Origin: a virus
Virus record (IMG/VR): IMGVR_UViG_3300005077_000018
Coordinates: 1,686 to 65,685 of that record
DNA: 64,000 nt
Reading direction: 5' to 3' (one strand)
Part shown: piece after piece, positions 1 to 64,000 of the stretch
How the letters are laid out: each line of letters begins with the position of its first letter
How positions within the stretch are numbered: the stretch's first letter is position 1
Notes under the pieces: generated by a model
Database searches by the model: none
Told to the model about the DNA's origin: nothing
What the model saw: only the letters and a program-made list of their open reading frames with translations
Translations under genes and position numbers: made by a program

Positions 1-16
1 GCGGTTATTTCATACG

Positions 17-25
17 TGCTAAAAT
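17..25 (+). promoter_or_regulatory. Extended -10 promoter candidate for the small-ORF operon
   Basis: TGcTAAAAT about 55 nt upstream of the AAGGAGG RBS (66-72) and ATG 79. Confidence 0.4.
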
Positions 26-78
26 AGGGTAGGTAGGAATTTGCCTACCCTCAACCACCAGCCTAAAGGAGGCTCACA

Positions 79-225
79 ATGGAACTCATTATTGCCGTAG
101 TCAAGTTACCCCTAACCCTGGTTCAAGCCTGGGTTGAGGCCATGCGTCAGGATCCGTTCGTTACCCTGGCGCTTACGGTCATCGGTTTAGCCGTACTTCT
201 CGCAGTTGTTTCACGGGGGCGGTAA
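79..225 (+). CDS. 48-aa membrane peptide
   Basis: RBS AAGGAGG at 66-72; MELIIAVVKLPLTLVQAWVEAMRQDPFVTLALTVIGLAVLLAVVSRGR; hydrophobic C-terminal helix; below the ORF-track cut-off. Confidence 0.7.
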   Translation: MELIIAVVKLPLTLVQAWVEAMRQDPFVTLALTVIGLAVLLAVVSRGR

Positions 226-302
226 TGGACATCATCGTCATGATCGTGGTTATCGCATTTCTCGTCCTTTTCGGAATTTTGACTTTTGGGGGGTTGGCAT
301 GA
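225..302 (+). CDS. 25-aa hydrophobic peptide
   Basis: TAATG overlap with upstream stop; MDIIVMIVVIAFLVLFGILTFGGLA. Confidence 0.55.
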   Translation: MDIIVMIVVIAFLVLFGILTFGGLA

Positions 303-355
303 ACCTTCTTCTGGTCGCTATCCTGGTTCTGGTTCTGTTCTGGAGCTGGTCATGA
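299..355 (+). CDS. 18-aa hydrophobic peptide
   Basis: ATGA overlap at both ends; MNLLLVAILVLVLFWSWS. Confidence 0.45.
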   Translation: MNLLLVAILVLVLFWSWS

Positions 356-537
356 TCACTCTTGAGAAGTCACTCATCAGGCACGTACGAAATGTAGTCG
401 TGGTTCGCGAGCCTACCGCAGTCGTTTTTCCGTGGCGATTGTATGCTGAGTTCATGGGTGAACGTTTCCTCATGGCTTTCTCAGACAACGAGGATGAGAT
501 TCGGGGTCTTGAATCCCTGATCACTTCGGTAAATTAG
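352..537 (+). CDS. Hypothetical protein (61 aa)
   Basis: ATGA-coupled start; C-terminal part of track ORF 286..537. Confidence 0.55.
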   Translation: MITLEKSLIRHVRNVVVVREPTAVVFPWRLYAEFMGERFLMAFSDNEDEIRGLESLITSVN

Positions 538-549
538 TCGTGGTATTTC

Positions 550-587
550 GGAAAGACCGTCGTGCCGTGAGGTTCGGCGGTCTTTTC
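550..587 (+). terminator. Stem-loop with GNRA (GTGA) tetraloop after the small-ORF operon
   Basis: AAAGACCGTCG (552-562) pairs with CGGCGGTCTTT (575-585), plus inner GCC/GGT stem and GTGA loop; weak U tract. Confidence 0.55.
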
Positions 588-594
588 AGTTGTT

Positions 595-702
595 GTGGTA
601 AGATCCTCAAGAGGACGCCTACTCTGAGACTGAAAGACGCTCAGGCTTCAGTCAGCATGGTATCGGGTTCAGACGCTCGTGGTAAGACCTTCAAGAGGAC
701 GC
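595..702. repeat. 24-nt direct repeat, two copies 84 nt apart, among five GACGC motifs
   Basis: GTGGTAAGATCCTCAAGAGGACGC (595-618) vs GTGGTAAGACCTTCAAGAGGACGC (679-702), 22/24 identical. Confidence 0.85.
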
Positions 703-824
703 TCAGTCTCAGACGCAAGGGTCTTCAGGCCCGCTTGCCCGCTTGCCCGCGCTGTCTCAGTCGCGCATGGGCAAAAAAATGGGCAACGGGTTGCCCCGTT
801 GCCCCGTTGTCCCGTTGCCCTTGC

Positions 825-1058
825 CTATCGCACTTCCCCTATATAGGCCCCGGTTCTGGCGTAAAATACAACTGTAGCTTGCCAATCTTGCATGGCATCG
901 TAGTATTGTTTGTTATCGTAGTACTCGTTTATGGCAACATCCGGGTCCACTTCTGCGGGTTGCCCCGGTTTTGCGGCGGCCATTTTTAGGTTTTGTATCG
1001 CGGCAATTGCCGCATCCAGCGCATCTTGCAAGTTGTCGTAAGCCTGTTTGTTTTCCAT
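825..1058 (-). CDS. Hypothetical protein (77 aa)
   Basis: AGGAG RBS upstream of ATG on - strand; normal protein composition. Confidence 0.75.
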   Translation of the reverse strand: MENKQAYDNLQDALDAAIAAIQNLKMAAAKPGQPAEVDPDVAINEYYDNKQYYDAMQDWQATVVFYARTGAYIGEVR

Positions 1059-1073
1059 GGTATTGTACTCCTG

Positions 1074-1102
1074 TTTGGTGGTTTGGTGGTTTGGTGGTTT
1101 GG
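1074..1102. repeat. Tandem 8-mer TTTGGTGG x3.6
   Basis: Copies at 1074, 1082, 1090, partial at 1098. Confidence 0.9.
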
Positions 1103-1141
1103 GCAGCCGGGTTGCCCCGGCTGCCCTATAGGTGGTATTGG

Positions 1142-1576
1142 TTATTTAGCGGCGGTCGCTTTTACAAGCGCCCTAAGCGCTTTCGCGGCGGTCGCGGCCA
1201 CATATTTGCGCTTGCCCCAAACTACCACTTCAAAACCTTTTGCGGGTTGTTTTGTGCCTGCATCCCCGCCGCAAAGGGCCACGGCAAAACCACGGCTTTT
1301 TCCAAGCTCTTGTGCCAAATCGCACAACTTGGTAAGGGGCATGTATTTCGGGTCGTCGGCGGGGTTTGCGCTTGCCAATTGGTAGTACTTGCCTACTTTG
1401 CCAAGGTGGGCTAAACAAGTACTCCCAGTATCGTGGTTTGCTGGCTTGCCGCAGTACTGGCAAACACCAGTTTTGCCCGCAAAGCGCGGTTCGCGGCCAA
1501 TAAGCGGGCTTGTTGGCGGGGTTGGTGGGGTTGGTGGGTTGGTGGGGTTGGTGGGGTTGGTTGGTTGGTCGGCCAT
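1142..1576 (-). CDS. Hypothetical protein with PTN/PPT-repeat N-terminus and CxxC...H...C...H motif; paralog of 59021..59536
   Basis: AAGGAG RBS; CQYC and HDTGSTCLAH; shared GGD...F.VV..G.RKY motif. Confidence 0.8.
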   Translation of the reverse strand: MADQPTNPTNPTNPPTPPTPPTSPLIGREPRFAGKTGVCQYCGKPANHDTGSTCLAHLGKVGKYYQLASANPADDPKYMPLTKLCDLAQELGKSRGFAVALCGGDAGTKQPAKGFEVVVWGKRKYVAATAAKALRALVKATAAK

Positions 1577-1638
1577 CGTGTGCTCCTTTTTGGGTTGGTT
1601 GGCGCTTGCCCTATTGCACGCGCGCTTGCCCTAAAAAT

Positions 1639-1649
1639 ATTTTACCACA
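1639..1649 (-). promoter_or_regulatory. Extended -10 promoter driving the island genes
   Basis: Reverse complement TGTGGTAAAAT about 60 nt upstream of ATG 1576. Confidence 0.55.
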
Positions 1650-1790
1650 AACTACGTTTTGTGCTCGTCCACTTTTGCCCTTTTGCCCAAAAAGGGTAAA
1701 ATTTATCGTTTTAAGGGTATGACTGGTTCCAAAAATATCGGACCCGAAACTCGACTCTGAATTTGCCAGCACTATCCTTCAGAACTTCTT

Positions 1791-1801
1791 TGTGCTATAA
1801 T
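1791..1801 (+). promoter_or_regulatory. Extended -10 promoter, probably leaderless, for the packaging operon
   Basis: TGTGCTATAAT; ATG 1808 lies 7 nt after the TATAAT. Confidence 0.6.
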
Positions 1802-1807
1802 AAAGGT

Positions 1808-2170
1808 ATGGACAACCCGATACCCACTATCCTCGACCCGAACGACCGAAGCATCTCTGACGTCACCCGCAGAATGTTGGCCGACGCCTTCCGCGATCAG
1901 GGGCTTCAGGAAGTGGTCTACTTTCCTGACGGCGGAAGAAAGATGTCTTACGCCTCGGCTCTCTCCAAAATGATCTGGCAGGCTCTAGTTGAGGGAGAGA
2001 TGTATTTCGCTGATGGAACTGTCGTCAAAGTGTCGGGTGAGATGAAACAGTGGATAGAGATTTTGAAATTTGTAAGTACTCACATCGACGGAGCTGCTGG
2101 AACTAACAATTCCGTCGGTCAGGTCAACATATTCAAGGTCTACAAGGGAATTGATACAGACAGGGTATAA
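1808..2170 (+). CDS. terS: Putative terminase small subunit
   Basis: Size and position two genes upstream of terL; ATG start in frame with track ORF 1763. Confidence 0.5.
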   Translation: MDNPIPTILDPNDRSISDVTRRMLADAFRDQGLQEVVYFPDGGRKMSYASALSKMIWQALVEGEMYFADGTVVKVSGEMKQWIEILKFVSTHIDGAAGTNNSVGQVNIFKVYKGIDTDRV

Positions 2171-2463
2171 TGAGAAATGATCTACACCCTACCGATCGCT
2201 CTCTTCCCGAACATGACACCCTCAACCCTCGAGGAGGAGAATTCGACGAAGAGTTCGCCGTCGCCAGTGAACTTCGGGTCATCGACCTCGGAGATTCCCT
2301 CACGATCGGAAGAGTTTTCCTGGACCCGTATGGGGATCCCTATTCCTATGAGACCGACACCCTCTACGCAGACAATCTTTCCGGTCTTCGGGAGATGGTC
2401 AGAGAGATTACTCTCGCTTTGAGCAGACCTGCTGTGAATTCTCGAGACATGATCCAATGCTGA
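2170..2463 (+). CDS. Hypothetical protein
   Basis: TAATG-coupled ORF between terS and terL. Confidence 0.6.
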   Translation: MRNDLHPTDRSLPEHDTLNPRGGEFDEEFAVASELRVIDLGDSLTIGRVFLDPYGDPYSYETDTLYADNLSGLREMVREITLALSRPAVNSRDMIQC

Positions 2464-3773
2464 GAGCTTTTGCTGATCCAACTCTAGATCCCAGAAATGC
2501 TCCGTATCAGCCCTTCGGGGTTGCGGAAGATTTGCTGTATGACCAGAGCGATCAGATCATTCTGTGCGGTCCATCGGGAACGGGCAAGTCCAGAGCTTGT
2601 TTGGAGAAGCTTCATCTGATCTGCTCCAAATACGCCGGAACCAGAGCTTTGATGGTTAGAAAGACTAGAGCTTCTCTAACTCAGTCAGCTATGGTGACTT
2701 TTGAGAAGATGGTCGTTCCTCAAAATGACTCGGTTTCTTTTAGAACGGGAGAGCAAGAGTACAGATATGTGAACGGTAGCGTCATAGCTGTAGGCGGAAT
2801 GGATAAGGCAATCAAGATCATGTCTACGGAATACGACATAATCTATGTCCAGGAGGCTACCGAGCTAAGTGAAGAGGACTGGGAAACTCTAACAACCAGA
2901 GCCAGATTCGGAAGAGTTCCATACAATCAGGTTATCGGGGACTGCAATCCGTCATTTCCTTTCCATTGGATCAAGCGGAAATCTGACAGAGGAGAGCTCA
3001 AACTCTACAATAGCAGACATGAGGACAATCCTGTTCTATTCAATCAAATTTTGAGGGACTGGACTCCCAAGGGAAGAGCCTATCTAGCTAAATTGGAGAA
3101 GCTGTCGGGTGTACGGTTCAAGAGATTGAGATTGGGAATCTGGGCCGCCGCTGAGGGAATGATCTATACGGAGTACGATTCTAACGTTCATCTACTGGAC
3201 AGATTTCCCATTCCCGCCGAGTGGGATAGATATTGGGTCGTTGACTTCGGTTTCACAAATCCCTTCGTATGGCAAGCCTGGGCGATTGATCCTGAGGGAA
3301 GAGCCTACCGTTTCGCTGAGATCTACCGTACTCAGCTCCTTGTGGAAGATGCCGCCGCTATGATTTCTGCTTGGAGAAGAGAGAACTCTGAGCTTCCTCC
3401 AGCGGCTCTAATTTGCGATCACGACGCAGAGGACAGAGCTACTCTTGAGCGACATCTCAATCTGACTACGGAGCCAGCTATAAAGAATGTCAGCGGCGGT
3501 ATTCAGACGGTCAAGGAGAGACTGAGGATCAGAGAAGACGGGAAAGCCAGAATGTATTTTCTGAGAGACTCAGTTTGGGATGTCGATGAGGAATTGGTTG
3601 ATGCTATGAAACCCTACTCTACTGAGCAGGAATTTGATGCGTATGAGTGGGCTGATTCCAGGAAGCGTGACGAACCCAAGAAAGTTGATGATCATGGCAT
3701 GGACTGTACCAGATATCTTTCGGTTCATCTTGATAACTTCGTAGACGCATGGTCTATGGGAATGAGTTCATAG
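2457..3773 (+). CDS. terL: Terminase large subunit (PBSX-like)
   Basis: Walker A GPSGTGKS, Walker B-like YVQEATE, DCNP, nuclease VDFGFTNP and DDHGMDCTRY. Confidence 0.95.
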   Translation: MLRAFADPTLDPRNAPYQPFGVAEDLLYDQSDQIILCGPSGTGKSRACLEKLHLICSKYAGTRALMVRKTRASLTQSAMVTFEKMVVPQNDSVSFRTGEQEYRYVNGSVIAVGGMDKAIKIMSTEYDIIYVQEATELSEEDWETLTTRARFGRVPYNQVIGDCNPSFPFHWIKRKSDRGELKLYNSRHEDNPVLFNQILRDWTPKGRAYLAKLEKLSGVRFKRLRLGIWAAAEGMIYTEYDSNVHLLDRFPIPAEWDRYWVVDFGFTNPFVWQAWAIDPEGRAYRFAEIYRTQLLVEDAAAMISAWRRENSELPPAALICDHDAEDRATLERHLNLTTEPAIKNVSGGIQTVKERLRIREDGKARMYFLRDSVWDVDEELVDAMKPYSTEQEFDAYEWADSRKRDEPKKVDDHGMDCTRYLSVHLDNFVDAWSMGMSS

Positions 3774-3792
3774 ACTTAGCAAGGAGATTGAC

Positions 3793-5763
3793 ATGGTTCG
3801 TTCAGACCAGGATAAATTCAAAACACAGGAACCGGAAGATTTCTTCGCTAATATGGTGAAGATTTATACCGATATAGACGAGGAGAAAGAACCTCCGTAC
3901 TCTAAGGATAGTCGTGCTCGGGATAAGTGGCTCATAGAATTTGCGAGGAGAGAGCCGCATTTGAGCGGAATACTGTCAAGTGTTACTGCCATTGATAAGA
4001 ACAGAGGGTGGTCTCTAATCGGATCGATGCGTCAGGTTAACAAGTACGCACGAATTCTTCACAATTTCAGAGTGTCTCCCGGTCTAAAGGGATGGCGTCC
4101 AGCTTTCGCTCAGCTGTCGGCATCATTCTGGGGCACGAATCTGGGCGCAGTTGTTGAAGTCGGTAGAGTGGGAGTTGATGGACCTGTTCAGGAATTCTAC
4201 ACAGCAGATCCGACTAAATTCGTCCTCGCAAAGGATCAAAAATTCCCTATTTACTATTATCCTTCCAATGGAAAGAGAATGAAGTGGAGAGATTCAGATT
4301 TCTTCAGGATTTGTTCTCTTCCTTCCATTCTCGAGGAGAACATGGGAATAGGATTCTGTGCCGTCGATCGTGCTGTTCAGCTTGCGAGACTGATGCTGGC
4401 TCTTTTTCGTCATGATGAGGAGATGCTTCTTTCTCGTGCTCCAAGAGGCCTTCTGCTTCTGTCCGGAATAAAGCGCGATCAATGGGAATCCGCTATGAAA
4501 GCAAGAGACGCGGAGCTGGATCAGGGTCAAATGAAGTATTTCGGAGCGATAGCCGTTCTTGCCTCAGCTTCCTCTACCGTTGAGGCGAAGCTCATGGCCC
4601 TTTCTCAGCTTCCGGCGGGTTTCGATCTGAAGATATGGATGGATATGATCATGTACGGATATTCTCTATGCTTCGGATATGACGCATCGGAATTCTGGCC
4701 GGTTCAATACGGTTCTTTGGGGAGAGGAAATGAAACACAGATTCAGCACGAGAAAGCAACCGGAAAGGGTCGTCTTGACTTCGTTCTCGGATTCCAGGAA
4801 CAGGTTACTGATTTTCTGCCTGAGTCTCTTGACTTTGTTGTTGAGCAGCGTGATGATCAGGGAGATCTTACTCGTGCGTCCGTTATTCAGGCGTGGGCGA
4901 ATGTTGCCAAATCTCTGTACACATCTCAATTGAACGGAATTCCTCTGGTAACGAATGAGGAGGCTAGAGTACTTCTGGCCGAGTACGGAGTTATTCCAGC
5001 TACGTGGAGTCCTACCGCCGATGCTTCTGCTACCGATATCGATGATGCTGACGACGAGGAAGTGGTCGATCAACCCGAAGACGAGGAGTCTGCAGGAGGA
5101 TCGTCAGAAGGGAACATGAAGCCAAAGTCAACCAGTCCTGACTCGGCTTCTCCCACCGCTGAGATGCTTCGGTCAGCTTACAAAACTCGAAGAATTCAAG
5201 ATTTAAGAGAGGTTGTTCTTCAGAAAGCTTCTGTGTTTGAAGCCGCGAGAAGATTTCCTAAAGAACCTATTGTTCAGTTTACTTACCCCGGGAATAATAT
5301 CCTGGAGCTGTGGAAATCAGGAGAGGATTTGATGAAACCTAGAGTTTGGGCTTCCATAGGAGATGTTGTTAGAAGAGCAATTCAGGAGAGTCTTCCTCCG
5401 GCAGTTGTCGGATCTGGTCTTGTTCAATCCAATCAGCCGACTCAACCTCAGATTGTGGTTGTAGATACTGAGGGAAGAATAGTTCAGCAAGCACGTCAAG
5501 AACCTTCCATAGTTGTGAACGTGCCCGAGCAGAATTTCCAGGTTGACTTGGAGAGGCTCGGTGAAGTCATAGCCAAACAACTGAAACAGGCTTCTGATCC
5601 TACGATAACTCTTACTCCGATCATTCAACTTCCAGAAATTCCTGTGATCGTAGAGAATAACGTAACTATCCAGGAGCCAGTTACCGAGGCGGTCGTAGAG
5701 GTCAACAGAGGATTCGACGGGAAGATTAAATCGGTAAAGAAAACTGAAAAGGTCATACGATGA
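3793..5763 (+). CDS. Portal protein with acidic linker and C-terminal extension
   Basis: Directly after terL, 656 aa, helical portal-like composition. Confidence 0.8.
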   Translation: MVRSDQDKFKTQEPEDFFANMVKIYTDIDEEKEPPYSKDSRARDKWLIEFARREPHLSGILSSVTAIDKNRGWSLIGSMRQVNKYARILHNFRVSPGLKGWRPAFAQLSASFWGTNLGAVVEVGRVGVDGPVQEFYTADPTKFVLAKDQKFPIYYYPSNGKRMKWRDSDFFRICSLPSILEENMGIGFCAVDRAVQLARLMLALFRHDEEMLLSRAPRGLLLLSGIKRDQWESAMKARDAELDQGQMKYFGAIAVLASASSTVEAKLMALSQLPAGFDLKIWMDMIMYGYSLCFGYDASEFWPVQYGSLGRGNETQIQHEKATGKGRLDFVLGFQEQVTDFLPESLDFVVEQRDDQGDLTRASVIQAWANVAKSLYTSQLNGIPLVTNEEARVLLAEYGVIPATWSPTADASATDIDDADDEEVVDQPEDEESAGGSSEGNMKPKSTSPDSASPTAEMLRSAYKTRRIQDLREVVLQKASVFEAARRFPKEPIVQFTYPGNNILELWKSGEDLMKPRVWASIGDVVRRAIQESLPPAVVGSGLVQSNQPTQPQIVVVDTEGRIVQQARQEPSIVVNVPEQNFQVDLERLGEVIAKQLKQASDPTITLTPIIQLPEIPVIVENNVTIQEPVTEAVVEVNRGFDGKIKSVKKTEKVIR

Positions 5764-6653
5764 GCGGTTTGTCCGTAGTCATTCCCTCCAGGAACGAGCT
5801 ATTTCTGGAAAATACAGTCAGGGATATTTTGACCAACTCAAGAGGAGAACTTGAGATCATCGTAGTTCTTGACGGATATTGGCCCAATCCTCCTCTACCG
5901 GACGATCGAAGAATCAGCATCATTCACAGAGGAAAAGCTAGAGGAATGCGTGACGGGATCAATTCAGCGATTAGTATAGCTCGCAACAAATTCGTCATGA
6001 AATGCGATGCTCATTGTCTATTCGCCGAGGGATTTGATGAAATTTTGAAGGCTGACTGCGACGATGACTGGGTTGTTATTCCAAGAAGATACTCTCTAAA
6101 TCCAGACACGTGGGGTCTAAATAAAAAGACTCCGGTAGACTATCATTTTCTGAGTTATCCGTGGTGGAAGCCTGAGATGCTCGGTCTTCATGGAACGGTA
6201 TGGACAGAACGGGCCAAGGAGAGGCTTCACATTACTCTGGACGAGGAAATGAGTTTTCAGGGATCCTGCTGGTTCACTACCAAGGATCATTTTATCAACA
6301 GAATAAGATTTCTTGAAGAGGAAGGATACGAAACTTTCATCGGAGAACCTCAGGAGGTTGGAAATAAAACTTGGTTGGGAGGGGGCAAGGTAATGGTCAA
6401 TAAGAAGACCTACTACGCTCATCTCCACAAGGGAAAGAGGTTCGGACGAGGATACTTCATGAGCAAAGACGAGACCTACCGAGGAAATCAGTTCAGTTGG
6501 AATTTCTGGTTCTACGACCAATGGTCTGACAGAATTCACGATTTATCCTGGCTAGTAGACAGATTTTGGCCCGTTCCATCCTGGCCTGAAAACTGGAAAG
6601 ACATTCATGAAAACGATATTAGACTTCGTAGAAAACCTGGAAAGTCCTCGTAG
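5760..6653 (+). CDS. Family 2 glycosyltransferase
   Basis: LSVVIPSRNE, EIIVVLDG, GMRDGINSA, KCDAH. Confidence 0.9.
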   Translation: MSGLSVVIPSRNELFLENTVRDILTNSRGELEIIVVLDGYWPNPPLPDDRRISIIHRGKARGMRDGINSAISIARNKFVMKCDAHCLFAEGFDEILKADCDDDWVVIPRRYSLNPDTWGLNKKTPVDYHFLSYPWWKPEMLGLHGTVWTERAKERLHITLDEEMSFQGSCWFTTKDHFINRIRFLEEEGYETFIGEPQEVGNKTWLGGGKVMVNKKTYYAHLHKGKRFGRGYFMSKDETYRGNQFSWNFWFYDQWSDRIHDLSWLVDRFWPVPSWPENWKDIHENDIRLRRKPGKSS

Positions 6654-7236
6654 ATCTCCCGTTGAAATCACCGGAGTTGGGAGAGATGATCTTGCGGTCT
6701 TCTTCCGGGAAGCTGGATTTCGCGTAGGAGTTGAGCTGGGAGTTGAGCAGGGATTGTTCACTGAGGTTTTAGCGAAATCTAATCCTGAGGCTAAGATTTA
6801 TGCGATAGATGCTTGGGAGGCATATCGTGGATACCGAGATCATGTGTCTCAGAGCAAACTGTCGGATTTCTATCTCGAGGCGAATAGACGGGTTAGAGAT
6901 TTGAACGTAGAATTGGTTGTAGCTTTCAGCATGGATGCTCTAGAGCAGTTTGATGACGAATCTCTTGACTTTGTCTATATAGACGCAAATCACGAACTAC
7001 CGTATGTGATCAGAGACATAATCGAATGGAGTAAGAAAGTTAGGAAGGGTGGAGTAGTCTCTGGCCATGATTATTACGAGTCAAAACGTATTTCCACCAA
7101 GAATCATGTAAAATATGCGGTAGATTGCTACACTAGATCCTATAGAATAAATCCCTGGTTCATTCTAGGTTCCAAAGCTAAGAATGACGGGGAAATCAGA
7201 GACAAATCAAGGTCTTGGATGTGGGTAAAACGGTAG
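6607..7236 (+). CDS. Class I SAM-dependent (O-)methyltransferase
   Basis: GVELGVEQG, DESLDFVYIDANH, GGVVSGHDY. Confidence 0.9.
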   Translation: MKTILDFVENLESPRRSPVEITGVGRDDLAVFFREAGFRVGVELGVEQGLFTEVLAKSNPEAKIYAIDAWEAYRGYRDHVSQSKLSDFYLEANRRVRDLNVELVVAFSMDALEQFDDESLDFVYIDANHELPYVIRDIIEWSKKVRKGGVVSGHDYYESKRISTKNHVKYAVDCYTRSYRINPWFILGSKAKNDGEIRDKSRSWMWVKR

Positions 7237-8135
7237 ATTTATCAGTAATCATTCCTGCTAGAAATGAGGAATTTCTGGGAGAAACCGTCAAAGGAGTCCT
7301 GGATAACTCAAGAGCTAACACAGAGATTGTGGTGGTTCTCGATGGAGAGTGGCCTGTGAATTCGTTGAGAATTGATCCGAGATTGTCCATTCTCTACCGT
7401 CCTGAAAGTATAGGTCAAAGAGCAGCTATGAATGAGGCGTTCAGGTTATCCAGGGGTCGATGGATCATGAAACTTGACGCTCATTGCGCTGTTGATGAGG
7501 GTTTTGATCGGAAGCTTTTGTCCGTTATCAAGCCCGATTGGACGATGGCTCCCTGCATGAAGAATCTCCATGTTTTTGATTGGGTTTGCTCTTGTGGGCA
7601 TAGAATCTACCAAGGACCTATACCTAAGAAATGTCCTTCTTGCTCTGGATCTTCTTTCAGTAGAGAAATAGTCTGGATTCCCAAATCCAGTCCTAACAGT
7701 TGTTCCTTCAGATTCGATCGAGATCTTCGCTTTCAATACTGGAGAGAGTTTGGAAAGAGGCCTGAAGGAAAGGGTCCTATAGCTCCGTCTTTGAGTCTTC
7801 AGGGATCTTGTTTCATGTTGTCTAGGGAAAAGTACGAGGAGTTGAATATAGCTGACGAGGAACATGGTTCTTGGGGTCAGCAGGGAACAGAGGTAGCTTG
7901 TAAGACGTGGCTTTCCGGGGGTCAGGTTATGATCATGAAGACTACCTGGTATGCTCATCTATTCAGAACTCAAGCTGGATTTACTTTTCCCTATAAACTT
8001 GAATCTGGACAGGTTGATCATGCTAGAAAATACTCTAGAGAGCTTTTTCTCGAGGGAAAATGGGATAAGGCTATTTACGATCTGAATTGGTTGCTTGAAA
8101 AATTCAAACCAGTTCCAGGATGGCATGATGGCTGA
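7215..8135 (+). CDS. Family 2 glycosyltransferase, paralog of 5760..6653, with Cys-rich insert
   Basis: LSVIIPARNE, VVVLDG, KLDAHC, QGSCF, KTWLSGG shared with the first GT; CxC...CPSC insert. Confidence 0.9.
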   Translation: MDVGKTVDLSVIIPARNEEFLGETVKGVLDNSRANTEIVVVLDGEWPVNSLRIDPRLSILYRPESIGQRAAMNEAFRLSRGRWIMKLDAHCAVDEGFDRKLLSVIKPDWTMAPCMKNLHVFDWVCSCGHRIYQGPIPKKCPSCSGSSFSREIVWIPKSSPNSCSFRFDRDLRFQYWREFGKRPEGKGPIAPSLSLQGSCFMLSREKYEELNIADEEHGSWGQQGTEVACKTWLSGGQVMIMKTTWYAHLFRTQAGFTFPYKLESGQVDHARKYSRELFLEGKWDKAIYDLNWLLEKFKPVPGWHDG

Positions 8136-8820
8136 AATAATTTACTATACTTGTAATACTCATCCTCCAGAAATAGATCTGAACTGCAGAAGAGTTCTGA
8201 AGGATGTTCCTCTAAGAATAGTGTGTGTATCTTTGAACTCTATGCTGGATTTCGGAGATCACAACATCATGATGACCGGAGAAAGAGGTCCTCTGATGAT
8301 GTTTCGTCAGATCCTTACCGGACTTCGTGCTTCAGATGACGACTATGTATTTCTTTGCGAGTCTGACGTTCTTTATCCGTTCAGTCATTTTTCTCCTCCA
8401 GCTATTTTGAGTAACGAATTTCTGTACAATACGAATGTATGGAAGATGAGGTTCTCTGACGGTTTACTGGTTTGGACCGACAACATGATTCAAGTAAGTG
8501 GTTTATTCAGCAGAAGAGAGTTTCTCATGGACTGGGTTTTCAAGAAGATCGATCAGATAAAGAAAGATGGATTTGATCGACATTACGAGCCTGGTGTTCG
8601 TCAGAAACTAAAATTCGACTGCAAAGTCAATACTTGGGAATCGGCGTCTCCTCTAGTTTGCGTCAGACACGACAAGAACTTGACCAAATCAAAGTGGTCT
8701 CCTGAGGAATTCAGAAATTCCAAGTTTGCCTACGGATGGAAGACCGCTAGAGAAATTCCTCTGTGGGGAACATCTGAGCAGATTCTGTCAATTTTTGGTA
8801 GAAGTGGAGAATCGAAATGA
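8125..8820 (+). CDS. Glycosyltransferase-like protein (GT-A fold)
   Basis: QILTGL...DDDYVFLCESDVLY motif; start probably ATG near 8125-8128. Confidence 0.6.
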   Translation: MMAEIIYYTCNTHPPEIDLNCRRVLKDVPLRIVCVSLNSMLDFGDHNIMMTGERGPLMMFRQILTGLRASDDDYVFLCESDVLYPFSHFSPPAILSNEFLYNTNVWKMRFSDGLLVWTDNMIQVSGLFSRREFLMDWVFKKIDQIKKDGFDRHYEPGVRQKLKFDCKVNTWESASPLVCVRHDKNLTKSKWSPEEFRNSKFAYGWKTAREIPLWGTSEQILSIFGRSGESK

Positions 8821-11800
8821 GTCTAATTATACGCTCTACAAGAATAGCGGCTCCGACTTCTACCGGAAATCAAGATATAACAATCTCTGATTTCGGAACT
8901 CCGAAATTTGCTATTTTACAGATAACGAATGCTACACAGAATGCTACTTCTGTTAATCATTTAGTTTATGGATTTGGCATGGTCGGAAACAGTCAACAGA
9001 TGGCTGTTGGAAGAACCGACGAGCATAATCTCGATACTTCTGACGCTTACGATACGAATAGTACCAGCAAATGTCTGATCATTCTAAATCCAGCGGATGG
9101 AACTGTTGATGGAGAAGCAGAATTCGTAGAGTGGATAACCAATGGAATAAGAATAAATTGGACCAATGCTCCTTCTTCAGCCTATCTTGTTACCGCTACT
9201 CTTTTCGGAGGAACTGATCTCACGAACGTGTATTTGGGATCAGTAAATCCGAGCTCAACTTTGAATAATACAGTAGATGTCACTGCTCCTGGATTTCAAC
9301 CTAATCTAGTATTTACTGCCGAGTCTTTATCTTCAAGCACAGCTTACGGTGGAGTTAGTCTCGGAGTAGTTCATAGCGGAATTTCTGTGACTCAGGGGTC
9401 TATCCAGGCCATGTCCAGAGATGCTAGAGGAACTACTCAATCAGCTCTTAACATATCCGATTCTTACGGATCAGGTATAGCTCTTTTGACCGCTAATGGT
9501 TATCAGGCTGAGTTTGGTAGTTTTGATGCCAGCGGATTCTCTATTACTACCAGGGGAAGTGCGAATGCCGTAGGAACTCTGTTTTATGCGGCTTTAGCGA
9601 TAACTAATTTTGATATAAAGGTTGGATTCCTCTCTACTCCCACCTCTACCGGAAGTCAGGGAATTACAGGAGTCGGATTCAAACCTCAATTTCTGTATAC
9701 TCTATTCGGTGGAGCAGAAGCATACGACACTAATTACGATGATGATGATGGATGCTCTTTTTCTGTAGGTGTTGCTGATTATCTCAACGAGTATTCCTGC
9801 ACTATAACTACAGATATAGATGCCGGAACTTCAGATACGGAATCTAGAGTTGATGATAGTCTTGTAAGAATAAATAATCCGGATGGTTCCGTTCAAGCTC
9901 AGGCTTCGTTCACTCAATTTGACAATGACGGTTGGACTTGGAATTTCTCTTCAGTTGATGGTACTGCTGGGAAAGTTGGAGTTTATCTGGCAATTGAGGA
10001 AGAAGTTTCTACCGGATCTCCTAGCTCGTCGGTTTCTCCTTCCGGTTCACCCTCAAATTCTCCTTCTGTTTCTCCTTCTGTTTCTCCTTCTGGTTCTTCC
10101 TCCAACAGTCCTAGCAATTCTCCGTCGGTCTCTCCGTCGTCTAGTACCTCTCCTTCGAGTAGTGTGAGTCCTTCTCCTAGTGTAGGAATTTCTACTTTTG
10201 TGAATGGTTACGGAGGAGATGTAAATTCCGCTAAAGACGCTCTTCTTAATGGTAGAATTCCAGAGTTGGGTCTTGAGGATCACGGAAGTTTCGAGGTAGA
10301 TGATCAGCAGAGAGGCTTGATATTTTTCAGTTGTTCAGCTGTTCCTGCAGGAAGTCATTGTTCTTCGGCTACTCTCGAGATGTGGAAAAATGATTCGGGA
10401 GGAGTCAACGTTTGCGAAGTTGAGATTTACAAAGTAGCTCTAGCTAATAAGAATTGGATTCTGGGAGAGGGAGTAGGAAATCCTGCTCCTGAAGATTGTC
10501 CAACTTGGGAAGCTCTAGCCGCCGATGGAAGCGGAGGAGTGAAAGTTGCTTGGGCGGGTTCAGCCGGTTTGTCTACCGCTGGAACAGACTACAACTCTAC
10601 CATGATTGGATCTTTCATATTTTCCGGTTCTGACGCCGCAGGGACTCACTACACTTGTGAGTTGGATCCGGATTCTGTAGAGGAGTGGTTCGGGTCGGAC
10701 GATTATAATGCTGGACTGCTTCTGATATTCCCTGTATTCACAGGAAATCATCTTACTCAATCAGAATATGGGACAACTGGATACAGACCAAAACTAACCA
10801 TTGAGTATATAGAAGCTAGCGATTCTCCATCTCTATCTCCGTCGGCCTCTCTTTCTCCATCTTCTAGCGTTTCTCCCAGTGAGTCGGCAAGTTTATCTCC
10901 CTCATCCAGTATTTCTCCATCGTCTAGTAGTTCTAGCTCTCAGTCTCCTAGCGATTCTCCTTCGCTTTCTCCCTCTTCATCTCTCAGCCCTAGTAGCTCT
11001 GAGAGTCCTAGTGTTTCTCCTTCCAGCTCAGGCTCTTCGTCTCAGAGTCCCTCTGTTTCTCCGTCCAGTTCGAGCTCTGCAAGTCAATCTCCAAGCTCTT
11101 CTTTGTCTCCCAGCTCTTCTGTGAGTCCTTCTCAGAGCTCGTCTAATTCTCCTAGTTTATCTCCGTCAAGTTCGGAATCTGCTAGTCAGTCTCCTAGCTC
11201 TTCGAATTCAGCTAGTCAATCTCCTAGCTCGTCTACCTCTCCAAGTTCGTCAGTTTCTGCAAGCCAGTCGTCTAGTTCGTCTCCAAGTTCGTCGTCAAGT
11301 ATTTCTCCCTCTCCGTCCATTGGAGATATTCCGTGGAATCTGCCTTCGTCAGTCAATGTCTATATAGGATCCATCGATTCCGGATCCGTGTGGTCTACAC
11401 ATGACGATGACGATCAGAAGTTTGTGGTCTCTGGAGTCATAGGAACTCCAGCTTTCATGATCGATTTAGTTTTTGGAGAGGGAGAGGAAGTTCCGTCGTT
11501 TAATCTTCTACTTACCGTTAGAGGATTCTACTCCGGAAATCCAGGTCATAACGTAAAACTTCGTCAATATAACTGGGCTACAGAAGATTGGGATGATGTT
11601 ACTTCGGATGTTCAAGATTTTCCGGATCAAAGCTCCGATCAGGAATACGAATTTGATCTTATAGCAGATATTGATCATTTGAGTGATACAGGACTTGTGT
11701 CTGTAGCCATAGTCCACACTACCTCAGGAACTGCGGACGATCAGCTTAGTATAGATCATGCGTTCTTGACTCTTCTTGGAAGTCCTAGTAGTAGCGTCAG

Positions 11801-12458
11801 TCCTAGTAGTAGTGTCAGTCCTAGTAGTAGTGTTAGCTCATCTATTTCTCCATCGAGCTCGACTAGTCCTTCCTCTAGCGCATCTTCCTCATTGAGTCCG
11901 TCGTCGTCTGAGAGCTCTTCTCAGAGTTCCTCTGTTAGTTCGTCTCAATCCTCCAGCGAGTCGTCAAGTGCTAGCTCGTCTCAATCTCCTAGCTCTTCCG
12001 CTTCATCAAGTGAGAGCCCTTCTCCTAGTCCTGCAAGTCCTAGCAGTAGTCTAAGTCCTTCTTCCAGTCCCTCTGCCAGTGAGTCCGGTAGTGTCTCTCC
12101 TAGTTCTTCAGGATCGGCAAGTCAAAGTCCAAGCTCGTCTGAGAGCTCTAGTCAGAGTCCTAGTAGTAGTGCTTCCAGGTCAGTGTCTCCTTCCTCTTCA
12201 GGAAGTCCTTCTCGGTCTCCATCCTCGTCAGTTTCGTCCAGTCCTTCTTCCAGCGCTTCCAGAAGTACCTCTTCGAGCGCTTCCTCGAGTACTTCTTCTA
12301 GCAACTCATCCTCAGAATCTCCGTCAGTGTCTCCTTCCGAGGGTCCTGAGCCAGAGCCTAATCCAGCTCCTGTAGGTGGATCAGGTTGGAACAGATACTT
12401 CGTAGAACCTGGCGAAGACGATGAGGAATTGTTGAAAATTCTCATGTCAATTCTATAG
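8817..12458 (+). CDS. Large Ser/Pro-rich (mucin-like) putative virion protein
   Basis: Three SPS-repeat blocks separating beta-rich globular domains; middle domain resembles DNRLRE-type domains. Confidence 0.8.
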   Translation: MSLIIRSTRIAAPTSTGNQDITISDFGTPKFAILQITNATQNATSVNHLVYGFGMVGNSQQMAVGRTDEHNLDTSDAYDTNSTSKCLIILNPADGTVDGEAEFVEWITNGIRINWTNAPSSAYLVTATLFGGTDLTNVYLGSVNPSSTLNNTVDVTAPGFQPNLVFTAESLSSSTAYGGVSLGVVHSGISVTQGSIQAMSRDARGTTQSALNISDSYGSGIALLTANGYQAEFGSFDASGFSITTRGSANAVGTLFYAALAITNFDIKVGFLSTPTSTGSQGITGVGFKPQFLYTLFGGAEAYDTNYDDDDGCSFSVGVADYLNEYSCTITTDIDAGTSDTESRVDDSLVRINNPDGSVQAQASFTQFDNDGWTWNFSSVDGTAGKVGVYLAIEEEVSTGSPSSSVSPSGSPSNSPSVSPSVSPSGSSSNSPSNSPSVSPSSSTSPSSSVSPSPSVGISTFVNGYGGDVNSAKDALLNGRIPELGLEDHGSFEVDDQQRGLIFFSCSAVPAGSHCSSATLEMWKNDSGGVNVCEVEIYKVALANKNWILGEGVGNPAPEDCPTWEALAADGSGGVKVAWAGSAGLSTAGTDYNSTMIGSFIFSGSDAAGTHYTCELDPDSVEEWFGSDDYNAGLLLIFPVFTGNHLTQSEYGTTGYRPKLTIEYIEASDSPSLSPSASLSPSSSVSPSESASLSPSSSISPSSSSSSSQSPSDSPSLSPSSSLSPSSSESPSVSPSSSGSSSQSPSVSPSSSSSASQSPSSSLSPSSSVSPSQSSSNSPSLSPSSSESASQSPSSSNSASQSPSSSTSPSSSVSASQSSSSSPSSSSSISPSPSIGDIPWNLPSSVNVYIGSIDSGSVWSTHDDDDQKFVVSGVIGTPAFMIDLVFGEGEEVPSFNLLLTVRGFYSGNPGHNVKLRQYNWATEDWDDVTSDVQDFPDQSSDQEYEFDLIADIDHLSDTGLVSVAIVHTTSGTADDQLSIDHAFLTLLGSPSSSVSPSSSVSPSSSVSSSISPSSSTSPSSSASSSLSPSSSESSSQSSSVSSSQSSSESSSASSSQSPSSSASSSESPSPSPASPSSSLSPSSSPSASESGSVSPSSSGSASQSPSSSESSSQSPSSSASRSVSPSSSGSPSRSPSSSVSSSPSSSASRSTSSSASSSTSSSNSSSESPSVSPSEGPEPEPNPAPVGGSGWNRYFVEPGEDDEELLKILMSIL
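11782..11834 (+). repeat. 18-nt tandem repeat encoding SPSSSV x3
   Basis: AGTCCTAGTAGTAG(C/T)GT(C/T) three times. Confidence 0.8.
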
Positions 12459-12467
12459 GAGAAATCT

Positions 12468-12992
12468 ATGAGTGCAAGTCTTCCAATCGAGTATCTCAGA
12501 GATCTTCCGTTTCATTTTCCAGCTTTTTTCGAGACTGGAACTTCAGAGGGAGATACGGTTCAGTCGGCTCTTGAAGCTGGGTTTTCAGAAATCTACTCCG
12601 TAGAGTTCCATCCAGAAATTTTTAGGAAGGCTCAAAGAAGATTCGTCGAATCCAAAAATGTGAGTTTGCTGAATTTCAAATCGGTGGAAGGTCTCAAAAT
12701 TCTAATCCCGTTTATTGAGGTTCCTACCGTATTCTTCCTGGATGCTCATCCCGATAGAGATGCGGGAGAATCTCCAATCTTGGAGGAGCTAGACGAGATT
12801 TCCAAATTCAAGCTTCCGTTTGTAATATTCGCTGATGATATGAGACTCATGGGTCAGGGAAAATGGTCAAGATCTTCTACCTCGGCTATTCAAGAGAAGA
12901 TTCTGTCTATCCATTCTGATTTTATGATAGATTTTATCGGCAACGGTCATTCAGATAGAGATCTTCTTAGAGCCGTGAGGAATTGGAAATGA
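12468..12992 (+). CDS. SAM-dependent methyltransferase-like protein
   Basis: FFETGTSEG, YSVE, FFLDAH, ILEEL, FADDMR. Confidence 0.7.
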   Translation: MSASLPIEYLRDLPFHFPAFFETGTSEGDTVQSALEAGFSEIYSVEFHPEIFRKAQRRFVESKNVSLLNFKSVEGLKILIPFIEVPTVFFLDAHPDRDAGESPILEELDEISKFKLPFVIFADDMRLMGQGKWSRSSTSAIQEKILSIHSDFMIDFIGNGHSDRDLLRAVRNWK

Positions 12993-14686
12993 TCGTCTCC
13001 ATAGTTACAGGAACATACAATCGTTTGAAGTCTCTCAAGAGAATGATCGACAGCGTTAGAAATTCAGTAGGAATTGGATTTCCGTACGAAATAGTTGTCG
13101 TAGATGGCGGATCTACCGACGGAACTCAGGAATTTCTACGTAATCAATCTGACGTAGTTTTAATCGAACAGAAAGAGCTGCTCGGTGCAGTGAAAGCCTT
13201 CAACGAAGGAGCCAGATCCTCAAGAGGAAGATATGTGATCATGGCTAATGACGATATAGCATTCAAATACGAATCCATAGTGAATGCTATATCGGTTCTT
13301 GAAGACGATTCCTCGATTGGAATTGGGTGTTTTCCACAGAACAGATATTCCTCCGAGTATACCGTGTCCAGGATGCCTGCTGTGATAGATGGAGCTCAAT
13401 CCTCAACATGGTACGGTCAGGTCTGCATTATTCCAAGATGGCTGGGAAATAGAGTTGGATGGTGGGGAGAGGGATATCATACTTACGGTGGCGATAACGA
13501 GATGTCTTGTAAGGTTCTCGAGTTAGGACTTAGAGTTGTTCCGTTGGAATCATGTTGCATAGATGATTTCGTGGAGAAAGACGAGCTTAGAAAAATAAAT
13601 TCGAAGGGATTCGGACCTGGCGATAATCATCCCGACTCGATTCTGTGGAAATCAAGATGGACCAGAAATGACAAGATTGGTCCTGTAGTGTCAAATTTTC
13701 CTCTCATAGATATTCCGAAAAGAACCAAAGATATAAGAGTTTTGTATGCTCCCATATACGAGGATTCGTCTTTTCCAATTCAGCTGAAAACCAAGAAGGG
13801 CTTGAGGGAATCTCTTTCGAAACATTGGATGGTTTACGAAGTAAATTACAGACGAGATCCCGACTTGATTTACTATGGGGTTTCCATGTTTAGACCCAAC
13901 TTGGTGATCATTCAGTTTCATGATCCGAAAGCGATATCCTATGACTTGATGATGAAGCTTCGCGATGAATTCAAGGATACCGTATTCGTTAGCTGGAACG
14001 GAGATTATAACCTCAAAGCATTGGAATCTTCAGCCTATAAGCAAGTCGCAAAATTGTTCCATTTGACCACTTTCGTTTGCATGGATATTATTCCTCAGTA
14101 TATTGCCGAGGGGATCAACGCTAAATATTGGCAGATAGGATTCGAGGATTATGATGTCATTCCTGGAACTCTGAAGGAGAGAATAGACGTATTATTTATG
14201 GGGAATTGTTACACAAGACAACGTCAATCAATGGGAGAAATGTTGCGGATTCGTAAGGATCTGAAAACACGTTTGTACGGATCGTGGCCTTCTCACATAG
14301 GATCGGACGGAAACACTCTCTATGATTTTGCTACCGGAGATTTGATCTGCAGGTCTTCAGAAATAGTTCTCGGAGATAATAATTTTCCTGATTCCTATGC
14401 GTATGTTTCAAATAGACTTTTTCAGGTTCTTCACTCTGGAGCATTCTATCTTCAGCAGGTAATTCCTGGAATGACGCAAACTTTAGGTTTAGAAGATGGA
14501 GTTCATCTGGCGACGTGGACTGATTTGAATGATCTATCTAACAAGATAGATTTTTGGTTGCCCAGAAAATCAGAAAGACTTCAGATCGGAAGGGAGGGAA
14601 AGAAATTTATCGACAGATACCATTCCTTCGACGCTAGAGTTTCTGAGTTGATGCTAATGCTCGCAGAGTTGAAAATGGGTCACTAG
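12983..14686 (+). CDS. Two-domain glycosyltransferase (GT2 + CgeB/GT-B-like)
   Basis: IVVVDGGSTDGT, ANDDI, YGGDNE; C-terminal FMGNCY, SNRLFQ, HSFDARV. Confidence 0.85.
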   Translation: MEMIVSIVTGTYNRLKSLKRMIDSVRNSVGIGFPYEIVVVDGGSTDGTQEFLRNQSDVVLIEQKELLGAVKAFNEGARSSRGRYVIMANDDIAFKYESIVNAISVLEDDSSIGIGCFPQNRYSSEYTVSRMPAVIDGAQSSTWYGQVCIIPRWLGNRVGWWGEGYHTYGGDNEMSCKVLELGLRVVPLESCCIDDFVEKDELRKINSKGFGPGDNHPDSILWKSRWTRNDKIGPVVSNFPLIDIPKRTKDIRVLYAPIYEDSSFPIQLKTKKGLRESLSKHWMVYEVNYRRDPDLIYYGVSMFRPNLVIIQFHDPKAISYDLMMKLRDEFKDTVFVSWNGDYNLKALESSAYKQVAKLFHLTTFVCMDIIPQYIAEGINAKYWQIGFEDYDVIPGTLKERIDVLFMGNCYTRQRQSMGEMLRIRKDLKTRLYGSWPSHIGSDGNTLYDFATGDLICRSSEIVLGDNNFPDSYAYVSNRLFQVLHSGAFYLQQVIPGMTQTLGLEDGVHLATWTDLNDLSNKIDFWLPRKSERLQIGREGKKFIDRYHSFDARVSELMLMLAELKMGH

Positions 14687-14703
14687 TCGGTGACTAAAAA
14701 GTA

Positions 14704-14712
14704 TGCTATAAT
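14704..14712 (+). promoter_or_regulatory. Extended -10 promoter upstream of the scaffold/capsid genes
   Basis: TGCTATAAT followed by GAGG RBS and ATG 14734. Confidence 0.6.
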
Positions 14713-14733
14713 GGGTTATAACGAGGAATTGAA

Positions 14734-16071
14734 ATGAGCGATCTAAAGGAAATTTTTAGAGATTTTCAGACGCTAATGGGCAAGCTGTTCAAAGCTATTC
14801 CGGCTGAGCAGTCCGTTAGCGTTCAAAACTTGTACGAGCAGGTATGGACTGCCTCCCTGGAGGGCGAGGATTGGATGTGGTTGATCGATCTATACGTAGA
14901 TGAGGCTTCTGGATCCATCTCGGCTCTTTTCGCAAAAGAGGGAAAGCTCTTCATGTCTCCGGTTTCTCTTAGTGATTCTGGAGCAACTCTCGGAGAGATG
15001 ACTCAGGTCAAGGAAGTTTTTGAACCTGTGGTCAACTCTATTAGAGTACGTCAGAGCGTCGATGGAACTTCCAGATGGTTCCTGATTTCCTCGTCTACCG
15101 TTCTGAATCGATCCGGATACTTCAATACAAAAGAACTATTCGATAAATTCGTCGAACAGAGCGAAAGCGGTAAAAATCCTTACGCCACCTTCTATCATCT
15201 AGAAGAGGTGATGAAGCTAGGGTCTGTAGACTGGATCGCCAGAGAAGGAAATCTTCTGTTGATGTCCGGTCTTTTCGACGACTCTGAGCTAGGAAGATTG
15301 ATGAAGGAAGCGATAGAGAAGGATCCCGACTATTGGGGTTCTTCTATTTCGTTCTATCCCTACGACCATAAGATGGTTAAAATAACCGAGAGCATTTCTC
15401 TTCCTGCCTATACTGATGGAGAACTGATCGAGGTCTCATTCCTGCCCGAAAAAGAGGCATGTGCTCTTCTTACTTCGGCAGTAGCTCAAGGAAGGAACAA
15501 ACTGATGGAAGAAAGAATTCTTAATGCTTTGAAGAAATTGACCGACGGAGATGAAAGTCTTCTGGAAACCCTGGTCGACAAGATCGACTCGGCTAACGGA
15601 GTGATCACTAAAGAAGGTCTTCTTCACCAATCAACTGAGACGACCGAGGTGACCGAGGTGACCGAGGAAGCTGCTGAGGAATCGGCAGGTTCAGGTCAGG
15701 TCGAGGAGATTGTTCTCGACGAATCGCTCATCAAAACTGTTGTTAATCAGCTGGCTGATCATCCCTCCATGAATGAATTCAGGCTCCTGTCCGAGCAGAG
15801 ATTCCAGGATCTTCAGCAGTCGATCGAGTCTTTGACGAGATCACTCGAAGAGTTGAGAACTGCGTTCGGAGCTTCCACAACCTCGGTTGACCAGCGGCTC
15901 AAGAGGATGGAGAAACCTGTGGCTGAACTCCAGCAACAGACTCAGAATGACCTTCCGAGAAATTCCACTCAGAGAGTTGTGGTCTATAGACCCAGTCTTC
16001 AGGAAACCGGAGAAGAGGAAAAACTCAATCCGTCCGACCTCGCGGAACAGACGCTTTCGAGGATCCGGTAA
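14734..16071 (+). CDS. Putative prohead protease/scaffold protein
   Basis: Position upstream of capsid; globular N-terminal part and acidic coiled-coil C-terminal part. Confidence 0.55.
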   Translation: MSDLKEIFRDFQTLMGKLFKAIPAEQSVSVQNLYEQVWTASLEGEDWMWLIDLYVDEASGSISALFAKEGKLFMSPVSLSDSGATLGEMTQVKEVFEPVVNSIRVRQSVDGTSRWFLISSSTVLNRSGYFNTKELFDKFVEQSESGKNPYATFYHLEEVMKLGSVDWIAREGNLLLMSGLFDDSELGRLMKEAIEKDPDYWGSSISFYPYDHKMVKITESISLPAYTDGELIEVSFLPEKEACALLTSAVAQGRNKLMEERILNALKKLTDGDESLLETLVDKIDSANGVITKEGLLHQSTETTEVTEVTEEAAEESAGSGQVEEIVLDESLIKTVVNQLADHPSMNEFRLLSEQRFQDLQQSIESLTRSLEELRTAFGASTTSVDQRLKRMEKPVAELQQQTQNDLPRNSTQRVVVYRPSLQETGEEEKLNPSDLAEQTLSRIR

Positions 16072-17366
16072 TGAGCCAATTTACCGAAACCCAACTTCAC
16101 GAAGCTAGATCGGAAGAGCGTAGACGTAGAACTTATGTTGCTCCGTCTACTTTCGAGCGCATTAAGAAGTATTTCCGTCCGGATGTTAAATCCGCCCTGG
16201 GAAAATACACCTATTTTGCCTCCAGAGATATCGGTCTTGACGGATCTGACTATCAACCAAAGGTGAATTGGGATGCTTTGCGTGGAAGAATGAAGTTCGT
16301 GATCTGGAAAGCGGCCGAAGTTCCCGATTCCTGGAAAACCTACGATCCGGCTAACTGGATTCAGAAAACTTTCGCTGATGCCTGCGACAAGTGCTACTCC
16401 AATGACATTCCCTTCTCGGGATATATCTATCTGAATCCGGCATACTTCTGGGTAAACGGAGGAACCGAGCAGAGCTGGCTGAATATTGACGATGAAACGG
16501 ATCCGGTAATATGGGCGAAGAACGTTTTGAAGACCGATCTCAACGTTTACATCACGGTTAGATCCTGGATCATCGGAACTGGTTTAGGAGACTGGGTTTT
16601 AGATCCGAATCTTCTCAAGAAGGCGTACTACAAGAAAGTTTATTCCTGGTGGGGAGATGCTGAAAGATGGTACAGAAGTACTTCAGATTGGCTGACCAAC
16701 GGCAATTCAGCAACCAGGGTTGGATCCGTCTGGATCAATAATATGTTCGGTAGGTGGGCTTACCGCATGACCAGACTGATGCGTCATGGATTCATTCCTA
16801 CCGTTCCTGTTGGATTCTATTCGGCTAAGTGGTTCATAGACACATACTGCAAAGAATTCGATCTGTCAACAGCTCAGAATTATCCTGTATGGAACGCAGG
16901 ATGGTACTGGAATCCCAGTCCTTCGGTTGTAACGACTCTGGAGGGTGTGAAGGATCAATTTACCACTATACCCGATGAGTGGAGACCCAAGATGTGGGGT
17001 AAGGATCCCACCGACATTATTCAGGTCTCTGGCGACAGATTCAAGATTCCGGAGATCACGAATCTTAACGGAGTTCCTGTAGGAACTGACTGGAACGTTT
17101 GGTGGAATCCCGGTCAAACTCTTCATCAATTCCTGAAGTATTCTTCCAAACCTCAGGAATGTCCGACAGGATCTCATTGGGACGATGTTCAGAAGATTTG
17201 CGTTCCTGACGATGTTCCCGGTCCTTCTACTGATCTTGAGAAAAGAGTTCAGGCTCTGGAAGAATTCAGATTGGAAGCTCAAAGAAACATGGAAGAGCTG
17301 AATAAAACCGCGACTTCTCTTAGAGACTCCGTACATTCAGCTGGCGATTCCTTGAAGTCAGCCTAA
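16071..17366 (+). CDS. GH25-like muramidase (endolysin candidate)
   Basis: IGLDGSDYQPKVNW, FVIWKAAE, YSAKWF, VWNAGW, C-terminal coiled coil. Confidence 0.7.
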   Translation: MSQFTETQLHEARSEERRRRTYVAPSTFERIKKYFRPDVKSALGKYTYFASRDIGLDGSDYQPKVNWDALRGRMKFVIWKAAEVPDSWKTYDPANWIQKTFADACDKCYSNDIPFSGYIYLNPAYFWVNGGTEQSWLNIDDETDPVIWAKNVLKTDLNVYITVRSWIIGTGLGDWVLDPNLLKKAYYKKVYSWWGDAERWYRSTSDWLTNGNSATRVGSVWINNMFGRWAYRMTRLMRHGFIPTVPVGFYSAKWFIDTYCKEFDLSTAQNYPVWNAGWYWNPSPSVVTTLEGVKDQFTTIPDEWRPKMWGKDPTDIIQVSGDRFKIPEITNLNGVPVGTDWNVWWNPGQTLHQFLKYSSKPQECPTGSHWDDVQKICVPDDVPGPSTDLEKRVQALEEFRLEAQRNMEELNKTATSLRDSVHSAGDSLKSA

Positions 17367-17385
17367 ACATAGGAGGATTATCGAA

Positions 17386-17451
17386 GTGAAGTTAATCTTT
17401 GACGGTAAAGTTACTGCGAAAGCAGATCTAACGCACAGAAGGAGTTTGTAA
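17386..17451 (+). CDS. 21-aa ORF coupled to the capsid start
   Basis: AGGAGG RBS, GTG start, MKLIFDGKVTAKADLTHRRSL, TAATG overlap. Confidence 0.35.
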   Translation: MKLIFDGKVTAKADLTHRRSL

Positions 17452-18737
17452 TGACCATTTCAGATTTAGCTACGATCTATGGGTGCTGTGGTCTGTTTGA
17501 CCTATGCAGTGACCAAGATCTGATGCCCCTCTAGTTAGAGGGCCAGTCCAGATTCATGGAATAGATCGGATGGGCGAAAACGAATGTTTGTGTGATCAAG
17601 AAAAACTTCATCACCTACATTCGCGCCGAGGAGAGCAAGGATGTAATGACAACCGGCTATCTCTCCAATCCCTGCGGAGATTCCAATGGAGTCGAGTGGG
17701 GATCCTGCGACTTCACTCTTGAAGATTTTGCTCTTCTTCGCCGACACGGTCCCGAGCGGAATGCTACCAGATCTGCCGTGAAGTATTGCGAAACTCAGCC
17801 GCGCTATCGGCTAGACGGATCTCCGATCACCAGCGATGTCGAATTTGACATGAGACTCGCTACCGAAGGAGTACTTCAGGATCTCAAGAGAATGCTTGTT
17901 GACGGCAACAAGGCTACCGCCGGTCAGTTCGATGGATTGACTCGCCTCGTGAAAACCGGCTATACGAACTCTCGTGGCGTCCACTGTAGATCCATGGATT
18001 CCATCGTTGTCGACTGGAACGCCAATGGTTTGGACGGTGGTAACGGGATTACCTGGAATGGAGTCTCGGTTGCCAGCACCTACTCTATGGTAGATGTTTT
18101 GATCGCCATCATTCGCCGGATCAAGGATCGAATCTCCATGTCTCCGGCTCTGTCGGCTCAGCCTCTTTCAGTTGGCGACATCATCGTTCTCGCTCCGTCT
18201 CACATTCTGAGAGCTCTGCTTGATTCGTTTACCTGCTGGAGTGTTTGCCCTGGTTCCACCAGTATTCAGGTTGCAATTCAGAGCTACGAGGCTCGAAGAT
18301 TCCGGGACAGTCTCATGGGCGGTCTCTTTGGAGACGGAAAGATCTATATCGATGGTTTTGAGATTCCTCTCTGCAAGTATGACTGGGGTCTCCATACTCC
18401 ATCGACCGGATATTCTGACATGTACGTTCTCACCGGAAGAATCGGAAACGTGAAGACTATTTCCGGTCAGTATCTGGATCTTTCCACGGTTCCGACCAAC
18501 TACCCTGAGGCGAATTACTCCTATACCGATGGCGGTCGTCTTCTGACCTGGCTTGAAAGAACCAAGACCTGCGTCTACCGTGAGGTGGAAATGCAACCTC
18601 GGTTGCTGATGTGGGCTCCTTGGGCTCAGGCGAGAATTCAGGACATATCGATCACTCCTCTGGGTGGTGTTATCAGTCCTGATCCTTGGGCTGCTACCTT
18701 CCCCGAGACCAGTTTCTCGGCGGCGGTTTGTCCATAG
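17451..18737 (+). CDS. Major capsid protein; frame interrupted by TAG at 17532-17534 and 17562-17564
   Basis: AAGGAG RBS and ATG 17451 in frame with track ORF 17592..18737; GQFDGL motif; position between scaffold and head-tail genes. Confidence 0.75.
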
Positions 18738-18760
18738 TCATTTCCTGATCCTCCTTGAAA

Positions 18761-18792
18761 GAGGGTGGGAGATCCGAAATTCTCCCACCCTC
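18761..18792 (+). terminator. Perfect 12-bp hairpin after the capsid gene
   Basis: GAGGGTGGGAGA / TCTCCCACCCTC, 8-nt loop; no U tract, so attenuator or stabiliser. Confidence 0.6.
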
Positions 18793-18806
18793 GAAGGAAT
18801 AAAAAA

Positions 18807-20132
18807 TTGGATTTTTCTGTTATCGTTCCGTCGTTCAATTCCGCGAAGTATCTTCCGGATCTGTTTCACTCCATATTCGGAGGCGAAACTTCTATTGGCG
18901 TTCTCAAAGCTCAAACTATTCTACCGTACGAAATTATAGTTGTTGATGATGCCTCTCAGGATAATACAGAAGAGGTAGTTGATTCGTTTAGAAGCAAATT
19001 TCCCAGGATATCCTACTACAGGTTGAACAGAAATAGTGGAACTCCTGTGGCTTGCAACGTAGCCGTCAGAAACAGTTCTACGGAAATAATCACTAGAATT
19101 GATTCCGACGATATGCGAGAGTTCGAATCTTTCGAGCGGATGCTTTCTATTCAGAGGTCGAATCCGAATTCGTTCGTTTTCGACGACATAAAAATATTCG
19201 TAAATGGAAAAAGACAGGTTCACGCATGGATAATGCCTGAGTATGATTTCTTCGGTCTTTTGCGGCAAAATACAATTCATGCAGGAATAATGTTTCCTAA
19301 ATCCGCATGGGAGAAATGCGGAGGATATCCCGAAGAGTTTGTCCGCGGAAGAGATGACTGGTCATTCAATGTTGCTCTTGGATCTGTGGGATGTTGCGGT
19401 ATTCATGTTCCTTACGCTGGCTATTTGTACAGAAGAGAGCAGCAAAATCGAACTTTACGAAATTCGTCATCGGAAGCTCAGAGAGACTTCATGTTTCAGA
19501 TGACGAAAAGATTTCCTGATCTGTACTCTGGGAGGTTTCCTATGGGATGCTGTGGAAATAGAGGTTCGCGTACTGCGACTTCTAAACCCTCCGGTTCTTC
19601 GTCGGAACTGGTTGTTGGAGAGGAAGGAATGACAATCCTCGAATATCAGGGAGGAAATTACGGTACTGAGACTTTCTACGGTCCTGTAACCAGAACTCCT
19701 TATCGATTCAACTCCACAAAATATTCGAAAAGAAATGTAGACAATCGGGATTTGCACGCTCCGAAAGGTCAAGGTCTTTTGGATTTTCACAACGGATCTA
19801 AGCCGATATTCGTTATTTGGCGTCCTTCCGAGCCAGTCGTTCAGGTTAACGACGTTCCCGAAGTTCCCGACATTTCCAAGACTGTCGAAGTTCCTGAGAC
19901 TGCGGACGCAACTTCCTCTGAAGTCAATGAGGCTGTTATGACGTTTCCGATCAGAACTCCGATAGAATCGGGACAAGTGAAAGGAATAACGGTAAAGAGA
20001 ATAAAAGCTCTTTCCGACAGGGGCATATCGGATTGGGAATCTTTCGTGTCGTCTTCCTCGGAGCTTCTGTCCGAGATTACTGGAATGTCTGTTGAGGACA
20101 TCAACGCGATCAAGAAGGATCTGACTGAATGA
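18807..20132 (+). CDS. GT2 glycosyltransferase fused to an MGCCG-type domain and an HhH-like C-terminus
   Basis: SVIVPSFN, IIVVDDASQD, RIDSDD, GRDDW; TTG start after AAGGA. Confidence 0.85.
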   Translation: MDFSVIVPSFNSAKYLPDLFHSIFGGETSIGVLKAQTILPYEIIVVDDASQDNTEEVVDSFRSKFPRISYYRLNRNSGTPVACNVAVRNSSTEIITRIDSDDMREFESFERMLSIQRSNPNSFVFDDIKIFVNGKRQVHAWIMPEYDFFGLLRQNTIHAGIMFPKSAWEKCGGYPEEFVRGRDDWSFNVALGSVGCCGIHVPYAGYLYRREQQNRTLRNSSSEAQRDFMFQMTKRFPDLYSGRFPMGCCGNRGSRTATSKPSGSSSELVVGEEGMTILEYQGGNYGTETFYGPVTRTPYRFNSTKYSKRNVDNRDLHAPKGQGLLDFHNGSKPIFVIWRPSEPVVQVNDVPEVPDISKTVEVPETADATSSEVNEAVMTFPIRTPIESGQVKGITVKRIKALSDRGISDWESFVSSSSELLSEITGMSVEDINAIKKDLTE

Positions 20133-20479
20133 TTGACGATATTCTTAGAATTCCTCTCGCGATTCTGGCCGTCTTTAGAGTTACCGAACTGATGGTTTAT
20201 GACGACGGTCCTTTCGGAGTATTTCTACGATTTCGTCATTTTCTGGCGGATCTTTCTACTTCGTCGCGAGCAAGGAATTCGGGAATCAGAACCGTAAGTA
20301 CCGAACTTGCCGACTGGGTTCATTGTCCGTTCTGTGTTGGAGTTTGGATCTCTGTGGTATTTGCGGTTCTGATTCTGATTCCTTCCATTCCAGGAGATGT
20401 TATCATATTGATCCTGGGTTTGGCCGGAGGACAGTCATTTCTACAGCAAAAGGTTTCAAGAGATGCGCTCACGCAATAG
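20129..20479 (+). CDS. DUF1360-like membrane protein
   Basis: LAVFRVTELMVYDDGP and CPFCVGVW with hydrophobic helices. Confidence 0.7.
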   Translation: MIDDILRIPLAILAVFRVTELMVYDDGPFGVFLRFRHFLADLSTSSRARNSGIRTVSTELADWVHCPFCVGVWISVVFAVLILIPSIPGDVIILILGLAGGQSFLQQKVSRDALTQ

Positions 20480-20530
20480 TTTGGGTTTTTTGCAAGGTGT
20501 AAAAATACCTATTGCAATTATGCGCGAAAA

Positions 20531-20545
20531 AATCGAACGTTGTAG
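20531..20545. repeat. Dispersed 15-mer AATCGAACGTTGTAG, copy 1
   Basis: Identical at 51438-51452 and 56551-56565. Confidence 0.9.
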
Positions 20546-20582
20546 TGGCTCGTTTTTGGTCATTTTTAGGGTTGTATAACCA

Positions 20583-21638
20583 ATGCAAATCTATGGAGCT
20601 GGATTAGATCCTCAAGCTGTTTCTCTAAGCAGATATGCCTCTATCGTGGGCTATACTGAGTGGGCTTTCTTCGGAATATCTCACAGTTCCAACTACAGAT
20701 ACAGTATACGAGAAATCTGGAATGAGCATCAGAGGCAAGAAATCGTATCGAGTCTTTCTCAAGCTCAGTCCATGCTAGAAGATGTTATCGGATATCCTCT
20801 GGCTAAGCGTTGGATAGCAGGAGAAAGACACAATCTTTCCGGAAATACTCCCGAAATTCTTTTGACCAAATGGTGCGACGTTCAGGATCTAGGAGTGGAG
20901 CTCAACGAGGTACTCTCAGAAAACGTCCTGATAGATTATACAGGCTCGATTCCTACCGTTTCTATTCTTGTTTCTGAGGATGTTCCTATTCAGGAAGTTC
21001 ATGTTTTTCATCCCGGAGAATCTGAAGAGATAGAATCTTCAAGAAAATCGTCAGTTCCTTCTGGAAGTAATTTCGTTATAACTATTCAGATTCCTCAACC
21101 AAGACTTGTAACTCTTGAGAACAGAGAAAATCCCGAGGAAGGATGGACTAGTGACGATCTTTCGAAATTTCTTTCCGTGGTTGATGTTAGAAGAATACGA
21201 AATGATTCGTCAGTTCAGGCTAATTTCATCAGAAGAATAAATATGACCTCGTCTTTTGGATCCGAGGAAGCTTATCCAGGATTGGAGTATTGCGAAGATC
21301 CTGTTATAGGAAAAATTCAGACTATTCTTTATCCGTCTTTGGGAGGATGTACTCCTTTCGAAGTGGTTGAACTAAACTATTCCGCAGGACGAACCACGAT
21401 ATCAAGAGTAGCAGAAAACATTTTGGTCAGATTAGCTCACTCGTTGATGCCTTCTGAGCCTTGCGGTGAAGATGTAGTTTTGAGGCTGTGGACTAGGGAT
21501 CAGACAATTCCGAAGATTCTTACCAAAGAAAGAATTGAGTGTCCATTCGGAATGTCTGACGGAGCCTGGAGTGCTTGGAAATTCGCTCAGAATATAACGG
21601 TCTTCAGAGCATCCACTACCGCTGTGAGGTATTCATGA
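20583..21638 (+). CDS. Putative head-tail adaptor
   Basis: Position after capsid; C-terminal Y.AG...RLAH. Confidence 0.5.
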   Translation: MQIYGAGLDPQAVSLSRYASIVGYTEWAFFGISHSSNYRYSIREIWNEHQRQEIVSSLSQAQSMLEDVIGYPLAKRWIAGERHNLSGNTPEILLTKWCDVQDLGVELNEVLSENVLIDYTGSIPTVSILVSEDVPIQEVHVFHPGESEEIESSRKSSVPSGSNFVITIQIPQPRLVTLENRENPEEGWTSDDLSKFLSVVDVRRIRNDSSVQANFIRRINMTSSFGSEEAYPGLEYCEDPVIGKIQTILYPSLGGCTPFEVVELNYSAGRTTISRVAENILVRLAHSLMPSEPCGEDVVLRLWTRDQTIPKILTKERIECPFGMSDGAWSAWKFAQNITVFRASTTAVRYS

Positions 21639-22168
21639 TAGCTATAAAATTCGAAGCTATAAGACCTCCTCAATTCAACTCTCAGTTCTACCGAAAGAAT
21701 TTAGTCTTCGAGATGGGAGCTTTCGGTAGAGAAGCCGTGAAGGAATTCTCCAAGGTTACTAAATTCTTCAAGTCCAACAGACCTAAATTTTCATACAATT
21801 TGAATACCATAGCCGAGGGAAGAACCAGAGTAGAAGTGTCAGTATCTACTGACAATCCTCTATTCTTTTGGCTTGATCAGGGAGTTCCTGCTCACGATAT
21901 AATTCCTAGAAAAAGATTCATATCAGGAACTTCAGGAACGTATCATTCGGCCTCTCTTCCTGGAACCCTCTCTACAGATCCTGCTGGAGGAACAAAAATA
22001 ATCGACGGAAGATATCTGAATTTAAACTGGGTAGTTCCCTGGTCAGGAATACGGGCAAGAGAGTGGACCAGACTTATAAGAGAGAAGATGGAGTCTGAGT
22101 ATTCCTTGGCTGACAGACTTCAGACAGCTCTAAATAAATCAGCTGGAGAATGCTGGAAGGGAGAGTGA
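21635..22168 (+). CDS. Putative neck/tail-completion protein (HK97 gp10-like)
   Basis: WLDQGVPAHDIIP and PWSGIRAREW; ATGA-coupled start. Confidence 0.5.
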   Translation: MIAIKFEAIRPPQFNSQFYRKNLVFEMGAFGREAVKEFSKVTKFFKSNRPKFSYNLNTIAEGRTRVEVSVSTDNPLFFWLDQGVPAHDIIPRKRFISGTSGTYHSASLPGTLSTDPAGGTKIIDGRYLNLNWVVPWSGIRAREWTRLIREKMESEYSLADRLQTALNKSAGECWKGE

Positions 22169-22533
22169 TGAAATCTGCCAGATTTATTCTTAGAAGACGA
22201 AGAGCAGTTATTCTCGAAATGGAAATCGAAGGAAAATTTCAGAGAGCTTCTTTTCCTGCCGAAAGTATTGCTCTTAGCAACGAAGATATCGTTTATATGA
22301 CTGAAGAGGAATTTTCTTTAGGAATTCCATTCGGCATACCCTTCGAGGATCGTTTATCCGGAAAGTTTCTTAGTCCAATTTCCATAGCAGAAGCACTTCA
22401 TAATGTGGGTTTGTGGACTTCGAAGGACATTCAGGAAAATCCTCGACTTGTTCAGTCAGCTTTGGTGTCTCTCTTGGGAGATACTCTACATGAGATCACC
22501 AGCTTAGCTCGGGAATTCAAAGCGAAGGAGTAA
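22168..22533 (+). CDS. Hypothetical virion morphogenesis protein
   Basis: ORF between neck and tail-tube genes. Confidence 0.55.
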   Translation: MKSARFILRRRRAVILEMEIEGKFQRASFPAESIALSNEDIVYMTEEEFSLGIPFGIPFEDRLSGKFLSPISIAEALHNVGLWTSKDIQENPRLVQSALVSLLGDTLHEITSLAREFKAKE

Positions 22534-22535
22534 AG

Positions 22536-23993
22536 ATGACTAATTATCTTGCTGGTCAAGCCTCTCTGTGGGTACAACCGGATGGACCCAATACTGAACC
22601 CAAATATCTTGGGTGTCACAGTATCGGGGATATTCCGGAACCGAAAGGCGATTCGACTTTTCTGTACTGTCCCGATCCGGCCCAGGTTGGGAAATTCGTG
22701 GTGAAGAACAGCTACCGTGGAGAGCCTGGGACTATCACTACGACTCTTGAGACCGATCTAAGGTCCACGGCTGACTATCTTGAGGATCTCTCCTCGAAGG
22801 GTTGTACCTTCCCGATCTTCGTTCACAAACTCACTACGGGTCGTCGCGACGTCTTCACCAACTTTGAACGGTCGTTTGTTCTTCGCGGTGTCGACATCAC
22901 CCAGAGCACTCTAAGTAAATTGGCCTCAAGAACACCTTCTGATGAAGGCGAATCTATGCAGTCCTTTGATCTGTCGGTTCTTCAGGTTCTTAGATGCTTC
23001 AATCTTCAGGCTGTCAGAACTTCGATTACGGAAACTGAGGACGTTACCGCCATCGCTGTTCTTGGTCAGGATCGTTGCGAAGGTGGCGGTCTTAGAAGAA
23101 TGGATCCTGAGGACTCTTTATTCGCCGCCACAAAGCATCTTTCCGGAAGCTCGGCCAATGTTGCCAATGTCCTGAATTCAGCTTACGAAGCTTCCTGGGG
23201 AGCCACCGGAGCAAATCCATTCGGTGCTGGATACGATATCAACGGAATAGTCGGATTCCTGATCTCCGCCACTTCGGTCAGAGTGGTTGTTGCCAGAGGA
23301 ACCACCATTGGTGGAACTCCGGCTCAAATCGCGTATTCTGACGACGACGGCGATACTTGGACGACCGTTACCGTTGGGTCGGTCAATGGAGAATTCGTTT
23401 CTGGAGCGCACGCTCTGTTCTCCCTCGACAGATATCACATCTGGCTCGGAACCAATCTCGGTAGAATATACTTCTCGGCTGACGGAGGTCTTACCTGGTC
23501 TCTTCAAGAGAATCAAGCCATATCCAACACAGCGATCAAGGGCATAGATTTCGTAGACGAGCTTACCGGAATGGTGGTTTACACCGGAGGAGAAGTCGGA
23601 CTCTCGGTTGATGGAGAGACCTGGTCCGAGCTGACGGATACCACTTCATCTGCCCTCGTTGACTGTCAGATGATCACCAGATACAATCTCTGGGCAGTCG
23701 GAACTGACGGAATGTTTTATTCCATGGACGGTGGAGTTACCTGGGTCAGCAGATCCTCGGATAACGTCGGAGCTATCGACTTCTTGAACGAAATGTTCGG
23801 TATAGCAGTCGGCGGAGCTGCCAACGGGAATATCTGGATGACCATAGACGGAGGGTATGACTGGCTTCCGCTGACTGCGGTGACCAATTCCGGCCTTACC
23901 GATGTTGTGGTCGTATCAACCAAGTTGGCCTATGTTGTCGGAAATGCCAACGGCGGAACAGGCTTCATTGCCAAACTCGTTCCGGCCTCCTAA
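22536..23993 (+). CDS. Major tail tube protein with C-terminal Asp-box (BNR) beta-propeller
   Basis: Precedes chaperones and TMP; SDDDGDTW, SADGGLTW, SMDGGVTW, TIDGGYDW. Confidence 0.75.
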   Translation: MTNYLAGQASLWVQPDGPNTEPKYLGCHSIGDIPEPKGDSTFLYCPDPAQVGKFVVKNSYRGEPGTITTTLETDLRSTADYLEDLSSKGCTFPIFVHKLTTGRRDVFTNFERSFVLRGVDITQSTLSKLASRTPSDEGESMQSFDLSVLQVLRCFNLQAVRTSITETEDVTAIAVLGQDRCEGGGLRRMDPEDSLFAATKHLSGSSANVANVLNSAYEASWGATGANPFGAGYDINGIVGFLISATSVRVVVARGTTIGGTPAQIAYSDDDGDTWTTVTVGSVNGEFVSGAHALFSLDRYHIWLGTNLGRIYFSADGGLTWSLQENQAISNTAIKGIDFVDELTGMVVYTGGEVGLSVDGETWSELTDTTSSALVDCQMITRYNLWAVGTDGMFYSMDGGVTWVSRSSDNVGAIDFLNEMFGIAVGGAANGNIWMTIDGGYDWLPLTAVTNSGLTDVVVVSTKLAYVVGNANGGTGFIAKLVPAS

Positions 23994-24039
23994 TTCTGAT
24001 CCAAGGGGAGATCTTGAAATCTGCCTTGAAATTTTATTA

Positions 24040-24087
24040 CTCTCGGAAGGAGGGAATGGTAACTCCCCGCCACCTTCCTTCCGAGAG
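24040..24087 (+). terminator. 15-bp hairpin after the tail tube gene
   Basis: CTCTCGGAAGGAGGG / CCTTCCTTCCGAGAG. Confidence 0.55.
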
Positions 24088-24101
24088 TCGGGGAGAACTA
24101 T

Positions 24102-24680
24102 ATGTCAAAAGGATATAAAAATACTCAGCTAGCTCAGCTAGTTGAGGATGTTTCCAGAACAGAAGAAGTTATCTGGACCAATTCTCGAGGAATTACTGTA
24201 AGACTTCTTCCTATTCCTCCGTATTTGGTTCAGTTGGCCTCTTCCTCAATTGAGAGACCTACTCCTCCTACTTATACGGTAAAATTAGAGGGTGGAGGAA
24301 CTGAAACGCATATTCATGATGAGACCTCAATAGCTCAATCCTCAGAAGAGGAGAAGAAGTTATGGGAGGACTACAAGTTAGCTGAGATGCAGGCTGATCA
24401 AGCTGTCTCAGATCTTATTCTGGATATCGTTCTCATGGAAGGAGTCGTTCTTGAGCCAGAGACGCTTGAAGCAAGCAAGAAAAGGCTCCAGTTGTATAGA
24501 GTGAGTCTTCCTGAGGATCCAGAGGAAGCAGAACTATTTATGCGAAGAACATTCCTTATCGGAAATAGAAATGACGCGGAGGCTATAGTTTCAGTTGCTA
24601 TGGCTTTGACTGGAGCTTCTCCGGAAAGGTTGAAAGTTATGCGTAAATCCTTTCCAGATCCAATGGACTCCGAGTCATAA
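24102..24680 (+). CDS. Tail assembly chaperone (G-like)
   Basis: Between tube and TMP; acidic, helical. Confidence 0.75.
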   Translation: MSKGYKNTQLAQLVEDVSRTEEVIWTNSRGITVRLLPIPPYLVQLASSSIERPTPPTYTVKLEGGGTETHIHDETSIAQSSEEEKKLWEDYKLAEMQADQAVSDLILDIVLMEGVVLEPETLEASKKRLQLYRVSLPEDPEEAELFMRRTFLIGNRNDAEAIVSVAMALTGASPERLKVMRKSFPDPMDSES

Positions 24681-24900
24681 CGAAGGGAAAGGAATTCCCA
24701 TTGAGAATCTCAAGATCTCTAAGGGTAGTTGGGAATTTTCTCAGCTGTTTCTTGAGGTGGGAGTAGCTAAGGATTGGAATATGGATCCGATGGAATTCTG
24801 GTCAAAACCTAGAATTGCTCGAGAACTTATGATAGCCTTCTCTATTTCGTCGGGAGAGATGACGACTTTTGAGCGAGATCAGGTTACCAAGGAGACGTAA
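24655..24900 (+). CDS. Frameshift extension of the tail chaperone (GT-like)
   Basis: +1 frame open 24634-24900, encoding QIQWTPSHNEGKG...WNMDPMEFWSKPRIARELMIAF; TAA overlaps the TMP ATG. Confidence 0.7.
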   Translation, partial: QIQWTPSHNEGKGIPIENLKISKGSWEFSQLFLEVGVAKDWNMDPMEFWSKPRIARELMIAFSISSGEMTTFERDQVTKET

Positions 24901-27900
24901 TGGCAACTCCTGCTGAGATAGGTCTAAGAGCCGTTCTCGACATGGCGAATATGGACTCTAACAGCAAGAGATTTCTTGCTGAAGTGGATCAACTGAAAAA
25001 GGAAGTATCCTCATTTGCTTCTAGTTCTTCCAGTTCTCTGCGGAATTCTGGTAAAGAAATGGGGATCTTCGGAGAAGCAGTCCATAGAGTCTCGTCCATC
25101 GTCAACGGAATCATCGTAGCTGATATTTTCCGAGGAATAGCTCGAGAGATTCGAGGAGTTGTTTCTGAAGTTTTTCAGGCTACTTCTGAGTTCCAGAGTC
25201 TTCAAATTCAATTCGAAACTCTAGCGGCTAGAGATTACATGGCTGAATTCGGAGGTAGCATTGACGAAGCTCTCGAAGCCACCTCAGGAACAGCCCAAGA
25301 TCTGTTGATGTGGGTAAGACAGATAGCTGTAACTACGCCGTTCACGGTGGAAAATCTAGGAAATACTCTCGCCATGGGAAAGGCTTACGGATTCACCACA
25401 GAGGAGGCTCAGAAGCTGGTTCTTACCGTAGGCGACTTTACTGCCGGAATGGGTTTGTCCGGTGAGGTCATGGAAAGAATCATCTACAATATGGGTCAGA
25501 TGATGGCCGCTGGAAAGCCAACAGGAAGAGAGCTTAGAGACCTATCCAACAGTTTTGTTCCGGTAATAGAAATAGCCGACAGAATGGCTGAGAAGCTGGG
25601 AGTAACCAGAAATGAAATGCTGGAGATGTTCAGAACCGGCAAAGTTTCTGCTAGAGAGTTTGTAGACGAATTTACCTTATTGGTTGGAGAACAATTCCCT
25701 GGAGCTATGGAGAGAATGAGCAGAACCTTCCAGGGAGTTACTTCCAACATACAAGACTTCATTCAGACTATCCTAGGTTTTGAGCTGCTGGGTCCGATAG
25801 CCTCAGACATAGCCTCCGATCTGAATGATGCTCTTAAGGGTTTGCTAACTCCTGAAGTTTTCTCGGTAGCTGAAGCCGGAGGAGAATCTCTATCCTTTGC
25901 TTATGGTAAAATAGCAGAAGCTGTAAAAGCTGGAATAAGCTCTATATCTGATTTCCGCAAAGCTCTTGGAATAAATGCTCCTACAGTTACCGGATTTGCC
26001 GAATCAATTCTACGAATTGCGGCTAATGCAGTCAATATGGCCGAGGGAGTGTACGCTGGATTCGACTCGCTTTCTGCGGCCATATCTGATGTTCTCGGCT
26101 TCTTCAATACCTCATTCGAGCAGCTTGGTGCTGATATGCAGCTCTGGGGTCAAAACGTAATTTATCAGTTCGCCGCAGGTATCGTTCAAGGAATAGTGTT
26201 TGTAATTCAGGCCATAACTGCTGTTGCCAATACCATAACGAAAATGCTTCAAGCTAATAGCCCTCCGCTTATTCTTCCTGAATTGGAAGAGTGGGGAGCT
26301 AGTGCTATGCTGTCATACATGAATGGTTGGAGAAATGCAGATTTTTCTGCCTTCGAGGATATCGGAGCTCTTCTAGAAAGAGCTATAATGTCATGGAGAG
26401 GAACAACTGACGAACAGGATCTTGTTTCTAGGGTTATAGGATCCACTATTTCCATGAGCTCTGCTGTGGAAGAATTCAAGAATTTCGGAAGAGTTAGTGA
26501 GTCGACTCTATCGAAGATAGCTGATGCCGCCGGATTTGCCAGCGATGAATTCAAGGACTTCATCAATCTTTCCCTCAGTTTCGAGGGTTTTCAGGGTATT
26601 TCGGATGCGGTAGAATCTGCTCTTGACTTCGAAGGAGTTGGCTCAGTCAACGTCTTCGGTCAGGTAGTCGATTCTTTTCAAGATCTGATCTCTATGGCGG
26701 ATTTGTTCGGACGAGACCTTTCTGCTACCGTATCTTCCTATGCCTCCGATTCCATGAGACTGATCGAAATAAATGATTTGGTGAAAAGATCTCAAGAAGA
26801 AATAAATACAGTCACAAAGCAATATGACGAAGTTCTCGCATCTTTGAATGCGGAGCTTCAGCTTCTGATCAATAGGCAAGAAGATACTACTAGAATATAC
26901 GACATAGACAAAGCTCTAACGAGTAAGATTCTTACCTCCAGAGAACGAGAGCGTTTGGAATTAGAAAAGAAGAGAATTCTTCTTGAAAGAGAAATAAAGA
27001 CCACTCAAGCAGAGAAAAATACCACTCTGAGCACCCTCAAATCTAAACTCGAGGGATATCAACAGGAACAAGACGCTATTGAGGCTAGGGTCAATAGAGA
27101 AAAAGATCTTCTAAAGAGCCTATCAGAAGCTCAACTTCAATCAGCCAAAGATCAGTTAGAAGCTGTAAGATCTGTAATTCAAGCTCAAATTGAGCTCAAT
27201 GAATTATACGGTAGAACCATAGAAGTTGGAGTAAAAGCTAAGAAGGGTGGAGCTGGTTCAGCAGAGGAACTCGCCGAGGAAATAGAGTCAGCTATAAGCG
27301 GAGCTATCGGTAGTGGAATAAACACCGAGGATATAGAGCTGGCTTTCGACGAACTGTGGGAAACCATAAAAGCTGAAGTTGACAAGGCTTGGGAAGAATT
27401 CGGGAAAATTTTTGATCCCATCGAGGAACCATTCAACGAGCTGGTCGGCGCTCTTGAGCAACTATTCGGTTCTGGAGAGCTTCAGAAGTCTATAGATGGC
27501 TTCGTAGCAGATGTTCAGACTGCTTTGAAGCCACTTTCTGATTGGTGGGAAACTGACGGAGAGAAACTCGCTACGGCTTTTGGAGAAATATTCGGAACTA
27601 TTTTGGGAAACATAATAGCCGATAATCCGAACACCGGAAAAAGTATGCTTGACGTTATAGCTGAATCGCTAGGATACATAGTTGACTCCATTGTTGAAAA
27701 TGGTCCCGAGCTTACCGATCTTCTCGGAGACGTGAAAGATTTTCTCAATGACGACGCTTTTCCTAAAATTCAAGAAATTCTTCTAAAGATTTCCAAAGAC
27801 GTCATTCCCAAAATCATAGATTTCGTTGTTCAAGCCGGACCGACCGTTCTTGATATTTTGGGTTTCATCGTAAGAAACGTTGACAAGATAGTTTTGTTTC

Positions 27901-29318
27901 TTACAGCTCTAAGATTCTTGTCTATTTTTGCCGTCATTCTTCCGGTAGTTTTGGCTCTTCAGGGTCCTCTTGCTGGAGTAGTTACAGCTCTAACAGGGCT
28001 CGGAGCACCGGCTCTTTTCGCTGTTGGTCTCATGGCTCTTCTCGGCGGAGGAATAATTGCTGTTCAGGATGCTTACGATGCTGGAAAATTCGACGGAATC
28101 CTAAAATTCTTCAACGAGCTTGGACCGAACATAAAAGAAGGAGTATCTAAAGCTTCGGAGGCTGTAACAGAGTGGATAACTACAATTTCGGAGAGTATAA
28201 ATACTTGGATTCAGGAAACTTTTGGAGAGGGAGGAACTTTAGAAACTTCCTTCTCAGAATTCGGAGCAACCGTAACAGAAAAGTTGGGTGAGATAGGAAC
28301 TTCTCTCGCCGAGTGGTACAATTCAGTTTTTGGAGAGCAGGGAACCATAACTCTCGCAAAAGATGCCTTCTTCGACGCTATCATGAAAACCTACGAAGAT
28401 TTCGGAATATGGATTTCGGAGAAAGCTACGGAAATATCTGAAACCCTAGGAACGTGGATAGTAGATACCTTCGGGGAAGAAGGAACAGTTACCACAGGAA
28501 TCAAAAATTTCTGGGAATCTACCAAACTAGGATTCTCTTTATGGGCATTGGACGTTCTAGGTAAATTTCTGGAGCTCAAAGATAGTGTAGTCGCATGGCT
28601 TACGGAAACATTCGGTCCTGAAGGAACTCTAATTACCGGATTCTCCGAATTCATCACTACTACGGTAGAGGATTTCTCTACGTGGATTTCAGACGTATTT
28701 GAGAAATTCAACGAGCTGATGAAGAGTCTAGGAGATTGGGTGGTAGATGTTTTCGGTCCTGAAGGAAGTTTGATCGAAGGAATAAAAGCATTCGGAACAG
28801 AATTCGAAGCCTGGTGGGACAAAGTTTTCGGTCCTGAGGGTCTTCTAGTTTCTTGGTTTTCGGATTTCTTCGAGAACGTAGTTCCCGGTATAGTTGAGGA
28901 TTTTGTTTCTCTGGGTCAAGATCTAGTGAAGGGAGTTATTCACGGAATAACCAAAATGTGGGAATGGGGAGTAGATCAGGTATCTACCTTCTTCAACGAT
29001 CTGATAGAAGCCGCAAGAGGAGCGGTAAGAGCTGAATCTCCGTCAAAAGAATTCGCCGATTTGGGTGTAGATATCGTTCAGGGACTAGTTCTTGGTATTC
29101 AGTCTCTGTCACATGTTCCTCAGGATTTGATAACCGGAATGCTCAAGAGAAGTATATCTGCATCAGTAGCTCTTTCATCTCCGTCTAATTTCGGATCCTC
29201 TACCGTATACAATGACAATAGGGTCAGCGTGAATATGCAAGCTTCTTACGCTGGCTCTCCTTCACCAGTTACCGTTTATCACGATCTTACTGCGGCTCTA
29301 GCTTCTGCGAGGTTATAG
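24900..29318 (+). CDS. Tape measure protein
   Basis: 1472 aa; tape-measure domain (TPFTVENL, GQMMAAGKPTGRELRDL), W/F helical repeats, C-terminal SPSKEF. Confidence 0.95.
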   Translation: MATPAEIGLRAVLDMANMDSNSKRFLAEVDQLKKEVSSFASSSSSSLRNSGKEMGIFGEAVHRVSSIVNGIIVADIFRGIAREIRGVVSEVFQATSEFQSLQIQFETLAARDYMAEFGGSIDEALEATSGTAQDLLMWVRQIAVTTPFTVENLGNTLAMGKAYGFTTEEAQKLVLTVGDFTAGMGLSGEVMERIIYNMGQMMAAGKPTGRELRDLSNSFVPVIEIADRMAEKLGVTRNEMLEMFRTGKVSAREFVDEFTLLVGEQFPGAMERMSRTFQGVTSNIQDFIQTILGFELLGPIASDIASDLNDALKGLLTPEVFSVAEAGGESLSFAYGKIAEAVKAGISSISDFRKALGINAPTVTGFAESILRIAANAVNMAEGVYAGFDSLSAAISDVLGFFNTSFEQLGADMQLWGQNVIYQFAAGIVQGIVFVIQAITAVANTITKMLQANSPPLILPELEEWGASAMLSYMNGWRNADFSAFEDIGALLERAIMSWRGTTDEQDLVSRVIGSTISMSSAVEEFKNFGRVSESTLSKIADAAGFASDEFKDFINLSLSFEGFQGISDAVESALDFEGVGSVNVFGQVVDSFQDLISMADLFGRDLSATVSSYASDSMRLIEINDLVKRSQEEINTVTKQYDEVLASLNAELQLLINRQEDTTRIYDIDKALTSKILTSRERERLELEKKRILLEREIKTTQAEKNTTLSTLKSKLEGYQQEQDAIEARVNREKDLLKSLSEAQLQSAKDQLEAVRSVIQAQIELNELYGRTIEVGVKAKKGGAGSAEELAEEIESAISGAIGSGINTEDIELAFDELWETIKAEVDKAWEEFGKIFDPIEEPFNELVGALEQLFGSGELQKSIDGFVADVQTALKPLSDWWETDGEKLATAFGEIFGTILGNIIADNPNTGKSMLDVIAESLGYIVDSIVENGPELTDLLGDVKDFLNDDAFPKIQEILLKISKDVIPKIIDFVVQAGPTVLDILGFIVRNVDKIVLFLTALRFLSIFAVILPVVLALQGPLAGVVTALTGLGAPALFAVGLMALLGGGIIAVQDAYDAGKFDGILKFFNELGPNIKEGVSKASEAVTEWITTISESINTWIQETFGEGGTLETSFSEFGATVTEKLGEIGTSLAEWYNSVFGEQGTITLAKDAFFDAIMKTYEDFGIWISEKATEISETLGTWIVDTFGEEGTVTTGIKNFWESTKLGFSLWALDVLGKFLELKDSVVAWLTETFGPEGTLITGFSEFITTTVEDFSTWISDVFEKFNELMKSLGDWVVDVFGPEGSLIEGIKAFGTEFEAWWDKVFGPEGLLVSWFSDFFENVVPGIVEDFVSLGQDLVKGVIHGITKMWEWGVDQVSTFFNDLIEAARGAVRAESPSKEFADLGVDIVQGLVLGIQSLSHVPQDLITGMLKRSISASVALSSPSNFGSSTVYNDNRVSVNMQASYAGSPSPVTVYHDLTAALASARL

Positions 29319-29319
29319 A

Positions 29320-30249
29320 ATGAACTGTGTTACTGAATTCACTTCATTTATAACACCTGACGGAGTTGAGTACAAGTTTGACACCTCTCACAGATTCATC
29401 TTGACCGAGGAAGGATTTGGAGCGGCTCCGGTTACTTACATAACTCAAAAAGGTCCTTTTCAACACGGAGAATCCATAATAGATTTCAGATTAACTCCGA
29501 GAACTATTCAGATGGTTATTCGCAATAATGGAGATTCCAGGCAAGATTACTGGAACAATCGGTCCGGACTTCTGAATGCTCTTCGTCCCAATAGATCTTT
29601 GTCAGGACAAATGAATTCAGGAAAACTGAGAAAAATTTTCCAAGACGGTTCAATTAGAGACATAGACGTAGTTTGTGTTTCTGGTCCTGGATTCGTAGCC
29701 AGAGATCTTTCCAGGTGGGATGAATGGGGTTTCACGGAAACGCTAAGATTCATAGCGTATGACCCTACTTTCTACAATCCTGTGGAACAAGTTGTCACTT
29801 GGGCTACGATGATTGTGTCGAGTTTCGCCGGATACATGACTTTTCCTATCACATTTCCGCTCACTACCGGAACTATTCTATCCGATAAGAGCGACACGGT
29901 AACTTACGCAGGTTCCTGGCTATCGTATCCGAGAATTAAAGCTACAGGACCTATAGAAAATCTTATTCTTCAAAACGAGTCAACAGGAGAAAGAATATCT
30001 TTTCTATACGATATTCAAGAGGGCGAAGAAGTGACCTTTGATCTTTCGTATGGAAACAAAACCGTCATTTCGTCTACCGGAGCTAATCTTATAGGAGCGG
30101 TTAGTTCAGACAGCGATCTTGTAACTTTTCATCTTGCTCCTGATCCTGAGGTCGTCAATGGGATAAACGAGATATCAGTTTCTGCCTCGGCTATAACCGA
30201 TGAATCAGGTCTTGAAATAAGATACTACGAAAGATTCGTGGGAATCTAG
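29320..30249 (+). CDS. Distal tail protein (Dit-like)
   Basis: After TMP; QHGE, AYDPTFY, YPRIKATGP. Confidence 0.8.
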   Translation: MNCVTEFTSFITPDGVEYKFDTSHRFILTEEGFGAAPVTYITQKGPFQHGESIIDFRLTPRTIQMVIRNNGDSRQDYWNNRSGLLNALRPNRSLSGQMNSGKLRKIFQDGSIRDIDVVCVSGPGFVARDLSRWDEWGFTETLRFIAYDPTFYNPVEQVVTWATMIVSSFAGYMTFPITFPLTTGTILSDKSDTVTYAGSWLSYPRIKATGPIENLILQNESTGERISFLYDIQEGEEVTFDLSYGNKTVISSTGANLIGAVSSDSDLVTFHLAPDPEVVNGINEISVSASAITDESGLEIRYYERFVGI

Positions 30250-30251
30250 AG

Positions 30252-31382
30252 ATGCAGAGCATAACTCCAGCCTATACCGTCATTCTTAGGGATTGGAATT
30301 TCAATGTGATAGCCATATTTGACAATCCTCTGATGCTATCATACTCTAAGAAAATTCATGACGTCAACTCCTTCTCTGTGAGTCTGTCTGCAAGAGATTC
30401 AAGAGTAGACTTATTTCTTCTGGACTATTTCGTAGAAATAATCCGATCAGTTCCAGGACTTGGAATAACTCCGTATAGAGAATTTCTGGGATTTCACAGA
30501 GATCCTAGCTTCAACATGGACTCAGATGGACAGGCTATCTTTACCAGTACGGGAGTTGGTCTGATCTATATCCTTCAGGGAGGAATAATAAATTATCATG
30601 AAGGAACTATTAGATCGTACAAGGAATGCTCATCTAACAGAGCCATGCAGGAATATGTTGAGGAGAATTGTACAGAGATGGCTACAGTCTCCAACGAGCG
30701 ATTAGCTGATTCTGTGATTCCTGGATTTATGATCGACGAGAAGTCAGATTATGGACCTGTGTGGGAAGGAGATAGAGCCTTTCAGAATCTTCTGGATGTG
30801 ATTAAGGACATATCGTCTTTCTCTTCCATAGATTTTGACGTTCTTAAGGATGATACGCTAGGAAAAATAGTCTTTAGAACCTATCCTCTGGGAATAGGTT
30901 CTGATAGAACTAATAGAGGTCTTCAATCATCTACCGGACTCAATCAGGCGGGAAACTCTCCGGTAGTATTCGCTAGAGAGCTGGGCAACGTTTCAGTTAT
31001 ATCTTATAAGAAAAGTTCCAGCTCTGAAGTAAATATCGTATCCGTTCTAGGAGAAGGTGACGGAGCTACTAGACATGTAGAGGTTAGGGAATCTGACAGA
31101 AGAAATGATTCTCCGTTCAATCGAAGAGAAGTCAGTAGACCCTATACCGGATTTACTTACGAAATGCAAGTATTCGGAGACGAAATTCTTAATGATGGAA
31201 GAGCTAAGGAGATTATATCCATAACTCCTATTCTTCTTCCTACATCTATGTACGGTCTTCACTATTTCGTTGGAGATTGGATTACCGTTAGATTTAGAGG
31301 AGTTGACTATCACAAAAGAATAGTCAGCGTGAAAAATACCGTCGGAACTTCGGACAGTTTGGCTATTTCGTTCGAGGAATAG
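30252..31382 (+). CDS. Baseplate hub / minor tail protein
   Basis: After Dit; VLGEGDGATR, HYFVGDWITV. Confidence 0.65.
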   Translation: MQSITPAYTVILRDWNFNVIAIFDNPLMLSYSKKIHDVNSFSVSLSARDSRVDLFLLDYFVEIIRSVPGLGITPYREFLGFHRDPSFNMDSDGQAIFTSTGVGLIYILQGGIINYHEGTIRSYKECSSNRAMQEYVEENCTEMATVSNERLADSVIPGFMIDEKSDYGPVWEGDRAFQNLLDVIKDISSFSSIDFDVLKDDTLGKIVFRTYPLGIGSDRTNRGLQSSTGLNQAGNSPVVFARELGNVSVISYKKSSSSEVNIVSVLGEGDGATRHVEVRESDRRNDSPFNRREVSRPYTGFTYEMQVFGDEILNDGRAKEIISITPILLPTSMYGLHYFVGDWITVRFRGVDYHKRIVSVKNTVGTSDSLAISFEE

Positions 31383-31395
31383 CAGGAGGACACAG

Positions 31396-32448
31396 ATGGC
31401 TGAAAGCTCTTATTTCTGGGGAGGAACTACTACTGGAGATGCAGGTCCGTACACTGACGACGCATTTTCCGATGCTTTTGCCAAGATATTTCTTAGAGAT
31501 AGAACTACTCAAGGAGTTCTAAAGGGTATAGGATCTGAGCTGGTAGTTTCTAATCCCTCAGGAATGACTTTGAGAGTAGCCTCTGGATACGGAATTGTTG
31601 ATGGAAAAATCTACTTCAATACCGCCAACGTAGATACTACGATATCAGTTCCCGGAGCTTTGAGGTATTACAGAGTAGTTCTTCGAAAATCTTTTACGGC
31701 TCAAACTGTAAGAGTTGCTATTCTCGGCCCTTCTGTTGGATCGTTTCCTGCTCTTACTCAGAATGACGGTACAACCTGGGAGATTTCTCTGGCTACCTTC
31801 ACAATAGATGCTTCTAACGTTTTCACTATTACTGACACCCGTCAATTCTGTGTGTTTACCGGAAATGTAGCTACTGAAGTTATAGCCGATTCAGCGGTAA
31901 CTACAGTCAAGATAGCTGATCTTAACGTAACTGGAGCTAAGATTGCCAACGAGACCATAACACCGGATAAAATTGACAATAGAACCAGAAGATTCTATGT
32001 TCCTGTAGAGAATGCAGTTGATGATGGAACTGTAATCAACAAAATTAGCAACGGTTTCGGTTGGATGACCAACAACTCTGGTATGACCTGGTTCCAGGGA
32101 GCTTTTCTTGTTCCTGACGACTATGTGTCCGACCTGATGGTATATGGTCTATTCGCAAATCATGGAGCTAGCAATAATCAAGTAGTTCTGAACTTTCAGG
32201 CGAAGTATTTCTTCGTAAGTGGATCCCACGATACTCCTACTGAGGAAAACATAACAGGAAGAGTAGCGGTCATTCCAAGTGGAGGAACTCTATACTTCGA
32301 TTTGTTCGTCCATCTTCCGGACGTGGAAGCCAATGACTTGGTGGAATTGTATGCGGCAAGAGACGGAGCCAACGTCAATGACACCGGAACTGTAGCATTC
32401 GGATGTCAATTTCACGGATTCTATGTAACCTATATGGCTGACAGCTAA
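31396..32448 (+). CDS. Minor tail / baseplate protein
   Basis: Position; VASGYGIVDG, ALTQNDGTTWEISLA, IADSAVTTVKIAD repeat. Confidence 0.6.
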   Translation: MAESSYFWGGTTTGDAGPYTDDAFSDAFAKIFLRDRTTQGVLKGIGSELVVSNPSGMTLRVASGYGIVDGKIYFNTANVDTTISVPGALRYYRVVLRKSFTAQTVRVAILGPSVGSFPALTQNDGTTWEISLATFTIDASNVFTITDTRQFCVFTGNVATEVIADSAVTTVKIADLNVTGAKIANETITPDKIDNRTRRFYVPVENAVDDGTVINKISNGFGWMTNNSGMTWFQGAFLVPDDYVSDLMVYGLFANHGASNNQVVLNFQAKYFFVSGSHDTPTEENITGRVAVIPSGGTLYFDLFVHLPDVEANDLVELYAARDGANVNDTGTVAFGCQFHGFYVTYMADS

Positions 32449-32449
32449 A

Positions 32450-35071
32450 ATGAGTGAACTAGAAGAATCCATCATAAATTCACTTTCTAGTCTAGCCAAA
32501 AGAGTTAGAACTCTTGAAACTAGATCGACGGGAATATCCTCTGAGACCACTGATTCCGACATATCTCTCGGAGAATTAACTGATGTTAGTTCTACAGTTG
32601 CCGGAGCTTCCGATAGGGATGCTCTTGTATTTGATCAGGGATCCTCAGAGTGGATTCCGGAGGAAATTCCTCGATCTCTAGAAGAGCTGTCAGATGTGAG
32701 TATTTCCTCACCCCCGTCAGACGGAAATCTTCTTGAATTTGATTCGTCTTCAGGTAGATGGATTCCAGGAGACGGATTGTCCACAATCGGTCCCTTTGCC
32801 CCGGATCCTCACGATCTGGATGGAGATCATCATACAGGAACAATCTCTGACGATCAAGGTCCTCAGTTCTTCCTCTTGGACGGCACTAGAACGATAACAG
32901 GAAACATTGATCTTTCAGAATTGTCTACCGTTGATGGAGTAGATCTAAGTGAGTTCAAGAGTGACTTCGACTCCCATAATCATGATCTCTATCATCTAAG
33001 ATTAGGAACTCCTGACGTAATAACAGCTGTTCATTCGTTTGAGCCAGCTTCTACGTCTGCTCCATTTTCTCTTGGAACGAATGCTCAGGGTCAGTTAGTT
33101 GCGGGATTTCAGGCGGATCAGCTCAACAAGTCCGTAATTGCCGGAGATGGACTTCTTACCGGAGGACTTCTTACCGCTGACGTTACTTTGGAAATAAATG
33201 AGGCGTTCGAGTTTGTATGGTCAGCGTCTCATGAGTTTCAGAGTAGCATAAATCTTAGTGACGCAATTCCTAGACAATCCTATCAGTTTGACTTAGGATC
33301 TGCCGATAAATTGTGGGGAGTTCTTCACGTAGCGGAATTGGATACCTTCCTGATCAAAGCGGACGCTATATCTGTCATGGGAGGAAAACAGATTGTGGCT
33401 AAAGCGGAAGGACTTCTTCCTCTTGATGTAGATGCGGTTCAAACTGATATAGATTTTTCAGGAATTCTATCCGTTGGAGACTTCATTCTTTTGAAGACTC
33501 TTCTTCAGGTTGAATTCATGCAGATTACTGCTTTCATATCCGGAACTACATATACAGTTACCAGAAATGTAGATGGAACCGGAGCGAATTCCTGGCCCGC
33601 TGGATCCGTTTGGGTTGATCTGGGATCCTTTCAAGACGGAAGAATAGAGCTAGAAGCTGTATCTACCCCAAGAATTTCTATTGTGCTTCAAGGAGCTACT
33701 TTTGATGAAGTGGATTCTGAACCTCTAAGAATAGGAGATCTTGAAGGATGGGACGATGTAGTAGGAACTCGATACGGAGTAGGTATAGGAGACTTTTCGG
33801 GAGAGAATTATTTCAAATACGATCCGGTAGAAGGATTTTCCCTTCGATCAGGAGACGGAAAACTACAAATAGATCCAAATGGATTTAGTTTTCTTCTTCA
33901 ACCGGCTCTTGATTCGTCTACAGCTATAAAGTGGACTACTTCCTATGGAACTTCCAGTTTATCTAGTTTGACTACTTACTCAGGTACAGGTGGATTCTAT
34001 GCCTCGGAATGGGTTTTGAATACTCCAGAGCCTTCCTTGATACGAATGAGGTCAGATCATGACTTTGGATCTCAACCGTCGGCTAGTATTCAACTTCTTG
34101 CAGGATGGGATTTGGATGGAATTTCAGATTTAGCCAGAAAATCTCAAGTTATCCTAACTGCTCAAGGAGATACCGCCGAAAGATCGTCAGTTGGACTTTC
34201 TGCGGACGATATACTCATAACCAAACATGAAGATGGAGCTAATGCGTCTTCTCCTATAATATCTATTGAGGAAACTTCTTCTAATCCTTCCGATCCATCT
34301 TCTACGAAAATAAAGCTCTACTCCAGATACGGAATTCCCACCATACGAAGATCCAACGGAGCTATGCACTCTCTGATATATGCCGATAAATTTCTTGAGG
34401 CAATTCCTGGAGGAACGGTATGGGCTGGGAGTTCCATGGTAGCTGGATCATTTCTGATAGCTGACAGATCTGGAGGAGGAAATCATCTTACGAGATCCGG
34501 AGCAGGAGTTTCTGTAGCTCCTAACGCTGGAACTGTAGGAAAGACTGTTCTCCCTTCTGTTTCGTTTAATGGATCAACCTATGCCTATAGAACCAATGCC
34601 AATCAGCTTCAGCCAAATAACGGTAATTATCAATGTCTCGGAGGATGGTATTATTTAGACGCAGTAAATAGATATCATTCCTTGATGCAATTCGGAGTGG
34701 CTACTCCGAATATTTCTCTGTACATAAATAATGCTAACGGAATAGAATTTCGTTTCTGGAATACAATAGGAACATTTTATACTCATGGAGTGGGTGTTGG
34801 AGTTACTACCGGATGGCATTTTTTCTTGGCCTATCTTTATTGGAATAGTTCGGTTAGTCAGCAAATGGGTCTAATGTATGACGGAACCTGGTGGTATTAC
34901 ACTCCAACTTCCACTTCTACAATTAGAGCTCCCGGAGGAGATTTTAGACTAGGTCATGACGGAAGTAATTTTCTTCTGGGAAAATTCTCTGTTGCTTTTA
35001 CCGGAGACTATTCTGGATGCATAGAGTTGGGAACCGAATATTACAATATGACGAGGAATCTGTTCAAATGA
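32450..35071 (+). CDS. Tail fibre / receptor-binding protein with C-terminal LamG/ConA-like domain
   Basis: LxELSDV repeats; C-terminal LGGWYYLD...GWHFF...DFRLG. Confidence 0.7.
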   Translation: MSELEESIINSLSSLAKRVRTLETRSTGISSETTDSDISLGELTDVSSTVAGASDRDALVFDQGSSEWIPEEIPRSLEELSDVSISSPPSDGNLLEFDSSSGRWIPGDGLSTIGPFAPDPHDLDGDHHTGTISDDQGPQFFLLDGTRTITGNIDLSELSTVDGVDLSEFKSDFDSHNHDLYHLRLGTPDVITAVHSFEPASTSAPFSLGTNAQGQLVAGFQADQLNKSVIAGDGLLTGGLLTADVTLEINEAFEFVWSASHEFQSSINLSDAIPRQSYQFDLGSADKLWGVLHVAELDTFLIKADAISVMGGKQIVAKAEGLLPLDVDAVQTDIDFSGILSVGDFILLKTLLQVEFMQITAFISGTTYTVTRNVDGTGANSWPAGSVWVDLGSFQDGRIELEAVSTPRISIVLQGATFDEVDSEPLRIGDLEGWDDVVGTRYGVGIGDFSGENYFKYDPVEGFSLRSGDGKLQIDPNGFSFLLQPALDSSTAIKWTTSYGTSSLSSLTTYSGTGGFYASEWVLNTPEPSLIRMRSDHDFGSQPSASIQLLAGWDLDGISDLARKSQVILTAQGDTAERSSVGLSADDILITKHEDGANASSPIISIEETSSNPSDPSSTKIKLYSRYGIPTIRRSNGAMHSLIYADKFLEAIPGGTVWAGSSMVAGSFLIADRSGGGNHLTRSGAGVSVAPNAGTVGKTVLPSVSFNGSTYAYRTNANQLQPNNGNYQCLGGWYYLDAVNRYHSLMQFGVATPNISLYINNANGIEFRFWNTIGTFYTHGVGVGVTTGWHFFLAYLYWNSSVSQQMGLMYDGTWWYYTPTSTSTIRAPGGDFRLGHDGSNFLLGKFSVAFTGDYSGCIELGTEYYNMTRNLFK

Positions 35072-35265
35072 AAATAGAAACCATAGAAAGTATGCTCAGA
35101 GAACTGGAGGATAAACTCCTTTCCGGAAAAGAAAAACTTGCAGAGTTGGATGCTACCAGAAGATCTCTTTTGGATAGTTTGATTGAGATATCCGGAGCAA
35201 TTAAGATCTGCAGAAGAATTCTTAGCTCAGAGGAGATCGAAGATGCCAACAACCCCAACTCCTAA
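35068..35265 (+). CDS. Small coiled-coil protein
   Basis: ATGA-coupled start, heptad pattern. Confidence 0.55.
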   Translation: MKIETIESMLRELEDKLLSGKEKLAELDATRRSLLDSLIEISGAIKICRRILSSEEIEDANNPNS

Positions 35266-35728
35266 AAACCTTTCTGACACAGTGTCTAAGTTCGATTTAA
35301 TCCTTGAGAAGATTGAGGCTATTCAAACCACGCAGAATTTGCGTTTCGCCAATCTGGAAACTTCCTTGATCAAATTAGAGGAGACTGGCGAAGAGAGCAG
35401 AAGAGCATTACGTGGTTCAAACGGAGACGTTGGACTCGTGGGTACAGTGAATAACTTGATCTCAAGAGTCAGAGAGATTGAGCGATCAGTTGACGAACTG
35501 ACGAAACAGGTCATGGAGCAGGGAAAACTAGTCAAAACTCATGGTGCTCATGCCGATTCGTCAAGAACACAAAAGGAGGAAATTATCGAGATAGTAAAGG
35601 AAGCAACCAGTGAGGATCACGTTGTAAGATGGTCTACTGTAAGAGATAAGACTTTGTGGCCTCTGATTCTGATAGCCATTCTCGGACTAGCTTTCTTGCT
35701 CGGTCAGCAAGGTCTAATTCACCCCTGA
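35243..35728 (+). CDS. Coiled-coil protein with C-terminal TM helix (lysis-associated?)
   Basis: AGGAG RBS; C-terminal LWPLILIAILGLAFLLG. Confidence 0.6.
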   Translation: MPTTPTPKNLSDTVSKFDLILEKIEAIQTTQNLRFANLETSLIKLEETGEESRRALRGSNGDVGLVGTVNNLISRVREIERSVDELTKQVMEQGKLVKTHGAHADSSRTQKEEIIEIVKEATSEDHVVRWSTVRDKTLWPLILIAILGLAFLLGQQGLIHP

Positions 35729-35737
35729 GGAGTTGAC

Positions 35738-36064
35738 ATGACTGTAGAGAAGGTTGTTTTTCTTGCCGTCGTGGTTGAAGCTGTAGTGAATTTGTTCATG
35801 TCAGTTTACAACCACAAAGAGGGATCTCCATTCTACAAGAATATTGAGTGGAAACTGATTGCATCCCTAATCGTAGGAGAATTCGTTGCCTTCGGTTTCG
35901 GAATCGATATTACCGAAATCGTCGGAATTCCTCCTGTAATTCAGCCGGCGGGTTTGATCCTTACCGGACTTCTTCTCGGAAGAGGATCCAACTTCGTTCA
36001 TGATTTGTTCTCCCTGGTCAAATCTGGCAAGGAGATGAATCAAGAGAGGCTGAAATCTCTGTAG
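35738..36064 (+). CDS. Putative holin
   Basis: Three hydrophobic segments and TGLLLGRGSNFVHDL motif at the end of the late operon. Confidence 0.7.
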   Translation: MTVEKVVFLAVVVEAVVNLFMSVYNHKEGSPFYKNIEWKLIASLIVGEFVAFGFGIDITEIVGIPPVIQPAGLILTGLLLGRGSNFVHDLFSLVKSGKEMNQERLKSL

Positions 36065-36070
36065 TTCTCA

Positions 36071-36101
36071 GCAATAGGGCAGATTATTTCTGCCCTATTG
36101 C
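36071..36101. terminator. Perfect 13-bp hairpin ending the late operon
   Basis: GCAATAGGGCAGA ttatt TCTGCCCTATTGC. Confidence 0.75.
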
Positions 36102-36126
36102 ATTTAAATCTCAGATGTGGTAAAAT
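36098..36126 (+). promoter_or_regulatory. Sigma70-type promoter 1 of the replication operon
   Basis: TTGCAT-17-TAAAAT with TG extension. Confidence 0.7.
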
Positions 36127-36170
36127 AAAAATATGACATTCAATTTTGAGATTAATTTTGTTTCGCCCTA

Positions 36171-36199
36171 TTGCTTTTTGGCTTCAGGTATGCTATAAT
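36171..36199 (+). promoter_or_regulatory. Sigma70-type promoter 2 of the replication operon
   Basis: TTGCTT-17-TATAAT with TG extension. Confidence 0.8.
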
Positions 36200-36228
36200 T
36201 TAGGTACAAAATTACAAAGAGGATTCAA

Positions 36229-38151
36229 ATGGAATACGACTGGGAAAAGCCCGAACACGTCATGATTGCTTTGATCACCCTGTTTGAACAGCAAACTAAA
36301 CAAGAGCAGAATTCAGGTGCAACCGTAGAGCAAAATTACGCTGGATTCAACGCTGTAGATGCTCCTATTCTTTCCTCATTCGCCTCACAAATTATAGTGA
36401 GGCGAAGACGTCTATCCGATAAGCAGCTCAATTTAGCCCGAGGATTACTCCATAAGTACTGGAGACAACTTTCAACTTTGAATCCCTTATCATTACCAGA
36501 TCTCGAACCTACCGCCAAAAGATCTCCTAATTCCCAGGGAACTCTGAGGATTGATGGAGATAAACTGATCTTTACTCCTCGAGTCTATCCTTCCGGTCAA
36601 ATAAAGTCTCTCGGATTTACTTGGCTCGCTAAGGAAAAGGGATGGCAAGCTCCTCTTAGAGAGCCTTTGATCCGGGGCGTAATGGATCTTTTTTCGCCTA
36701 TAGATGTTGACGAATCAGTCGAGAACTTTCTCGATTTAGCTAATGTTCCAGTAGAGTTGTCTGATCAAGTTCATAAAAGTTCTCTATACGAGAAGCAGAA
36801 GGAAGCGGTAGCTTTTGTTAAGAAGGGCAAAAGAGTTCTTCTTGGAATGAGACCTGGAACTGGGAAAACTGCTTCTTCTATTTTTGCTGTGAATGAATTA
36901 ACTCAATACGACGATGTACTCGTAGTTTGTCCTCTTTCTCTTTGCCGTAACTGGCAGAACGAGATAAAGAAGTGGATAGGAGAGGATTCGGTAATCTGGC
37001 ACGGTCAGCCCTCTACCTGGTCCCCCTATCGTAAATGGGTTATCACGAATTACGACACCTTCATTCGTCAGATGCCGTCTATTCAGGCTCAGTCATTCAA
37101 AGTAGTAATCTTCGACGAATCCATAGTGATGAAGAACAGAAAAACTGTTCGCTCAGCGAAAGCGTCTGAATTCTCCAAAAATATGGATTATGTTATTCTT
37201 CTTTCTGGAGCTCCGGTAGCTAAGTTCGCTGACGATCTCTGGAGTCAATTCCATGTTCTTGATTCTAGACGATTTTCATCATATTGGAGATTTGTCGATC
37301 AATACTGCGAAAAAGAGCAAACTCAATGGGGAACATCAATTACTGGGAATCAGCATGATGCCCTCTTCAGAATACGAAGAGACTGCTCGGATATATTCTT
37401 CACGTGTACACTTGAGGATCTGAAGGATGTTCCTGATTGGATATTTGAGGACATAGAAGTTCCTATGTCCTCTGATCAGTACAGAATGTACGATGAAATG
37501 GAGAGAAATTTTCTAGCAAATCTTCCTGACGGAGATGTGGTTTTGGCTCCAAACGTTCTTTCTCAATTGCTCAGACTTGTTCAAATCTCTTCAAATCCAA
37601 TTCTACTCAACGGTCCTGACGATGGAGCCAAATGGAAAGCTGTCGAGGAACTCCTGGAATTCAAGGAGTTACCGGCCATAATTTGGACTACCTTTATTCA
37701 TACAGCTGACCTCATGGTTTCCAAACTTCGCTCCAAAAAATTAAGAGTGGAAAGGCTAACAGGAGCTACCGATCCATCGGTTCGTCAGGATATAGTCGAT
37801 AAATTCCAACGAGGAGAGATTGATGTTCTGGTAGCTCATCCAGCAGTTGGAAAATTCGGATTAACCCTCACAAAAGCCAGAACTATGATATATCTGGAAA
37901 TGTCCTTCAACGGAGACGACTATAATCAATCTCTCTACCGAGTCAAAAGAATAACTACAGAATTGTCTCCAAACGTTATCCATCTGTTAGCCGTGAGACC
38001 TTCCGGTTCCGATAGAACCATAGATCATGTGATAAGGTCAGTTCTGGAATTCAGAAAGAATCAAAATCTACAGATAACTGGTTCTTCTTCTCCACAGTTG
38101 ACCTCGGGAATGATCAGAGAAATGCTTAGAAAACCTAAGGAGAATGAATGA
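36229..38151 (+). CDS. SNF2-family helicase
   Basis: MRPGTGKT, VVCPLSL, FDES, LSGAP, FGLTLTKA, YNQSLYRVKR. Confidence 0.9.
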   Translation: MEYDWEKPEHVMIALITLFEQQTKQEQNSGATVEQNYAGFNAVDAPILSSFASQIIVRRRRLSDKQLNLARGLLHKYWRQLSTLNPLSLPDLEPTAKRSPNSQGTLRIDGDKLIFTPRVYPSGQIKSLGFTWLAKEKGWQAPLREPLIRGVMDLFSPIDVDESVENFLDLANVPVELSDQVHKSSLYEKQKEAVAFVKKGKRVLLGMRPGTGKTASSIFAVNELTQYDDVLVVCPLSLCRNWQNEIKKWIGEDSVIWHGQPSTWSPYRKWVITNYDTFIRQMPSIQAQSFKVVIFDESIVMKNRKTVRSAKASEFSKNMDYVILLSGAPVAKFADDLWSQFHVLDSRRFSSYWRFVDQYCEKEQTQWGTSITGNQHDALFRIRRDCSDIFFTCTLEDLKDVPDWIFEDIEVPMSSDQYRMYDEMERNFLANLPDGDVVLAPNVLSQLLRLVQISSNPILLNGPDDGAKWKAVEELLEFKELPAIIWTTFIHTADLMVSKLRSKKLRVERLTGATDPSVRQDIVDKFQRGEIDVLVAHPAVGKFGLTLTKARTMIYLEMSFNGDDYNQSLYRVKRITTELSPNVIHLLAVRPSGSDRTIDHVIRSVLEFRKNQNLQITGSSSPQLTSGMIREMLRKPKENE

Positions 38152-38456
38152 ATAATGAGGCATCATTTAGATGTGTTTACATAGTGGAACCTTCCCATGA
38201 TTTCAGCAAAGCCAGGGATTCAACGAAAAGAGTGACGTTCCTCTCCACTGGAGACGAAAAAGTCTTCGAGCTAAAGGATGTCATGGAAAAGATGCTGGAG
38301 GATTTTGATCCGGAAAAAGATGCGATAATTCCTATGGGAAGAGTTTCTGCCAGTCTTCTAGCCGGACTAATTCTCGGAAACAAATTTCCCGGACATACCA
38401 TCAATGTAGGAATATTTTCTACCTCAGGATACATATTTGAAAAGGTGAAAATGTGA
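38148..38456 (+). CDS. Hypothetical small alpha/beta protein
   Basis: ATGA-coupled ORF. Confidence 0.65.
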   Translation: MNNEASFRCVYIVEPSHDFSKARDSTKRVTFLSTGDEKVFELKDVMEKMLEDFDPEKDAIIPMGRVSASLLAGLILGNKFPGHTINVGIFSTSGYIFEKVKM

Positions 38457-39304
38457 TAGACAGAGCTCTTTCTCATTCGTCCATGTCTTGCTATAGAAGA
38501 TGTAGAAGACAATACAAATGGAAGTACATAGACAATCTATCTCCTAAGGAAGGTATAGGAAGAGTAAGAGGATCCGCCGGTCATTCAGCGTTAGCAGAAT
38601 GGTATAGAAACGGATGCGACCTGGAAGCTGATGAGATGGCTATGAAAGCTGCGTCCTCCTTACTGAGCGACTTCGAGAATTCCAACAATGTTTCTTTATC
38701 TTCAGAGTGGGAACTTCTGGAGATTATTCTTCCAAGATACTTCGATTGGGCTAGAGCTAACGATTCTTTCGAAGAAATTCTTAGCATAGAACAGGAATTC
38801 GAGATTGATCTGGATGGATATAGAATCGTGGGATTCATAGATGGTGTGGTAAAGGCGACCAACGGAACTGTGTGGCTCTTGGAGCACAAGTTCAACAAGC
38901 AGGTTTCTACCAGTCACATCGATTTGGATCCCCAGATGAGCATGTATCTGTGGGCAGCTCATAAACTTGGAATAGAGGCTAGAGGAGTTCTCTACAACGT
39001 TATCCGGGTTGCTGAAGGTGGAATAGCCGCTACGAAACCCGTGGAAAGAAGAATGGTCTATAGGAGGCCTGATGGTCTAAGATACATAGAAAATGAAATC
39101 AAGCTACAGCTCAAAGAAATGGATTTGTTTCATGCTGGTAAGCTCCCAGCCTACCGAAATCCAACGTCTAATTGTTCTTGGGACTGCTCGTTTTTCAATA
39201 GTTGTCTAGCTATAAATGACGACGGAGACGAAGAGTCGGCAGTCTCAAATATTCCTCTTTCCCAACGTTCGAGGAAAGAAAAGGACATGGACAATGCCCA
39301 ATAA
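38453..39304 (+). CDS. PD-(D/E)XK exonuclease (RecB/Cas4-like) with Cys ligands
   Basis: GFIDG, LLEHKF, QMSMY; Cys at YRRC and CSWDCSFFNSC. Confidence 0.85.
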   Translation: MIDRALSHSSMSCYRRCRRQYKWKYIDNLSPKEGIGRVRGSAGHSALAEWYRNGCDLEADEMAMKAASSLLSDFENSNNVSLSSEWELLEIILPRYFDWARANDSFEEILSIEQEFEIDLDGYRIVGFIDGVVKATNGTVWLLEHKFNKQVSTSHIDLDPQMSMYLWAAHKLGIEARGVLYNVIRVAEGGIAATKPVERRMVYRRPDGLRYIENEIKLQLKEMDLFHAGKLPAYRNPTSNCSWDCSFFNSCLAINDDGDEESAVSNIPLSQRSRKEKDMDNAQ

Positions 39305-40058
39305 TATTCAGCTTACTGACGATGAACTTGTCTCGTTCGAGCAAGAATGGTCTACAATACTCGAGAAAAAAGAAATCGGATTTGATCCGGACGAAGTTAA
39401 ATTCCTGGTCTACGGAGAAAGCGGAGTAGGAAAAACGGTATTCGGATCTACCTGGATCAAACCCGTATTTTTAGATATTGACAAGGGTATGTCCTCTATT
39501 CGAAGACAGGTTCATCGGATTAAGATTAATGCCTGGGAGGATCTTCAGAATTCGTATGACCTTCTTGCCAATCATAGGCATCCGTTCAGAACTGTTGTAG
39601 TAGATTCTCTCAACGAGCTTCAGAAGCTTACGATGAGGAATGTAGTTCAAACGTACACTTCTATAAGAAGGTCATACGACAGTCTGCCATCCCAGTCAGA
39701 TTATGGTAAGATGCTAGACGACTACGACAAAATGATCAGAGCTTTCAGAGCTCTTCCTATGCACGTAGTCTTTATTTCTCAGGTAGCTTCCAGAGAGTAC
39801 GAGACTGATCCGGTTCAGCCTCAACTTACCGGAAAGAATGCCGCTAGAGACCTTTGCCGAATGATGGATGTTGTCGGATATCTCGATAAGCGAGATTCAG
39901 AAGGGAGCGGTCCAAAAACAAGAGTTATGGTATTTGATCAGGTGGGTTACGTCACCAAGGATCGTTCGGGGATGCTTCCAGGGATGCTGGAGAATCCATC
40001 TTATGAGTCCATAGCGAAAATATGGAGTCCTCTTACAAAAGCTAAAAATCAGGAGTAA
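39294..40058 (+). CDS. AAA ATPase / Sak4-like single-strand annealing protein
   Basis: YGESGVGKT, LDIDKG, VVDSLNE, KDRSG. Confidence 0.85.
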   Translation: MPNNIQLTDDELVSFEQEWSTILEKKEIGFDPDEVKFLVYGESGVGKTVFGSTWIKPVFLDIDKGMSSIRRQVHRIKINAWEDLQNSYDLLANHRHPFRTVVVDSLNELQKLTMRNVVQTYTSIRRSYDSLPSQSDYGKMLDDYDKMIRAFRALPMHVVFISQVASREYETDPVQPQLTGKNAARDLCRMMDVVGYLDKRDSEGSGPKTRVMVFDQVGYVTKDRSGMLPGMLENPSYESIAKIWSPLTKAKNQE

Positions 40059-40066
40059 AAGCAAAA

Positions 40067-40504
40067 ATGCCTATCAATCTAGACAGAAATACGGGTCTCG
40101 TTTCCGAGGGAACCCATCTATTCAAAATTACCAGAGCCGAAGAGAAGCTCAACAACGACGGAGAGCCCAAGTTCATCGTGGAATTTACCTGTCAGGATTC
40201 CGGACCCGATCAGGGACTCAAGTTCACGGAATTCTTTTCCATTGATGGAAGGGCTCGCTACCGGCTTGACAACTTCCTCGACGCTCTCAACGCTCCGAAG
40301 AAGGGTTCCTGGGGAGCATCGGATGTTATGGGAAAATTGATCAGAATCACCATCGCTCATAACGAATGGCAAGGAAACGTCAGAGCTCAGGGTCAGGCTT
40401 TCCACGACGCCAAATCCACGGTGAATCCTGAGGTTAGAAAGAATCCGACCTCTACCGGAGCTACCCTTCCGAAATCTGACAAGGATAAGGAAATCCCGTT
40501 CTAG
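40067..40504 (+). CDS. Putative single-stranded DNA-binding protein (DUF669-like)
   Basis: Follows the AAA ATPase; acidic IPF C-terminus. Confidence 0.7.
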   Translation: MPINLDRNTGLVSEGTHLFKITRAEEKLNNDGEPKFIVEFTCQDSGPDQGLKFTEFFSIDGRARYRLDNFLDALNAPKKGSWGASDVMGKLIRITIAHNEWQGNVRAQGQAFHDAKSTVNPEVRKNPTSTGATLPKSDKDKEIPF

Positions 40505-40567
40505 AGTTTTAGTCGGATAGACCTCTACGGTATGATGCTGTAGAGGTCTATCCTTCTGGAGAGTACA

Positions 40568-40945
40568 ATGACTTCTATCGTGTCCTTTGATCCAGGAATG
40601 TCTACAGGAATATTTTTGTATCTGTCCGGAAATCCAGATTTTGAATACTCTTTGGTGAAGGATCCTTCTGGCTTGAAAAGATTTATTTCAACTTTCGATT
40701 TTGACATAGTTATCTGTGAAAGACTTCCTACTCCAGTAGCATCAGGTTTAGGATTTGTAGTTCAGATTATAAAAGAAAGATTCGACGAAATTTATTTTAT
40801 TTCTCCAGGAGAATGGAAACCCCTGGCAAGAACTTGGAAACATCCTACTTTCAAAACTGAGCATGAGAAGGATGCTTACTTCCTTATGAGATACTGGTCT
40901 ACCTTTAAGAGAAAGGATTTTGTATGCGGAAAAAAGTGGCAATAG
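40568..40945 (+). CDS. RuvC-like Holliday junction resolvase
   Basis: SFDPGMSTG, VICE, HEKDA. Confidence 0.7.
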   Translation: MTSIVSFDPGMSTGIFLYLSGNPDFEYSLVKDPSGLKRFISTFDFDIVICERLPTPVASGLGFVVQIIKERFDEIYFISPGEWKPLARTWKHPTFKTEHEKDAYFLMRYWSTFKRKDFVCGKKWQ

Positions 40946-41715
40946 TCGGAGGAGGTCCGTCATCGTGGTTTGCAAGAATGGCTTGCTTCCACGCTGGAAT
41001 AGTTCCGACAGTTTTTGTAAGATCAGAGGTCAATCCTCCAGGAGCTTTCTGGATTCATGAACTTCCAGATTTTGCTCATCATCTTCCTATGTTCAAAATT
41101 TCAGTTAGAAGTTCGGGATCAAGAGAGATCTATAAGAGGAAACAGTGGGGAAACATAGATCTTCCTGAAAATTATAGATCTTCTTTTCCCGATCTAGAGT
41201 ACGAAACCTACGGAGCTGATCCGTCGACGGTAAGATCATTTGTTGATTCTGAACTCGCTCACGAAAGAATAATTTTAGAAGGAAATCTTAATGATGAGGA
41301 TCTTTCTTCTCTAAAGGATACTTATGACGAGGTTTTCTACACTTTTCCGTCTGAAAGATCAAAGCGAGAAAACTCCGAGTTCTTCCGGTTTATTCCCATA
41401 TTTTCCACCCAAACTCCTGTAGCTGATAGGCATATAAAAGAAATATTTTATGACGGCAGATCTCAATCTTCCGTTGTAAGATTTTCTGAAATATGGGGAA
41501 TGCAATTCAGAGAATATCAGGTGATTCGATATCCCAGTCAAGTGGACAAATTTGCAAAATCTAACTGTGTCTTCATTCCGGACATAATTCCTACAGATAG
41601 GAAACTATCTCCGCTGTCCCCTGAAGGAACAACTCCTATAGGAAGATTGGCATGTATGAACAGAACTATGCTGTCTCATCAGACCTATGAAATAGTGAGG
41701 GAAAAGTTATCATGA
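40924..41715 (+). CDS. FAD/NAD-binding oxidoreductase (UDP-galactopyranose-mutase-like architecture)
   Basis: KVAIVGGGPS Rossmann start; C-terminal IGRLA. Confidence 0.65.
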   Translation: MRKKVAIVGGGPSSWFARMACFHAGIVPTVFVRSEVNPPGAFWIHELPDFAHHLPMFKISVRSSGSREIYKRKQWGNIDLPENYRSSFPDLEYETYGADPSTVRSFVDSELAHERIILEGNLNDEDLSSLKDTYDEVFYTFPSERSKRENSEFFRFIPIFSTQTPVADRHIKEIFYDGRSQSSVVRFSEIWGMQFREYQVIRYPSQVDKFAKSNCVFIPDIIPTDRKLSPLSPEGTTPIGRLACMNRTMLSHQTYEIVREKLS

Positions 41716-42632
41716 ATTCTCCTTTCGATCTTCTTTACAAAAGACAGAGATTCTATAACACAAAATTGCGAGCAGAAAAGGGTGGAGACAGAATGACCTG
41801 GACTAAGACCTATCTCCTCGGTCTGTCGTCGGAAATAGGTGACGTACTGAAAAGTCTCGCATGGAAAGCGCATAGAAAGAAAGAGACAACGGAACCTTCT
41901 AGAGATAATCTTGCGTTCGAGTTCGCCGATCTTCTCAAATACGTCATGTCTCTTTCAGAACTGTGGGGCTTGGATTCCGACGAACTTATTTCTTTTGCGA
42001 ACAGGAAGAGCGCTCTTCTGGAAAGAATTAGCTACGAGGATTCTCGGGAAATTCCGAATGGCTCTACCGTTCTCATGGTAGATTTAGATGGAACAGTAGG
42101 AGATTGGAGATCCTCTTTTAGATCATTTCTTGAGAATCTTGGTCTAGATCTAGGTGAAGATTCAGAGAGGTCTCTTGACATAGAGATGGAACTAAATCTC
42201 TCCTACAGTGAATATATTGATCTAAAGGATAAATTCGAATCTACTGGAGGATACGCTAATCTGTATGCCTATCCTGACGCAGTTGACTTTCTTATAGAAG
42301 CTAAGAGCAGAGGTTTCAAAATAGTAGTCTTTACCGCTAGACCGGTGGATAAGCATAGAAGAATATGGTCGGACACTTTGGACTGGTTATACTCTAACGG
42401 AATTTCGGCTGATCAGGTACGCTTCGGCTCTGAAACCAGAATCGTCTATGCCAAAGAGTTGTCCTGGAACAATAGGGTATTTGTACTAGAGGACAATCCT
42501 CAATTGATGTTGAGAGCGGCGAACGCCGGTCTTACAGTAATAGGACGAAGGCATCAATATAACTCCGGTATAGATCATCCCGGAATACGCATGGTAGATT
42601 CATTTGAAGAGATAAATCTGGAGGATCTATGA
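41712..42632 (+). CDS. MazG-like NTP pyrophosphatase fused to HAD 5'-nucleotidase
   Basis: SEIGDV...EFADLLKY; VDLDGT, VFTARP, VLEDNP. Confidence 0.85.
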   Translation: MNSPFDLLYKRQRFYNTKLRAEKGGDRMTWTKTYLLGLSSEIGDVLKSLAWKAHRKKETTEPSRDNLAFEFADLLKYVMSLSELWGLDSDELISFANRKSALLERISYEDSREIPNGSTVLMVDLDGTVGDWRSSFRSFLENLGLDLGEDSERSLDIEMELNLSYSEYIDLKDKFESTGGYANLYAYPDAVDFLIEAKSRGFKIVVFTARPVDKHRRIWSDTLDWLYSNGISADQVRFGSETRIVYAKELSWNNRVFVLEDNPQLMLRAANAGLTVIGRRHQYNSGIDHPGIRMVDSFEEINLEDL

Positions 42633-42955
42633 GAACTAGGGAGGATATGGAAGCTCATTTTGAGCGTCGCGACAGTCAATTTGAAGACATCTGCACATCT
42701 TCAGCGGCCATCTTCGAGGTAAAGAACAGACAGTACAATGACGCGATATCTAGAACTGGTCTTCTCGGAGCGTGCGTAGAGATTGTAGGAGTAGCCGCTA
42801 GACTGGAACCTCTGATCATACAAAATTCAACTTTTGAGAGTGACTTTGAAACTGATTCCTTCAGATCTTCTGTTCTGAACGCTCTGAACGATCTTCACAA
42901 TTACGCAGTTATCGCCCTGATGATGCTTGAGGATCAAAACTGGAGGGGAGAGTGA
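42629..42955 (+). CDS. Nucleotide-modification-associated domain 1 (Nmad1/DUF1599)-like protein
   Basis: KNRQYND...G..G...RL...DLHNYAVIALMML. Confidence 0.7.
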   Translation: MRTREDMEAHFERRDSQFEDICTSSAAIFEVKNRQYNDAISRTGLLGACVEIVGVAARLEPLIIQNSTFESDFETDSFRSSVLNALNDLHNYAVIALMMLEDQNWRGE

Positions 42956-43764
42956 GAATTCTCGCGGGAATACCTACAAGACTACGAAATACCAGCGGAA
43001 AGATAGCTCAGACCCTGGCTACCGTAGTAGATGATGTCTTCGTAGTGTCTCAGGGAGCTGAAGTATGGGTTGACGAAGGAACGGACCTCTCAAAGATTCA
43101 TGTTCAGGAATATCCCGAAAATTTTGGAGTAATTCCTGCTAGAAATGAAATTCTTAGAGTTGCTTTCCAGGGAGACTACGACATAGTCATTCAGAGTGAT
43201 GATGACATTTCATTCCGTGAAGCTACTATTCGGAGAATGATAGAAATTCTGGATGAATTTCCAACCATAGGAGCTATAACCTCAGAAAGCAGAGCTTATT
43301 TCAACTGGAACAAGGATGTCAGAAGTACCAGACCATTTCTTCTTACTCCGTGCGCCGCTCAACTCTGGGCTGCTAGAGTACCGATCATGAGGGAAATCGG
43401 GTTAATGGAAGTTCCGTATTTAGAGGATAGAGAGCACGGTTGTCGACTCTGGAAGTCCGGATATCCGGTAGTTGAACTTCACGAAACTATAGATCTTGCT
43501 CATAATCCATTCATTTCAAGAACGAATGTCTCCTCGAAAATTGGTGGGCAGAATGAGGAGCACGAAGGAGATATTCACTCCGGTCTGAAAGCTGGAATAG
43601 AAGAAATGAACCTCAGACATGGAGACATAGTAAATCTCAAGTATCTCGGAATACGAGGAAGATCGTTTACTTCCAGATACAATTGGCCCAGAATGATAGA
43701 GTATGTAGATCGTCGATTCGGAAAAATTCTTGGGTATGCGGATTCCAAGGGAAGAGTCTTATGA
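42952..43764 (+). CDS. GT-A fold glycosyltransferase
   Basis: ILAGIPT, GVIPARNEIL, QSDDDI, YLEDRE. Confidence 0.75.
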   Translation: MRILAGIPTRLRNTSGKIAQTLATVVDDVFVVSQGAEVWVDEGTDLSKIHVQEYPENFGVIPARNEILRVAFQGDYDIVIQSDDDISFREATIRRMIEILDEFPTIGAITSESRAYFNWNKDVRSTRPFLLTPCAAQLWAARVPIMREIGLMEVPYLEDREHGCRLWKSGYPVVELHETIDLAHNPFISRTNVSSKIGGQNEEHEGDIHSGLKAGIEEMNLRHGDIVNLKYLGIRGRSFTSRYNWPRMIEYVDRRFGKILGYADSKGRVL

Positions 43765-44543
43765 GGATATTTTCTGCTATAAAAACTCTCGGAAGGAAGA
43801 CTGCTGGCAAGGTAGCTGATAATCTATCGAGGCTGTCAGAATGCGTAACAGTCGTGTCATTTGGAGCTACCGTAGAAACCAAATCTTCCAATACGAAAAT
43901 AATAGAGGTATTCGGAACTGATAAAGCTGAGGCTGAGAATATACTCATACAAGAATTTCTTGCCTCAGACTGTGACATCTATCTTTCTTGCGACGACGAC
44001 ATCATTGTTCCTGAGGTCTCCGCTCTTGCTTCTGCTAAGATCGTTTCAGAAATTCAATCCGCGGGAATAGTGTCCATTCCCGATCGAAAAACTTTCTTCT
44101 ATCAGTCTAAAGTAACCTGTAACAGAGGATTCAAACTTACGACCAATATATCGAAGATATGGATTGCTAGAAGAGAGGTTGTGAAAGAAGTTGGTTGGTT
44201 TAGGTTTCCCTTTGCAGAAGACAGAGATTTCATGGTACGAGCATATAGGGCTGGATTCGCTGTAGTTTCTCTGTCAGAATCTGTAGAGCAGTCCTGCAGA
44301 TCTCTATCCTCAAAAGAAGATCTTTCTGATTTCTCCAATTTTATACGAACCAAGGAAAAGCAGAAGAAAGCCATGATAAGTTTCTTCAGAGCTAACAAAC
44401 CTCTGGTAAGTTTGGAACCTGAGAATCCCTCAGAGAAAAATCCGTTCATAGTGAAGTATGATTGGAATCAACTCCTACTGATAGTTGTCAAAAGATTCGG
44501 AGTATCGGTAGGATATGAAGACTCTCTTGGAAGGAGATTTTGA
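43761..44543 (+). CDS. GT-A fold glycosyltransferase, paralog of the preceding gene
   Basis: SCDDDI, FAEDRD; similar C-terminus (GVSVGYEDSLGRRF vs GKILGYADSKGRVL). Confidence 0.7.
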   Translation: MRIFSAIKTLGRKTAGKVADNLSRLSECVTVVSFGATVETKSSNTKIIEVFGTDKAEAENILIQEFLASDCDIYLSCDDDIIVPEVSALASAKIVSEIQSAGIVSIPDRKTFFYQSKVTCNRGFKLTTNISKIWIARREVVKEVGWFRFPFAEDRDFMVRAYRAGFAVVSLSESVEQSCRSLSSKEDLSDFSNFIRTKEKQKKAMISFFRANKPLVSLEPENPSEKNPFIVKYDWNQLLLIVVKRFGVSVGYEDSLGRRF

Positions 44544-44544
44544 A

Positions 44545-45285
44545 ATGCCAGTTGTAAGAACAGCTTATGACGACCGTCACGATACAACGATTGAGTTCGT
44601 CACTTTGCCGATCTCTACCGTTGAGTTTGTTGACGGAATTACCGATCCGTTTCAGACAGTAGCCAAGATGTCTCGAGGCTACGGGGGGATCTACTCAAAT
44701 GATCCCTGTACAGAAGATGAAATTGCTCAAGCAATCAAGGATATGAATTCCACCAAACTTGGAACTCCTCTAGAAACGGTAGAGGTCATATTTTTGATCC
44801 ACGATGTGTCCAGAGCATTTACCCATCAACAGGTCAGAACTAGAATTGGTGCTTCATTCGTTCAGGAGTCCATGAGATTTCTGGGACATCAGGGTAAGTA
44901 TCGCATAATGGTCTCCGGGGAAATCTTCCGTAATTCAGAAGCCTTTGAAGCCTACCAGCAAGCGTGCTTCACGTCCATCTGGACGTACGAGGAAATGCTC
45001 AAAATCGGAATTCCAGGAGAGGATGCACGAGACATTCTTCCTCACGGAATATGTACTCGTTTGTTCGTTGGATACGCCATGAGTACTCTTCGTACCGTGT
45101 ATGCTCAGAGAATGTGTTGTCAGGCTCAGCCTGGTCAATGGCAACATATTCTTCGTCAGATGAAGAGGATTCTCATAGAGAAATACGGAGAACGAATGAC
45201 CGACATGCTTTCAGCTCCGTATGAGCGAGGAGAACCTTGCGGTTATCGGGCCAGCTTCGATCGTCCGTGTACATGGCAAAAATGA
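44545..45285 (+). CDS. thyX: Flavin-dependent thymidylate synthase-like protein with RTR variant motif
   Basis: TPLE, VSRAFTHQQVRTRIGASFVQESMRF, EDARDILP. Confidence 0.85.
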   Translation: MPVVRTAYDDRHDTTIEFVTLPISTVEFVDGITDPFQTVAKMSRGYGGIYSNDPCTEDEIAQAIKDMNSTKLGTPLETVEVIFLIHDVSRAFTHQQVRTRIGASFVQESMRFLGHQGKYRIMVSGEIFRNSEAFEAYQQACFTSIWTYEEMLKIGIPGEDARDILPHGICTRLFVGYAMSTLRTVYAQRMCCQAQPGQWQHILRQMKRILIEKYGERMTDMLSAPYERGEPCGYRASFDRPCTWQK

Positions 45286-45914
45286 AAACTCCAATCTGCG
45301 ATCTTGCTGAAAAATATGGAAGTGACAAGGCTCCCTGGGGTCACAACTATACTCCGGTATACTGGGATCTCATGTGCGAAAAGCAGTACGAAGAGGTGAA
45401 TATTCTGGAGATAGGAGTTTTGACAGGAGCTTCCATCAGAATGTGGCTAGAGTTCTTCCCTCGTTCCACCGTATTCGCTCTAGATGTAGACGAGGTAGCT
45501 CTAGAGAGGCTTCGAGGAACCAGTCACAGAATTATTCCTATGTTAGGATCTCAGACCGACTTCCTAGTATGGAATTCCTTTCCTAGGGTTTCTTACGATT
45601 TCATAATAGACGACGGAAGTCATATTCCCAATGACCAGATGAGGACATTCGAGGAAAATTTTCATCGCGTAAAATCCGGAGGATTCTGGATCATAGAAGA
45701 TACTCATTGTATGTTTCATGACAAATTCAATCCAACCAAAAGCTTCGAGTTATATACCTGGTTTTCGCAGCTTATACTTCTTCAGCAAATGCGAGGAGCC
45801 GAGGGCGGAAATTTTGATCGAGCTCTGAATTCTGGAATACTAATCGGAAGTCTTACCAGAATGATTAGATCCATACGAAGCTACAAATCTCTGATGATTT
45901 TCGAGAGGGCTTAA
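45282..45914 (+). CDS. SAM-dependent O-methyltransferase (MycE/TylE-like)
   Basis: KYGSDK...HNY, ILEIGV, FIIDDGSH, GGFWIIEDT. Confidence 0.85.
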   Translation: MKTPICDLAEKYGSDKAPWGHNYTPVYWDLMCEKQYEEVNILEIGVLTGASIRMWLEFFPRSTVFALDVDEVALERLRGTSHRIIPMLGSQTDFLVWNSFPRVSYDFIIDDGSHIPNDQMRTFEENFHRVKSGGFWIIEDTHCMFHDKFNPTKSFELYTWFSQLILLQQMRGAEGGNFDRALNSGILIGSLTRMIRSIRSYKSLMIFERA

Positions 45915-46609
45915 TGAACAAGGTAATCTCGTATACTACTAGCTCCTATTATCAAAATATGGAGGATATGCTTCATGAATGTTGCGAGAGATTCGATCTT
46001 CAACACGAGAGATATGATCAAGAATGGTTTCATTCCACCGAATACTATTCGAAACACAAAGACGTCGCTGATCAAAGAAGAATGGCAGGTTTCGCAATTT
46101 GGAAACCATTCATCATTCTGGACGCTTTGAGGAAGGTCGAAGAAAACGATGTAATCTGCTATCTTGACGCTAGCGTGGTATTCGAAGAAGACCCCAGACC
46201 ATTCTTCGACACAGTAAAATTCATAGCGGTAGGTAACGCAGACGACTGGGTGAATCGAGACTGGATAAAGAGAGACGCGTTTATCCTGATGAATGCCGAT
46301 AGCTCGGAATTTTGGAATGCAAGACAGATTTGGGCGGGTCAAATTGTTGTTAGGAAGAATAACGCTTCGATGACCCTCATGGAAGAATTCTTGACGTGGT
46401 GTGAAGATAGAAGAATAATAACTGACGAAGATAACGTCTGCGGTCTTCCGAATTTCTCGGGATTTAGAGAAAATAGATCCGAGCAAGCTATTCTCGCCAT
46501 AATGGCGGTCATCTATCCTGAATTCATTTCTCACGATCCTACCGTATTCCACGATTATGCTGGAAACTGGTCAGAGTGGATTCCTTGGTCCAAGAAGGGA
46601 AGAAGATGA
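45914..46609 (+). CDS. Nucleotide-diphospho-sugar transferase-like protein
   Basis: IWKPFIILDAL, CYLDAS, EQAILAI. Confidence 0.6.
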   Translation: MNKVISYTTSSYYQNMEDMLHECCERFDLQHERYDQEWFHSTEYYSKHKDVADQRRMAGFAIWKPFIILDALRKVEENDVICYLDASVVFEEDPRPFFDTVKFIAVGNADDWVNRDWIKRDAFILMNADSSEFWNARQIWAGQIVVRKNNASMTLMEEFLTWCEDRRIITDEDNVCGLPNFSGFRENRSEQAILAIMAVIYPEFISHDPTVFHDYAGNWSEWIPWSKKGRR

Positions 46610-46842
46610 TAGTTCTGACTTGTATCGACTGCAGAGGATTAGTGGAATCCAGAGGAGGATTCCCTTACTGCGAAAGATGCGGTAAGTTCTTGTATATGTA
46701 TCAGATTAGATTTACCGTGGTTCCTACGCCAGAAAACTGGACAGAAAAAGAGGAGTTTTTAGATGTCAGAACAACCCCAGAAGGATTACATAACGACATT
46801 CGATCAACTGGAGAGATGCAAGGGTCATCCGATATCTCTTGA
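46606..46842 (+). CDS. Small Zn-ribbon protein
   Basis: CIDC...CERC; overlaps the polA start. Confidence 0.5.
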   Translation: MIVLTCIDCRGLVESRGGFPYCERCGKFLYMYQIRFTVVPTPENWTEKEEFLDVRTTPEGLHNDIRSTGEMQGSSDIS

Positions 46843-48727
46843 CACAGAAACCACAGGTCTGAATCCCTGGATGGACGATCTGATCGGAGTTTCGTTTTAT
46901 TGCGAATCTCTGGGTTTAGGCGGATATATTCCCACTTTGGATTCGGAAAGCAGAGTTACGGCAAAGAGGATCTGCAGTGAATTTCCAGACAAGAACGTGA
47001 TTGTTTTTCACAATGCGAAATTTGACCTTCACTTTCTTCGAATGGACCCCAATCTTCATGACTGGACTATAATGGATACTACAGTCATGCTTCATCTTCT
47101 AGACAGTAGACAACCCAAGGCATTAGTTCTTGCGGAGAAACGTTGGCTTGGAACTGAAAGCAAGAGAGACAAAGTTGAAGCCGCTCCTGCTAGAACAAAA
47201 ATATGGAATTGGCCGATAAGGATAATTTCGGCCTACGCCGCCAATGACGCAAAAGTCACATGGCAACTTGCTCAAAAACTCTGGCCCTATCTCAAGGAAA
47301 TGGGTCTTACCGATCTTTTCTGGAAAGATATGGAATACGTGAAAACTTTGTATTCTATAGAAGATTACGGAGTTCTAATTGACGAGGAGTTCATTGAGGA
47401 ATCTGCCGAAAAGCTACAGGGTCATCTAAGAAATATGGAACGTGAGCTCATGGATAGTTGCGGAGCTCAGTTCAATTGGAGAAGTCCTCAGCAGCTCAGC
47501 AGGGCAATCTATGATGGTCTCGGAATTCCTAAACCGAAGAATCCTTTCGCTGACGCCGATGGAGTTGATCGAAGTCGTTTTGCTGACGCAGGTAAGTACA
47601 AATCAACTTGCACAGCTACCTTCATTCTTACAGAAAAGATCCATCATCCTCTAGGAGAGCTTATTTCCTCGATGAGAGAAGCCGATAAACTTCGGAAAGC
47701 CTTCTTGAAGTGGTTGGAATTGAAGGACGAAAATAACATTCTTCACACAAACTTCAATCAAACTGGAACCAGAACTGGCAGATTATCCTCGTCAAGACCC
47801 AATCTTCAAAACATAGCCTCTCAAACCAGAGGAAGATTCACTCAGAGCGTCTATACCGGATCTGTGGATCGATCCGACGAATTCAACATGAGAAGAGCAG
47901 TAATTCCAAGACCTGGAAACTGCTTCATATCGGTAGACTATAAGCAGATGGAAATGAGAATGTTCGGAATTCTTAGCAAAGATCCATTCATGCTCAATGC
48001 TCTGATTGCCGGAAAGGATGTTCATCTGGAGATTGCTCTGAAAGTATGGGGAGATTGCGGTGAACACATGAACAAAGTTCATCGCGAGTGGTCCAAAACA
48101 ATAACATTCGGTCTTATCTACGGAATGACTCTCGGCTCTCTTCAGTATAAACTTAATATGACTAGAATTGAAGCCGCCAAAGTGACCGATCAATATTGGG
48201 GTCAATTCCCAAGAATCAAACCCTGGATGGACGAAATAGTTGAATCATGCAAACTTGACGGGTTCCTGAGATACTGGAGTGGAAGAATCTGGAAAGAGGA
48301 AAATCCCATTGACATGTACAAGGGATGCAACGCTCTTATTCAGGGAGGATGTGCTGATCTTCTTTCAATAGCCGCCATGAGAGTGCATGAATGGATGAGA
48401 AAGCAACCAAATCACAGATTGATCAATCTGGTTCATGACGAAACAATTAGCGAAGTTCCTGTCGACGACATTCTTCGATCGGCAAAATTCGTTTCGGAAA
48501 CTATGCAAGTACCTGATCTATTCGGAATTCCCTTCGCTACAGATGTGAAAATAGGACATTCCTACGGAGACATGGTAAAAGTTTCCAAAGATGTTTTGAA
48601 TGATCCTTCAAGAACTTCTCTGTCAATGGAGGAAGTATTCCAGGAAACTCCGGTTGCCGTAGCTGAGATTCCTGACGCGATAGATTTTGATGACTCGGAT
48701 GAAGACGAAGATTCTGAAGAGTCTTAA
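46763..48727 (+). CDS. polA: Family A DNA polymerase with 3'-5' exonuclease
   Basis: LDTETTG, HNAKFD, TGRLSSSRPNLQNI, VDYKQME, KTITFGLIYG, VHDE. Confidence 0.97.
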   Translation: MSEQPQKDYITTFDQLERCKGHPISLDTETTGLNPWMDDLIGVSFYCESLGLGGYIPTLDSESRVTAKRICSEFPDKNVIVFHNAKFDLHFLRMDPNLHDWTIMDTTVMLHLLDSRQPKALVLAEKRWLGTESKRDKVEAAPARTKIWNWPIRIISAYAANDAKVTWQLAQKLWPYLKEMGLTDLFWKDMEYVKTLYSIEDYGVLIDEEFIEESAEKLQGHLRNMERELMDSCGAQFNWRSPQQLSRAIYDGLGIPKPKNPFADADGVDRSRFADAGKYKSTCTATFILTEKIHHPLGELISSMREADKLRKAFLKWLELKDENNILHTNFNQTGTRTGRLSSSRPNLQNIASQTRGRFTQSVYTGSVDRSDEFNMRRAVIPRPGNCFISVDYKQMEMRMFGILSKDPFMLNALIAGKDVHLEIALKVWGDCGEHMNKVHREWSKTITFGLIYGMTLGSLQYKLNMTRIEAAKVTDQYWGQFPRIKPWMDEIVESCKLDGFLRYWSGRIWKEENPIDMYKGCNALIQGGCADLLSIAAMRVHEWMRKQPNHRLINLVHDETISEVPVDDILRSAKFVSETMQVPDLFGIPFATDVKIGHSYGDMVKVSKDVLNDPSRTSLSMEEVFQETPVAVAEIPDAIDFDDSDEDEDSEES

Positions 48728-48729
48728 CA

Positions 48730-48903
48730 ATGGAGGTTCTTATCTGTCCTTTCTGCGACTCCATATTTCTTCAAGAGTATGATGCTGGAGACGAATGTCC
48801 GGAATGCGAACTAGGAGTCCTCATATCATTCGATGAGTATTTAGAGAGAATAAGCTCCTCATTTGGAGAAGCATTCTCATTCTTCAGAGGTTCAGATGAG
48901 TGA
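48730..48903 (+). CDS. 57-aa Zn-ribbon protein
   Basis: CPFC...CPEC; not in the ORF track. Confidence 0.6.
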   Translation: MEVLICPFCDSIFLQEYDAGDECPECELGVLISFDEYLERISSSFGEAFSFFRGSDE

Positions 48904-51382
48904 ACTAGACGAAACTGCTGAGCTTCTTCTGGACATATTTGGCGGAAATCCGTACAGAGCGGTAGCCTCTTCTACCGGAAGAGATATTTACTATGCTCCA
49001 GTGGACGTTCCCCTATCTCTGGACGATTTGAAGAGACATCTATCCGGGGAAATATGTTTGGGAGCGTATCAACTTCTCTCCGGATCAGACGTTGTGAATT
49101 GGTTGGGATTCGACGTCGATAGCGTTGATCTTGACAAGGCTAGAGAAATCGTAAGAAAAATCCAAACCCATCTTAACAACATTCCTCATGCGGTTGAATT
49201 TTCCGGGGGTAAGGGATATCATATACTCATATTTCTAAAATCTCCTCTTCCAGCCGTCAAAGCTAAGAAGATTGTAGACTGGGTGAGGGAAACTGAGGGA
49301 TTTGCCTCTACCGGATCAGTTCACGTTGAATGCTTTCCGAAACAAGACAGGCTCACAAAATCTAGGCCAAAGGGAAATCTTCTGAAGATTCCGTTAGGAG
49401 AGCATCCTAGATCTCACGCGAGATCAATATTCGTAGATCCGGCTAATGGATGGGAAAACGGTCCATCAATTGATCCGGTGTCTACACTCAGAGCCAAAGC
49501 AGACATAGATGATCTGATGGCAATAATCAATGAGGGTCCTGATCCAACTACTCAATTGGTTGAGCTCATAGGTCAATATTGGGAATCCGGAAAAAGACAC
49601 GACTTAGCTCTGTTTCTGAGCGGATACCTAGCTCATGAAGGATGGGGAGTTGACCAGGCAAGAGATTTGATGCTTCAAATCGTAAGAACGACTGGAGACG
49701 ACGAAGAATTCAATAGACTTGCTACCGTAGAAACTACTTTCGTAAAACATAAGGAAGGGAAATCTGTTAGAGGAAGACAGGGTTTAGGGGAAATTCTTCC
49801 AGTATCAGCTATGCAAAAGCTGACGGAATTGGTCTCCAATCTAAGAGCTCCTGACACGGTAAGACAGATAGACGACATAAGATTCACAAAGAGTCGTCCT
49901 CCGATAGAAAATGCAAGATTATCAGCGGCAACCATGTGGGGAATACTCAATGACGAAGGAAGTAGATTATTTCAAACATCTGAAGGATTTGCTTATTGGT
50001 ATAATGCTTCAGACCATACAGTGACTGAAACAGGCTCTGAAATGTGGAAGTCTATTCTCAATAGACTTTTCGGAATGAATCCCCACGATAATTTCAGTAA
50101 ACTTACAACTCAGGAACTTCATCTCCGAACAGTCAGAGAAGCTCCTATAGTCCCTGTAGAGACTAGAACATTCTGGTCGGAAGCGGCAGAAAAGTTGTAT
50201 GTGAATCTTGGAGGTCCTGAGGTATATGTTCTAAACGGAGAGTCGATCGACAAGAGCTATAATGGAGAGTGTGGTATCATGTTCGTTACCAATCAGAACG
50301 GTAAGTACATAGAACCAGACTTTGAATCTAAACCAGTTGACTGCTGGAATTTTCTTACGAATGATCTGAGCTTCAAATCAACTACGGAAGCTCCTTCAAG
50401 ACCTGCAGAACAGAGAGAACTTCTCAAAGCATGGCTTCTGGCCTTCTTCTTCCAGGAGTTGATGCCAACTAAACCCATTCTTGCCATGCTAGGACAACCA
50501 GGAAGCGGAAAAACTACAGCTATCAGAAGAATTCTACGAATCGTTGAGAATCCTGATAGTGATGTGCTTGGGGTTCCAACTGACAAGCAAGATGCTTTCA
50601 GAGCTTCAATCTCGTCGCATCGTCTCCTCGTTCTTGACAACCTCGAGAAATCGGGAGCCGGATGGATGGTTGACATGCTCAATAAACTATCTACCGGAAA
50701 TACAATTGAGCTCAGGGAACTGTATAAAACTAACGCCAGACATTTGATAGCTCCTAAATGTTTCGTAGCTTGTACTGCTGTGAATATGCCTTTCTCCGAT
50801 GAAACTCTATTTTCAAGACTTCTAGTTCTTGAGATGGATCAGCTTCAGGAACCTATGGCAGAGCATCTTATTCAACGGAGAATAAGAGAAAACGGTCCGG
50901 CTATATGGGCTGATCTTCTTCGTAAACTGAACGATATAGTCTCTCAGATCAAGACCTACCGTAATCCAAGAGCTCCGACTAAATCAAGACTTGTAGACTT
51001 CAACGTCTTCTGCGATAGGATAAAAAAGTCTTACGCGGTAAATGGAGAAATGTTGATGATGGGTCTTCTTAGTATGGTAGATGCTCAGCTCAGACAGTTG
51101 AAAGAAAGCTCTCAAGCTGTAACTTTGATTGAAGAATGGATAACTTCTAGACCGCATGAAGCTGAGGAATGGAAGTCTTTCCAGGAGTTATACGCCGCTT
51201 TGAGCCTGATGTGTCAAGCAAGGAAAATAGATTTCAGATGGAAGAATGCTCTAGGACTCGGTAGGCATCTATCGACTCTGAAGGAAAGACTGATTGCGGA
51301 TTTCGGGGCCGAGTTTTCTGAAGTCGAGTCGAAGGAATCGGCTAGATCTGTGACGAAAGTGAGATTTAGAATAAATGTGTAA
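48896..51382 (+). CDS. AEP-type primase fused to P-loop ATPase/helicase
   Basis: GFDVDS, EFSGGKGYH, GNLLKIPLG, GQPGSGKTT, LVLDN. Confidence 0.9.
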   Translation: MSELDETAELLLDIFGGNPYRAVASSTGRDIYYAPVDVPLSLDDLKRHLSGEICLGAYQLLSGSDVVNWLGFDVDSVDLDKAREIVRKIQTHLNNIPHAVEFSGGKGYHILIFLKSPLPAVKAKKIVDWVRETEGFASTGSVHVECFPKQDRLTKSRPKGNLLKIPLGEHPRSHARSIFVDPANGWENGPSIDPVSTLRAKADIDDLMAIINEGPDPTTQLVELIGQYWESGKRHDLALFLSGYLAHEGWGVDQARDLMLQIVRTTGDDEEFNRLATVETTFVKHKEGKSVRGRQGLGEILPVSAMQKLTELVSNLRAPDTVRQIDDIRFTKSRPPIENARLSAATMWGILNDEGSRLFQTSEGFAYWYNASDHTVTETGSEMWKSILNRLFGMNPHDNFSKLTTQELHLRTVREAPIVPVETRTFWSEAAEKLYVNLGGPEVYVLNGESIDKSYNGECGIMFVTNQNGKYIEPDFESKPVDCWNFLTNDLSFKSTTEAPSRPAEQRELLKAWLLAFFFQELMPTKPILAMLGQPGSGKTTAIRRILRIVENPDSDVLGVPTDKQDAFRASISSHRLLVLDNLEKSGAGWMVDMLNKLSTGNTIELRELYKTNARHLIAPKCFVACTAVNMPFSDETLFSRLLVLEMDQLQEPMAEHLIQRRIRENGPAIWADLLRKLNDIVSQIKTYRNPRAPTKSRLVDFNVFCDRIKKSYAVNGEMLMMGLLSMVDAQLRQLKESSQAVTLIEEWITSRPHEAEEWKSFQELYAALSLMCQARKIDFRWKNALGLGRHLSTLKERLIADFGAEFSEVESKESARSVTKVRFRINV

Positions 51383-51407
51383 ATTCATTACAATTTTTTT
51401 GCCATAG

Positions 51408-51452
51408 TTTTATATGGCTTGTGTATTTTACGCATATAATCGAACGTTGTAG
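51408..51452. repeat. 45-nt dispersed element, copy A
   Basis: 40/45 identical to 56521-56565. Confidence 0.9.
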
Positions 51453-51520
51453 GGGCATGTTTTTGGTCATTAGGCAGGTACGCGCAAAAAATAGCCCCGT
51501 TTCAGGTCAAAAGTGGGCTA

Positions 51521-51549
51521 TTGCAAAATATTTTCTGGCGGGTTATAAT
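51521..51549 (+). promoter_or_regulatory. Sigma70-type promoter
   Basis: TTGCAA-17-TATAAT. Confidence 0.85.
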
Positions 51550-51597
51550 AAATTGTAGCAAAAAATTCTTTCGTCTTCAAGAGATAAGGAGGCTAGT

Positions 51598-51915
51598 ATG
51601 GGTACAAAATTCACTATCGAAGAGGTTGACTTCTTCCCATCAAAGCGTGCGGTCAGCAACGAGTACTCTCCAATATACGAGATGATTGCGTCTGCTCCCC
51701 TGGAAAGTCCCCGAAGAATCGGTCCGTTCAGTCGTCGGGAAGCCAACAGCGTTCAGACCTCAATCACCGAGAAATTCAAGGATTCCTTGGAATTCAAGGT
51801 CTTTACGACAATTCGGGATATCCACGGAGATAAACCCTCCTCTGATGAGGAAGGTCGCTATGTCTTCGTGACAAAGGTTGCTCGGGTTAATCCCAACTCT
51901 TCCCAGGAAGATTAG
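51598..51915 (+). CDS. Hypothetical small protein
   Basis: AAGGAGG RBS. Confidence 0.75.
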   Translation: MGTKFTIEEVDFFPSKRAVSNEYSPIYEMIASAPLESPRRIGPFSRREANSVQTSITEKFKDSLEFKVFTTIRDIHGDKPSSDEEGRYVFVTKVARVNPNSSQED

Positions 51916-51934
51916 CAATCTGAATAAACATGCG

Positions 51935-52010
51935 GGGCCTCTAGCTCAGTGGTTAGAGCGGACGGCTCATAACCGTTTGGTCGCTGGTTCGATCCCAGCG
52001 AGGCCCACCA
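51935..52010 (+). tRNA. tRNA with CAT anticodon, likely Ile2 (lysidine, reads AUA)
   Basis: Cloverleaf GGGCCTC/GAGGCCC, loop CT-CAT-AA, TTCGATC T-loop, encoded ACCA; resembles ileX-type more than Met tRNAs. Confidence 0.9.
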
Positions 52011-52159
52011 TGTCACAGTAATTTTCGGGCGTGGTGAGTAGGCAGAAGGCAGTAGAAGGATACCGCGACAAGATCGCTAAACTCGAGACCGTGATCACCT
52101 CAGTACCGGCGTCGAGGGAACCGTAAACCTCAAAAAAAAATTCACTATAGGAGTTTTAT

Positions 52160-52312
52160 ATGGGACCGAATGATGATAAGAGGGAACGAGAAAGAAGAGA
52201 GCGTGCTGAGCAAGAAGCAAGAAGACTTGCCGAAGAGCTCAAACGAAAGATTGAAGAGCGAGAGAATGCTCAGAGGGTTATAGAGCGAATGAATCAAGGT
52301 AAGAAACCCTAG
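52160..52312 (+). CDS. 50-aa charged single-alpha-helix peptide
   Basis: AGGAG RBS; ER/K-rich. Confidence 0.6.
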   Translation: MGPNDDKRERERRERAEQEARRLAEELKRKIEERENAQRVIERMNQGKKP

Positions 52313-52323
52313 AGGGTCTAATC

Positions 52324-52396
52324 GCTCTCGTAGCTCAACGGACAGAGCATCTGCCTTCTAAGCAGAGGGTTGTGGGTTCGAATCCCACCGAGAGCG
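52324..52396 (+). tRNA. tRNA-Arg(UCU)
   Basis: GCTCTCG/CGAGAGC acceptor, TCTGC-CT-TCT-AA-GCAGA anticodon arm, GTGGG-TTCGAAT-CCCAC T arm; CCA not encoded. Confidence 0.92.
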
Positions 52397-52400
52397 CAAG

Positions 52401-52550
52401 CCTCGCGAACACGTACTCGGGGAACCCCCGACGAGGCCCGAACGGTAGAACATACGATGACATGTGCAGAGGTGAGTCCCAGTCCTGCAACCCACTACCG
52501 TTCTGAACTTTAAAAACGAGCGGGGAGCTAATGGCTCAAATCTTCCGCTC
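52401..52550 (+). ncRNA. Putative structured RNA downstream of tRNA-Arg
   Basis: Three consecutive stems, including perfect 9-bp GAACGGTAG/CTACCGTTC. Confidence 0.45.
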
Positions 52551-52564
52551 TTTAGGAGAGTGTT

Positions 52565-53140
52565 ATGAAAACACTACTCAATGCTTTGTTTAGAGCGCCA
52601 GTTCTAGTTATGGTAGCTCTGTCGCTGGCTCTGAGCGGTTGCTTTGGAGCTGTCAACCTCCCGGCCAATACTGAGGCTATTCTCTACTATACAGCGACTT
52701 CCGTTGGACCGAGAACGGTAGCCTTCGGCATCTCCCAAGCTCTCGCCGACAAGCCTGGAGCAGAGATTTTGATGAAGGGATCCCAGTATATCTTCCTATG
52801 GACCCAAGAGGGCATAGGGACCGCTATGTGGGCGATAGATCTCAAGAGTGGTACTGCGACCTGGGACGTCATTAAAAACCTAAATTTGGGAGGTCAAATC
52901 GGGAACTTCCGAGCAGTTTCTGATTTGAAGGCGTGGTTGATGAGACCGGAAAATGGGTGGACTATAACTACAGGATCCGCCCTAGCGTCGACTGCCAGAT
53001 CATTATTGACCTCAGCAATTTCTGCCGTTTCTTCGTCTACGCTTTCTCTCTATATGCTTACTCCGACAATGATGTCAGGATCTCAGGTTCCATGGGATCA
53101 CCTGATGCCCCCGGACGACTTCGAAATTCCACAGAGTTAG
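52565..53140 (+). CDS. Predicted lipoprotein
   Basis: Signal peptide with lipobox LSGC. Confidence 0.7.
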   Translation: MKTLLNALFRAPVLVMVALSLALSGCFGAVNLPANTEAILYYTATSVGPRTVAFGISQALADKPGAEILMKGSQYIFLWTQEGIGTAMWAIDLKSGTATWDVIKNLNLGGQIGNFRAVSDLKAWLMRPENGWTITTGSALASTARSLLTSAISAVSSSTLSLYMLTPTMMSGSQVPWDHLMPPDDFEIPQS

Positions 53141-53155
53141 GCACTCTAAACGAGT

Positions 53156-53211
53156 GAGAGTTGCTTGGAGCACGGATCCATGATTCGTCCGGTTCGATTC
53201 CGGAACTCTCC
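53156..53211 (+). ncRNA. Miniature tRNA-like element
   Basis: GAGAGTT/AACTCTC acceptor-like stem, CCGG-TTCGATT-CCGG T arm, CAT-loop hairpin. Confidence 0.55.
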
Positions 53212-53237
53212 TTTAATCTTTTTCTAAAGGAGATGAA

Positions 53238-53624
53238 ATGCTAGAAAGATTGATTCGGCTTTTGGTGGAACCCGTTCAGCGGGAAATATCGATTCGTCAG
53301 ATTGCTCGAGATTCCGGAATGAATTTGAGAGTTCTTCGCGACTCTGCGGATCTTCTTGACACGGTATACAGATTTTGTAGCAAGATGTCAATAAAACTTG
53401 ACGATCAATACAGTCTGGATACCAGAAATAGAGCACTTCTATTCTGCAGAAATCTTTTGGCTGTCCTGGTAACTGTGTCAGATGCCGAAGATTTAGAGGA
53501 GATGAACAGAGTAATAGACGGAACCAGCGAAATACTCTACTCTCTTATGGAGAGATCGTCGGAACCGGATAATCTTCTTCTGTACAAACAGTTCGAGGAT
53601 ATCGCTCGAGGAGACAGACTATGA
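53238..53624 (+). CDS. Hypothetical protein
   Basis: AAGGAG RBS. Confidence 0.65.
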   Translation: MLERLIRLLVEPVQREISIRQIARDSGMNLRVLRDSADLLDTVYRFCSKMSIKLDDQYSLDTRNRALLFCRNLLAVLVTVSDAEDLEEMNRVIDGTSEILYSLMERSSEPDNLLLYKQFEDIARGDRL

Positions 53625-54160
53625 ATCTGGATTTTATAACGTCTGACGAAATCTTCGTTATAGACACGGAAACTACTGGCTTGGGATCTACAGCTGAAGC
53701 GGTTCAGATAGCCATAGTAGACTACTATGGAAATATCAGATTCGATCAGCTGATTAAACCAACCTATCCCATTCCGATCGAAGTTTCCACAATTCATGGA
53801 ATACTCAATTCAGATGTCGAGAAGGCTCAAACACTTCACTATTACTGGGATATGATCAGACATCAGTGGATAGATGGAAAGGTTCTGACCGGATATAACG
53901 TCAACTTCGACATGAGAATTCTAACTACTACCTTGACTGCCAGAGATCCGGAAATAGCGAGAACCAGAATGCCTACTCCTCTTATGATTCTTGACGTCAT
54001 GCTTCTGGTCAAACATCATTTCAGACTCGAAAAATTTGTCAGTCTCAAAAAAGCTGTGGAACTTCTGGATCTTCCTCTTTCTTCCGGAGATGAATTCCAT
54101 ACGGCTAGAACTGACGCCGTAATGACAGCTATGGTTCTGAGAGAAGTTCTGAGCCTATAA
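53621..54160 (+). CDS. DEDDh 3'-5' exonuclease (DnaQ-like)
   Basis: IDTETTG, GYNVNFD, HTARTDA. Confidence 0.92.
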   Translation: MNLDFITSDEIFVIDTETTGLGSTAEAVQIAIVDYYGNIRFDQLIKPTYPIPIEVSTIHGILNSDVEKAQTLHYYWDMIRHQWIDGKVLTGYNVNFDMRILTTTLTARDPEIARTRMPTPLMILDVMLLVKHHFRLEKFVSLKKAVELLDLPLSSGDEFHTARTDAVMTAMVLREVLSL

Positions 54161-54568
54161 ATGGAAGCAATAACCTCAATCACGATCAGAAATTTGTATC
54201 TTCAATCTTCGAAACCTACCGTCAAAGAGAAGGTCTACGAAACATTCAGATCGACTTTGGCTGAAATCTCTCGAATTCTTCACGAGGATCCTCCTGACCA
54301 AACTTGGAAGTATGCTCAGGTCTTTGATAGCGTAGCTGTTGAATGGACTATAGCCTCTGTAGAGATCAACAAACTTCTAATCGACCTGAAATCTGAAGAT
54401 CTTGTGGCATCTGACGCGTTCAGAATACTTCTAAGAGCGGAGAACCCAACATTCTATTTTCGCCTGTTGATGGCGGGAATGACTCCTCTTCCCGACGAGG
54501 AGAATTTGACTTTGAAGGCTAGAGCTAGAGCGAGGAAGAATAATGGCAGAAAAAGACACCTTAACTAA
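54161..54568 (+). CDS. Hypothetical protein
   Basis: Operonic ORF. Confidence 0.6.
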   Translation: MEAITSITIRNLYLQSSKPTVKEKVYETFRSTLAEISRILHEDPPDQTWKYAQVFDSVAVEWTIASVEINKLLIDLKSEDLVASDAFRILLRAENPTFYFRLLMAGMTPLPDEENLTLKARARARKNNGRKRHLN

Positions 54569-54842
54569 TTCCTTTATGGACGGAGTGTGGAAAAATCTAG
54601 CAGAATCTATGGATGACCCCTCTCCGCTCTTTTCAACTACTATCACGATTTTCAAAATCAACGTTCTTAGAGACTCATTCAGAGCGATCGTTCATTTCCA
54701 CTTCTTGATCGTCATTTCCTGTTTCGTATATGCCGTTCTAGAACGCGGAGAAACGTTTATTCCCTGGATTCCTTTCGTTTCGTCGATGACGAGTCTCTTG
54801 ATCACTACCATGACGGTAAATTCTCGGGTGGTGAACTCATGA
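54543..54842 (+). CDS. Hypothetical protein, partly hydrophobic
   Basis: Overlap-coupled ORF. Confidence 0.45.
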   Translation: MAEKDTLTNSFMDGVWKNLAESMDDPSPLFSTTITIFKINVLRDSFRAIVHFHFLIVISCFVYAVLERGETFIPWIPFVSSMTSLLITTMTVNSRVVNS

Positions 54843-55666
54843 GCGAATTTTCTGCTCTCGTCGATGTTTGCAAAAGAAAGCTTCAGGATGTTGAAGAAGG
54901 TCATCTTCCTAAATTTTCCCTGGTTCAACCGAAATATGACGGATGGTGGACACTTCTCAGAATTCGTCACGAGATGATGCAATTCATAACATCCGGGGGA
55001 GAGGTGAGAAGCGAAATTCGCATTCCTGGATGCGAGGATGGATTGATCATAGCGGAGTGGATTATAGGAACCAACTGGAGCCTGCTTCAGAAGCAGACGG
55101 ATATAGCTGGAAAGGCTATTCTCCATACCGTTATTTCCATCGGTGGAGATGAAGTTTCTCTTCCTCTCGATAAGAACGCTGAAGTTCTTTCAGATTTCTG
55201 TCGTCGCAATCTTCCCGAGAATAAATTCAGAATGGTGGAGTCTTATCCAATCAGTCAGTGGAGAAACGTCTGGGAAGAATTCGTCGACTCTAAAGGATTC
55301 GAGGGATTGGTATTCAAGCAGGGATCTCTTCCCTACCATTCTTCAGCCCTCGGAAGGATGAAAAAGAAGATAACAATAGACTATGTTGTAATGGGTTTCA
55401 CTGAGGGCAAGAATAGACTTGAGGGAACTCTTGGAGCTATCGAGGGAGGTCTATTCGTTGACGGTAAACTGAAAAAGGTTTGCACGGTAGGAGGAGGATT
55501 TTCAGACTTCGATCGTCATTCAATTTGGAAGAATAGAGCAAATCTTATCGGAAAGGTCTTCGAGGCTACCGGAAAAGTTCTATTCGATTCGGGAGCTTTG
55601 AGACATCCAACCTTTATCCGATTTAGAGACGATAAGAAATCGGGAGAATGCATTTGGCTTGGATAG
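54839..55666 (+). CDS. Minimal ATP-dependent DNA ligase
   Basis: QPKYDG, EGLVFK, KMKK-like RMKK, OB fold LRHPTFIRFRDDK. Confidence 0.92.
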   Translation: MSEFSALVDVCKRKLQDVEEGHLPKFSLVQPKYDGWWTLLRIRHEMMQFITSGGEVRSEIRIPGCEDGLIIAEWIIGTNWSLLQKQTDIAGKAILHTVISIGGDEVSLPLDKNAEVLSDFCRRNLPENKFRMVESYPISQWRNVWEEFVDSKGFEGLVFKQGSLPYHSSALGRMKKKITIDYVVMGFTEGKNRLEGTLGAIEGGLFVDGKLKKVCTVGGGFSDFDRHSIWKNRANLIGKVFEATGKVLFDSGALRHPTFIRFRDDKKSGECIWLG

Positions 55667-56478
55667 GGTCAGGTAAAAGCAAGAGAGTAATTAGAATGGA
55701 CACAGGGGAGGTATTCTCCTGTGTCTATTCGATCGCCTATGTACTAAGAGTAGAAAGTAAAGCCATATTTCTATGTTGCGAAAAATACATTCCAACGGTA
55801 AAGGGAATTCGTCTGGAATGGCTTGAGCAATTTCTTCATGACCATCCTGAAAAAGCTGATTTTCCCAAATATCGTGTTCCGAAGCCGATTAGAATCAAGA
55901 AACCCAAGGAAATAGAAATTCCCAAGGGATACAATAGTCAGGGCAATCTTCGAAAATACAATCTGGGATTTCTGAAGCTCATGACCGAATTCCTGGATCA
56001 TGTGCTAAAAGATCAGGAAACAATTTCTCTGTCCTGCTATGAACTTGAGGTGGGATTTGTCGAGTTCGTGCGTCAAAAAAGACCTCTATTCAAGACTTCA
56101 GCCTCCGGAATATCGAGACATCTTCTCAATAAAAAAGACATATATGAGAAGACCTATGGAATGGAAGTTTCCGAAGGATACTCCGTAGAGTCCAGAAAAA
56201 ACGTTAATCTTTACAAATTTCACAGAGCGGAAAACGGTAGCAATCTTGTGGAAACAAGAGCCTACAATTTCAGATTCCATAAGACTGGAACTTTCCACTC
56301 AAGAAACGGTAAGCCAGTAATTAGAATGAGGGATAAGATGATATTTTCATCCATAAGAATGGCCTCAAAACTCACGTCGATATCTGCTAACAAGATAAGA
56401 TGGTGTTGTGAGGGAGACATCCCCGCTGTAAAACTTTTCGCTGGAGAAGAGGTTTTCAGATATGTCGAATTCCGCTAA
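55648..56478 (+). CDS. Protein with two NUMOD1-like DNA-binding repeats
   Basis: KRVIRMDTGEVFSC and KPVIRMRDKMIFSSIRMAS...IRWCC. Confidence 0.6.
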   Translation: MHLAWIGSGKSKRVIRMDTGEVFSCVYSIAYVLRVESKAIFLCCEKYIPTVKGIRLEWLEQFLHDHPEKADFPKYRVPKPIRIKKPKEIEIPKGYNSQGNLRKYNLGFLKLMTEFLDHVLKDQETISLSCYELEVGFVEFVRQKRPLFKTSASGISRHLLNKKDIYEKTYGMEVSEGYSVESRKNVNLYKFHRAENGSNLVETRAYNFRFHKTGTFHSRNGKPVIRMRDKMIFSSIRMASKLTSISANKIRWCCEGDIPAVKLFAGEEVFRYVEFR

Positions 56479-56520
56479 AGAGAGAAATTCATGTATTTAT
56501 TGGCGGTTGTACTGGTATAC

Positions 56521-56565
56521 TTTTATATGGCTTGTGCACTTTGTGCATAAAATCGAACGTTGTAG
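56521..56565. repeat. 45-nt dispersed element, copy B
   Basis: 40/45 identical to 51408-51452. Confidence 0.9.
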
Positions 56566-56632
56566 CGCCCCCAAAATATTCATTTAGGGGGCATGTAGCG
56601 CCCAAAAACTTTGTAGGAAAGGAAATCTGCGC

Positions 56633-56821
56633 ATGAACGAAAGAAACGAGCTGATAAGTCACATCAACGAAGTTGAGAGAAAACTCTTTAACACGAGTCG
56701 TGACGCGGAAGTTTTGATTGAGTCCATCCTTGTGTTGGCTAAGTCAGTCCTTCTTCTGGAAAATACCATAAGAAGGCCCGTATCAGAATATGACGAAAGT
56801 ATCAAGGTAAAAATCATATGA
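56633..56821 (+). CDS. Hypothetical protein
   Basis: AAAGGA RBS. Confidence 0.6.
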   Translation: MNERNELISHINEVERKLFNTSRDAEVLIESILVLAKSVLLLENTIRRPVSEYDESIKVKII

Positions 56822-57003
56822 GATGCTCAAGATGTGGAGGAAGAGGAAAGATCGTTACAGAACACTCGGTGTATGATCCATACGAGCGAAGAAATGTCGT
56901 CGTAAAACACGAAGTGAGTTGCTCAGCGTGTGGTGGTAGAGGAGAAATTCCCGATCCCAGAACATCTGAGGAAGACAGGTCCAAGAGAAAACTTGAGGAC
57001 TAG
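56818..57003 (+). CDS. DnaJ-type Zn-finger mini protein
   Basis: CSRCGGRG and CSACGGRG. Confidence 0.75.
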   Translation: MRCSRCGGRGKIVTEHSVYDPYERRNVVVKHEVSCSACGGRGEIPDPRTSEEDRSKRKLED

Positions 57004-57192
57004 ATGATTGCCGTAGGAGCTATCCTGGTAATTTTCGGATTGACTGATCTTCTGGTTCTTGCCTTTGAAGAATACTTCGACAAGACCACCAGAAATTTGA
57101 TCGTGGTAACTGACACCAAGAGATGCTCCTACTGCGATTCACCAATCCTCACTAAATCTTCCAAATGCAAGTTTTGTGGAGCAAACCTATGA
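57004..57192 (+). CDS. TM + Zn-ribbon protein
   Basis: N-terminal hydrophobic helix; CSYC...CKFC. Confidence 0.7.
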   Translation: MIAVGAILVIFGLTDLLVLAFEEYFDKTTRNLIVVTDTKRCSYCDSPILTKSSKCKFCGANL

Positions 57193-57437
57193 TCAAGTCG
57201 AAATCAGGAATCAGAAGAATCGCGGATACTCTTCTGAAAATCTTTAGCGGAGAATCATTCATAGTCGATCCTGCTCAATCCAGCAGAGAATCCTACGGAT
57301 CTCCCTCTAGTATACGGGGAAAACTCATCAGTGATCTCTATACAGAGGATGCATCTTTATCTGTGTCACTATCTGTATCTCCATCTGAAGAGGAATTTGA
57401 ATCTCCATCGGAAGAGCCGGGAGAGTACTTAGAGTAG
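57189..57437 (+). CDS. Hypothetical protein
   Basis: ATGA-coupled start within track ORF 57165. Confidence 0.5.
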   Translation: MIKSKSGIRRIADTLLKIFSGESFIVDPAQSSRESYGSPSSIRGKLISDLYTEDASLSVSLSVSPSEEEFESPSEEPGEYLE

Positions 57438-57451
57438 ACTGGACGATTCTT

Positions 57452-57658
57452 TTGAAACTGTCATTTGAAAGGTTAGTCGAATGGACTCTTTCTACCGTTC
57501 TTCAATCAAGACTATTTTCGCACTTTCGGCAGTATTGGGAATTCTGGTACTTTGTCTACTTCTTGTCGGAAGACTTTGCCTGGATGGACTATGCTAGAAT
57601 TCTCTTTCTTCTCGGAAGCATATCGTTTGGAATTTACGTTTTAGAAGCTATTTTATGA
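57452..57658 (+). CDS. Small membrane protein
   Basis: Aromatic/hydrophobic ORF. Confidence 0.4.
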   Translation: MKLSFERLVEWTLSTVLQSRLFSHFRQYWEFWYFVYFLSEDFAWMDYARILFLLGSISFGIYVLEAIL

Positions 57659-57683
57659 AGACGATAACTCACGATTTTAATCG

Positions 57684-58238
57684 ATGAAGACCTCTATTCT
57701 TAGAGCCAGAAGAAAAGATAGATTGGAAGTTCTTGAGGAATGGTTGAACTCAGGAACTCTTGTATATTGGAGAAGAGCTCCAGAAGTTCTCCACGAGTCG
57801 GGACTGGTGTCCGTAAATTACGGAATGAGTAACTTATACATGGATATATGGTATCTAAGAAGACCCTATCTTTCTCCGGATGTAAAATCTATGGAGGAAG
57901 CAGAGTGCGACTCGGGTAAAATATTGTTCCATGTAATCATGAGAAGTCTTCTAGATTTCAGATCCGGTAGGCCATGCGATTCCGGAATATGGAACGACGA
58001 CATGTCATCTGACTTCTCTTCTTGCACATCTGATCATCATCTCTGCTCAGGAGATGCCGAGAGGTTTCTGAAAACCTTAGATCCTGAGGTTGAGGAATTT
58101 TGCAATTTGTCCAGGGGGAAGATACGAGATCTGCTGAAATCTATAAAAAAAGACCCAATCTTTCAAATTGGGTCTATTCTTGACTCTGAGGAACCTACTT
58201 CATTTGTTGCTCTAAGAATCTCCAGTCTCCAACTCTAA
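57684..58238 (+). CDS. Hypothetical protein
   Basis: 184-aa ORF. Confidence 0.6.
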   Translation: MKTSILRARRKDRLEVLEEWLNSGTLVYWRRAPEVLHESGLVSVNYGMSNLYMDIWYLRRPYLSPDVKSMEEAECDSGKILFHVIMRSLLDFRSGRPCDSGIWNDDMSSDFSSCTSDHHLCSGDAERFLKTLDPEVEEFCNLSRGKIRDLLKSIKKDPIFQIGSILDSEEPTSFVALRISSLQL

Positions 58239-58518
58239 GCGCAAATTGAATTTGACTGTAGACTGAGGGACCGCAATGAGACGCTTCTTCTAGGAGCGTC
58301 TCTTTTTGTTCGTTTGTTGGATTTCTTCCCAAATTTTCTATCAACGGACTCATCTTTTCATAGCAGGTAAGCTGTCCTACCGAACCTCTTGCAAATCCCG
58401 ACAATTCCGAATAGGTAGGAATAATTTCATTCTTGGCAGATACCCCTATGATTATCATCGACATTCCCACAATTACCGCCGAAGAACTGAGGAAAGCTCT
58501 TAGAATTCTTGATCTCAT
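58195..58518 (-). CDS. Secreted or membrane-anchored protein
   Basis: N-terminal signal-like helix, two Cys. Confidence 0.5.
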   Translation of the reverse strand: MRSRILRAFLSSSAVIVGMSMIIIGVSAKNEIIPTYSELSGFARGSVGQLTCYEKMSPLIENLGRNPTNEQKETLLEEASHCGPSVYSQIQFALRVGDWRFLEQQMK

Positions 58519-58620
58519 AGTAGATTACTGGCGCTTTTTAGCATGGCAAACCACCTTTCACATGCCCCTGTAGGGCAAAAAACATGCCCAAATTTGCTCA
58601 TTTTTAGGGCGCAAGTACAT

Positions 58621-58959
58621 TTACCCTACCCCAAAATTTTCCGCTTTTAGGTCGTTCAATTTGATTCCCGACCAGATAGCCAGGAATAACTGAGCTCTGT
58701 TACGAAGCATAAGAGCGAGGCGATGTTTGCAGATGAATCTCATACGATAGCCCTGATCAGGACACTCGCAGATCTCGACGGTCGTCTTGTATTTCGTGAG
58801 GGGATCGGAGGATAGAGCCAACGCGAATGCTTTATTCAGACGACCAATCTCAACACCTTCTAGAGCTGGATCGTCTATACTATTCAGCATGAGCTTATAC
58901 GCTTCTCGTATATCTCTTTGTCTTTTTTCAGTCGCTCTTGCCGTCATGTTCTCTCCCAT
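58621..58959 (-). CDS. SWIM zinc-finger protein
   Basis: CECPD...CKHRLA. Confidence 0.8.
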   Translation of the reverse strand: MGENMTARATEKRQRDIREAYKLMLNSIDDPALEGVEIGRLNKAFALALSSDPLTKYKTTVEICECPDQGYRMRFICKHRLALMLRNRAQLFLAIWSGIKLNDLKAENFGVG

Positions 58960-58966
58960 CTAGTAG

Positions 58967-58998
58967 AATAGGGCTGGGACCGAAGTCCCAACCCTATT
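58967..58998 (-). terminator. Hairpin with C(UUCG)G tetraloop on the - strand
   Basis: Reverse complement AATAGGGTTGGGAC TTCG GTCCCAGCCCTATT. Confidence 0.7.
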
Positions 58999-59020
58999 TC
59001 TCCAGGAACTTTCCTGAATC

Positions 59021-59536
59021 TTACTTTTTCTCCGTCCAGACCTGTGCTGAGGCCTCGGTAGGAGCGCTCACCTTGAGCTTCTTGGGAGCCGCCGGAGTAG
59101 CCGGAGCAGTTGCCGAGCCATCTCCCTCGGATTTTTCTTTCTTCGTGCGACCACGCCGAGCCGGTTTGTGATATTCCGGGTCCTTGAGCAGTTCGAAACC
59201 GCGGGTCAAAATCTCCGGGGAACCGTACTTGCGACCGCCCACGTAAACAACCTTGAAAACTTCGTCCCAAGGCTCCGAGGCGCACCGGTCTCCACCCATG
59301 GCCGCGCAAATCCGGGAACGACCGATGTCATTTTCGACAGCCTTCTTGACGATCTGCGCCATGTTAAGCCATCCAACCGGAACCTGCTGAACGGTCATTT
59401 CGGCGATTTTCGCGGTCCAGGCCTCTGCGGTCCATTTCTTGCCCAAGCGGGGTTCTGCCGGAGGTTTGGGTTCCTTGACCTGTTTGACCTTCTTGGTCTT
59501 CTCTACTGGTTCGACTGAAACGGTCTGTTCTGACAT
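59021..59536 (-). CDS. Lys/Pro-tailed protein, paralog of 1142..1576
   Basis: AAGGAG RBS, own promoter, shared core motif. Confidence 0.85.
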   Translation of the reverse strand: MSEQTVSVEPVEKTKKVKQVKEPKPPAEPRLGKKWTAEAWTAKIAEMTVQQVPVGWLNMAQIVKKAVENDIGRSRICAAMGGDRCASEPWDEVFKVVYVGGRKYGSPEILTRGFELLKDPEYHKPARRGRTKKEKSEGDGSATAPATPAAPKKLKVSAPTEASAQVWTEKK

Positions 59537-59593
59537 TTGAAACTCCTTTACATGAAAACCGACTGGATTTTAGGGGTTCTTGCCCACAACCTT

Positions 59594-59622
59594 ATTATAC
59601 CTCGACTGACGCTATATTGCAA
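59594..59622 (-). promoter_or_regulatory. Sigma70-type promoter
   Basis: Reverse complement TTGCAA-17-TATAAT. Confidence 0.8.
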
Positions 59623-59660
59623 GTACCAATTTAGACGTGAATGCCTAAATGATACTGCCG

Positions 59661-59897
59661 TCATTTCCTATTTGCCCTCTCTTTCTCCGCTCTAATCGCG
59701 AGATTTCTGAACAGGGCCTTCCTAAAAATGCTTACTCCATAAGAATATCCTAAATCCGACAAAACACTCTCCATGATATTCCTAGCAAGAATTTCCATCA
59801 GATCGGGATCTTTCTCATAGAGCTTTTTGATCTCAGGATCCTTGGGATCCACTATACCTAGCATGACATCGGCAAATTCAGCCGGAGTTTGAGTCAT
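59661..59897 (-). CDS. Hypothetical protein
   Basis: GAGGAGG RBS. Confidence 0.65.
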   Translation of the reverse strand: MTQTPAEFADVMLGIVDPKDPEIKKLYEKDPDLMEILARNIMESVLSDLGYSYGVSIFRKALFRNLAIRAEKERANRK

Positions 59898-60427
59898 AGT
59901 AATTTCTTCCTCCTCAACTCCTTGATCTCTTCCTTTTCATGATTGGTCAAGAGCTCTTCTGTGTTGAAAGTCTTGACCGTTGAAACCAAATCCTGAGCGG
60001 TCATGTTGAAACGGTAGGAAGATCCACAAATGAAACAAGAAGGATTATTGCGGGTTCTGTAAACTACGAGACATTCCTCGCATTTCCAGAAATTCATGGC
60101 TATAAGAACTCCGTCCTCCGCTAGATCCTGGAATGACGTCAAGTATTCTCCCGTGAAAAGATTCTTCCGCTTCATCTCTTCTAAATCTATCCAGATCATG
60201 TGACGAAGATCGTCTTCAGTGTAGTGTTTAGAGCGAAGAAAGACAACAGCCGCGTCTCTTGAGCCAAAGAATTTTTCTTTATTGAAAGAATCCTTCCTTG
60301 AATTTTCCATGAGAAATTCTATCGGTTCTTCCTCCGAATCTGAAAGAAGAGAGCCTGACAACCTAGCTACGAATCCACCTTCCATTATTTCCTCCATATT
60401 ATGGATACGCAATAGATCGGATTCCAC
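59894..60427 (-). CDS. Hypothetical protein with Zn ribbon
   Basis: CEEC...CFIC; start may be about 14 codons downstream. Confidence 0.6.
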   Translation of the reverse strand: MESDLLRIHNMEEIMEGGFVARLSGSLLSDSEEEPIEFLMENSRKDSFNKEKFFGSRDAAVVFLRSKHYTEDDLRHMIWIDLEEMKRKNLFTGEYLTSFQDLAEDGVLIAMNFWKCEECLVVYRTRNNPSCFICGSSYRFNMTAQDLVSTVKTFNTEELLTNHEKEEIKELRRKKLL

Positions 60428-60520
60428 CAGACTATGTATCGGTTACTGACGAAAAAGATAATTCCGACGATTGAGCCGTTTGTGACAGCCCAATCGACGG
60501 AAATCTTGAATCCGGGGATT

Positions 60521-60625
60521 CTAGTCCAGAATGAAAGCATAGAGCGGTAGACATCCGAACAGAAATGCGATCGCAAGAGCAACTCCGATTATGACCGTTA
60601 GAGGATCAATCTTCTTGTGAGCCAT
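60521..60625 (-). CDS. 34-aa membrane peptide
   Basis: AAAGGA RBS; MAHKKIDPLTVIIGVALAIAFLFGCLPLYAFILD. Confidence 0.55.
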   Translation of the reverse strand: MAHKKIDPLTVIIGVALAIAFLFGCLPLYAFILD

Positions 60626-60626
60626 A

Positions 60627-62144
60627 CTATCCTTTCCTCAGAATTGAAACCAAGAATTTCATTCGGTCCAGCAACGATTGAGCAGTCAAACGAGCCAGAA
60701 AACTCATGAAGGTGGTCAAGACTTCGTTGTGACCTGTTTCCTTTAGATGAGCCACTTCCTCGCAAGCTGTCTGCCATAGAGACATAATCTGAGCTTCCGG
60801 AGAAGGCTGAACTGGAATGCTCTTGGTAGACAGGCAGAAGAATGTAACGTTTTCAACCGTGGTTATCTCGCTGATTACGTTATCCTCCCCGATTAATCCT
60901 ACTCCGAACTGGAATCCGTCAGGAAGAACTAGCTCCAGAATGTGCGCCCAGGTAACAATCATTCTAGAATCCCGATCCAAATCATCCGGACTAGGCTCGT
61001 AATTGAAGAGTCTAAGAAGCGGCATTGTGGAATTCGGATCGTAGAATTCAGACAGTCCGTCTTTTTCTTCTAGATTCGATCCCGCATTTCCTCCGTAGAA
61101 AGCTGTAGCCATCCACGATCTAACATCTTCGACCATTTTTGACGGATTTTCAATTTCCCGTAGCCTGTCTTCGACGAAGCCACCGCTCCTTTTACCGACA
61201 TACAATCTTCCGCGAGTGAACTTCAATTCGTTGGAGGTTATCTTCCTGCGAACCAGTTGGGAAGTAGTAATCCCGTTTTGAGTGTTGAACGAGTGCCATT
61301 CTGCAACCTCTGTCTCCACATTCCCAATCAATTTTTCTCGACTCATAACCATTGGGAATTTTGGATCGTCAGGACTCATTGAAGCATCAAGATCTATAAG
61401 CAGATTATTCCTCATGCTCTCGTTGTAGGGACGATAGCGGTCATGCTGAACCAGACCGTTTAGACGAACCATAGCGTATCCTTCGAAGGATTCACCGAAG
61501 AGTTCGAACTGCGAGCCGTACATCGTACCGTATCCAGTCCACCCAGAGCCTGTCATCATCTCCGTCTTCTCAAACTTTCCGCCAAGTATCTCTGATCGAT
61601 GGATCTCGCCATCTCGGAGATAGCTCAATTTGACCGGATATTCTGAAAATGCCAGCATCATAATCATGCGGCGATACCACTCATACGAAGAGCGGATGTC
61701 GTCATAGACTATTTCTATTCTGGTTCCCTCGCGGTAGGCAGCCTCCTGGATATCCAACTCCTGCGCTACAATTTCATTGCTTACGAAATTGTCCCGTGTG
61801 TGAACTTTCCAAGAAACTCCGCACATAAGAGCAACTTTCGCAACTCCGAAACGACCCGTAGCTTCCGTCCCAGCTTTGCTGGAACCTCCTAGACAAAGAA
61901 ATTTGGAGACGATCGTTTCCTCGTCCATTCCTATTCCGTTGTCTTCGCAGATTACCGTTACCTGGGATTTGGAAGAATCGTAATCCACGCTGATGCTTAT
62001 TTCGGCCAGTCTATCGCAAACCTTGCAAGCATCAACTGAATTCTGATAGAGCTCCCGTACCGCGATTACAATCGGATGGGAAGTATATAATTTTCTTCCC
62101 AACAGACTGAACAATCGCTGATCGACACTGTATTTAGCCTTCAT
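60627..62144 (-). CDS. GHKL (HSP90/MORC-like) ATPase domain protein
   Basis: RELYQNSVDA, EDNGIGMD, GRFGVA. Confidence 0.85.
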   Translation of the reverse strand: MKAKYSVDQRLFSLLGRKLYTSHPIVIAVRELYQNSVDACKVCDRLAEISISVDYDSSKSQVTVICEDNGIGMDEETIVSKFLCLGGSSKAGTEATGRFGVAKVALMCGVSWKVHTRDNFVSNEIVAQELDIQEAAYREGTRIEIVYDDIRSSYEWYRRMIMMLAFSEYPVKLSYLRDGEIHRSEILGGKFEKTEMMTGSGWTGYGTMYGSQFELFGESFEGYAMVRLNGLVQHDRYRPYNESMRNNLLIDLDASMSPDDPKFPMVMSREKLIGNVETEVAEWHSFNTQNGITTSQLVRRKITSNELKFTRGRLYVGKRSGGFVEDRLREIENPSKMVEDVRSWMATAFYGGNAGSNLEEKDGLSEFYDPNSTMPLLRLFNYEPSPDDLDRDSRMIVTWAHILELVLPDGFQFGVGLIGEDNVISEITTVENVTFFCLSTKSIPVQPSPEAQIMSLWQTACEEVAHLKETGHNEVLTTFMSFLARLTAQSLLDRMKFLVSILRKG

Positions 62145-62265
62145 TTTTTTGAGACCTCCTATAGGTGATTTTTGGCGCTATGCGCCTAAAAATAGTGTAG
62201 CATGTATGAAGCTAAAGAGCAACAACCAATTTTGAATTGATTGCTGCTCTTCACCGTCATACAGA

Positions 62266-62403
62266 CTAGACGGGGCTGAGAATTGAAAGAAGAATGAAAA
62301 CTCCTATTCCCCCGAATAGGAAAATCAAACCCGTACAGATCAAAAAGATCGCCACAGGACCCAAGCATCCTGAAGCATCTCCGTCCTGAAGTGCAAAATT
62401 CAT
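62266..62403 (-). CDS. 45-aa membrane peptide
   Basis: ATGA-coupled; MNFALQDGDASGCLGPVAIFLICTGLIFLFGGIGVFILLSILSPV. Confidence 0.55.
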   Translation of the reverse strand: MNFALQDGDASGCLGPVAIFLICTGLIFLFGGIGVFILLSILSPV

Positions 62404-62570
62404 TTAAAGCTCCTTGTTCCAATGAACATTAGAAGAATGAGGATAAGACAGATGGTGAAAGACCAAGAAAAAACAAGTCCTGTTATGATGGAGATAGCAA
62501 GAGCAATAATACCCGCTCCTATAATTCCACCCAAGACTGCTCCGACTATTTCAGGGATAGCCGATTCCAT
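62400..62570 (-). CDS. 56-aa two-helix membrane peptide
   Basis: AGGAGGA RBS; MESAIPEIVGAVLGGIIGAGIIALAISIITGLVFSWSFTICLILILLMFIGTRSFK. Confidence 0.65.
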   Translation of the reverse strand: MESAIPEIVGAVLGGIIGAGIIALAISIITGLVFSWSFTICLILILLMFIGTRSFK

Positions 62571-62598
62571 AAGTCCTCCTAATAGTTTGACCTCTAGA

Positions 62599-62880
62599 TC
62601 ATTTTCTTTCCTGTATGATCGTTCGTACAGTGGAAGTTTCTATGACACTTGCCGAAAGGCATAAAATAATCGCCGAATTCATCTGAAACATTGTCTCTAA
62701 TTTGAATAGTAAAGACTGAATTTCCTCCTCTGGAATATCCAGAACTTCGGCCTCTTCTGAGCTGTCGACGAATTTGAGCGGATCCAAAGCCGCAACAAAT
62801 ATTGAGAAGTACGAGTCGTCTCCCTCAAAACGAATCTGCACGACTACTCCACTGAACAGTATCTTTTCCTCAACTTTCAT
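62599..62880 (-). CDS. Hypothetical protein
   Basis: AAGGAG RBS. Confidence 0.6.
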   Translation of the reverse strand: MKVEEKILFSGVVVQIRFEGDDSYFSIFVAALDPLKFVDSSEEAEVLDIPEEEIQSLLFKLETMFQMNSAIILCLSASVIETSTVRTIIQERK

Positions 62881-62881
62881 T

Positions 62882-63310
62882 TTACTCTCCTTGTTTAGAT
62901 TTCCAACGCTTTACGACTGCTCTTTGCATTCCTTCAAAATACCCATACAGAGTTGTTACCGTTCCGTATTTGAAGAGATCATACTTCTGGTATATCTCCT
63001 TAACCTTTTCCTCTACGGCTAATCTGGTTCCCAGAATGCTGTAAATGACTTGACCCGAGTCCTCTGACTCAAGCACATCTACTTGGGACTGATCAGAATC
63101 TACAAAATCAATCTTGCCGTCCGATTCATGAGTAGCGATGTAGAAGTCGTTATGAATAGATCCCAGAGCAACCGACAGAATACGAATGTCCTCCAAGCTA
63201 GGTCGTCTGTTACTGCGACGAAGAGCCTCAACCTCCAGAATTACCTGCTGAAGCCTTTCTTGAATTGCCTCTATTCTTTCTCTGTCTGCATGTTTGAAAA
63301 TTATTGCCAT
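62882..63310 (-). CDS. Hypothetical protein, tandem paralog A
   Basis: FKHAD...LGSIHNDFYIATHE. Confidence 0.75.
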   Translation of the reverse strand: MAIIFKHADRERIEAIQERLQQVILEVEALRRSNRRPSLEDIRILSVALGSIHNDFYIATHESDGKIDFVDSDQSQVDVLESEDSGQVIYSILGTRLAVEEKVKEIYQKYDLFKYGTVTTLYGYFEGMQRAVVKRWKSKQGE

Positions 63311-63337
63311 ATTTCCCTCGCTATGTAGTCAACTCCT

Positions 63338-63733
63338 TTAGTCTGAACGAATTTTCCTAGACATTCGCGCGCTTCGTACTCCGAGCTCATTGGTCTCGTC
63401 GTATGTTATCTTGACATCGTACTCTTCTTTGGGGTATGCTCCGAGAACATTCTGAATTTCACATTCCACGCTCACCGGATCTCCGGAGAATGCGTAGACT
63501 ACTCTCGTTCCGTTGGCTACTCTTTTCACTCTGGCCGGAGCATGTCCCTCATGAGTAGCTATGTAGAGATCGTTGTGAATGGATCCAAGAACGATGGATA
63601 AGAGGTAAATCTCATCCCGTCTCGGCTGTCTGTCTCTGTAGTAGATACTTTCTACGCCAGTGACAACCTCGGAAAGACGAGCAAGAATTTCTTCCATCTT
63701 CTTCTCGTCAGCATGCTTGAAAGTTACTGACAT
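63338..63733 (-). CDS. Hypothetical protein, tandem paralog B
   Basis: AAGGAGG RBS; FKHAD...LGSIHNDLYIATHE. Confidence 0.75.
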   Translation of the reverse strand: MSVTFKHADEKKMEEILARLSEVVTGVESIYYRDRQPRRDEIYLLSIVLGSIHNDLYIATHEGHAPARVKRVANGTRVVYAFSGDPVSVECEIQNVLGAYPKEEYDVKITYDETNELGVRSARMSRKIRSD

Positions 63734-63763
63734 AATTCCTCCTTTAGGATTCCGGAACATTGA

Positions 63764-63955
63764 TTACACATCTGAGTTCTCTTTCTGCAACCTGTCAATT
63801 GTGATGCGCGTAGAGATCGTCCTCGTAACTGTTACCGGAACTATGATCACGACTGCAAACGGGAACCTGTTGGAAATCGAAATCCGGATGAATTCCAGAT
63901 TGACTTCTCCGGGATCGAAGATCTTTATCTCTTTGAGATCCTGAGTAAAAATCAT
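63764..63955 (-). CDS. Hypothetical protein
   Basis: GGAAGGGG upstream; beta-rich 63-aa ORF. Confidence 0.45.
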   Translation of the reverse strand: MIFTQDLKEIKIFDPGEVNLEFIRISISNRFPFAVVIIVPVTVTRTISTRITIDRLQKENSDV

Positions 63956-64000
63956 GGGCTCTTGCCCCGAAAGGAAAAAGTCAAAACTTCCTTCCCCTCC

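What the first reader, a model, noticed from the sequence alone, without database searches (positions are those of the whole stretch)
40924..46609. Candidate DNA hypermodification operon immediately upstream of polA
Seen: overlap-coupled flavin oxidoreductase (UGM-like), MazG+HAD nucleotidase, Nmad1-like protein, two paralogous GT-A enzymes, variant ThyX, sugar-type O-methyltransferase and a third transferase-like gene, then PolA. Established: MazG/Nmad/TS-like/GT neighbourhoods typify phages that make glycosylated pyrimidines. Inference: ThyX-like enzyme supplies a modified dNMP, MazG/HAD clear the canonical nucleotide, and GTs plus MTase add an O-methylated (possibly furanose) di- or trisaccharide in a sequence context. 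A pyrimidine target in 5'-TC-3' would match the TC-free strand of the island.
Basis: partly seen in the sequence, partly recalled or inferred. Interest (0 to 1): 0.85.

Follow-up and report, generated by a model that had tools for sequence, protein, structure and literature searches.

The report
Candidate phage DNA glycosylation gene cassette
An uncultured 70-kb phage carries, packed between its recombination genes and its DNA polymerase, a set of nucleotide-handling and sugar-handling enzymes that most likely decorate its DNA bases with methylated sugars; this rests on gene content and gene neighbours only, with no chemical evidence.

Summary
They form one overlap-coupled + strand block (40924-46609) inside the replication module of a 70,023-bp phage contig. 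It holds a 263-aa flavoprotein whose nearest fold is UDP-galactopyranose mutase (UGM), a MazG-like/HAD fusion, a small DUF1599/Nmad1-like protein, two paralogous GT-A glycosyltransferases, a ThyX-like enzyme, a MycE/TylE-type sugar O-methyltransferase and a third GT-A-like protein, followed by PolA.

About 20 uncultured relatives keep a core of flavoprotein, MazG/HAD, Nmad1-like protein and ThyX-like enzyme at the same place. The genes beside it vary: GT-A in roughly half, otherwise radical-SAM/SPASM, four methyltransferase families, MptE-like proteins or a sulfotransferase. A fixed core with variable decorating enzymes fits a nucleobase hypermodification cassette (my odds about 0.5).

The case is weakened in several ways. 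The "variant" ThyX features (RTR, three of the four conserved cysteines) also occur in cultured phages. A dUTPase-ThyX-Nmad1 triad has been read elsewhere as plain thymidylate supply. No dNMP kinase was found. The glycosyltransferase fold does not reveal the acceptor. The phage also has a second glycosyltransferase set beside a mucin-like protein.

The 1-kb GA-free island is real and recurs in relatives, but its link to a TC-specific modification is conjecture.

The parts
40924..41715 (+). 263-aa FAD-type flavoprotein, a reduced UGM-like fold ('mini-UGM'). It is a core gene of the cassette.
41712..42632 (+). Fusion of a MazG-like all-alpha NTP pyrophosphatase domain (about residues 1-110) and a HAD phosphatase domain (about residues 115-306). 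Core gene.
   Evidence: dUTPase_2 E 0.0033; phrog_173 NTP-PPase 5e-4; phrog_420 1e-12; phrog_415 5e-10. The N-domain profile hits MazG-like 2q73 (0.0046), DCTPP1 and dimeric dUTPases, all weakly. DLDGT HAD motif. PF06941 NT5C (weak) on the L004 orthologue.
42629..42955 (+). 108-aa helical protein, DUF1599/Nmad1-like. Core gene.
   Evidence: phrog_1485 1e-7. Atlas features 0.94 and structure TM 0.73 to PF07659 clusters. No Pfam HMM match. hhalign to the MazG domain gave probability 0.5%.
42952..43764 (+). GT1, a GT-A glycosyltransferase. This is the copy conserved in about half of the relatives.
43761..44543 (+). GT2, a paralogue of GT1 found only in this genome.
   Evidence: 28% identity to GT1; same DDD/ED motifs and C-terminal GY.DS.GR motif. 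phrog_2456 glycosyltransferase 8e-5. The only such copy in the 5.8-billion-protein search (P0302).
44545..45285 (+). ThyX-like flavoenzyme. Core gene.
   Evidence: Pfam Thy1 3.8e-25. NCBIfam thyX equivalog 65.4 bits, below the 87.9 cut-off. Against T. maritima ThyX it keeps Q75, R78, R80, S88, R90, E144, R147 and R174. It changes H53 to L, H79 to T/Y and Y91 to F, and has four clade-invariant Cys.
45282..45914 (+). SAM-dependent methyltransferase of the deoxysugar O-methyltransferase type.
   Evidence: Methyltransf_24 5.8e-6; phrog_21658 3.9e-21. Nearest solved structures are MycE 3ssm (9.4e-14) and TylE 8ia9 (6.2e-13).
45914..46609 (+). 231-aa GT-A-like nucleotide-diphospho-sugar transferase (third transferase).
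   Evidence: No Pfam, PHROG or PDB sequence hit. Atlas structure TM 0.86-0.91 to GT2- and GT34-domain clusters. 'YLDAS' DxD-like motif. Orthologues in L003 (same position) and L001 (after the primase).
46763..48727 (+). Family A DNA polymerase with 3'-5' exonuclease. It is the downstream neighbour and would incorporate any altered nucleotide.
   Evidence: DNA_pol_A 5.5e-74; DNA_pol_A_exo1 6.7e-12.
712..1721 (.). GA-free (+ strand) / TC-free (- strand) island upstream of the terminase genes. A link to the cassette is possible but unproven.
   Evidence: 0 GA in 1009 nt, although GA is the commonest dinucleotide. Comparable islands in relatives G004 and G003. It holds - strand ORFs with a CxxCGK zinc-ribbon-like motif.

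Best explanation
The block is a DNA-base hypermodification cassette built into the replication operon. Only gene identities and synteny are shown; every enzymatic step below is inferred.

(1) The MazG-like domain hydrolyses a canonical pyrimidine dNTP to the dNMP, and the fused HAD phosphatase removes the competing monophosphate.

(2) The ThyX-like flavoenzyme keeps the residues that hold and activate dUMP. It adds a one-carbon unit at C5 of a uracil nucleotide and releases a functionalised product, most plausibly 5-hydroxymethyl-dUMP. Host kinases and the phage PolA put this product into DNA.

(3) After replication, GT1 glycosylates the base hydroxyl. In this phage GT2 and the 231-aa GT-A-like protein extend the glycan. 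The donor may include a furanose UDP-sugar made by the reduced UGM-like flavoprotein.

(4) The MycE/TylE-like methyltransferase O-methylates a sugar.

The result would be a base-J-like O-glycosylated pyrimidine that shields the DNA from nucleases.
For: - Eight genes are translationally coupled between RuvC/SSB and PolA. No convincing intrinsic terminator lies within the block.
- In about 20 relatives the flavoprotein, MazG/HAD, Nmad1-like and ThyX-like core sits at the same place. The adjoining slot holds different decorating enzymes: GT1 family in 9 loci, 8 distinct (before or after ThyX); radical-SAM/SPASM plus a 333-aa protein in L009; Methyltransf_11/21/24; MptE-like; sulfotransferase.
- The GT1 family is confined to this lineage and always nested beside ThyX.
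- The MTase's closest solved relatives methylate deoxysugars.
- The flavoprotein keeps UGM's uridine- and diphosphate-binding motifs.
- Published precedents: ThyA-type pre-replicative pyrimidine synthesis followed by DNA glycosyltransferases, with a phage UGM in RL38JI (PMC13326640); GT-A DNA glycosyltransferases with R..DDD..ED motifs (bioRxiv 10.1101/2023.12.21.572611).
- ThyX-like scores below NCBI's equivalog cut-off and lacks H53 and H79.
- A conserved dinucleotide-free island shows that something in this lineage acts on the GA/TC dinucleotide.
Against: - No chemical or sequencing-signal evidence exists, and no public run could be listed.
- No Walker-A dNMP kinase, 5-hmdU DNA kinase or dCMP deaminase was found.
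- The RTR motif and a Cys triad occur in ThyX-like proteins of cultured Pbunavirus, Carpasinavirus, Gordonia and Mycobacterium phages. I know of no report that Pbunavirus DNA is hypermodified; this is my own knowledge and was not checked.
- dUTPase-ThyX-Nmad1 triads have been read as thymidylate supply (bioRxiv 10.1101/2021.07.29.453957).
- GT1 is missing from about half of the relatives, while the UGM-like gene is kept.
- GT1's structural neighbours include mucin-type protein O-GalNAc transferases, and none is a DNA glycosyltransferase.
- GT1 orthologues are near-neutral or acidic, so they show no DNA-binding charge signature.
- The phage has five more GT2-family genes and two further methyltransferase candidates (one confirmed by Pfam) around a Ser/Pro-rich 1213-aa protein, so protein glycosylation is clearly within its repertoire.
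Confidence: 0.5

Rival explanations
1. Ordinary nucleotide supply plus unrelated glycosylation. The MazG-like domain acts as a dUTPase/dCTPase feeding dUMP to a true, if divergent, ThyX that makes dTMP. The Nmad1-like protein and the flavoprotein are accessory factors of that reaction, for example in flavin reduction. GT1, GT2, orf231 and the MTase glycosylate virion proteins such as the mucin-like 1213-aa protein, and sit in the early/middle operon only for timing.
For: - The dUMP-binding residues of ThyX are all kept.
- The same ThyX-like subtype occurs in cultured phages.
- XcP1 has a flavoprotein-like gene (hhalign E 2e-4), a ThyX-like gene and a HAD-motif gene side by side, with no glycosyltransferase annotated in that stretch.
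- The triad is interpreted as dTMP synthesis in bioRxiv 10.1101/2021.07.29.453957.
- GT1's top structural matches include ppGalNAc-transferases.
- The genome has a large virion-side GT/MTase set.
- No dNMP kinase was found.
Against: - A HAD nucleotidase fused to the pyrophosphatase would waste the dUMP that ThyX needs.
- The decorating genes are nested between Nmad1 and ThyX or directly after ThyX, not beside structural genes.
- The slot's contents change between relatives (GT, radical SAM, sulfotransferase, several MTases), which is unusual for a housekeeping dTMP operon.
- The phage already has a separate GT set in the head module.
Confidence: 0.3
2. The cassette makes a modified free nucleotide or nucleoside-sugar metabolite that is not incorporated into DNA. 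It would resemble peptidyl-nucleoside antibiotic pathways that use a ThyX-like UMP C5-methylase. The product would serve host takeover or inhibit a defence.
For: - ThyX-like, UGM-like, GT and sugar-MTase enzymes are all small-molecule enzyme types.
- The flavoprotein keeps a uridine-nucleotide-binding motif.
- GT1's best Swiss-Prot structural match is a small-molecule glycosyltransferase (pre-mycofactocin GT).
- No DNA-binding signature was found in the glycosyltransferases.
Against: - The cassette sits between recombination genes and PolA in every relative.
- No export, kinase or ligase genes are typical of such pathways here.
- I know of no phage precedent (own knowledge).
Confidence: 0.1
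3. The glycosyltransferases alter a host surface glycan (seroconversion or superinfection exclusion), using a furanose donor made by the UGM-like enzyme.
For: GT-A enzymes resembling GlfT2, heparosan synthase and O-antigen transferases, together with a UGM-like enzyme, are classic cell-wall glycan tools.
Against: - The genes lie in the replication module of an apparently lytic phage.
- The set is tied to ThyX/MazG genes in all relatives.
- No membrane-associated partner such as a flippase or Gtr-type protein was seen nearby.
Confidence: 0.05

Closest known systems
Glycosyl-5-hydroxycytosine and glucosyl-5-hydroxymethylcytosine systems of T4, RB69, DLP3 and Rhizobium phage RL38JI (PMC13326640)
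   Same: A pyrimidine dNTP pyrophosphatase, a thymidylate-synthase-type enzyme acting on the mononucleotide, several DNA glycosyltransferases and sugar-donor enzymes lie clustered near replication genes. RL38JI also encodes a UGM.
5mYOX/TET-associated GT-A DNA glycosyltransferases and kinetoplastid base J (JGT) (bioRxiv 10.1101/2023.12.21.572611)
   Same: GT-A fold with R...DDD...ED active-site motifs. The products are O-glycosylated 5-hydroxymethylpyrimidines. That paper's database mining also found GT-A genes beside thymidylate synthase genes.
   Different: No dioxygenase or C5-methyltransferase is present here. GT1 has ED-R rather than ED-Y/F.
dUTPase-ThyX-Nmad1 (DUF1599) gene triad of Asgard wyrdviruses (bioRxiv 10.1101/2021.07.29.453957)
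   Same: An NTP pyrophosphatase, a ThyX and an Nmad1-like protein are encoded together in a virus.
   Different: There the triad stands alone and is read as thymidylate supply. Here the pyrophosphatase is fused to a HAD phosphatase, and the triad is joined by a UGM-like flavoprotein and variable GT, MTase and radical-SAM genes.
Thymidine hypermodification clusters (5-hmdU DNA kinase, aGPT-Pplase, PLP, radical SAM and FAD enzymes; PMC8989533)
   Same: A conserved base-forming step plus combinatorially variable decorating enzymes in viral metagenomes. A radical-SAM enzyme occupies the slot of relative L009.
   Different: No P-loop 5-HMUDK or aGPT-Pplase is present. The one-carbon enzyme is ThyX-type, not a ThyA-type dUMP hydroxymethylase. 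The decorations here are sugars rather than amino acids.
UDP-galactopyranose mutase (Glf)
   Same: FAD Rossmann domain plus beta-sheet domain. Conserved YxxKQWG, TR, EY and GR motifs align to UGM's UDP-binding residues.
   Different: 263 aa against 367-390 aa. There is no Pfam GLF match, and the gene is kept in relatives where no glycosyltransferase was seen nearby.

Membership tests
ThyX (FAD-dependent thymidylate synthase) | Thy1 domain above Pfam's gathering score | tested here: met
   PF02511, 89.2 bits against a cut-off of 24.8.
ThyX (FAD-dependent thymidylate synthase) | Score above NCBI's equivalog cut-off (same function as characterised ThyX) | tested here: not met
   TIGR02170, 65.4 bits against a cut-off of 87.9.
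ThyX (FAD-dependent thymidylate synthase) | RHR-X7-8-S signature and the folate/NADPH-stacking His (T. maritima H53) | tested here: not met
   The clade has R-T/Y-R and an invariant Leu at the H53 position; S88 and R90 are kept. The same deviations occur in ThyX-like proteins of cultured phages.
ThyX (FAD-dependent thymidylate synthase) | dUMP-binding and activating residues (Q75, R78, R80, R90, R147, R174) | tested here: met
   All are aligned and invariant in the 26-sequence clade alignment.
ThyX (FAD-dependent thymidylate synthase) | Reductive methylation of dUMP to dTMP | not testable with these tools
   Needs an enzyme assay.
UDP-galactopyranose mutase | UGM fold as the best structural match | tested here: met
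UDP-galactopyranose mutase | Full three-domain architecture and a Pfam GLF (PF03275) match | tested here: not met
   263 aa against 367-390 aa; no Pfam or NCBIfam hit at E 0.01.
UDP-galactopyranose mutase | Uridine- and diphosphate-binding residues (K. pneumoniae Y155, W160, R280, Y314) | tested here: inconclusive
   A weak profile alignment (E 0.0055) places family-conserved Y70, W75, R186 and E197-Y on these positions. The role of the UGM residues is taken from my own knowledge of the literature.
MazG / all-alpha NTP pyrophosphatase | Family profile match and paired acidic metal-binding motifs | tested here: inconclusive
   Only sub-threshold hits: dUTPase_2 at 18.1 bits against 22.9; 2q73 E 0.0046; DCTPP1 E 0.24. 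E-x-x-D/E and D-x-x-x-Y motifs are conserved in orthologues.
HAD phosphatase (NT5C-like) | DxDGT nucleophile motif and a family profile match | tested here: met
   'VDLDGTVGDW'; phrog_420 1e-12 and phrog_415 5e-10; PF06941 (weak) on an orthologue. Substrate unknown.
Nmad1 / DUF1599 | PF07659 profile match | tested here: not met
   No match even at E 10.
Nmad1 / DUF1599 | Same fold and language-model neighbourhood as PF07659 clusters | tested here: met
   77 of the 100 nearest clusters carry PF07659 (score 0.94); structure TM 0.70-0.73.
GT-A glycosyltransferase (GT2-like) | GT-A fold with a DxD motif | tested here: met
Phage DNA glycosyltransferases | Homology to an enzyme shown to act on DNA, or DNA as demonstrated acceptor | tested here: inconclusive
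   No DNA glycosyltransferase appears among the PDB or Swiss-Prot structural matches. Sequences of the GT-A DNA transferases in the preprint were not available to compare.
Thymidine hypermodification (5-HMUDK / aGPT-Pplase type) | P-loop 5-hmdU DNA kinase | tested here: not met
   The only GxxxxGK[ST] motifs lie in the terminase, Sak4, the primase-helicase and two frames not read as genes here.
7-deazaguanine (DpdA) systems with a GA motif | DpdA/TGT and QueC genes | tested here: not met
   PF01702 and PF06508 are absent from the 95%-complete genome; the control genomes were positive.
Deoxysugar O-methyltransferases (MycE/TylE, Methyltransf_24) | Family match and nearest characterised relatives | tested here: met
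   PF13578, 27.6 bits against a cut-off of 26.3. MycE 9.4e-14 and TylE 6.2e-13 are the only significant PDB hits.

The most novel reading that the evidence does not exclude
A large uncultured phage lineage uses a flavin-dependent, ThyX-type enzyme, working with a miniaturised UGM-like flavoprotein, to make a non-canonical pyrimidine nucleotide. This would be the first pre-replicative DNA hypermodification route not based on a ThyA homologue. Lineage-specific enzymes then decorate the base; in this phage the result would be an O-methylated, possibly furanose-containing oligosaccharide. The modification, or a process that reads it, would be specific for the TC/GA dinucleotide, which would explain the conserved 1-kb dinucleotide-free island.
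Probability: 0.2. Interest if true: 0.85.

Novelty: new variant of a known kind. Interest (0 to 1): 0.6.

Why it matters
If the reading holds, it adds a second enzymatic origin (ThyX-type) for modified pyrimidines in viral DNA. It also adds a new reduced flavoenzyme family (750 clusters at 50% identity, no annotation) and a lineage-specific DNA glycosyltransferase family. These would be new reagents for DNA labelling and new cases for the study of defence evasion. The lineage is abundant in metagenomes, so its DNA may be under-sampled or mis-called by standard sequencing. Even under the rival reading, two results need explaining: a short flavoprotein tightly linked to a ThyX-like subtype whose relatives occur in Pbunavirus and Carpasinavirus, and a conserved dinucleotide-free island. 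Both can be tested in culturable phages.

Tried and rejected
- Megablast of the block against 50,697 phage records found no match. The best PolA relatives are below 30% identity, so there is no cultured close relative.
- The word-indexed protein search with the flavoprotein found only itself. tblastn against phages found nothing. The exhaustive HMM search was needed.
- orf108 as a degenerate MazG paralogue: BLASTP found nothing and hhalign gave probability 0.5%. Rejected as shown homology.
- The HAD domain against PDB sequences gave nothing significant.
- GT1 acceptor from structure: Foldseek against PDB, VIA and AFDB Swiss-Prot all give generic GT-A neighbours tied within 1-2 Z units. Not informative.
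- GT1 family search for independent genomic contexts returned 33 proteins, all from this lineage.
- Charge and pI of the glycosyltransferases are mixed and not informative.
- Palindrome statistics show only mild, ordinary under-representation, with GATC over-represented. This is compatible with protection by modification but is not evidence for it.
- Searches for dCMP deaminase, DpdA/TGT, QueC and a Walker-A dNMP kinase found none.
- Public sequencing runs holding the block: none was listed, so no read-level test was possible.
- The flavoprotein/ThyX-like complex prediction gave no verdict (score 0.00). It is evidence neither for nor against binding.
- The promoter/terminator scan found no more than chance inside the block.
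- Local hmmsearch with the flavoprotein and MazG/HAD profiles against XcP1 and Pbunavirus proteins found nothing. hhalign gave a weak flavoprotein match in XcP1 only.

Full report
**Context.** The window is 64 kb of a single 70,023-bp IMG/VR virus record that CheckV rates 95% complete. It has no near relative among 50,697 deposited phage genomes: megablast finds nothing, and the best PolA matches are below 30% identity. The finding lies in a long + strand replication module. In order, the module holds an SNF2 helicase, a PD-(D/E)XK exonuclease, a Sak4 annealase, an SSB-like protein, a 125-aa RuvC-like protein, the eight genes in question, PolA and an AEP primase-helicase.

**Observation.** Three start codons were moved, to 43761, 44545 and 45282, to match the orthologues and the database gene call.

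The identities hold, with different strength:
- **UGM motifs.** A profile of 52 family members finds K. pneumoniae UGM as its best PDB sequence hit. The hit is weak (E 0.0055), but it lines up the family's conserved YxxKQWG, R186, E197-Y and GR motifs with UGM's GYTIKQWG, YTR, KEY and GRLGTY segments. From my knowledge of UGM structures, these segments bind the uridine and the diphosphate.
- **Size.** The protein is about 110 residues shorter than any UGM.
- **MazG/HAD fusion.** It is supported by several weak but concordant hits and by clear motifs.
- **orf108.** It is DUF1599/Nmad1-like by language-model features and predicted structure only. The Pfam model does not match.
- **GT1 and GT2.** They are paralogous GT-A enzymes.
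- **orf231.** It is GT-A-like in the Atlas model.
- **Methyltransferase.** Its only significant solved relatives are the macrolide deoxysugar O-methyltransferases MycE and TylE.

**Comparative genomics.** This is the main new evidence. ThyX-like homologues (199 found, 40-63% identity among the 120 listed) and flavoprotein homologues (750 clusters at 50% identity) come almost entirely from unnamed metagenomic and viral contigs.

In every contig long enough to judge, about 20 in all, the order RuvC, flavoprotein, MazG/HAD, Nmad1-like, ThyX-like, PolA, primase is kept. What varies is the slot around ThyX:
- A GT1-family gene lies before or after ThyX in nine loci (eight distinct; L016 and L022 carry the same copy).
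- A radical-SAM/SPASM enzyme plus a 333-aa protein occupy the slot in L009.
- Methyltransferases of the Methyltransf_11/25, _21 (FkbM) and _24 (TylF-like) types, MptE-like proteins and a sulfotransferase occur in others.
- The GT1 family itself is confined to this lineage, and GT2 is unique to this genome.

A fixed nucleotide-metabolism core flanked by combinatorially changing transferases is how known phage DNA-hypermodification clusters look (PMC8989533; bioRxiv 10.1101/2023.12.21.572611; PMC13326640). It is not what one expects of a housekeeping thymidylate operon.

**The ThyX-like enzyme.** Aligned to T. maritima ThyX, the clade keeps the residues that bind and polarise dUMP: Q75, R78, R80, S88, R90, E144, R147 and R174. 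It replaces H53 (Leu), H79 (Thr/Tyr) and Y91 (Phe). It also carries four invariant cysteines, two next to R174 and two in a C-terminal extension. It falls below NCBI's thyX equivalog cut-off.

However, ThyX-like proteins of cultured Pbunavirus, Carpasinavirus, Gordonia and Mycobacterium phages share the RTR motif and three of the cysteines. These features therefore define a broad phage subtype, not a cassette-specific innovation. Retention of R174 and R90 argues for a uracil nucleotide as substrate; this is inference.

**Weaknesses.**
- No dNMP kinase, 5-hmdU DNA kinase or dCMP deaminase is encoded.
- The UGM-like gene persists in relatives where I saw no glycosyltransferase nearby. Its role may therefore be tied to ThyX/MazG rather than to sugar supply. 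A direct test of flavoprotein-ThyX binding gave no verdict.
- The Xanthomonas phage XcP1 has a GxGxxG protein (hhalign E 2e-4 to the family), a ThyX-like gene and a HAD-motif gene in a row, with no glycosyltransferase annotated in that stretch.
- A dUTPase-ThyX-Nmad1 triad in Asgard viruses was interpreted as plain thymidylate synthesis (bioRxiv 10.1101/2021.07.29.453957).
- GT1's structural neighbours are generic: heparosan synthase, mucin-type GalNAc-transferases, GlfT2 and the pre-mycofactocin glycosyltransferase. They do not identify the acceptor.
- The head module holds five more GT2-family genes and two further methyltransferase candidates (one confirmed by Pfam) around a Ser/Pro-rich 1213-aa protein. 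The phage can therefore plausibly glycosylate proteins.

**The TC/GA island.** GA is the commonest dinucleotide in the genome (6389 copies), yet window 712-1721 has none on the + strand; the next longest GA-free gap is 142 nt.

The island lies upstream of the terminase genes. It carries - strand ORFs, one with a Pro/Thr-rich linker and a CxxCGK...C.AH motif. Relatives show the same feature in the equivalent place:
- G004 has a 1014-nt GA-free run and TC-free runs of 595 and 231 nt.
- G003 has about 1.2 kb with 1-4 GA per 200 nt instead of about 12.
- Both islands also hold a CxxCGK-motif ORF of this kind.

Both relatives lack a GT1 gene in the stretches examined. If the island reflects the cassette, it therefore reflects the core or another process, not GT1.

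In G000 and, more loosely, G003 the TC-free or TC-poor strand is the sense strand of that gene; in G004 both strands lack the dinucleotide. This fits avoidance of a TC-specific DNA modification. It fits avoidance of a TC-specific deaminase or nuclease, or of a UC-specific RNase, just as well. The known GA-specific dPreQ0 system (PMC10484667) is excluded, because DpdA and QueC are absent.

**Verdict.** I put the interpretation as a DNA hypermodification operon at about 0.5, and ordinary thymidylate supply plus non-DNA glycosylation at about 0.3. If the main reading is true, this is a new variant of a known kind: a ThyX-type base-forming enzyme, a reduced UGM-like flavoprotein and a lineage-specific GT-A. 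The chemistry (which base, which sugar, which context) cannot be decided by computation.

Noticed in passing
window 712-1721; relatives G004:C1:2446-3478 (L043) and G003:C1:~38800-40000 (L034): The 1-kb GA-free (TC-free on the other strand) island is a lineage trait upstream of the terminase genes. In each genome it encodes a small protein with a Pro/Thr-rich linker and a CxxCGK...C.AH zinc-ribbon-like motif. In G000 and, less strictly, G003 the TC-free or TC-poor strand is that gene's sense strand; in G004 both GA and TC are absent. The cause is unknown.
   Followed up: partly
window 18765-20132 (+): A GT2-family glycosyltransferase in the head module has a weak C-terminal helix-hairpin-helix (HHH_5) match (E 5e-4, below the cut-off). 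A DNA-binding motif on a glycosyltransferase would make it another candidate DNA glycosyltransferase.
   Followed up: no
window 5760-20132 (+): Pfam confirms four further GT2-family genes besides the one at 18765 (5760, 7215, 12983 with an added Glyco_trans_1_2 domain) and a Methyltransf_24 gene (6607), around the Ser/Pro-rich 1213-aa ORF. This is a second, separate glycosylation toolkit.
   Followed up: partly
L026 (Xanthomonas phage XcP1, MH191395) 2019-4862; L049 (Pseudomonas phage GoodVibes) 8081-10210: Cultured phages carry the same ThyX-like subtype (RTR, Cys triad) next to a HAD-motif protein annotated as 3'-phosphatase/polynucleotide kinase. In XcP1 it also lies next to a 311-aa GxGxxG protein weakly related to the flavoprotein family. 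These phages are a culturable test bed for the core.
   Followed up: partly
L009 2811-4810; L004 16231-18973: Relatives fill the slot beside ThyX, or after the primase, with a radical-SAM/SPASM enzyme plus a 333-aa unknown protein, or with an FkbM methyltransferase, a sulfotransferase, a 227-aa protein and an MptE-like protein. This suggests chemically different decorations in sister phages.
   Followed up: partly
window 46576-46842 (+) and 46763: An 88-aa ORF with two CxxC pairs overlaps the annotated PolA start by 80 nt. Either the ORF is spurious or PolA starts further downstream.
   Followed up: no
window 58621-62144 (-): A diverging - strand block encodes a SWIM zinc-finger protein and a 505-aa HATPase_c_3 (GHKL ATPase) protein. 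Function unknown.
   Followed up: no

Follow-up and report, generated by a model that had tools for sequence, protein, structure and literature searches.

Mitochondria and a few eukaryotic long RNAs provide well-known cases of tRNA-shaped mRNA "punctuation". The stable RNAs C and D of phage T4, which belong to its tRNA cluster, and the mascRNA of MALAT1 are tRNA-like, non-decoding, co-transcribed and released by tRNA-processing enzymes; their sizes and architectures differ from those of the element described here. Plant mitochondrial t-elements are located via the motif GGTTCRANYCC, their ends coincide with mRNA ends, and these mRNA ends have been proposed, and in plants partly shown, to arise by RNase P and RNase Z cleavage (PMC1920247). 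For one tRNA-like Y RNA, whose acceptor stem has 7 bp, cleavage by M1 RNA (RNase P) and addition of CCA have been described (PMC4201824), and armless tRNAs function in some animal mitochondria (PMC6158502, PMC2797822). The locus analysed here contains a miniature, tRNA-shaped element (53156-53211, + strand) in the genome of a tailed phage. Our leading reading, a tentative one to which we give slightly less than an even chance, is that by analogy this element would be a maintained, non-decoding, t-element-like processing or regulatory signal in a long mRNA.

The window, the whole stretch of 64,000 nucleotides that was analysed, covers positions 1686-65685 of a 70,023-bp virus record from IMG/VR whose completeness is put at 95%. 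By gene content the record is that of a lytic tailed phage: it encodes a terminase, several glycosyltransferases and a tape-measure protein, as well as a helicase, a PD-(D/E)XK nuclease, ThyX, DNA ligase, a family-A DNA polymerase (46763-48727) and an AEP-type primase (48863-51382), and no Phage_integrase domain was found in the 70-kb record. Downstream of the primase lies a tRNA island that is entirely on the + strand. It begins with a 105-aa ORF, followed by a full-length phage tRNA(CAT) whose gene encodes the CCA (51935-52010; called by ARAGORN and by Rfam at 69.7 bits), a 50-aa ORF, and a tRNA-Arg(TCT) (52324-52397; ARAGORN and Rfam) that is the conserved anchor of the island in related phages. 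Next come a 191-aa orphan gene (52565-53140) for a predicted lipoprotein, with a signal peptide and the lipobox LALSGC, then the miniature element, and then a 128-aa orphan gene (53238-53624) that starts 26 nt past the element and has its ribosome-binding site (RBS) within a 9-bp hairpin; a DnaQ-like exonuclease gene (53621-54160) follows. Neither the 191-aa nor the 128-aa protein has a homologue in IMG/VR or among 5.8 billion proteins, or a match in Pfam or PHROG.

The element occupies the 97-nt gap between these two same-strand genes, on the coding strand. It begins 15 nt past a stop codon, the corresponding spacings for the two real tRNAs of the island being 19 and 11 nt. Read-through from the 191-aa gene into the element was considered and rejected, as the TAG at 53138 is followed by an in-frame TAA at 53147. 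The window contains three exact copies of a 15-mer, AATCGAACGTTGTAG (20531, 51438 and 56551; 0.07 copies expected), and these may be phage promoter or regulatory sites. Those at 51438 (51438-51452, + strand) and 56551 flank a same-strand block of ~5 kb that contains the tRNAs and the element and is compatible with a single, putative transcription unit.

The original prediction, made from the sequence of this stretch, had described a miniature tRNA-like element with all four arms compressed, and its anatomy is confirmed arm by arm. The acceptor stem joins GAGAGTT (53156-53162) to AACTCTC (53204-53210) through seven pairs, all of them Watson-Crick; a vestigial D arm, GCT-TGG-AGC, with a UGG loop, lies at 53163-53171; an ACGGA-TCCATGA-TTCGT arm spans 53172-53188 and carries CAT at 53179-53181; and the T arm, CCGG-TTCGATT-CCGG, spans 53189-53203. 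There is no variable loop (0 nt) and no CCA, the discriminator C at 53211 being followed by TTT. The element is 55 nt long, or a 56-mer with its discriminator, and can be drawn as a four-arm cloverleaf of 19 pairs with zero junction bases. As in tRNAs, the acceptor abuts a T arm with the consensus T loop (T54 T55 C56 R57 A58); the T stem has 4 bp (or 5 bp if the acceptor is taken as 6 bp), and the acceptor and T stems together form a stack of 11 bp, versus the canonical 12. The GGTTCRANYCC motif is present as GGTTCGATTCC at 53191-53201, one of three matches in the window, the others being the two tRNAs. The sequence features of a t-element, namely a noncanonical cloverleaf that contains this motif in a gap between same-strand protein genes, are found at this locus.

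Folded in isolation, the 56-mer adopts the cloverleaf as both its minimum free energy (MFE) and its centroid structure, at -20.7 kcal/mol (z = -2.2, a value equalled by 5 of 200 shuffles). RNAfold also lengthens the anticodon-like stem to 7 bp by pairing U32 with A38 and C33 with G37, leaving a CAU triloop. The reverse strand folds worse, at -15.4 kcal/mol (z = -0.9). The + strand has the advantage because of a single G-U pair, and the predicted difference points weakly to a + strand RNA.

The element had also been predicted to be too short for a canonical tRNA, and this view is upheld: it is missed by the standard tools, its anticodon-like loop is defective and it has no variable region. Standard ARAGORN calls only the two real tRNAs, and Rfam RF00005 does not match the element even at E <= 10, whether the region or the whole record is searched (gathering threshold 29 bits). 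ARAGORN with -ps80 offers only an implausible 89-nt alternative at the site. The metazoan-mitochondrial mode of ARAGORN reports an mtRNA-Met(cat) of 56 nt at exactly 53156-53211; by itself this call carries little weight, because the same mode makes nine other calls in the 64-kb window that neither standard ARAGORN nor Rfam confirms. The tRNA-like domain of a tmRNA was considered as a candidate and rejected, since pair 3-70 is G-C rather than G3-U70 and ARAGORN reports no tmRNA; the T arm gives a partial match to cyano_tmRNA (14 bits versus a threshold of 70).

To place this architecture against background, we used a descriptor consisting of a 7-bp acceptor, an abutting 4-5-bp T stem with a TTCRANN loop, and a two-hairpin interior with short linkers. 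In the window the full descriptor finds only the two tRNAs and the element, and a looser version limited to the top half finds two further sites. In 40 Mb of Markov-1 sequence of window composition, an acceptor with an abutting T arm and TTCRANN loop arises 7.4 times per Mb and the full four-helix layout 0.15 times per Mb, which corresponds to a chance expectation of ~0.02 full layouts per window (both strands) and ~3e-4 in the 2-kb tRNA island. Because chance cloverleaves turn up when very many windows are considered, it is the place of the element, its strand and its sequence relation to other tRNAs that are decisive.

Relatives of the phage were collected via the primase, yielding 9 IMG/VR and 26 metagenome loci with 31-74% amino acid identity, most of them at 58-74%. 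These 35 loci collapse to about ten lineages, and their common feature is a tRNA-Arg(TCT) after the primase. One lineage (L002 and L017) has a tRNA-Met(CAT) ~200 nt past tRNA-Arg. Another (L005, L019, L030 and L036), with a primase 62-66% identical to that of the phage, has tRNA-Arg, a 190-aa lipoprotein gene and a full-length tRNA-Met(CAT) in that order, and the element takes the place of the last of these in the window. Because the two lipoproteins share no significant similarity (BLASTP E = 78; shuffled Smith-Waterman z ~1), the equivalence of the two slots is drawn from gene order, size and lipobox only. The full-length tRNA(CAT) in the same slot of the L005 lineage supports descent of the element from a real tRNA gene.

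The tRNA island is a turnover hotspot in these relatives. A GIY-YIG gene starts 2 nt past tRNA-Arg in L020 and an HNH gene 4 nt past tRNA-Met in L005; in L026 tRNA-Arg is followed by a lone T-arm hairpin, in the L005 lineage it is preceded by a 94-nt tRNA-like element that scores below threshold (20.5 bits), and in L024 a 93-nt element composed of an acceptor plus T arm follows the primase. Such tRNA-like debris, together with the homing-endonuclease genes, indicates that tRNA genes do decay in the islands of the relatives. A covariance model of the element detected no homologue in the 35 related loci and five whole records, and exact and degenerate DNA patterns found none in IMG/VR; blastn against 50,697 cultured phages returned only T-arm words of unrelated tRNAs, with E values of at least 2. 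The element is known from one genome only, although very near relatives of the window may be missing from the sequences searched. A weak covariance match, the only one of its kind (G004:3944-4002, 15 bits), was discarded, as two of its acceptor pairs are broken and it overlaps a 72-aa ORF.

For ancestry, the element was compared with tRNAs of the phage group in a structure-based alignment. In it, the resident tRNA(CAT) at 51935 is identical to the element at 9/9 positions of the D arm, 7/8 of the anticodon stem and 12/15 of the T arm, so that the retained interior is 87.5% identical (28/32), and at 6/14 positions of the acceptor. The same comparison with the tRNA-Arg of the window gives 8/9, 2/8 and 10/15 (interior 20/32, acceptor 2/14), with the tRNA(CAT) of L005 it gives 5/9, 3/8 and 10/15 (interior 18/32, acceptor 2/14), and with the tRNA(CAT) of L002 it gives 9/9, 0/8 and 8/15 (interior 17/32, acceptor 4/14). 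The covariance model of the element has a single other match in 177 kb (the window and the related loci), and this is again the resident tRNA(CAT), at 12.6 bits. Of the three T-arm differences between the two, two form one compensatory pair, and in the acceptor 7/7 pairs are kept with four changed on both sides. We consider it well supported by these comparisons that the element descends from the phage's own tRNA(CAU) lineage.

The element is 17 nt shorter than the resident tRNA(CAT). According to a deletion map that is a hand alignment to this one presumed relative, the losses comprise positions 8-9, the three bases C13-A14-G15, roughly four D-loop bases and G22, as well as G26-G27, U43 through G49, and C65. 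If the hand alignment is right, the lost stem bases have gone together with their partners, at 13:22, 27:43 and 49:65, one pair each in the D, anticodon and T stems. The parts that remain, four perfect helices together with the UUCGAUU T loop and the D-loop GG, make up the top half and elbow of a tRNA.

Downstream, the element overlaps a second structure. A perfect 9-bp inverted repeat on the + strand, formed by TCTCCTTTA (53207-53215) and TAAAGGAGA (53225-53233) around a 9-nt loop, folds in context and sequesters the Shine-Dalgarno sequence AGGAG (53228-53232) of the 128-aa gene. Since four of its bases (53207-53210) also belong to the 3' acceptor strand, this hairpin competes with the cloverleaf. 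In context folds, predicted from thermodynamics with no account of tertiary contacts or of the order of folding during transcription, the cloverleaf lies 2-4.5 kcal/mol above the predicted optimum when 100-180 nt of flanking RNA are included (P ~0.0001-0.01), because the 3' acceptor strand can pair with the RBS region of the 128-aa gene instead; in the same kind of prediction, opening the RBS costs 5.0 kcal/mol (11.2 when the context is longer), as against 1.8 kcal/mol for an RNA with its 5' end at 53212. A possible upstream ORF (uORF) of 15 codons, unsupported as a gene, is present at 53180-53227 on the + strand; its ATG is the CAT of the loop shifted by one base, a GGAG (53167-53170) lies nine nt upstream of it, and its stop codon TAA overlaps an arm of the hairpin. 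In the cloverleaf, both this start and the GGAG are sequestered within the D-like and anticodon-like hairpins.

Three functions had been put forward in the original prediction: a decoy for anticodon nucleases or tRNA-sensing defences, a processing signal for RNase P or RNase Z, and a YrlA-like module. On anatomical grounds, the second appears to fit best, because a 7-bp acceptor sits on a T arm with a canonical loop, 15 nt past a stop codon, in a putative polycistronic unit that includes two tRNAs. Recognition by tRNA end-processing enzymes would likewise be the most economical job for an acceptor/T stack and elbow that have been kept, and it is the role that we favour. The element and the two real tRNAs would be part of one polycistronic transcript of the replication module. 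Host RNase P could then cleave at G53156 and a second enzyme, RNase Z or some other nuclease, just past C53211, so that the element would act as punctuation parting the lipoprotein message from the downstream message. The 3' acceptor strand also serves as the anti-Shine-Dalgarno arm within the 9-bp hairpin, so excision of the element would further be expected to unmask the RBS of the 128-aa gene. Points that weigh against this role are the 11-bp stack, the missing 3' CCA, the rank of the cloverleaf below the optimum in the flanked folds, the tRNA-like debris in related islands and the single known sequence.

A processing signal that is maintained has to be weighed against a dead relic, in which a tRNA(CAU) pseudogene has been shrinking by deletion after the intact tRNA(CAT) at 51935 took over; we regard this as rather unlikely, although a serious contender. 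It had been anticipated that a full-length tRNA at this place in relatives would mean simple decay, and one related lineage, that of L005, does have a full-length tRNA-Met(CAT) in the slot. A relic is also consistent with the intact paralogue 1.2 kb upstream, with the turnover of the island (GIY-YIG in L020, HNH in L005), with the T-arm remnant in L026 and the sub-threshold tRNA-like element in L005, and with an element that comes from a single genome and whose homologue searches were negative; the perfect helices would in that case imply a recent origin. Simple decay nonetheless agrees poorly with the sequence. Neutral decay should leave unpaired substitutions and asymmetric deletions, whereas 19/19 of the remaining pairs are intact; a relic needs at least six separate deletions, with each lost stem base also losing its partner; and four acceptor pairs have been swapped on both sides without unpairing while the interior stayed as similar as described above. 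These two-sided losses and swaps argue for selection on the fold over neutral decay, as far as can be judged from aligned sequences, and we prefer a maintained RNA to a relic because of the symmetrical loss in three stems and the acceptor that has been rewritten yet is fully paired next to so similar an interior. In another reading, translation of the 128-aa gene may be controlled by the 9-bp hairpin, perhaps opened by translation of the uORF or by alternative pairing, with the cloverleaf incidental. The perfect repeat does cover the Shine-Dalgarno sequence and is the predicted optimum in context, by rough estimate a 97-nt gap would contain a repeat of this kind by chance with a probability of ~0.003-0.005, and the uORF has its GGAG at a distance of 9 nt and its stop inside the hairpin arm. 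We nonetheless consider this improbable as a full account, as it accounts neither for the 7-bp acceptor and the T and UGG loops nor for the 28/32 match to tRNA(CAT); the Shine-Dalgarno sequence of the uORF, buried with the start in two hairpins, is moreover weaker than the AGGAG of its neighbours, and an open frame of 15 codons is expected by chance about half the time.

Phage tRNA genes serve as counter-measures to tRNA-cleaving defences, and a retained tRNA top half with its elbow nucleotides could make the element a decoy or sponge for a host defence directed at tRNA (an anticodon nuclease, an acceptor-end nuclease or a tRNA sensor) or for a tRNA-binding enzyme. We rate this as quite improbable, given that no promoter of the element's own was found, that it is present in a single copy with no family found, and that the anticodon loop is predicted to be closed (C33 and G37, with pairs 32-38 and 33-37). 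A decoy for CAU-targeting anticodon nucleases in particular is disfavoured by the predicted 7-bp stem and CAU triloop where a 7-nt loop would be expected, and the YrlA-like module can be set aside, as no Ro60/TROVE gene was found in the 70-kb record by a search that gave hits in the control genomes. Even less probable, in our estimate, is that the fold arose by chance, or that the site is an intrinsic terminator or an attP-type piece of a host tRNA. At the background rate given above, a scan of many windows will meet some cloverleaf-like folds; the T arm with its T-rich tail scores as terminator-like in a loose consensus scan (5 sites versus 2.7 expected); and phage attP sites often hold tRNA 3' ends. 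Against these readings stand its location in the tRNA island and its orientation, as well as a T loop that is canonical and the similarity to the resident tRNA. For an attP site, moreover, the record lacks an integrase, and the 20-nt end composed of T arm and acceptor matches no tRNA among 185,579 species (one genome each), in which it has two non-tRNA chance matches; for a terminator, the T tract CUCUCCUUUAAUCUUUUU is interrupted and the closing helix is part of a branched fold. Least probable, and in our view very much so, is that the element works as an aminoacylated mini-tRNA decoding AUG or AUA. The CAT is centred in a 7-nt loop on a 5-bp stem and the mitochondrial mode of ARAGORN names it tRNA-Met, but U33 is near-universal in tRNAs and the loop UCCAUGA has C33, as well as G37, and is self-complementary, unlike the open loop of a tRNA. 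The discriminator is C, whereas Met and Ile2 tRNAs carry A73, and the D stem has 3 bp and a 3-nt loop, versus a canonical 4 bp and a loop of 7-11 nt. The missing variable region and the failure of Rfam to match the element point the same way, and bacterial translation is not known to use such mini-tRNAs. We conclude that the element is not a working tRNA.

A more general proposal, possible but one in which our confidence is clearly below even, is that phages miniaturise a tRNA gene of their own to a 55-nt, four-arm, non-decoding RNA that is under selection, a counterpart of the t-element that would work through a cleavage that unmasks an RBS or as a mimic of the tRNA top half and elbow for a host factor. 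If the element is maintained and processed, tRNA-shaped mRNA punctuation also operates in tailed phages, and a tRNA gene can be reduced to ~55 nt with every helix kept. Such a size would bear on the minimal in vivo substrate of bacterial RNase P, RNase Z and CCA-adding enzymes, and the regulatory logic would be simple, an excised tRNA-like plug freeing the ribosome site of the next gene. If the element is instead a relic, it provides an example of the replacement and decay of a tRNA gene in an island churned by homing endonucleases.

Compared with known systems, the element resembles the miniaturised mitochondrial tRNAs of nematodes and mites (PMC6158502, PMC2797822) in its size (~50-56 nt), its reduced arms and its detection only by the mitochondrial mode of ARAGORN. 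Those tRNAs are missing a D or a T arm and no longer have the canonical T loop, while the element keeps four arms and the T loop; they are also charged and decode with the help of adapted factors, while the element has a defective anticodon loop and belongs to a bacterial virus. YrlA and other Y RNAs (PMC4201824) are similarly non-decoding RNAs with an acceptor-like stem and mimicry of the D and T arms, but the element has no Ro60/TROVE gene and no visible Ro-binding helix, and it carries an anticodon-like arm. With the resident tRNA(CAT) it shares the order of the arms, the 7-bp acceptor, the T loop UUCGAUU, the GG of the D loop and the central CAT, and it differs from this tRNA in its 3-bp D and 4-bp T stems, C33 and G37, discriminator C and missing CCA. 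Unlike the plant mitochondrial t-elements, the element is found in a bacteriophage, is 55 nt long rather than ~74, consists of four helices with zero junction bases, and overlaps an RBS-masking hairpin. Like them, it is a tRNA-derived, noncanonical cloverleaf with a well-kept T arm that contains GGTTCRANYCC, and it lies in an untranslated gap beside protein genes, here within a putative long transcript.

The acceptor helix (53156-53162/53204-53210) of the miniature tRNA-like element at 53156-53211 (+) has a core, GAGAG/CTCTC, that equals the acceptor helix of the neighboring tRNA-Arg (GCTCTCG/CGAGAGC, 52324-52330/52389-52395) with the strands swapped; this likeness may be coincidental. Between the stop codon of the upstream lipoprotein gene and the element lies a small hairpin, CACTC-TAAAC-GAGTG (53142-53156). 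Its final base is also G1 of the element's acceptor stem, and the hairpin therefore competes with the first acceptor pair.

Related phages, found through primase similarity, also carry tRNA-like pieces. In L005, a 94-nt element (L005:9206-9299) scores below threshold against the Rfam tRNA family (RF00005, 20.5 bits, E 0.047; gathering threshold 29 bits) and ends 8 nt before the start of tRNA-Arg. It retains a canonical T arm and a D arm, its acceptor helix can be extended to approximately 11 bp, and 38 nt occupy the place of the anticodon arm. The same element is present in L019, L030, and L036, and all three positions that vary among these four near-identical contigs fall in its D loop. In a 93-nt element in L024 (L024:5104-5196), 84 nt 3' of the primase gene, TTAGCGG/CCGCTAA forms a 7-bp acceptor and TTCGAAC is the loop of a 5-bp T arm; no D or anticodon arms are recognizable. 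Its fold z-score is -2.3. Both ARAGORN and Rfam miss this element, and the other related loci have no conserved counterpart. In L026, a bare T-arm hairpin, CCGG-TTCAAAT-CCGG (L026:2629-2643), stands 11 nt 3' of tRNA-Arg without an acceptor partner and appears to be a remnant of a tRNA.

The slot following tRNA-Arg holds a predicted lipoprotein gene of about 190 aa, with a signal peptide and a lipobox cysteine, in both the window phage (52565-53140) and L005 (L005:9430-10002). No sequence similarity is detectable between the two proteins, and the window lipoprotein is an orphan, with no homolog among 5.8 billion proteins. Homing-endonuclease-type genes directly abut tRNA genes in two relatives: a GIY-YIG gene (L020:3593-4087; Pfam, 2e-7) starts 2 nt past tRNA-Arg, and an HNH gene (L005:10127-10363; 4e-7) starts 4 nt past tRNA-Met(CAT).

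The window contains three exact copies of AATCGAACGTTGTAG (at 20531, 51438, and 56551) versus 0.07 expected, two of which flank the tRNA-bearing gene block; all three are possible promoters or regulatory sites of the phage. In the window primase (48863-51382), the N-terminal domain matches PF22548 (Pfam, 1.6e-22), a family named for the AEP domain of the TOTE conflict system, and is followed by a weak, sub-cut-off match to DUF5906.

The resident "tRNA-Met" gene (51935-52010) encodes its CCA and has the acceptor pairs C4:G69 and C5:G68. Given these features, and a close resemblance to E. coli tRNA-Ile2, its product may be a lysidine-type tRNA-Ile(CAU) reading AUA, alongside the tRNA-Arg(UCU) reading AGA.
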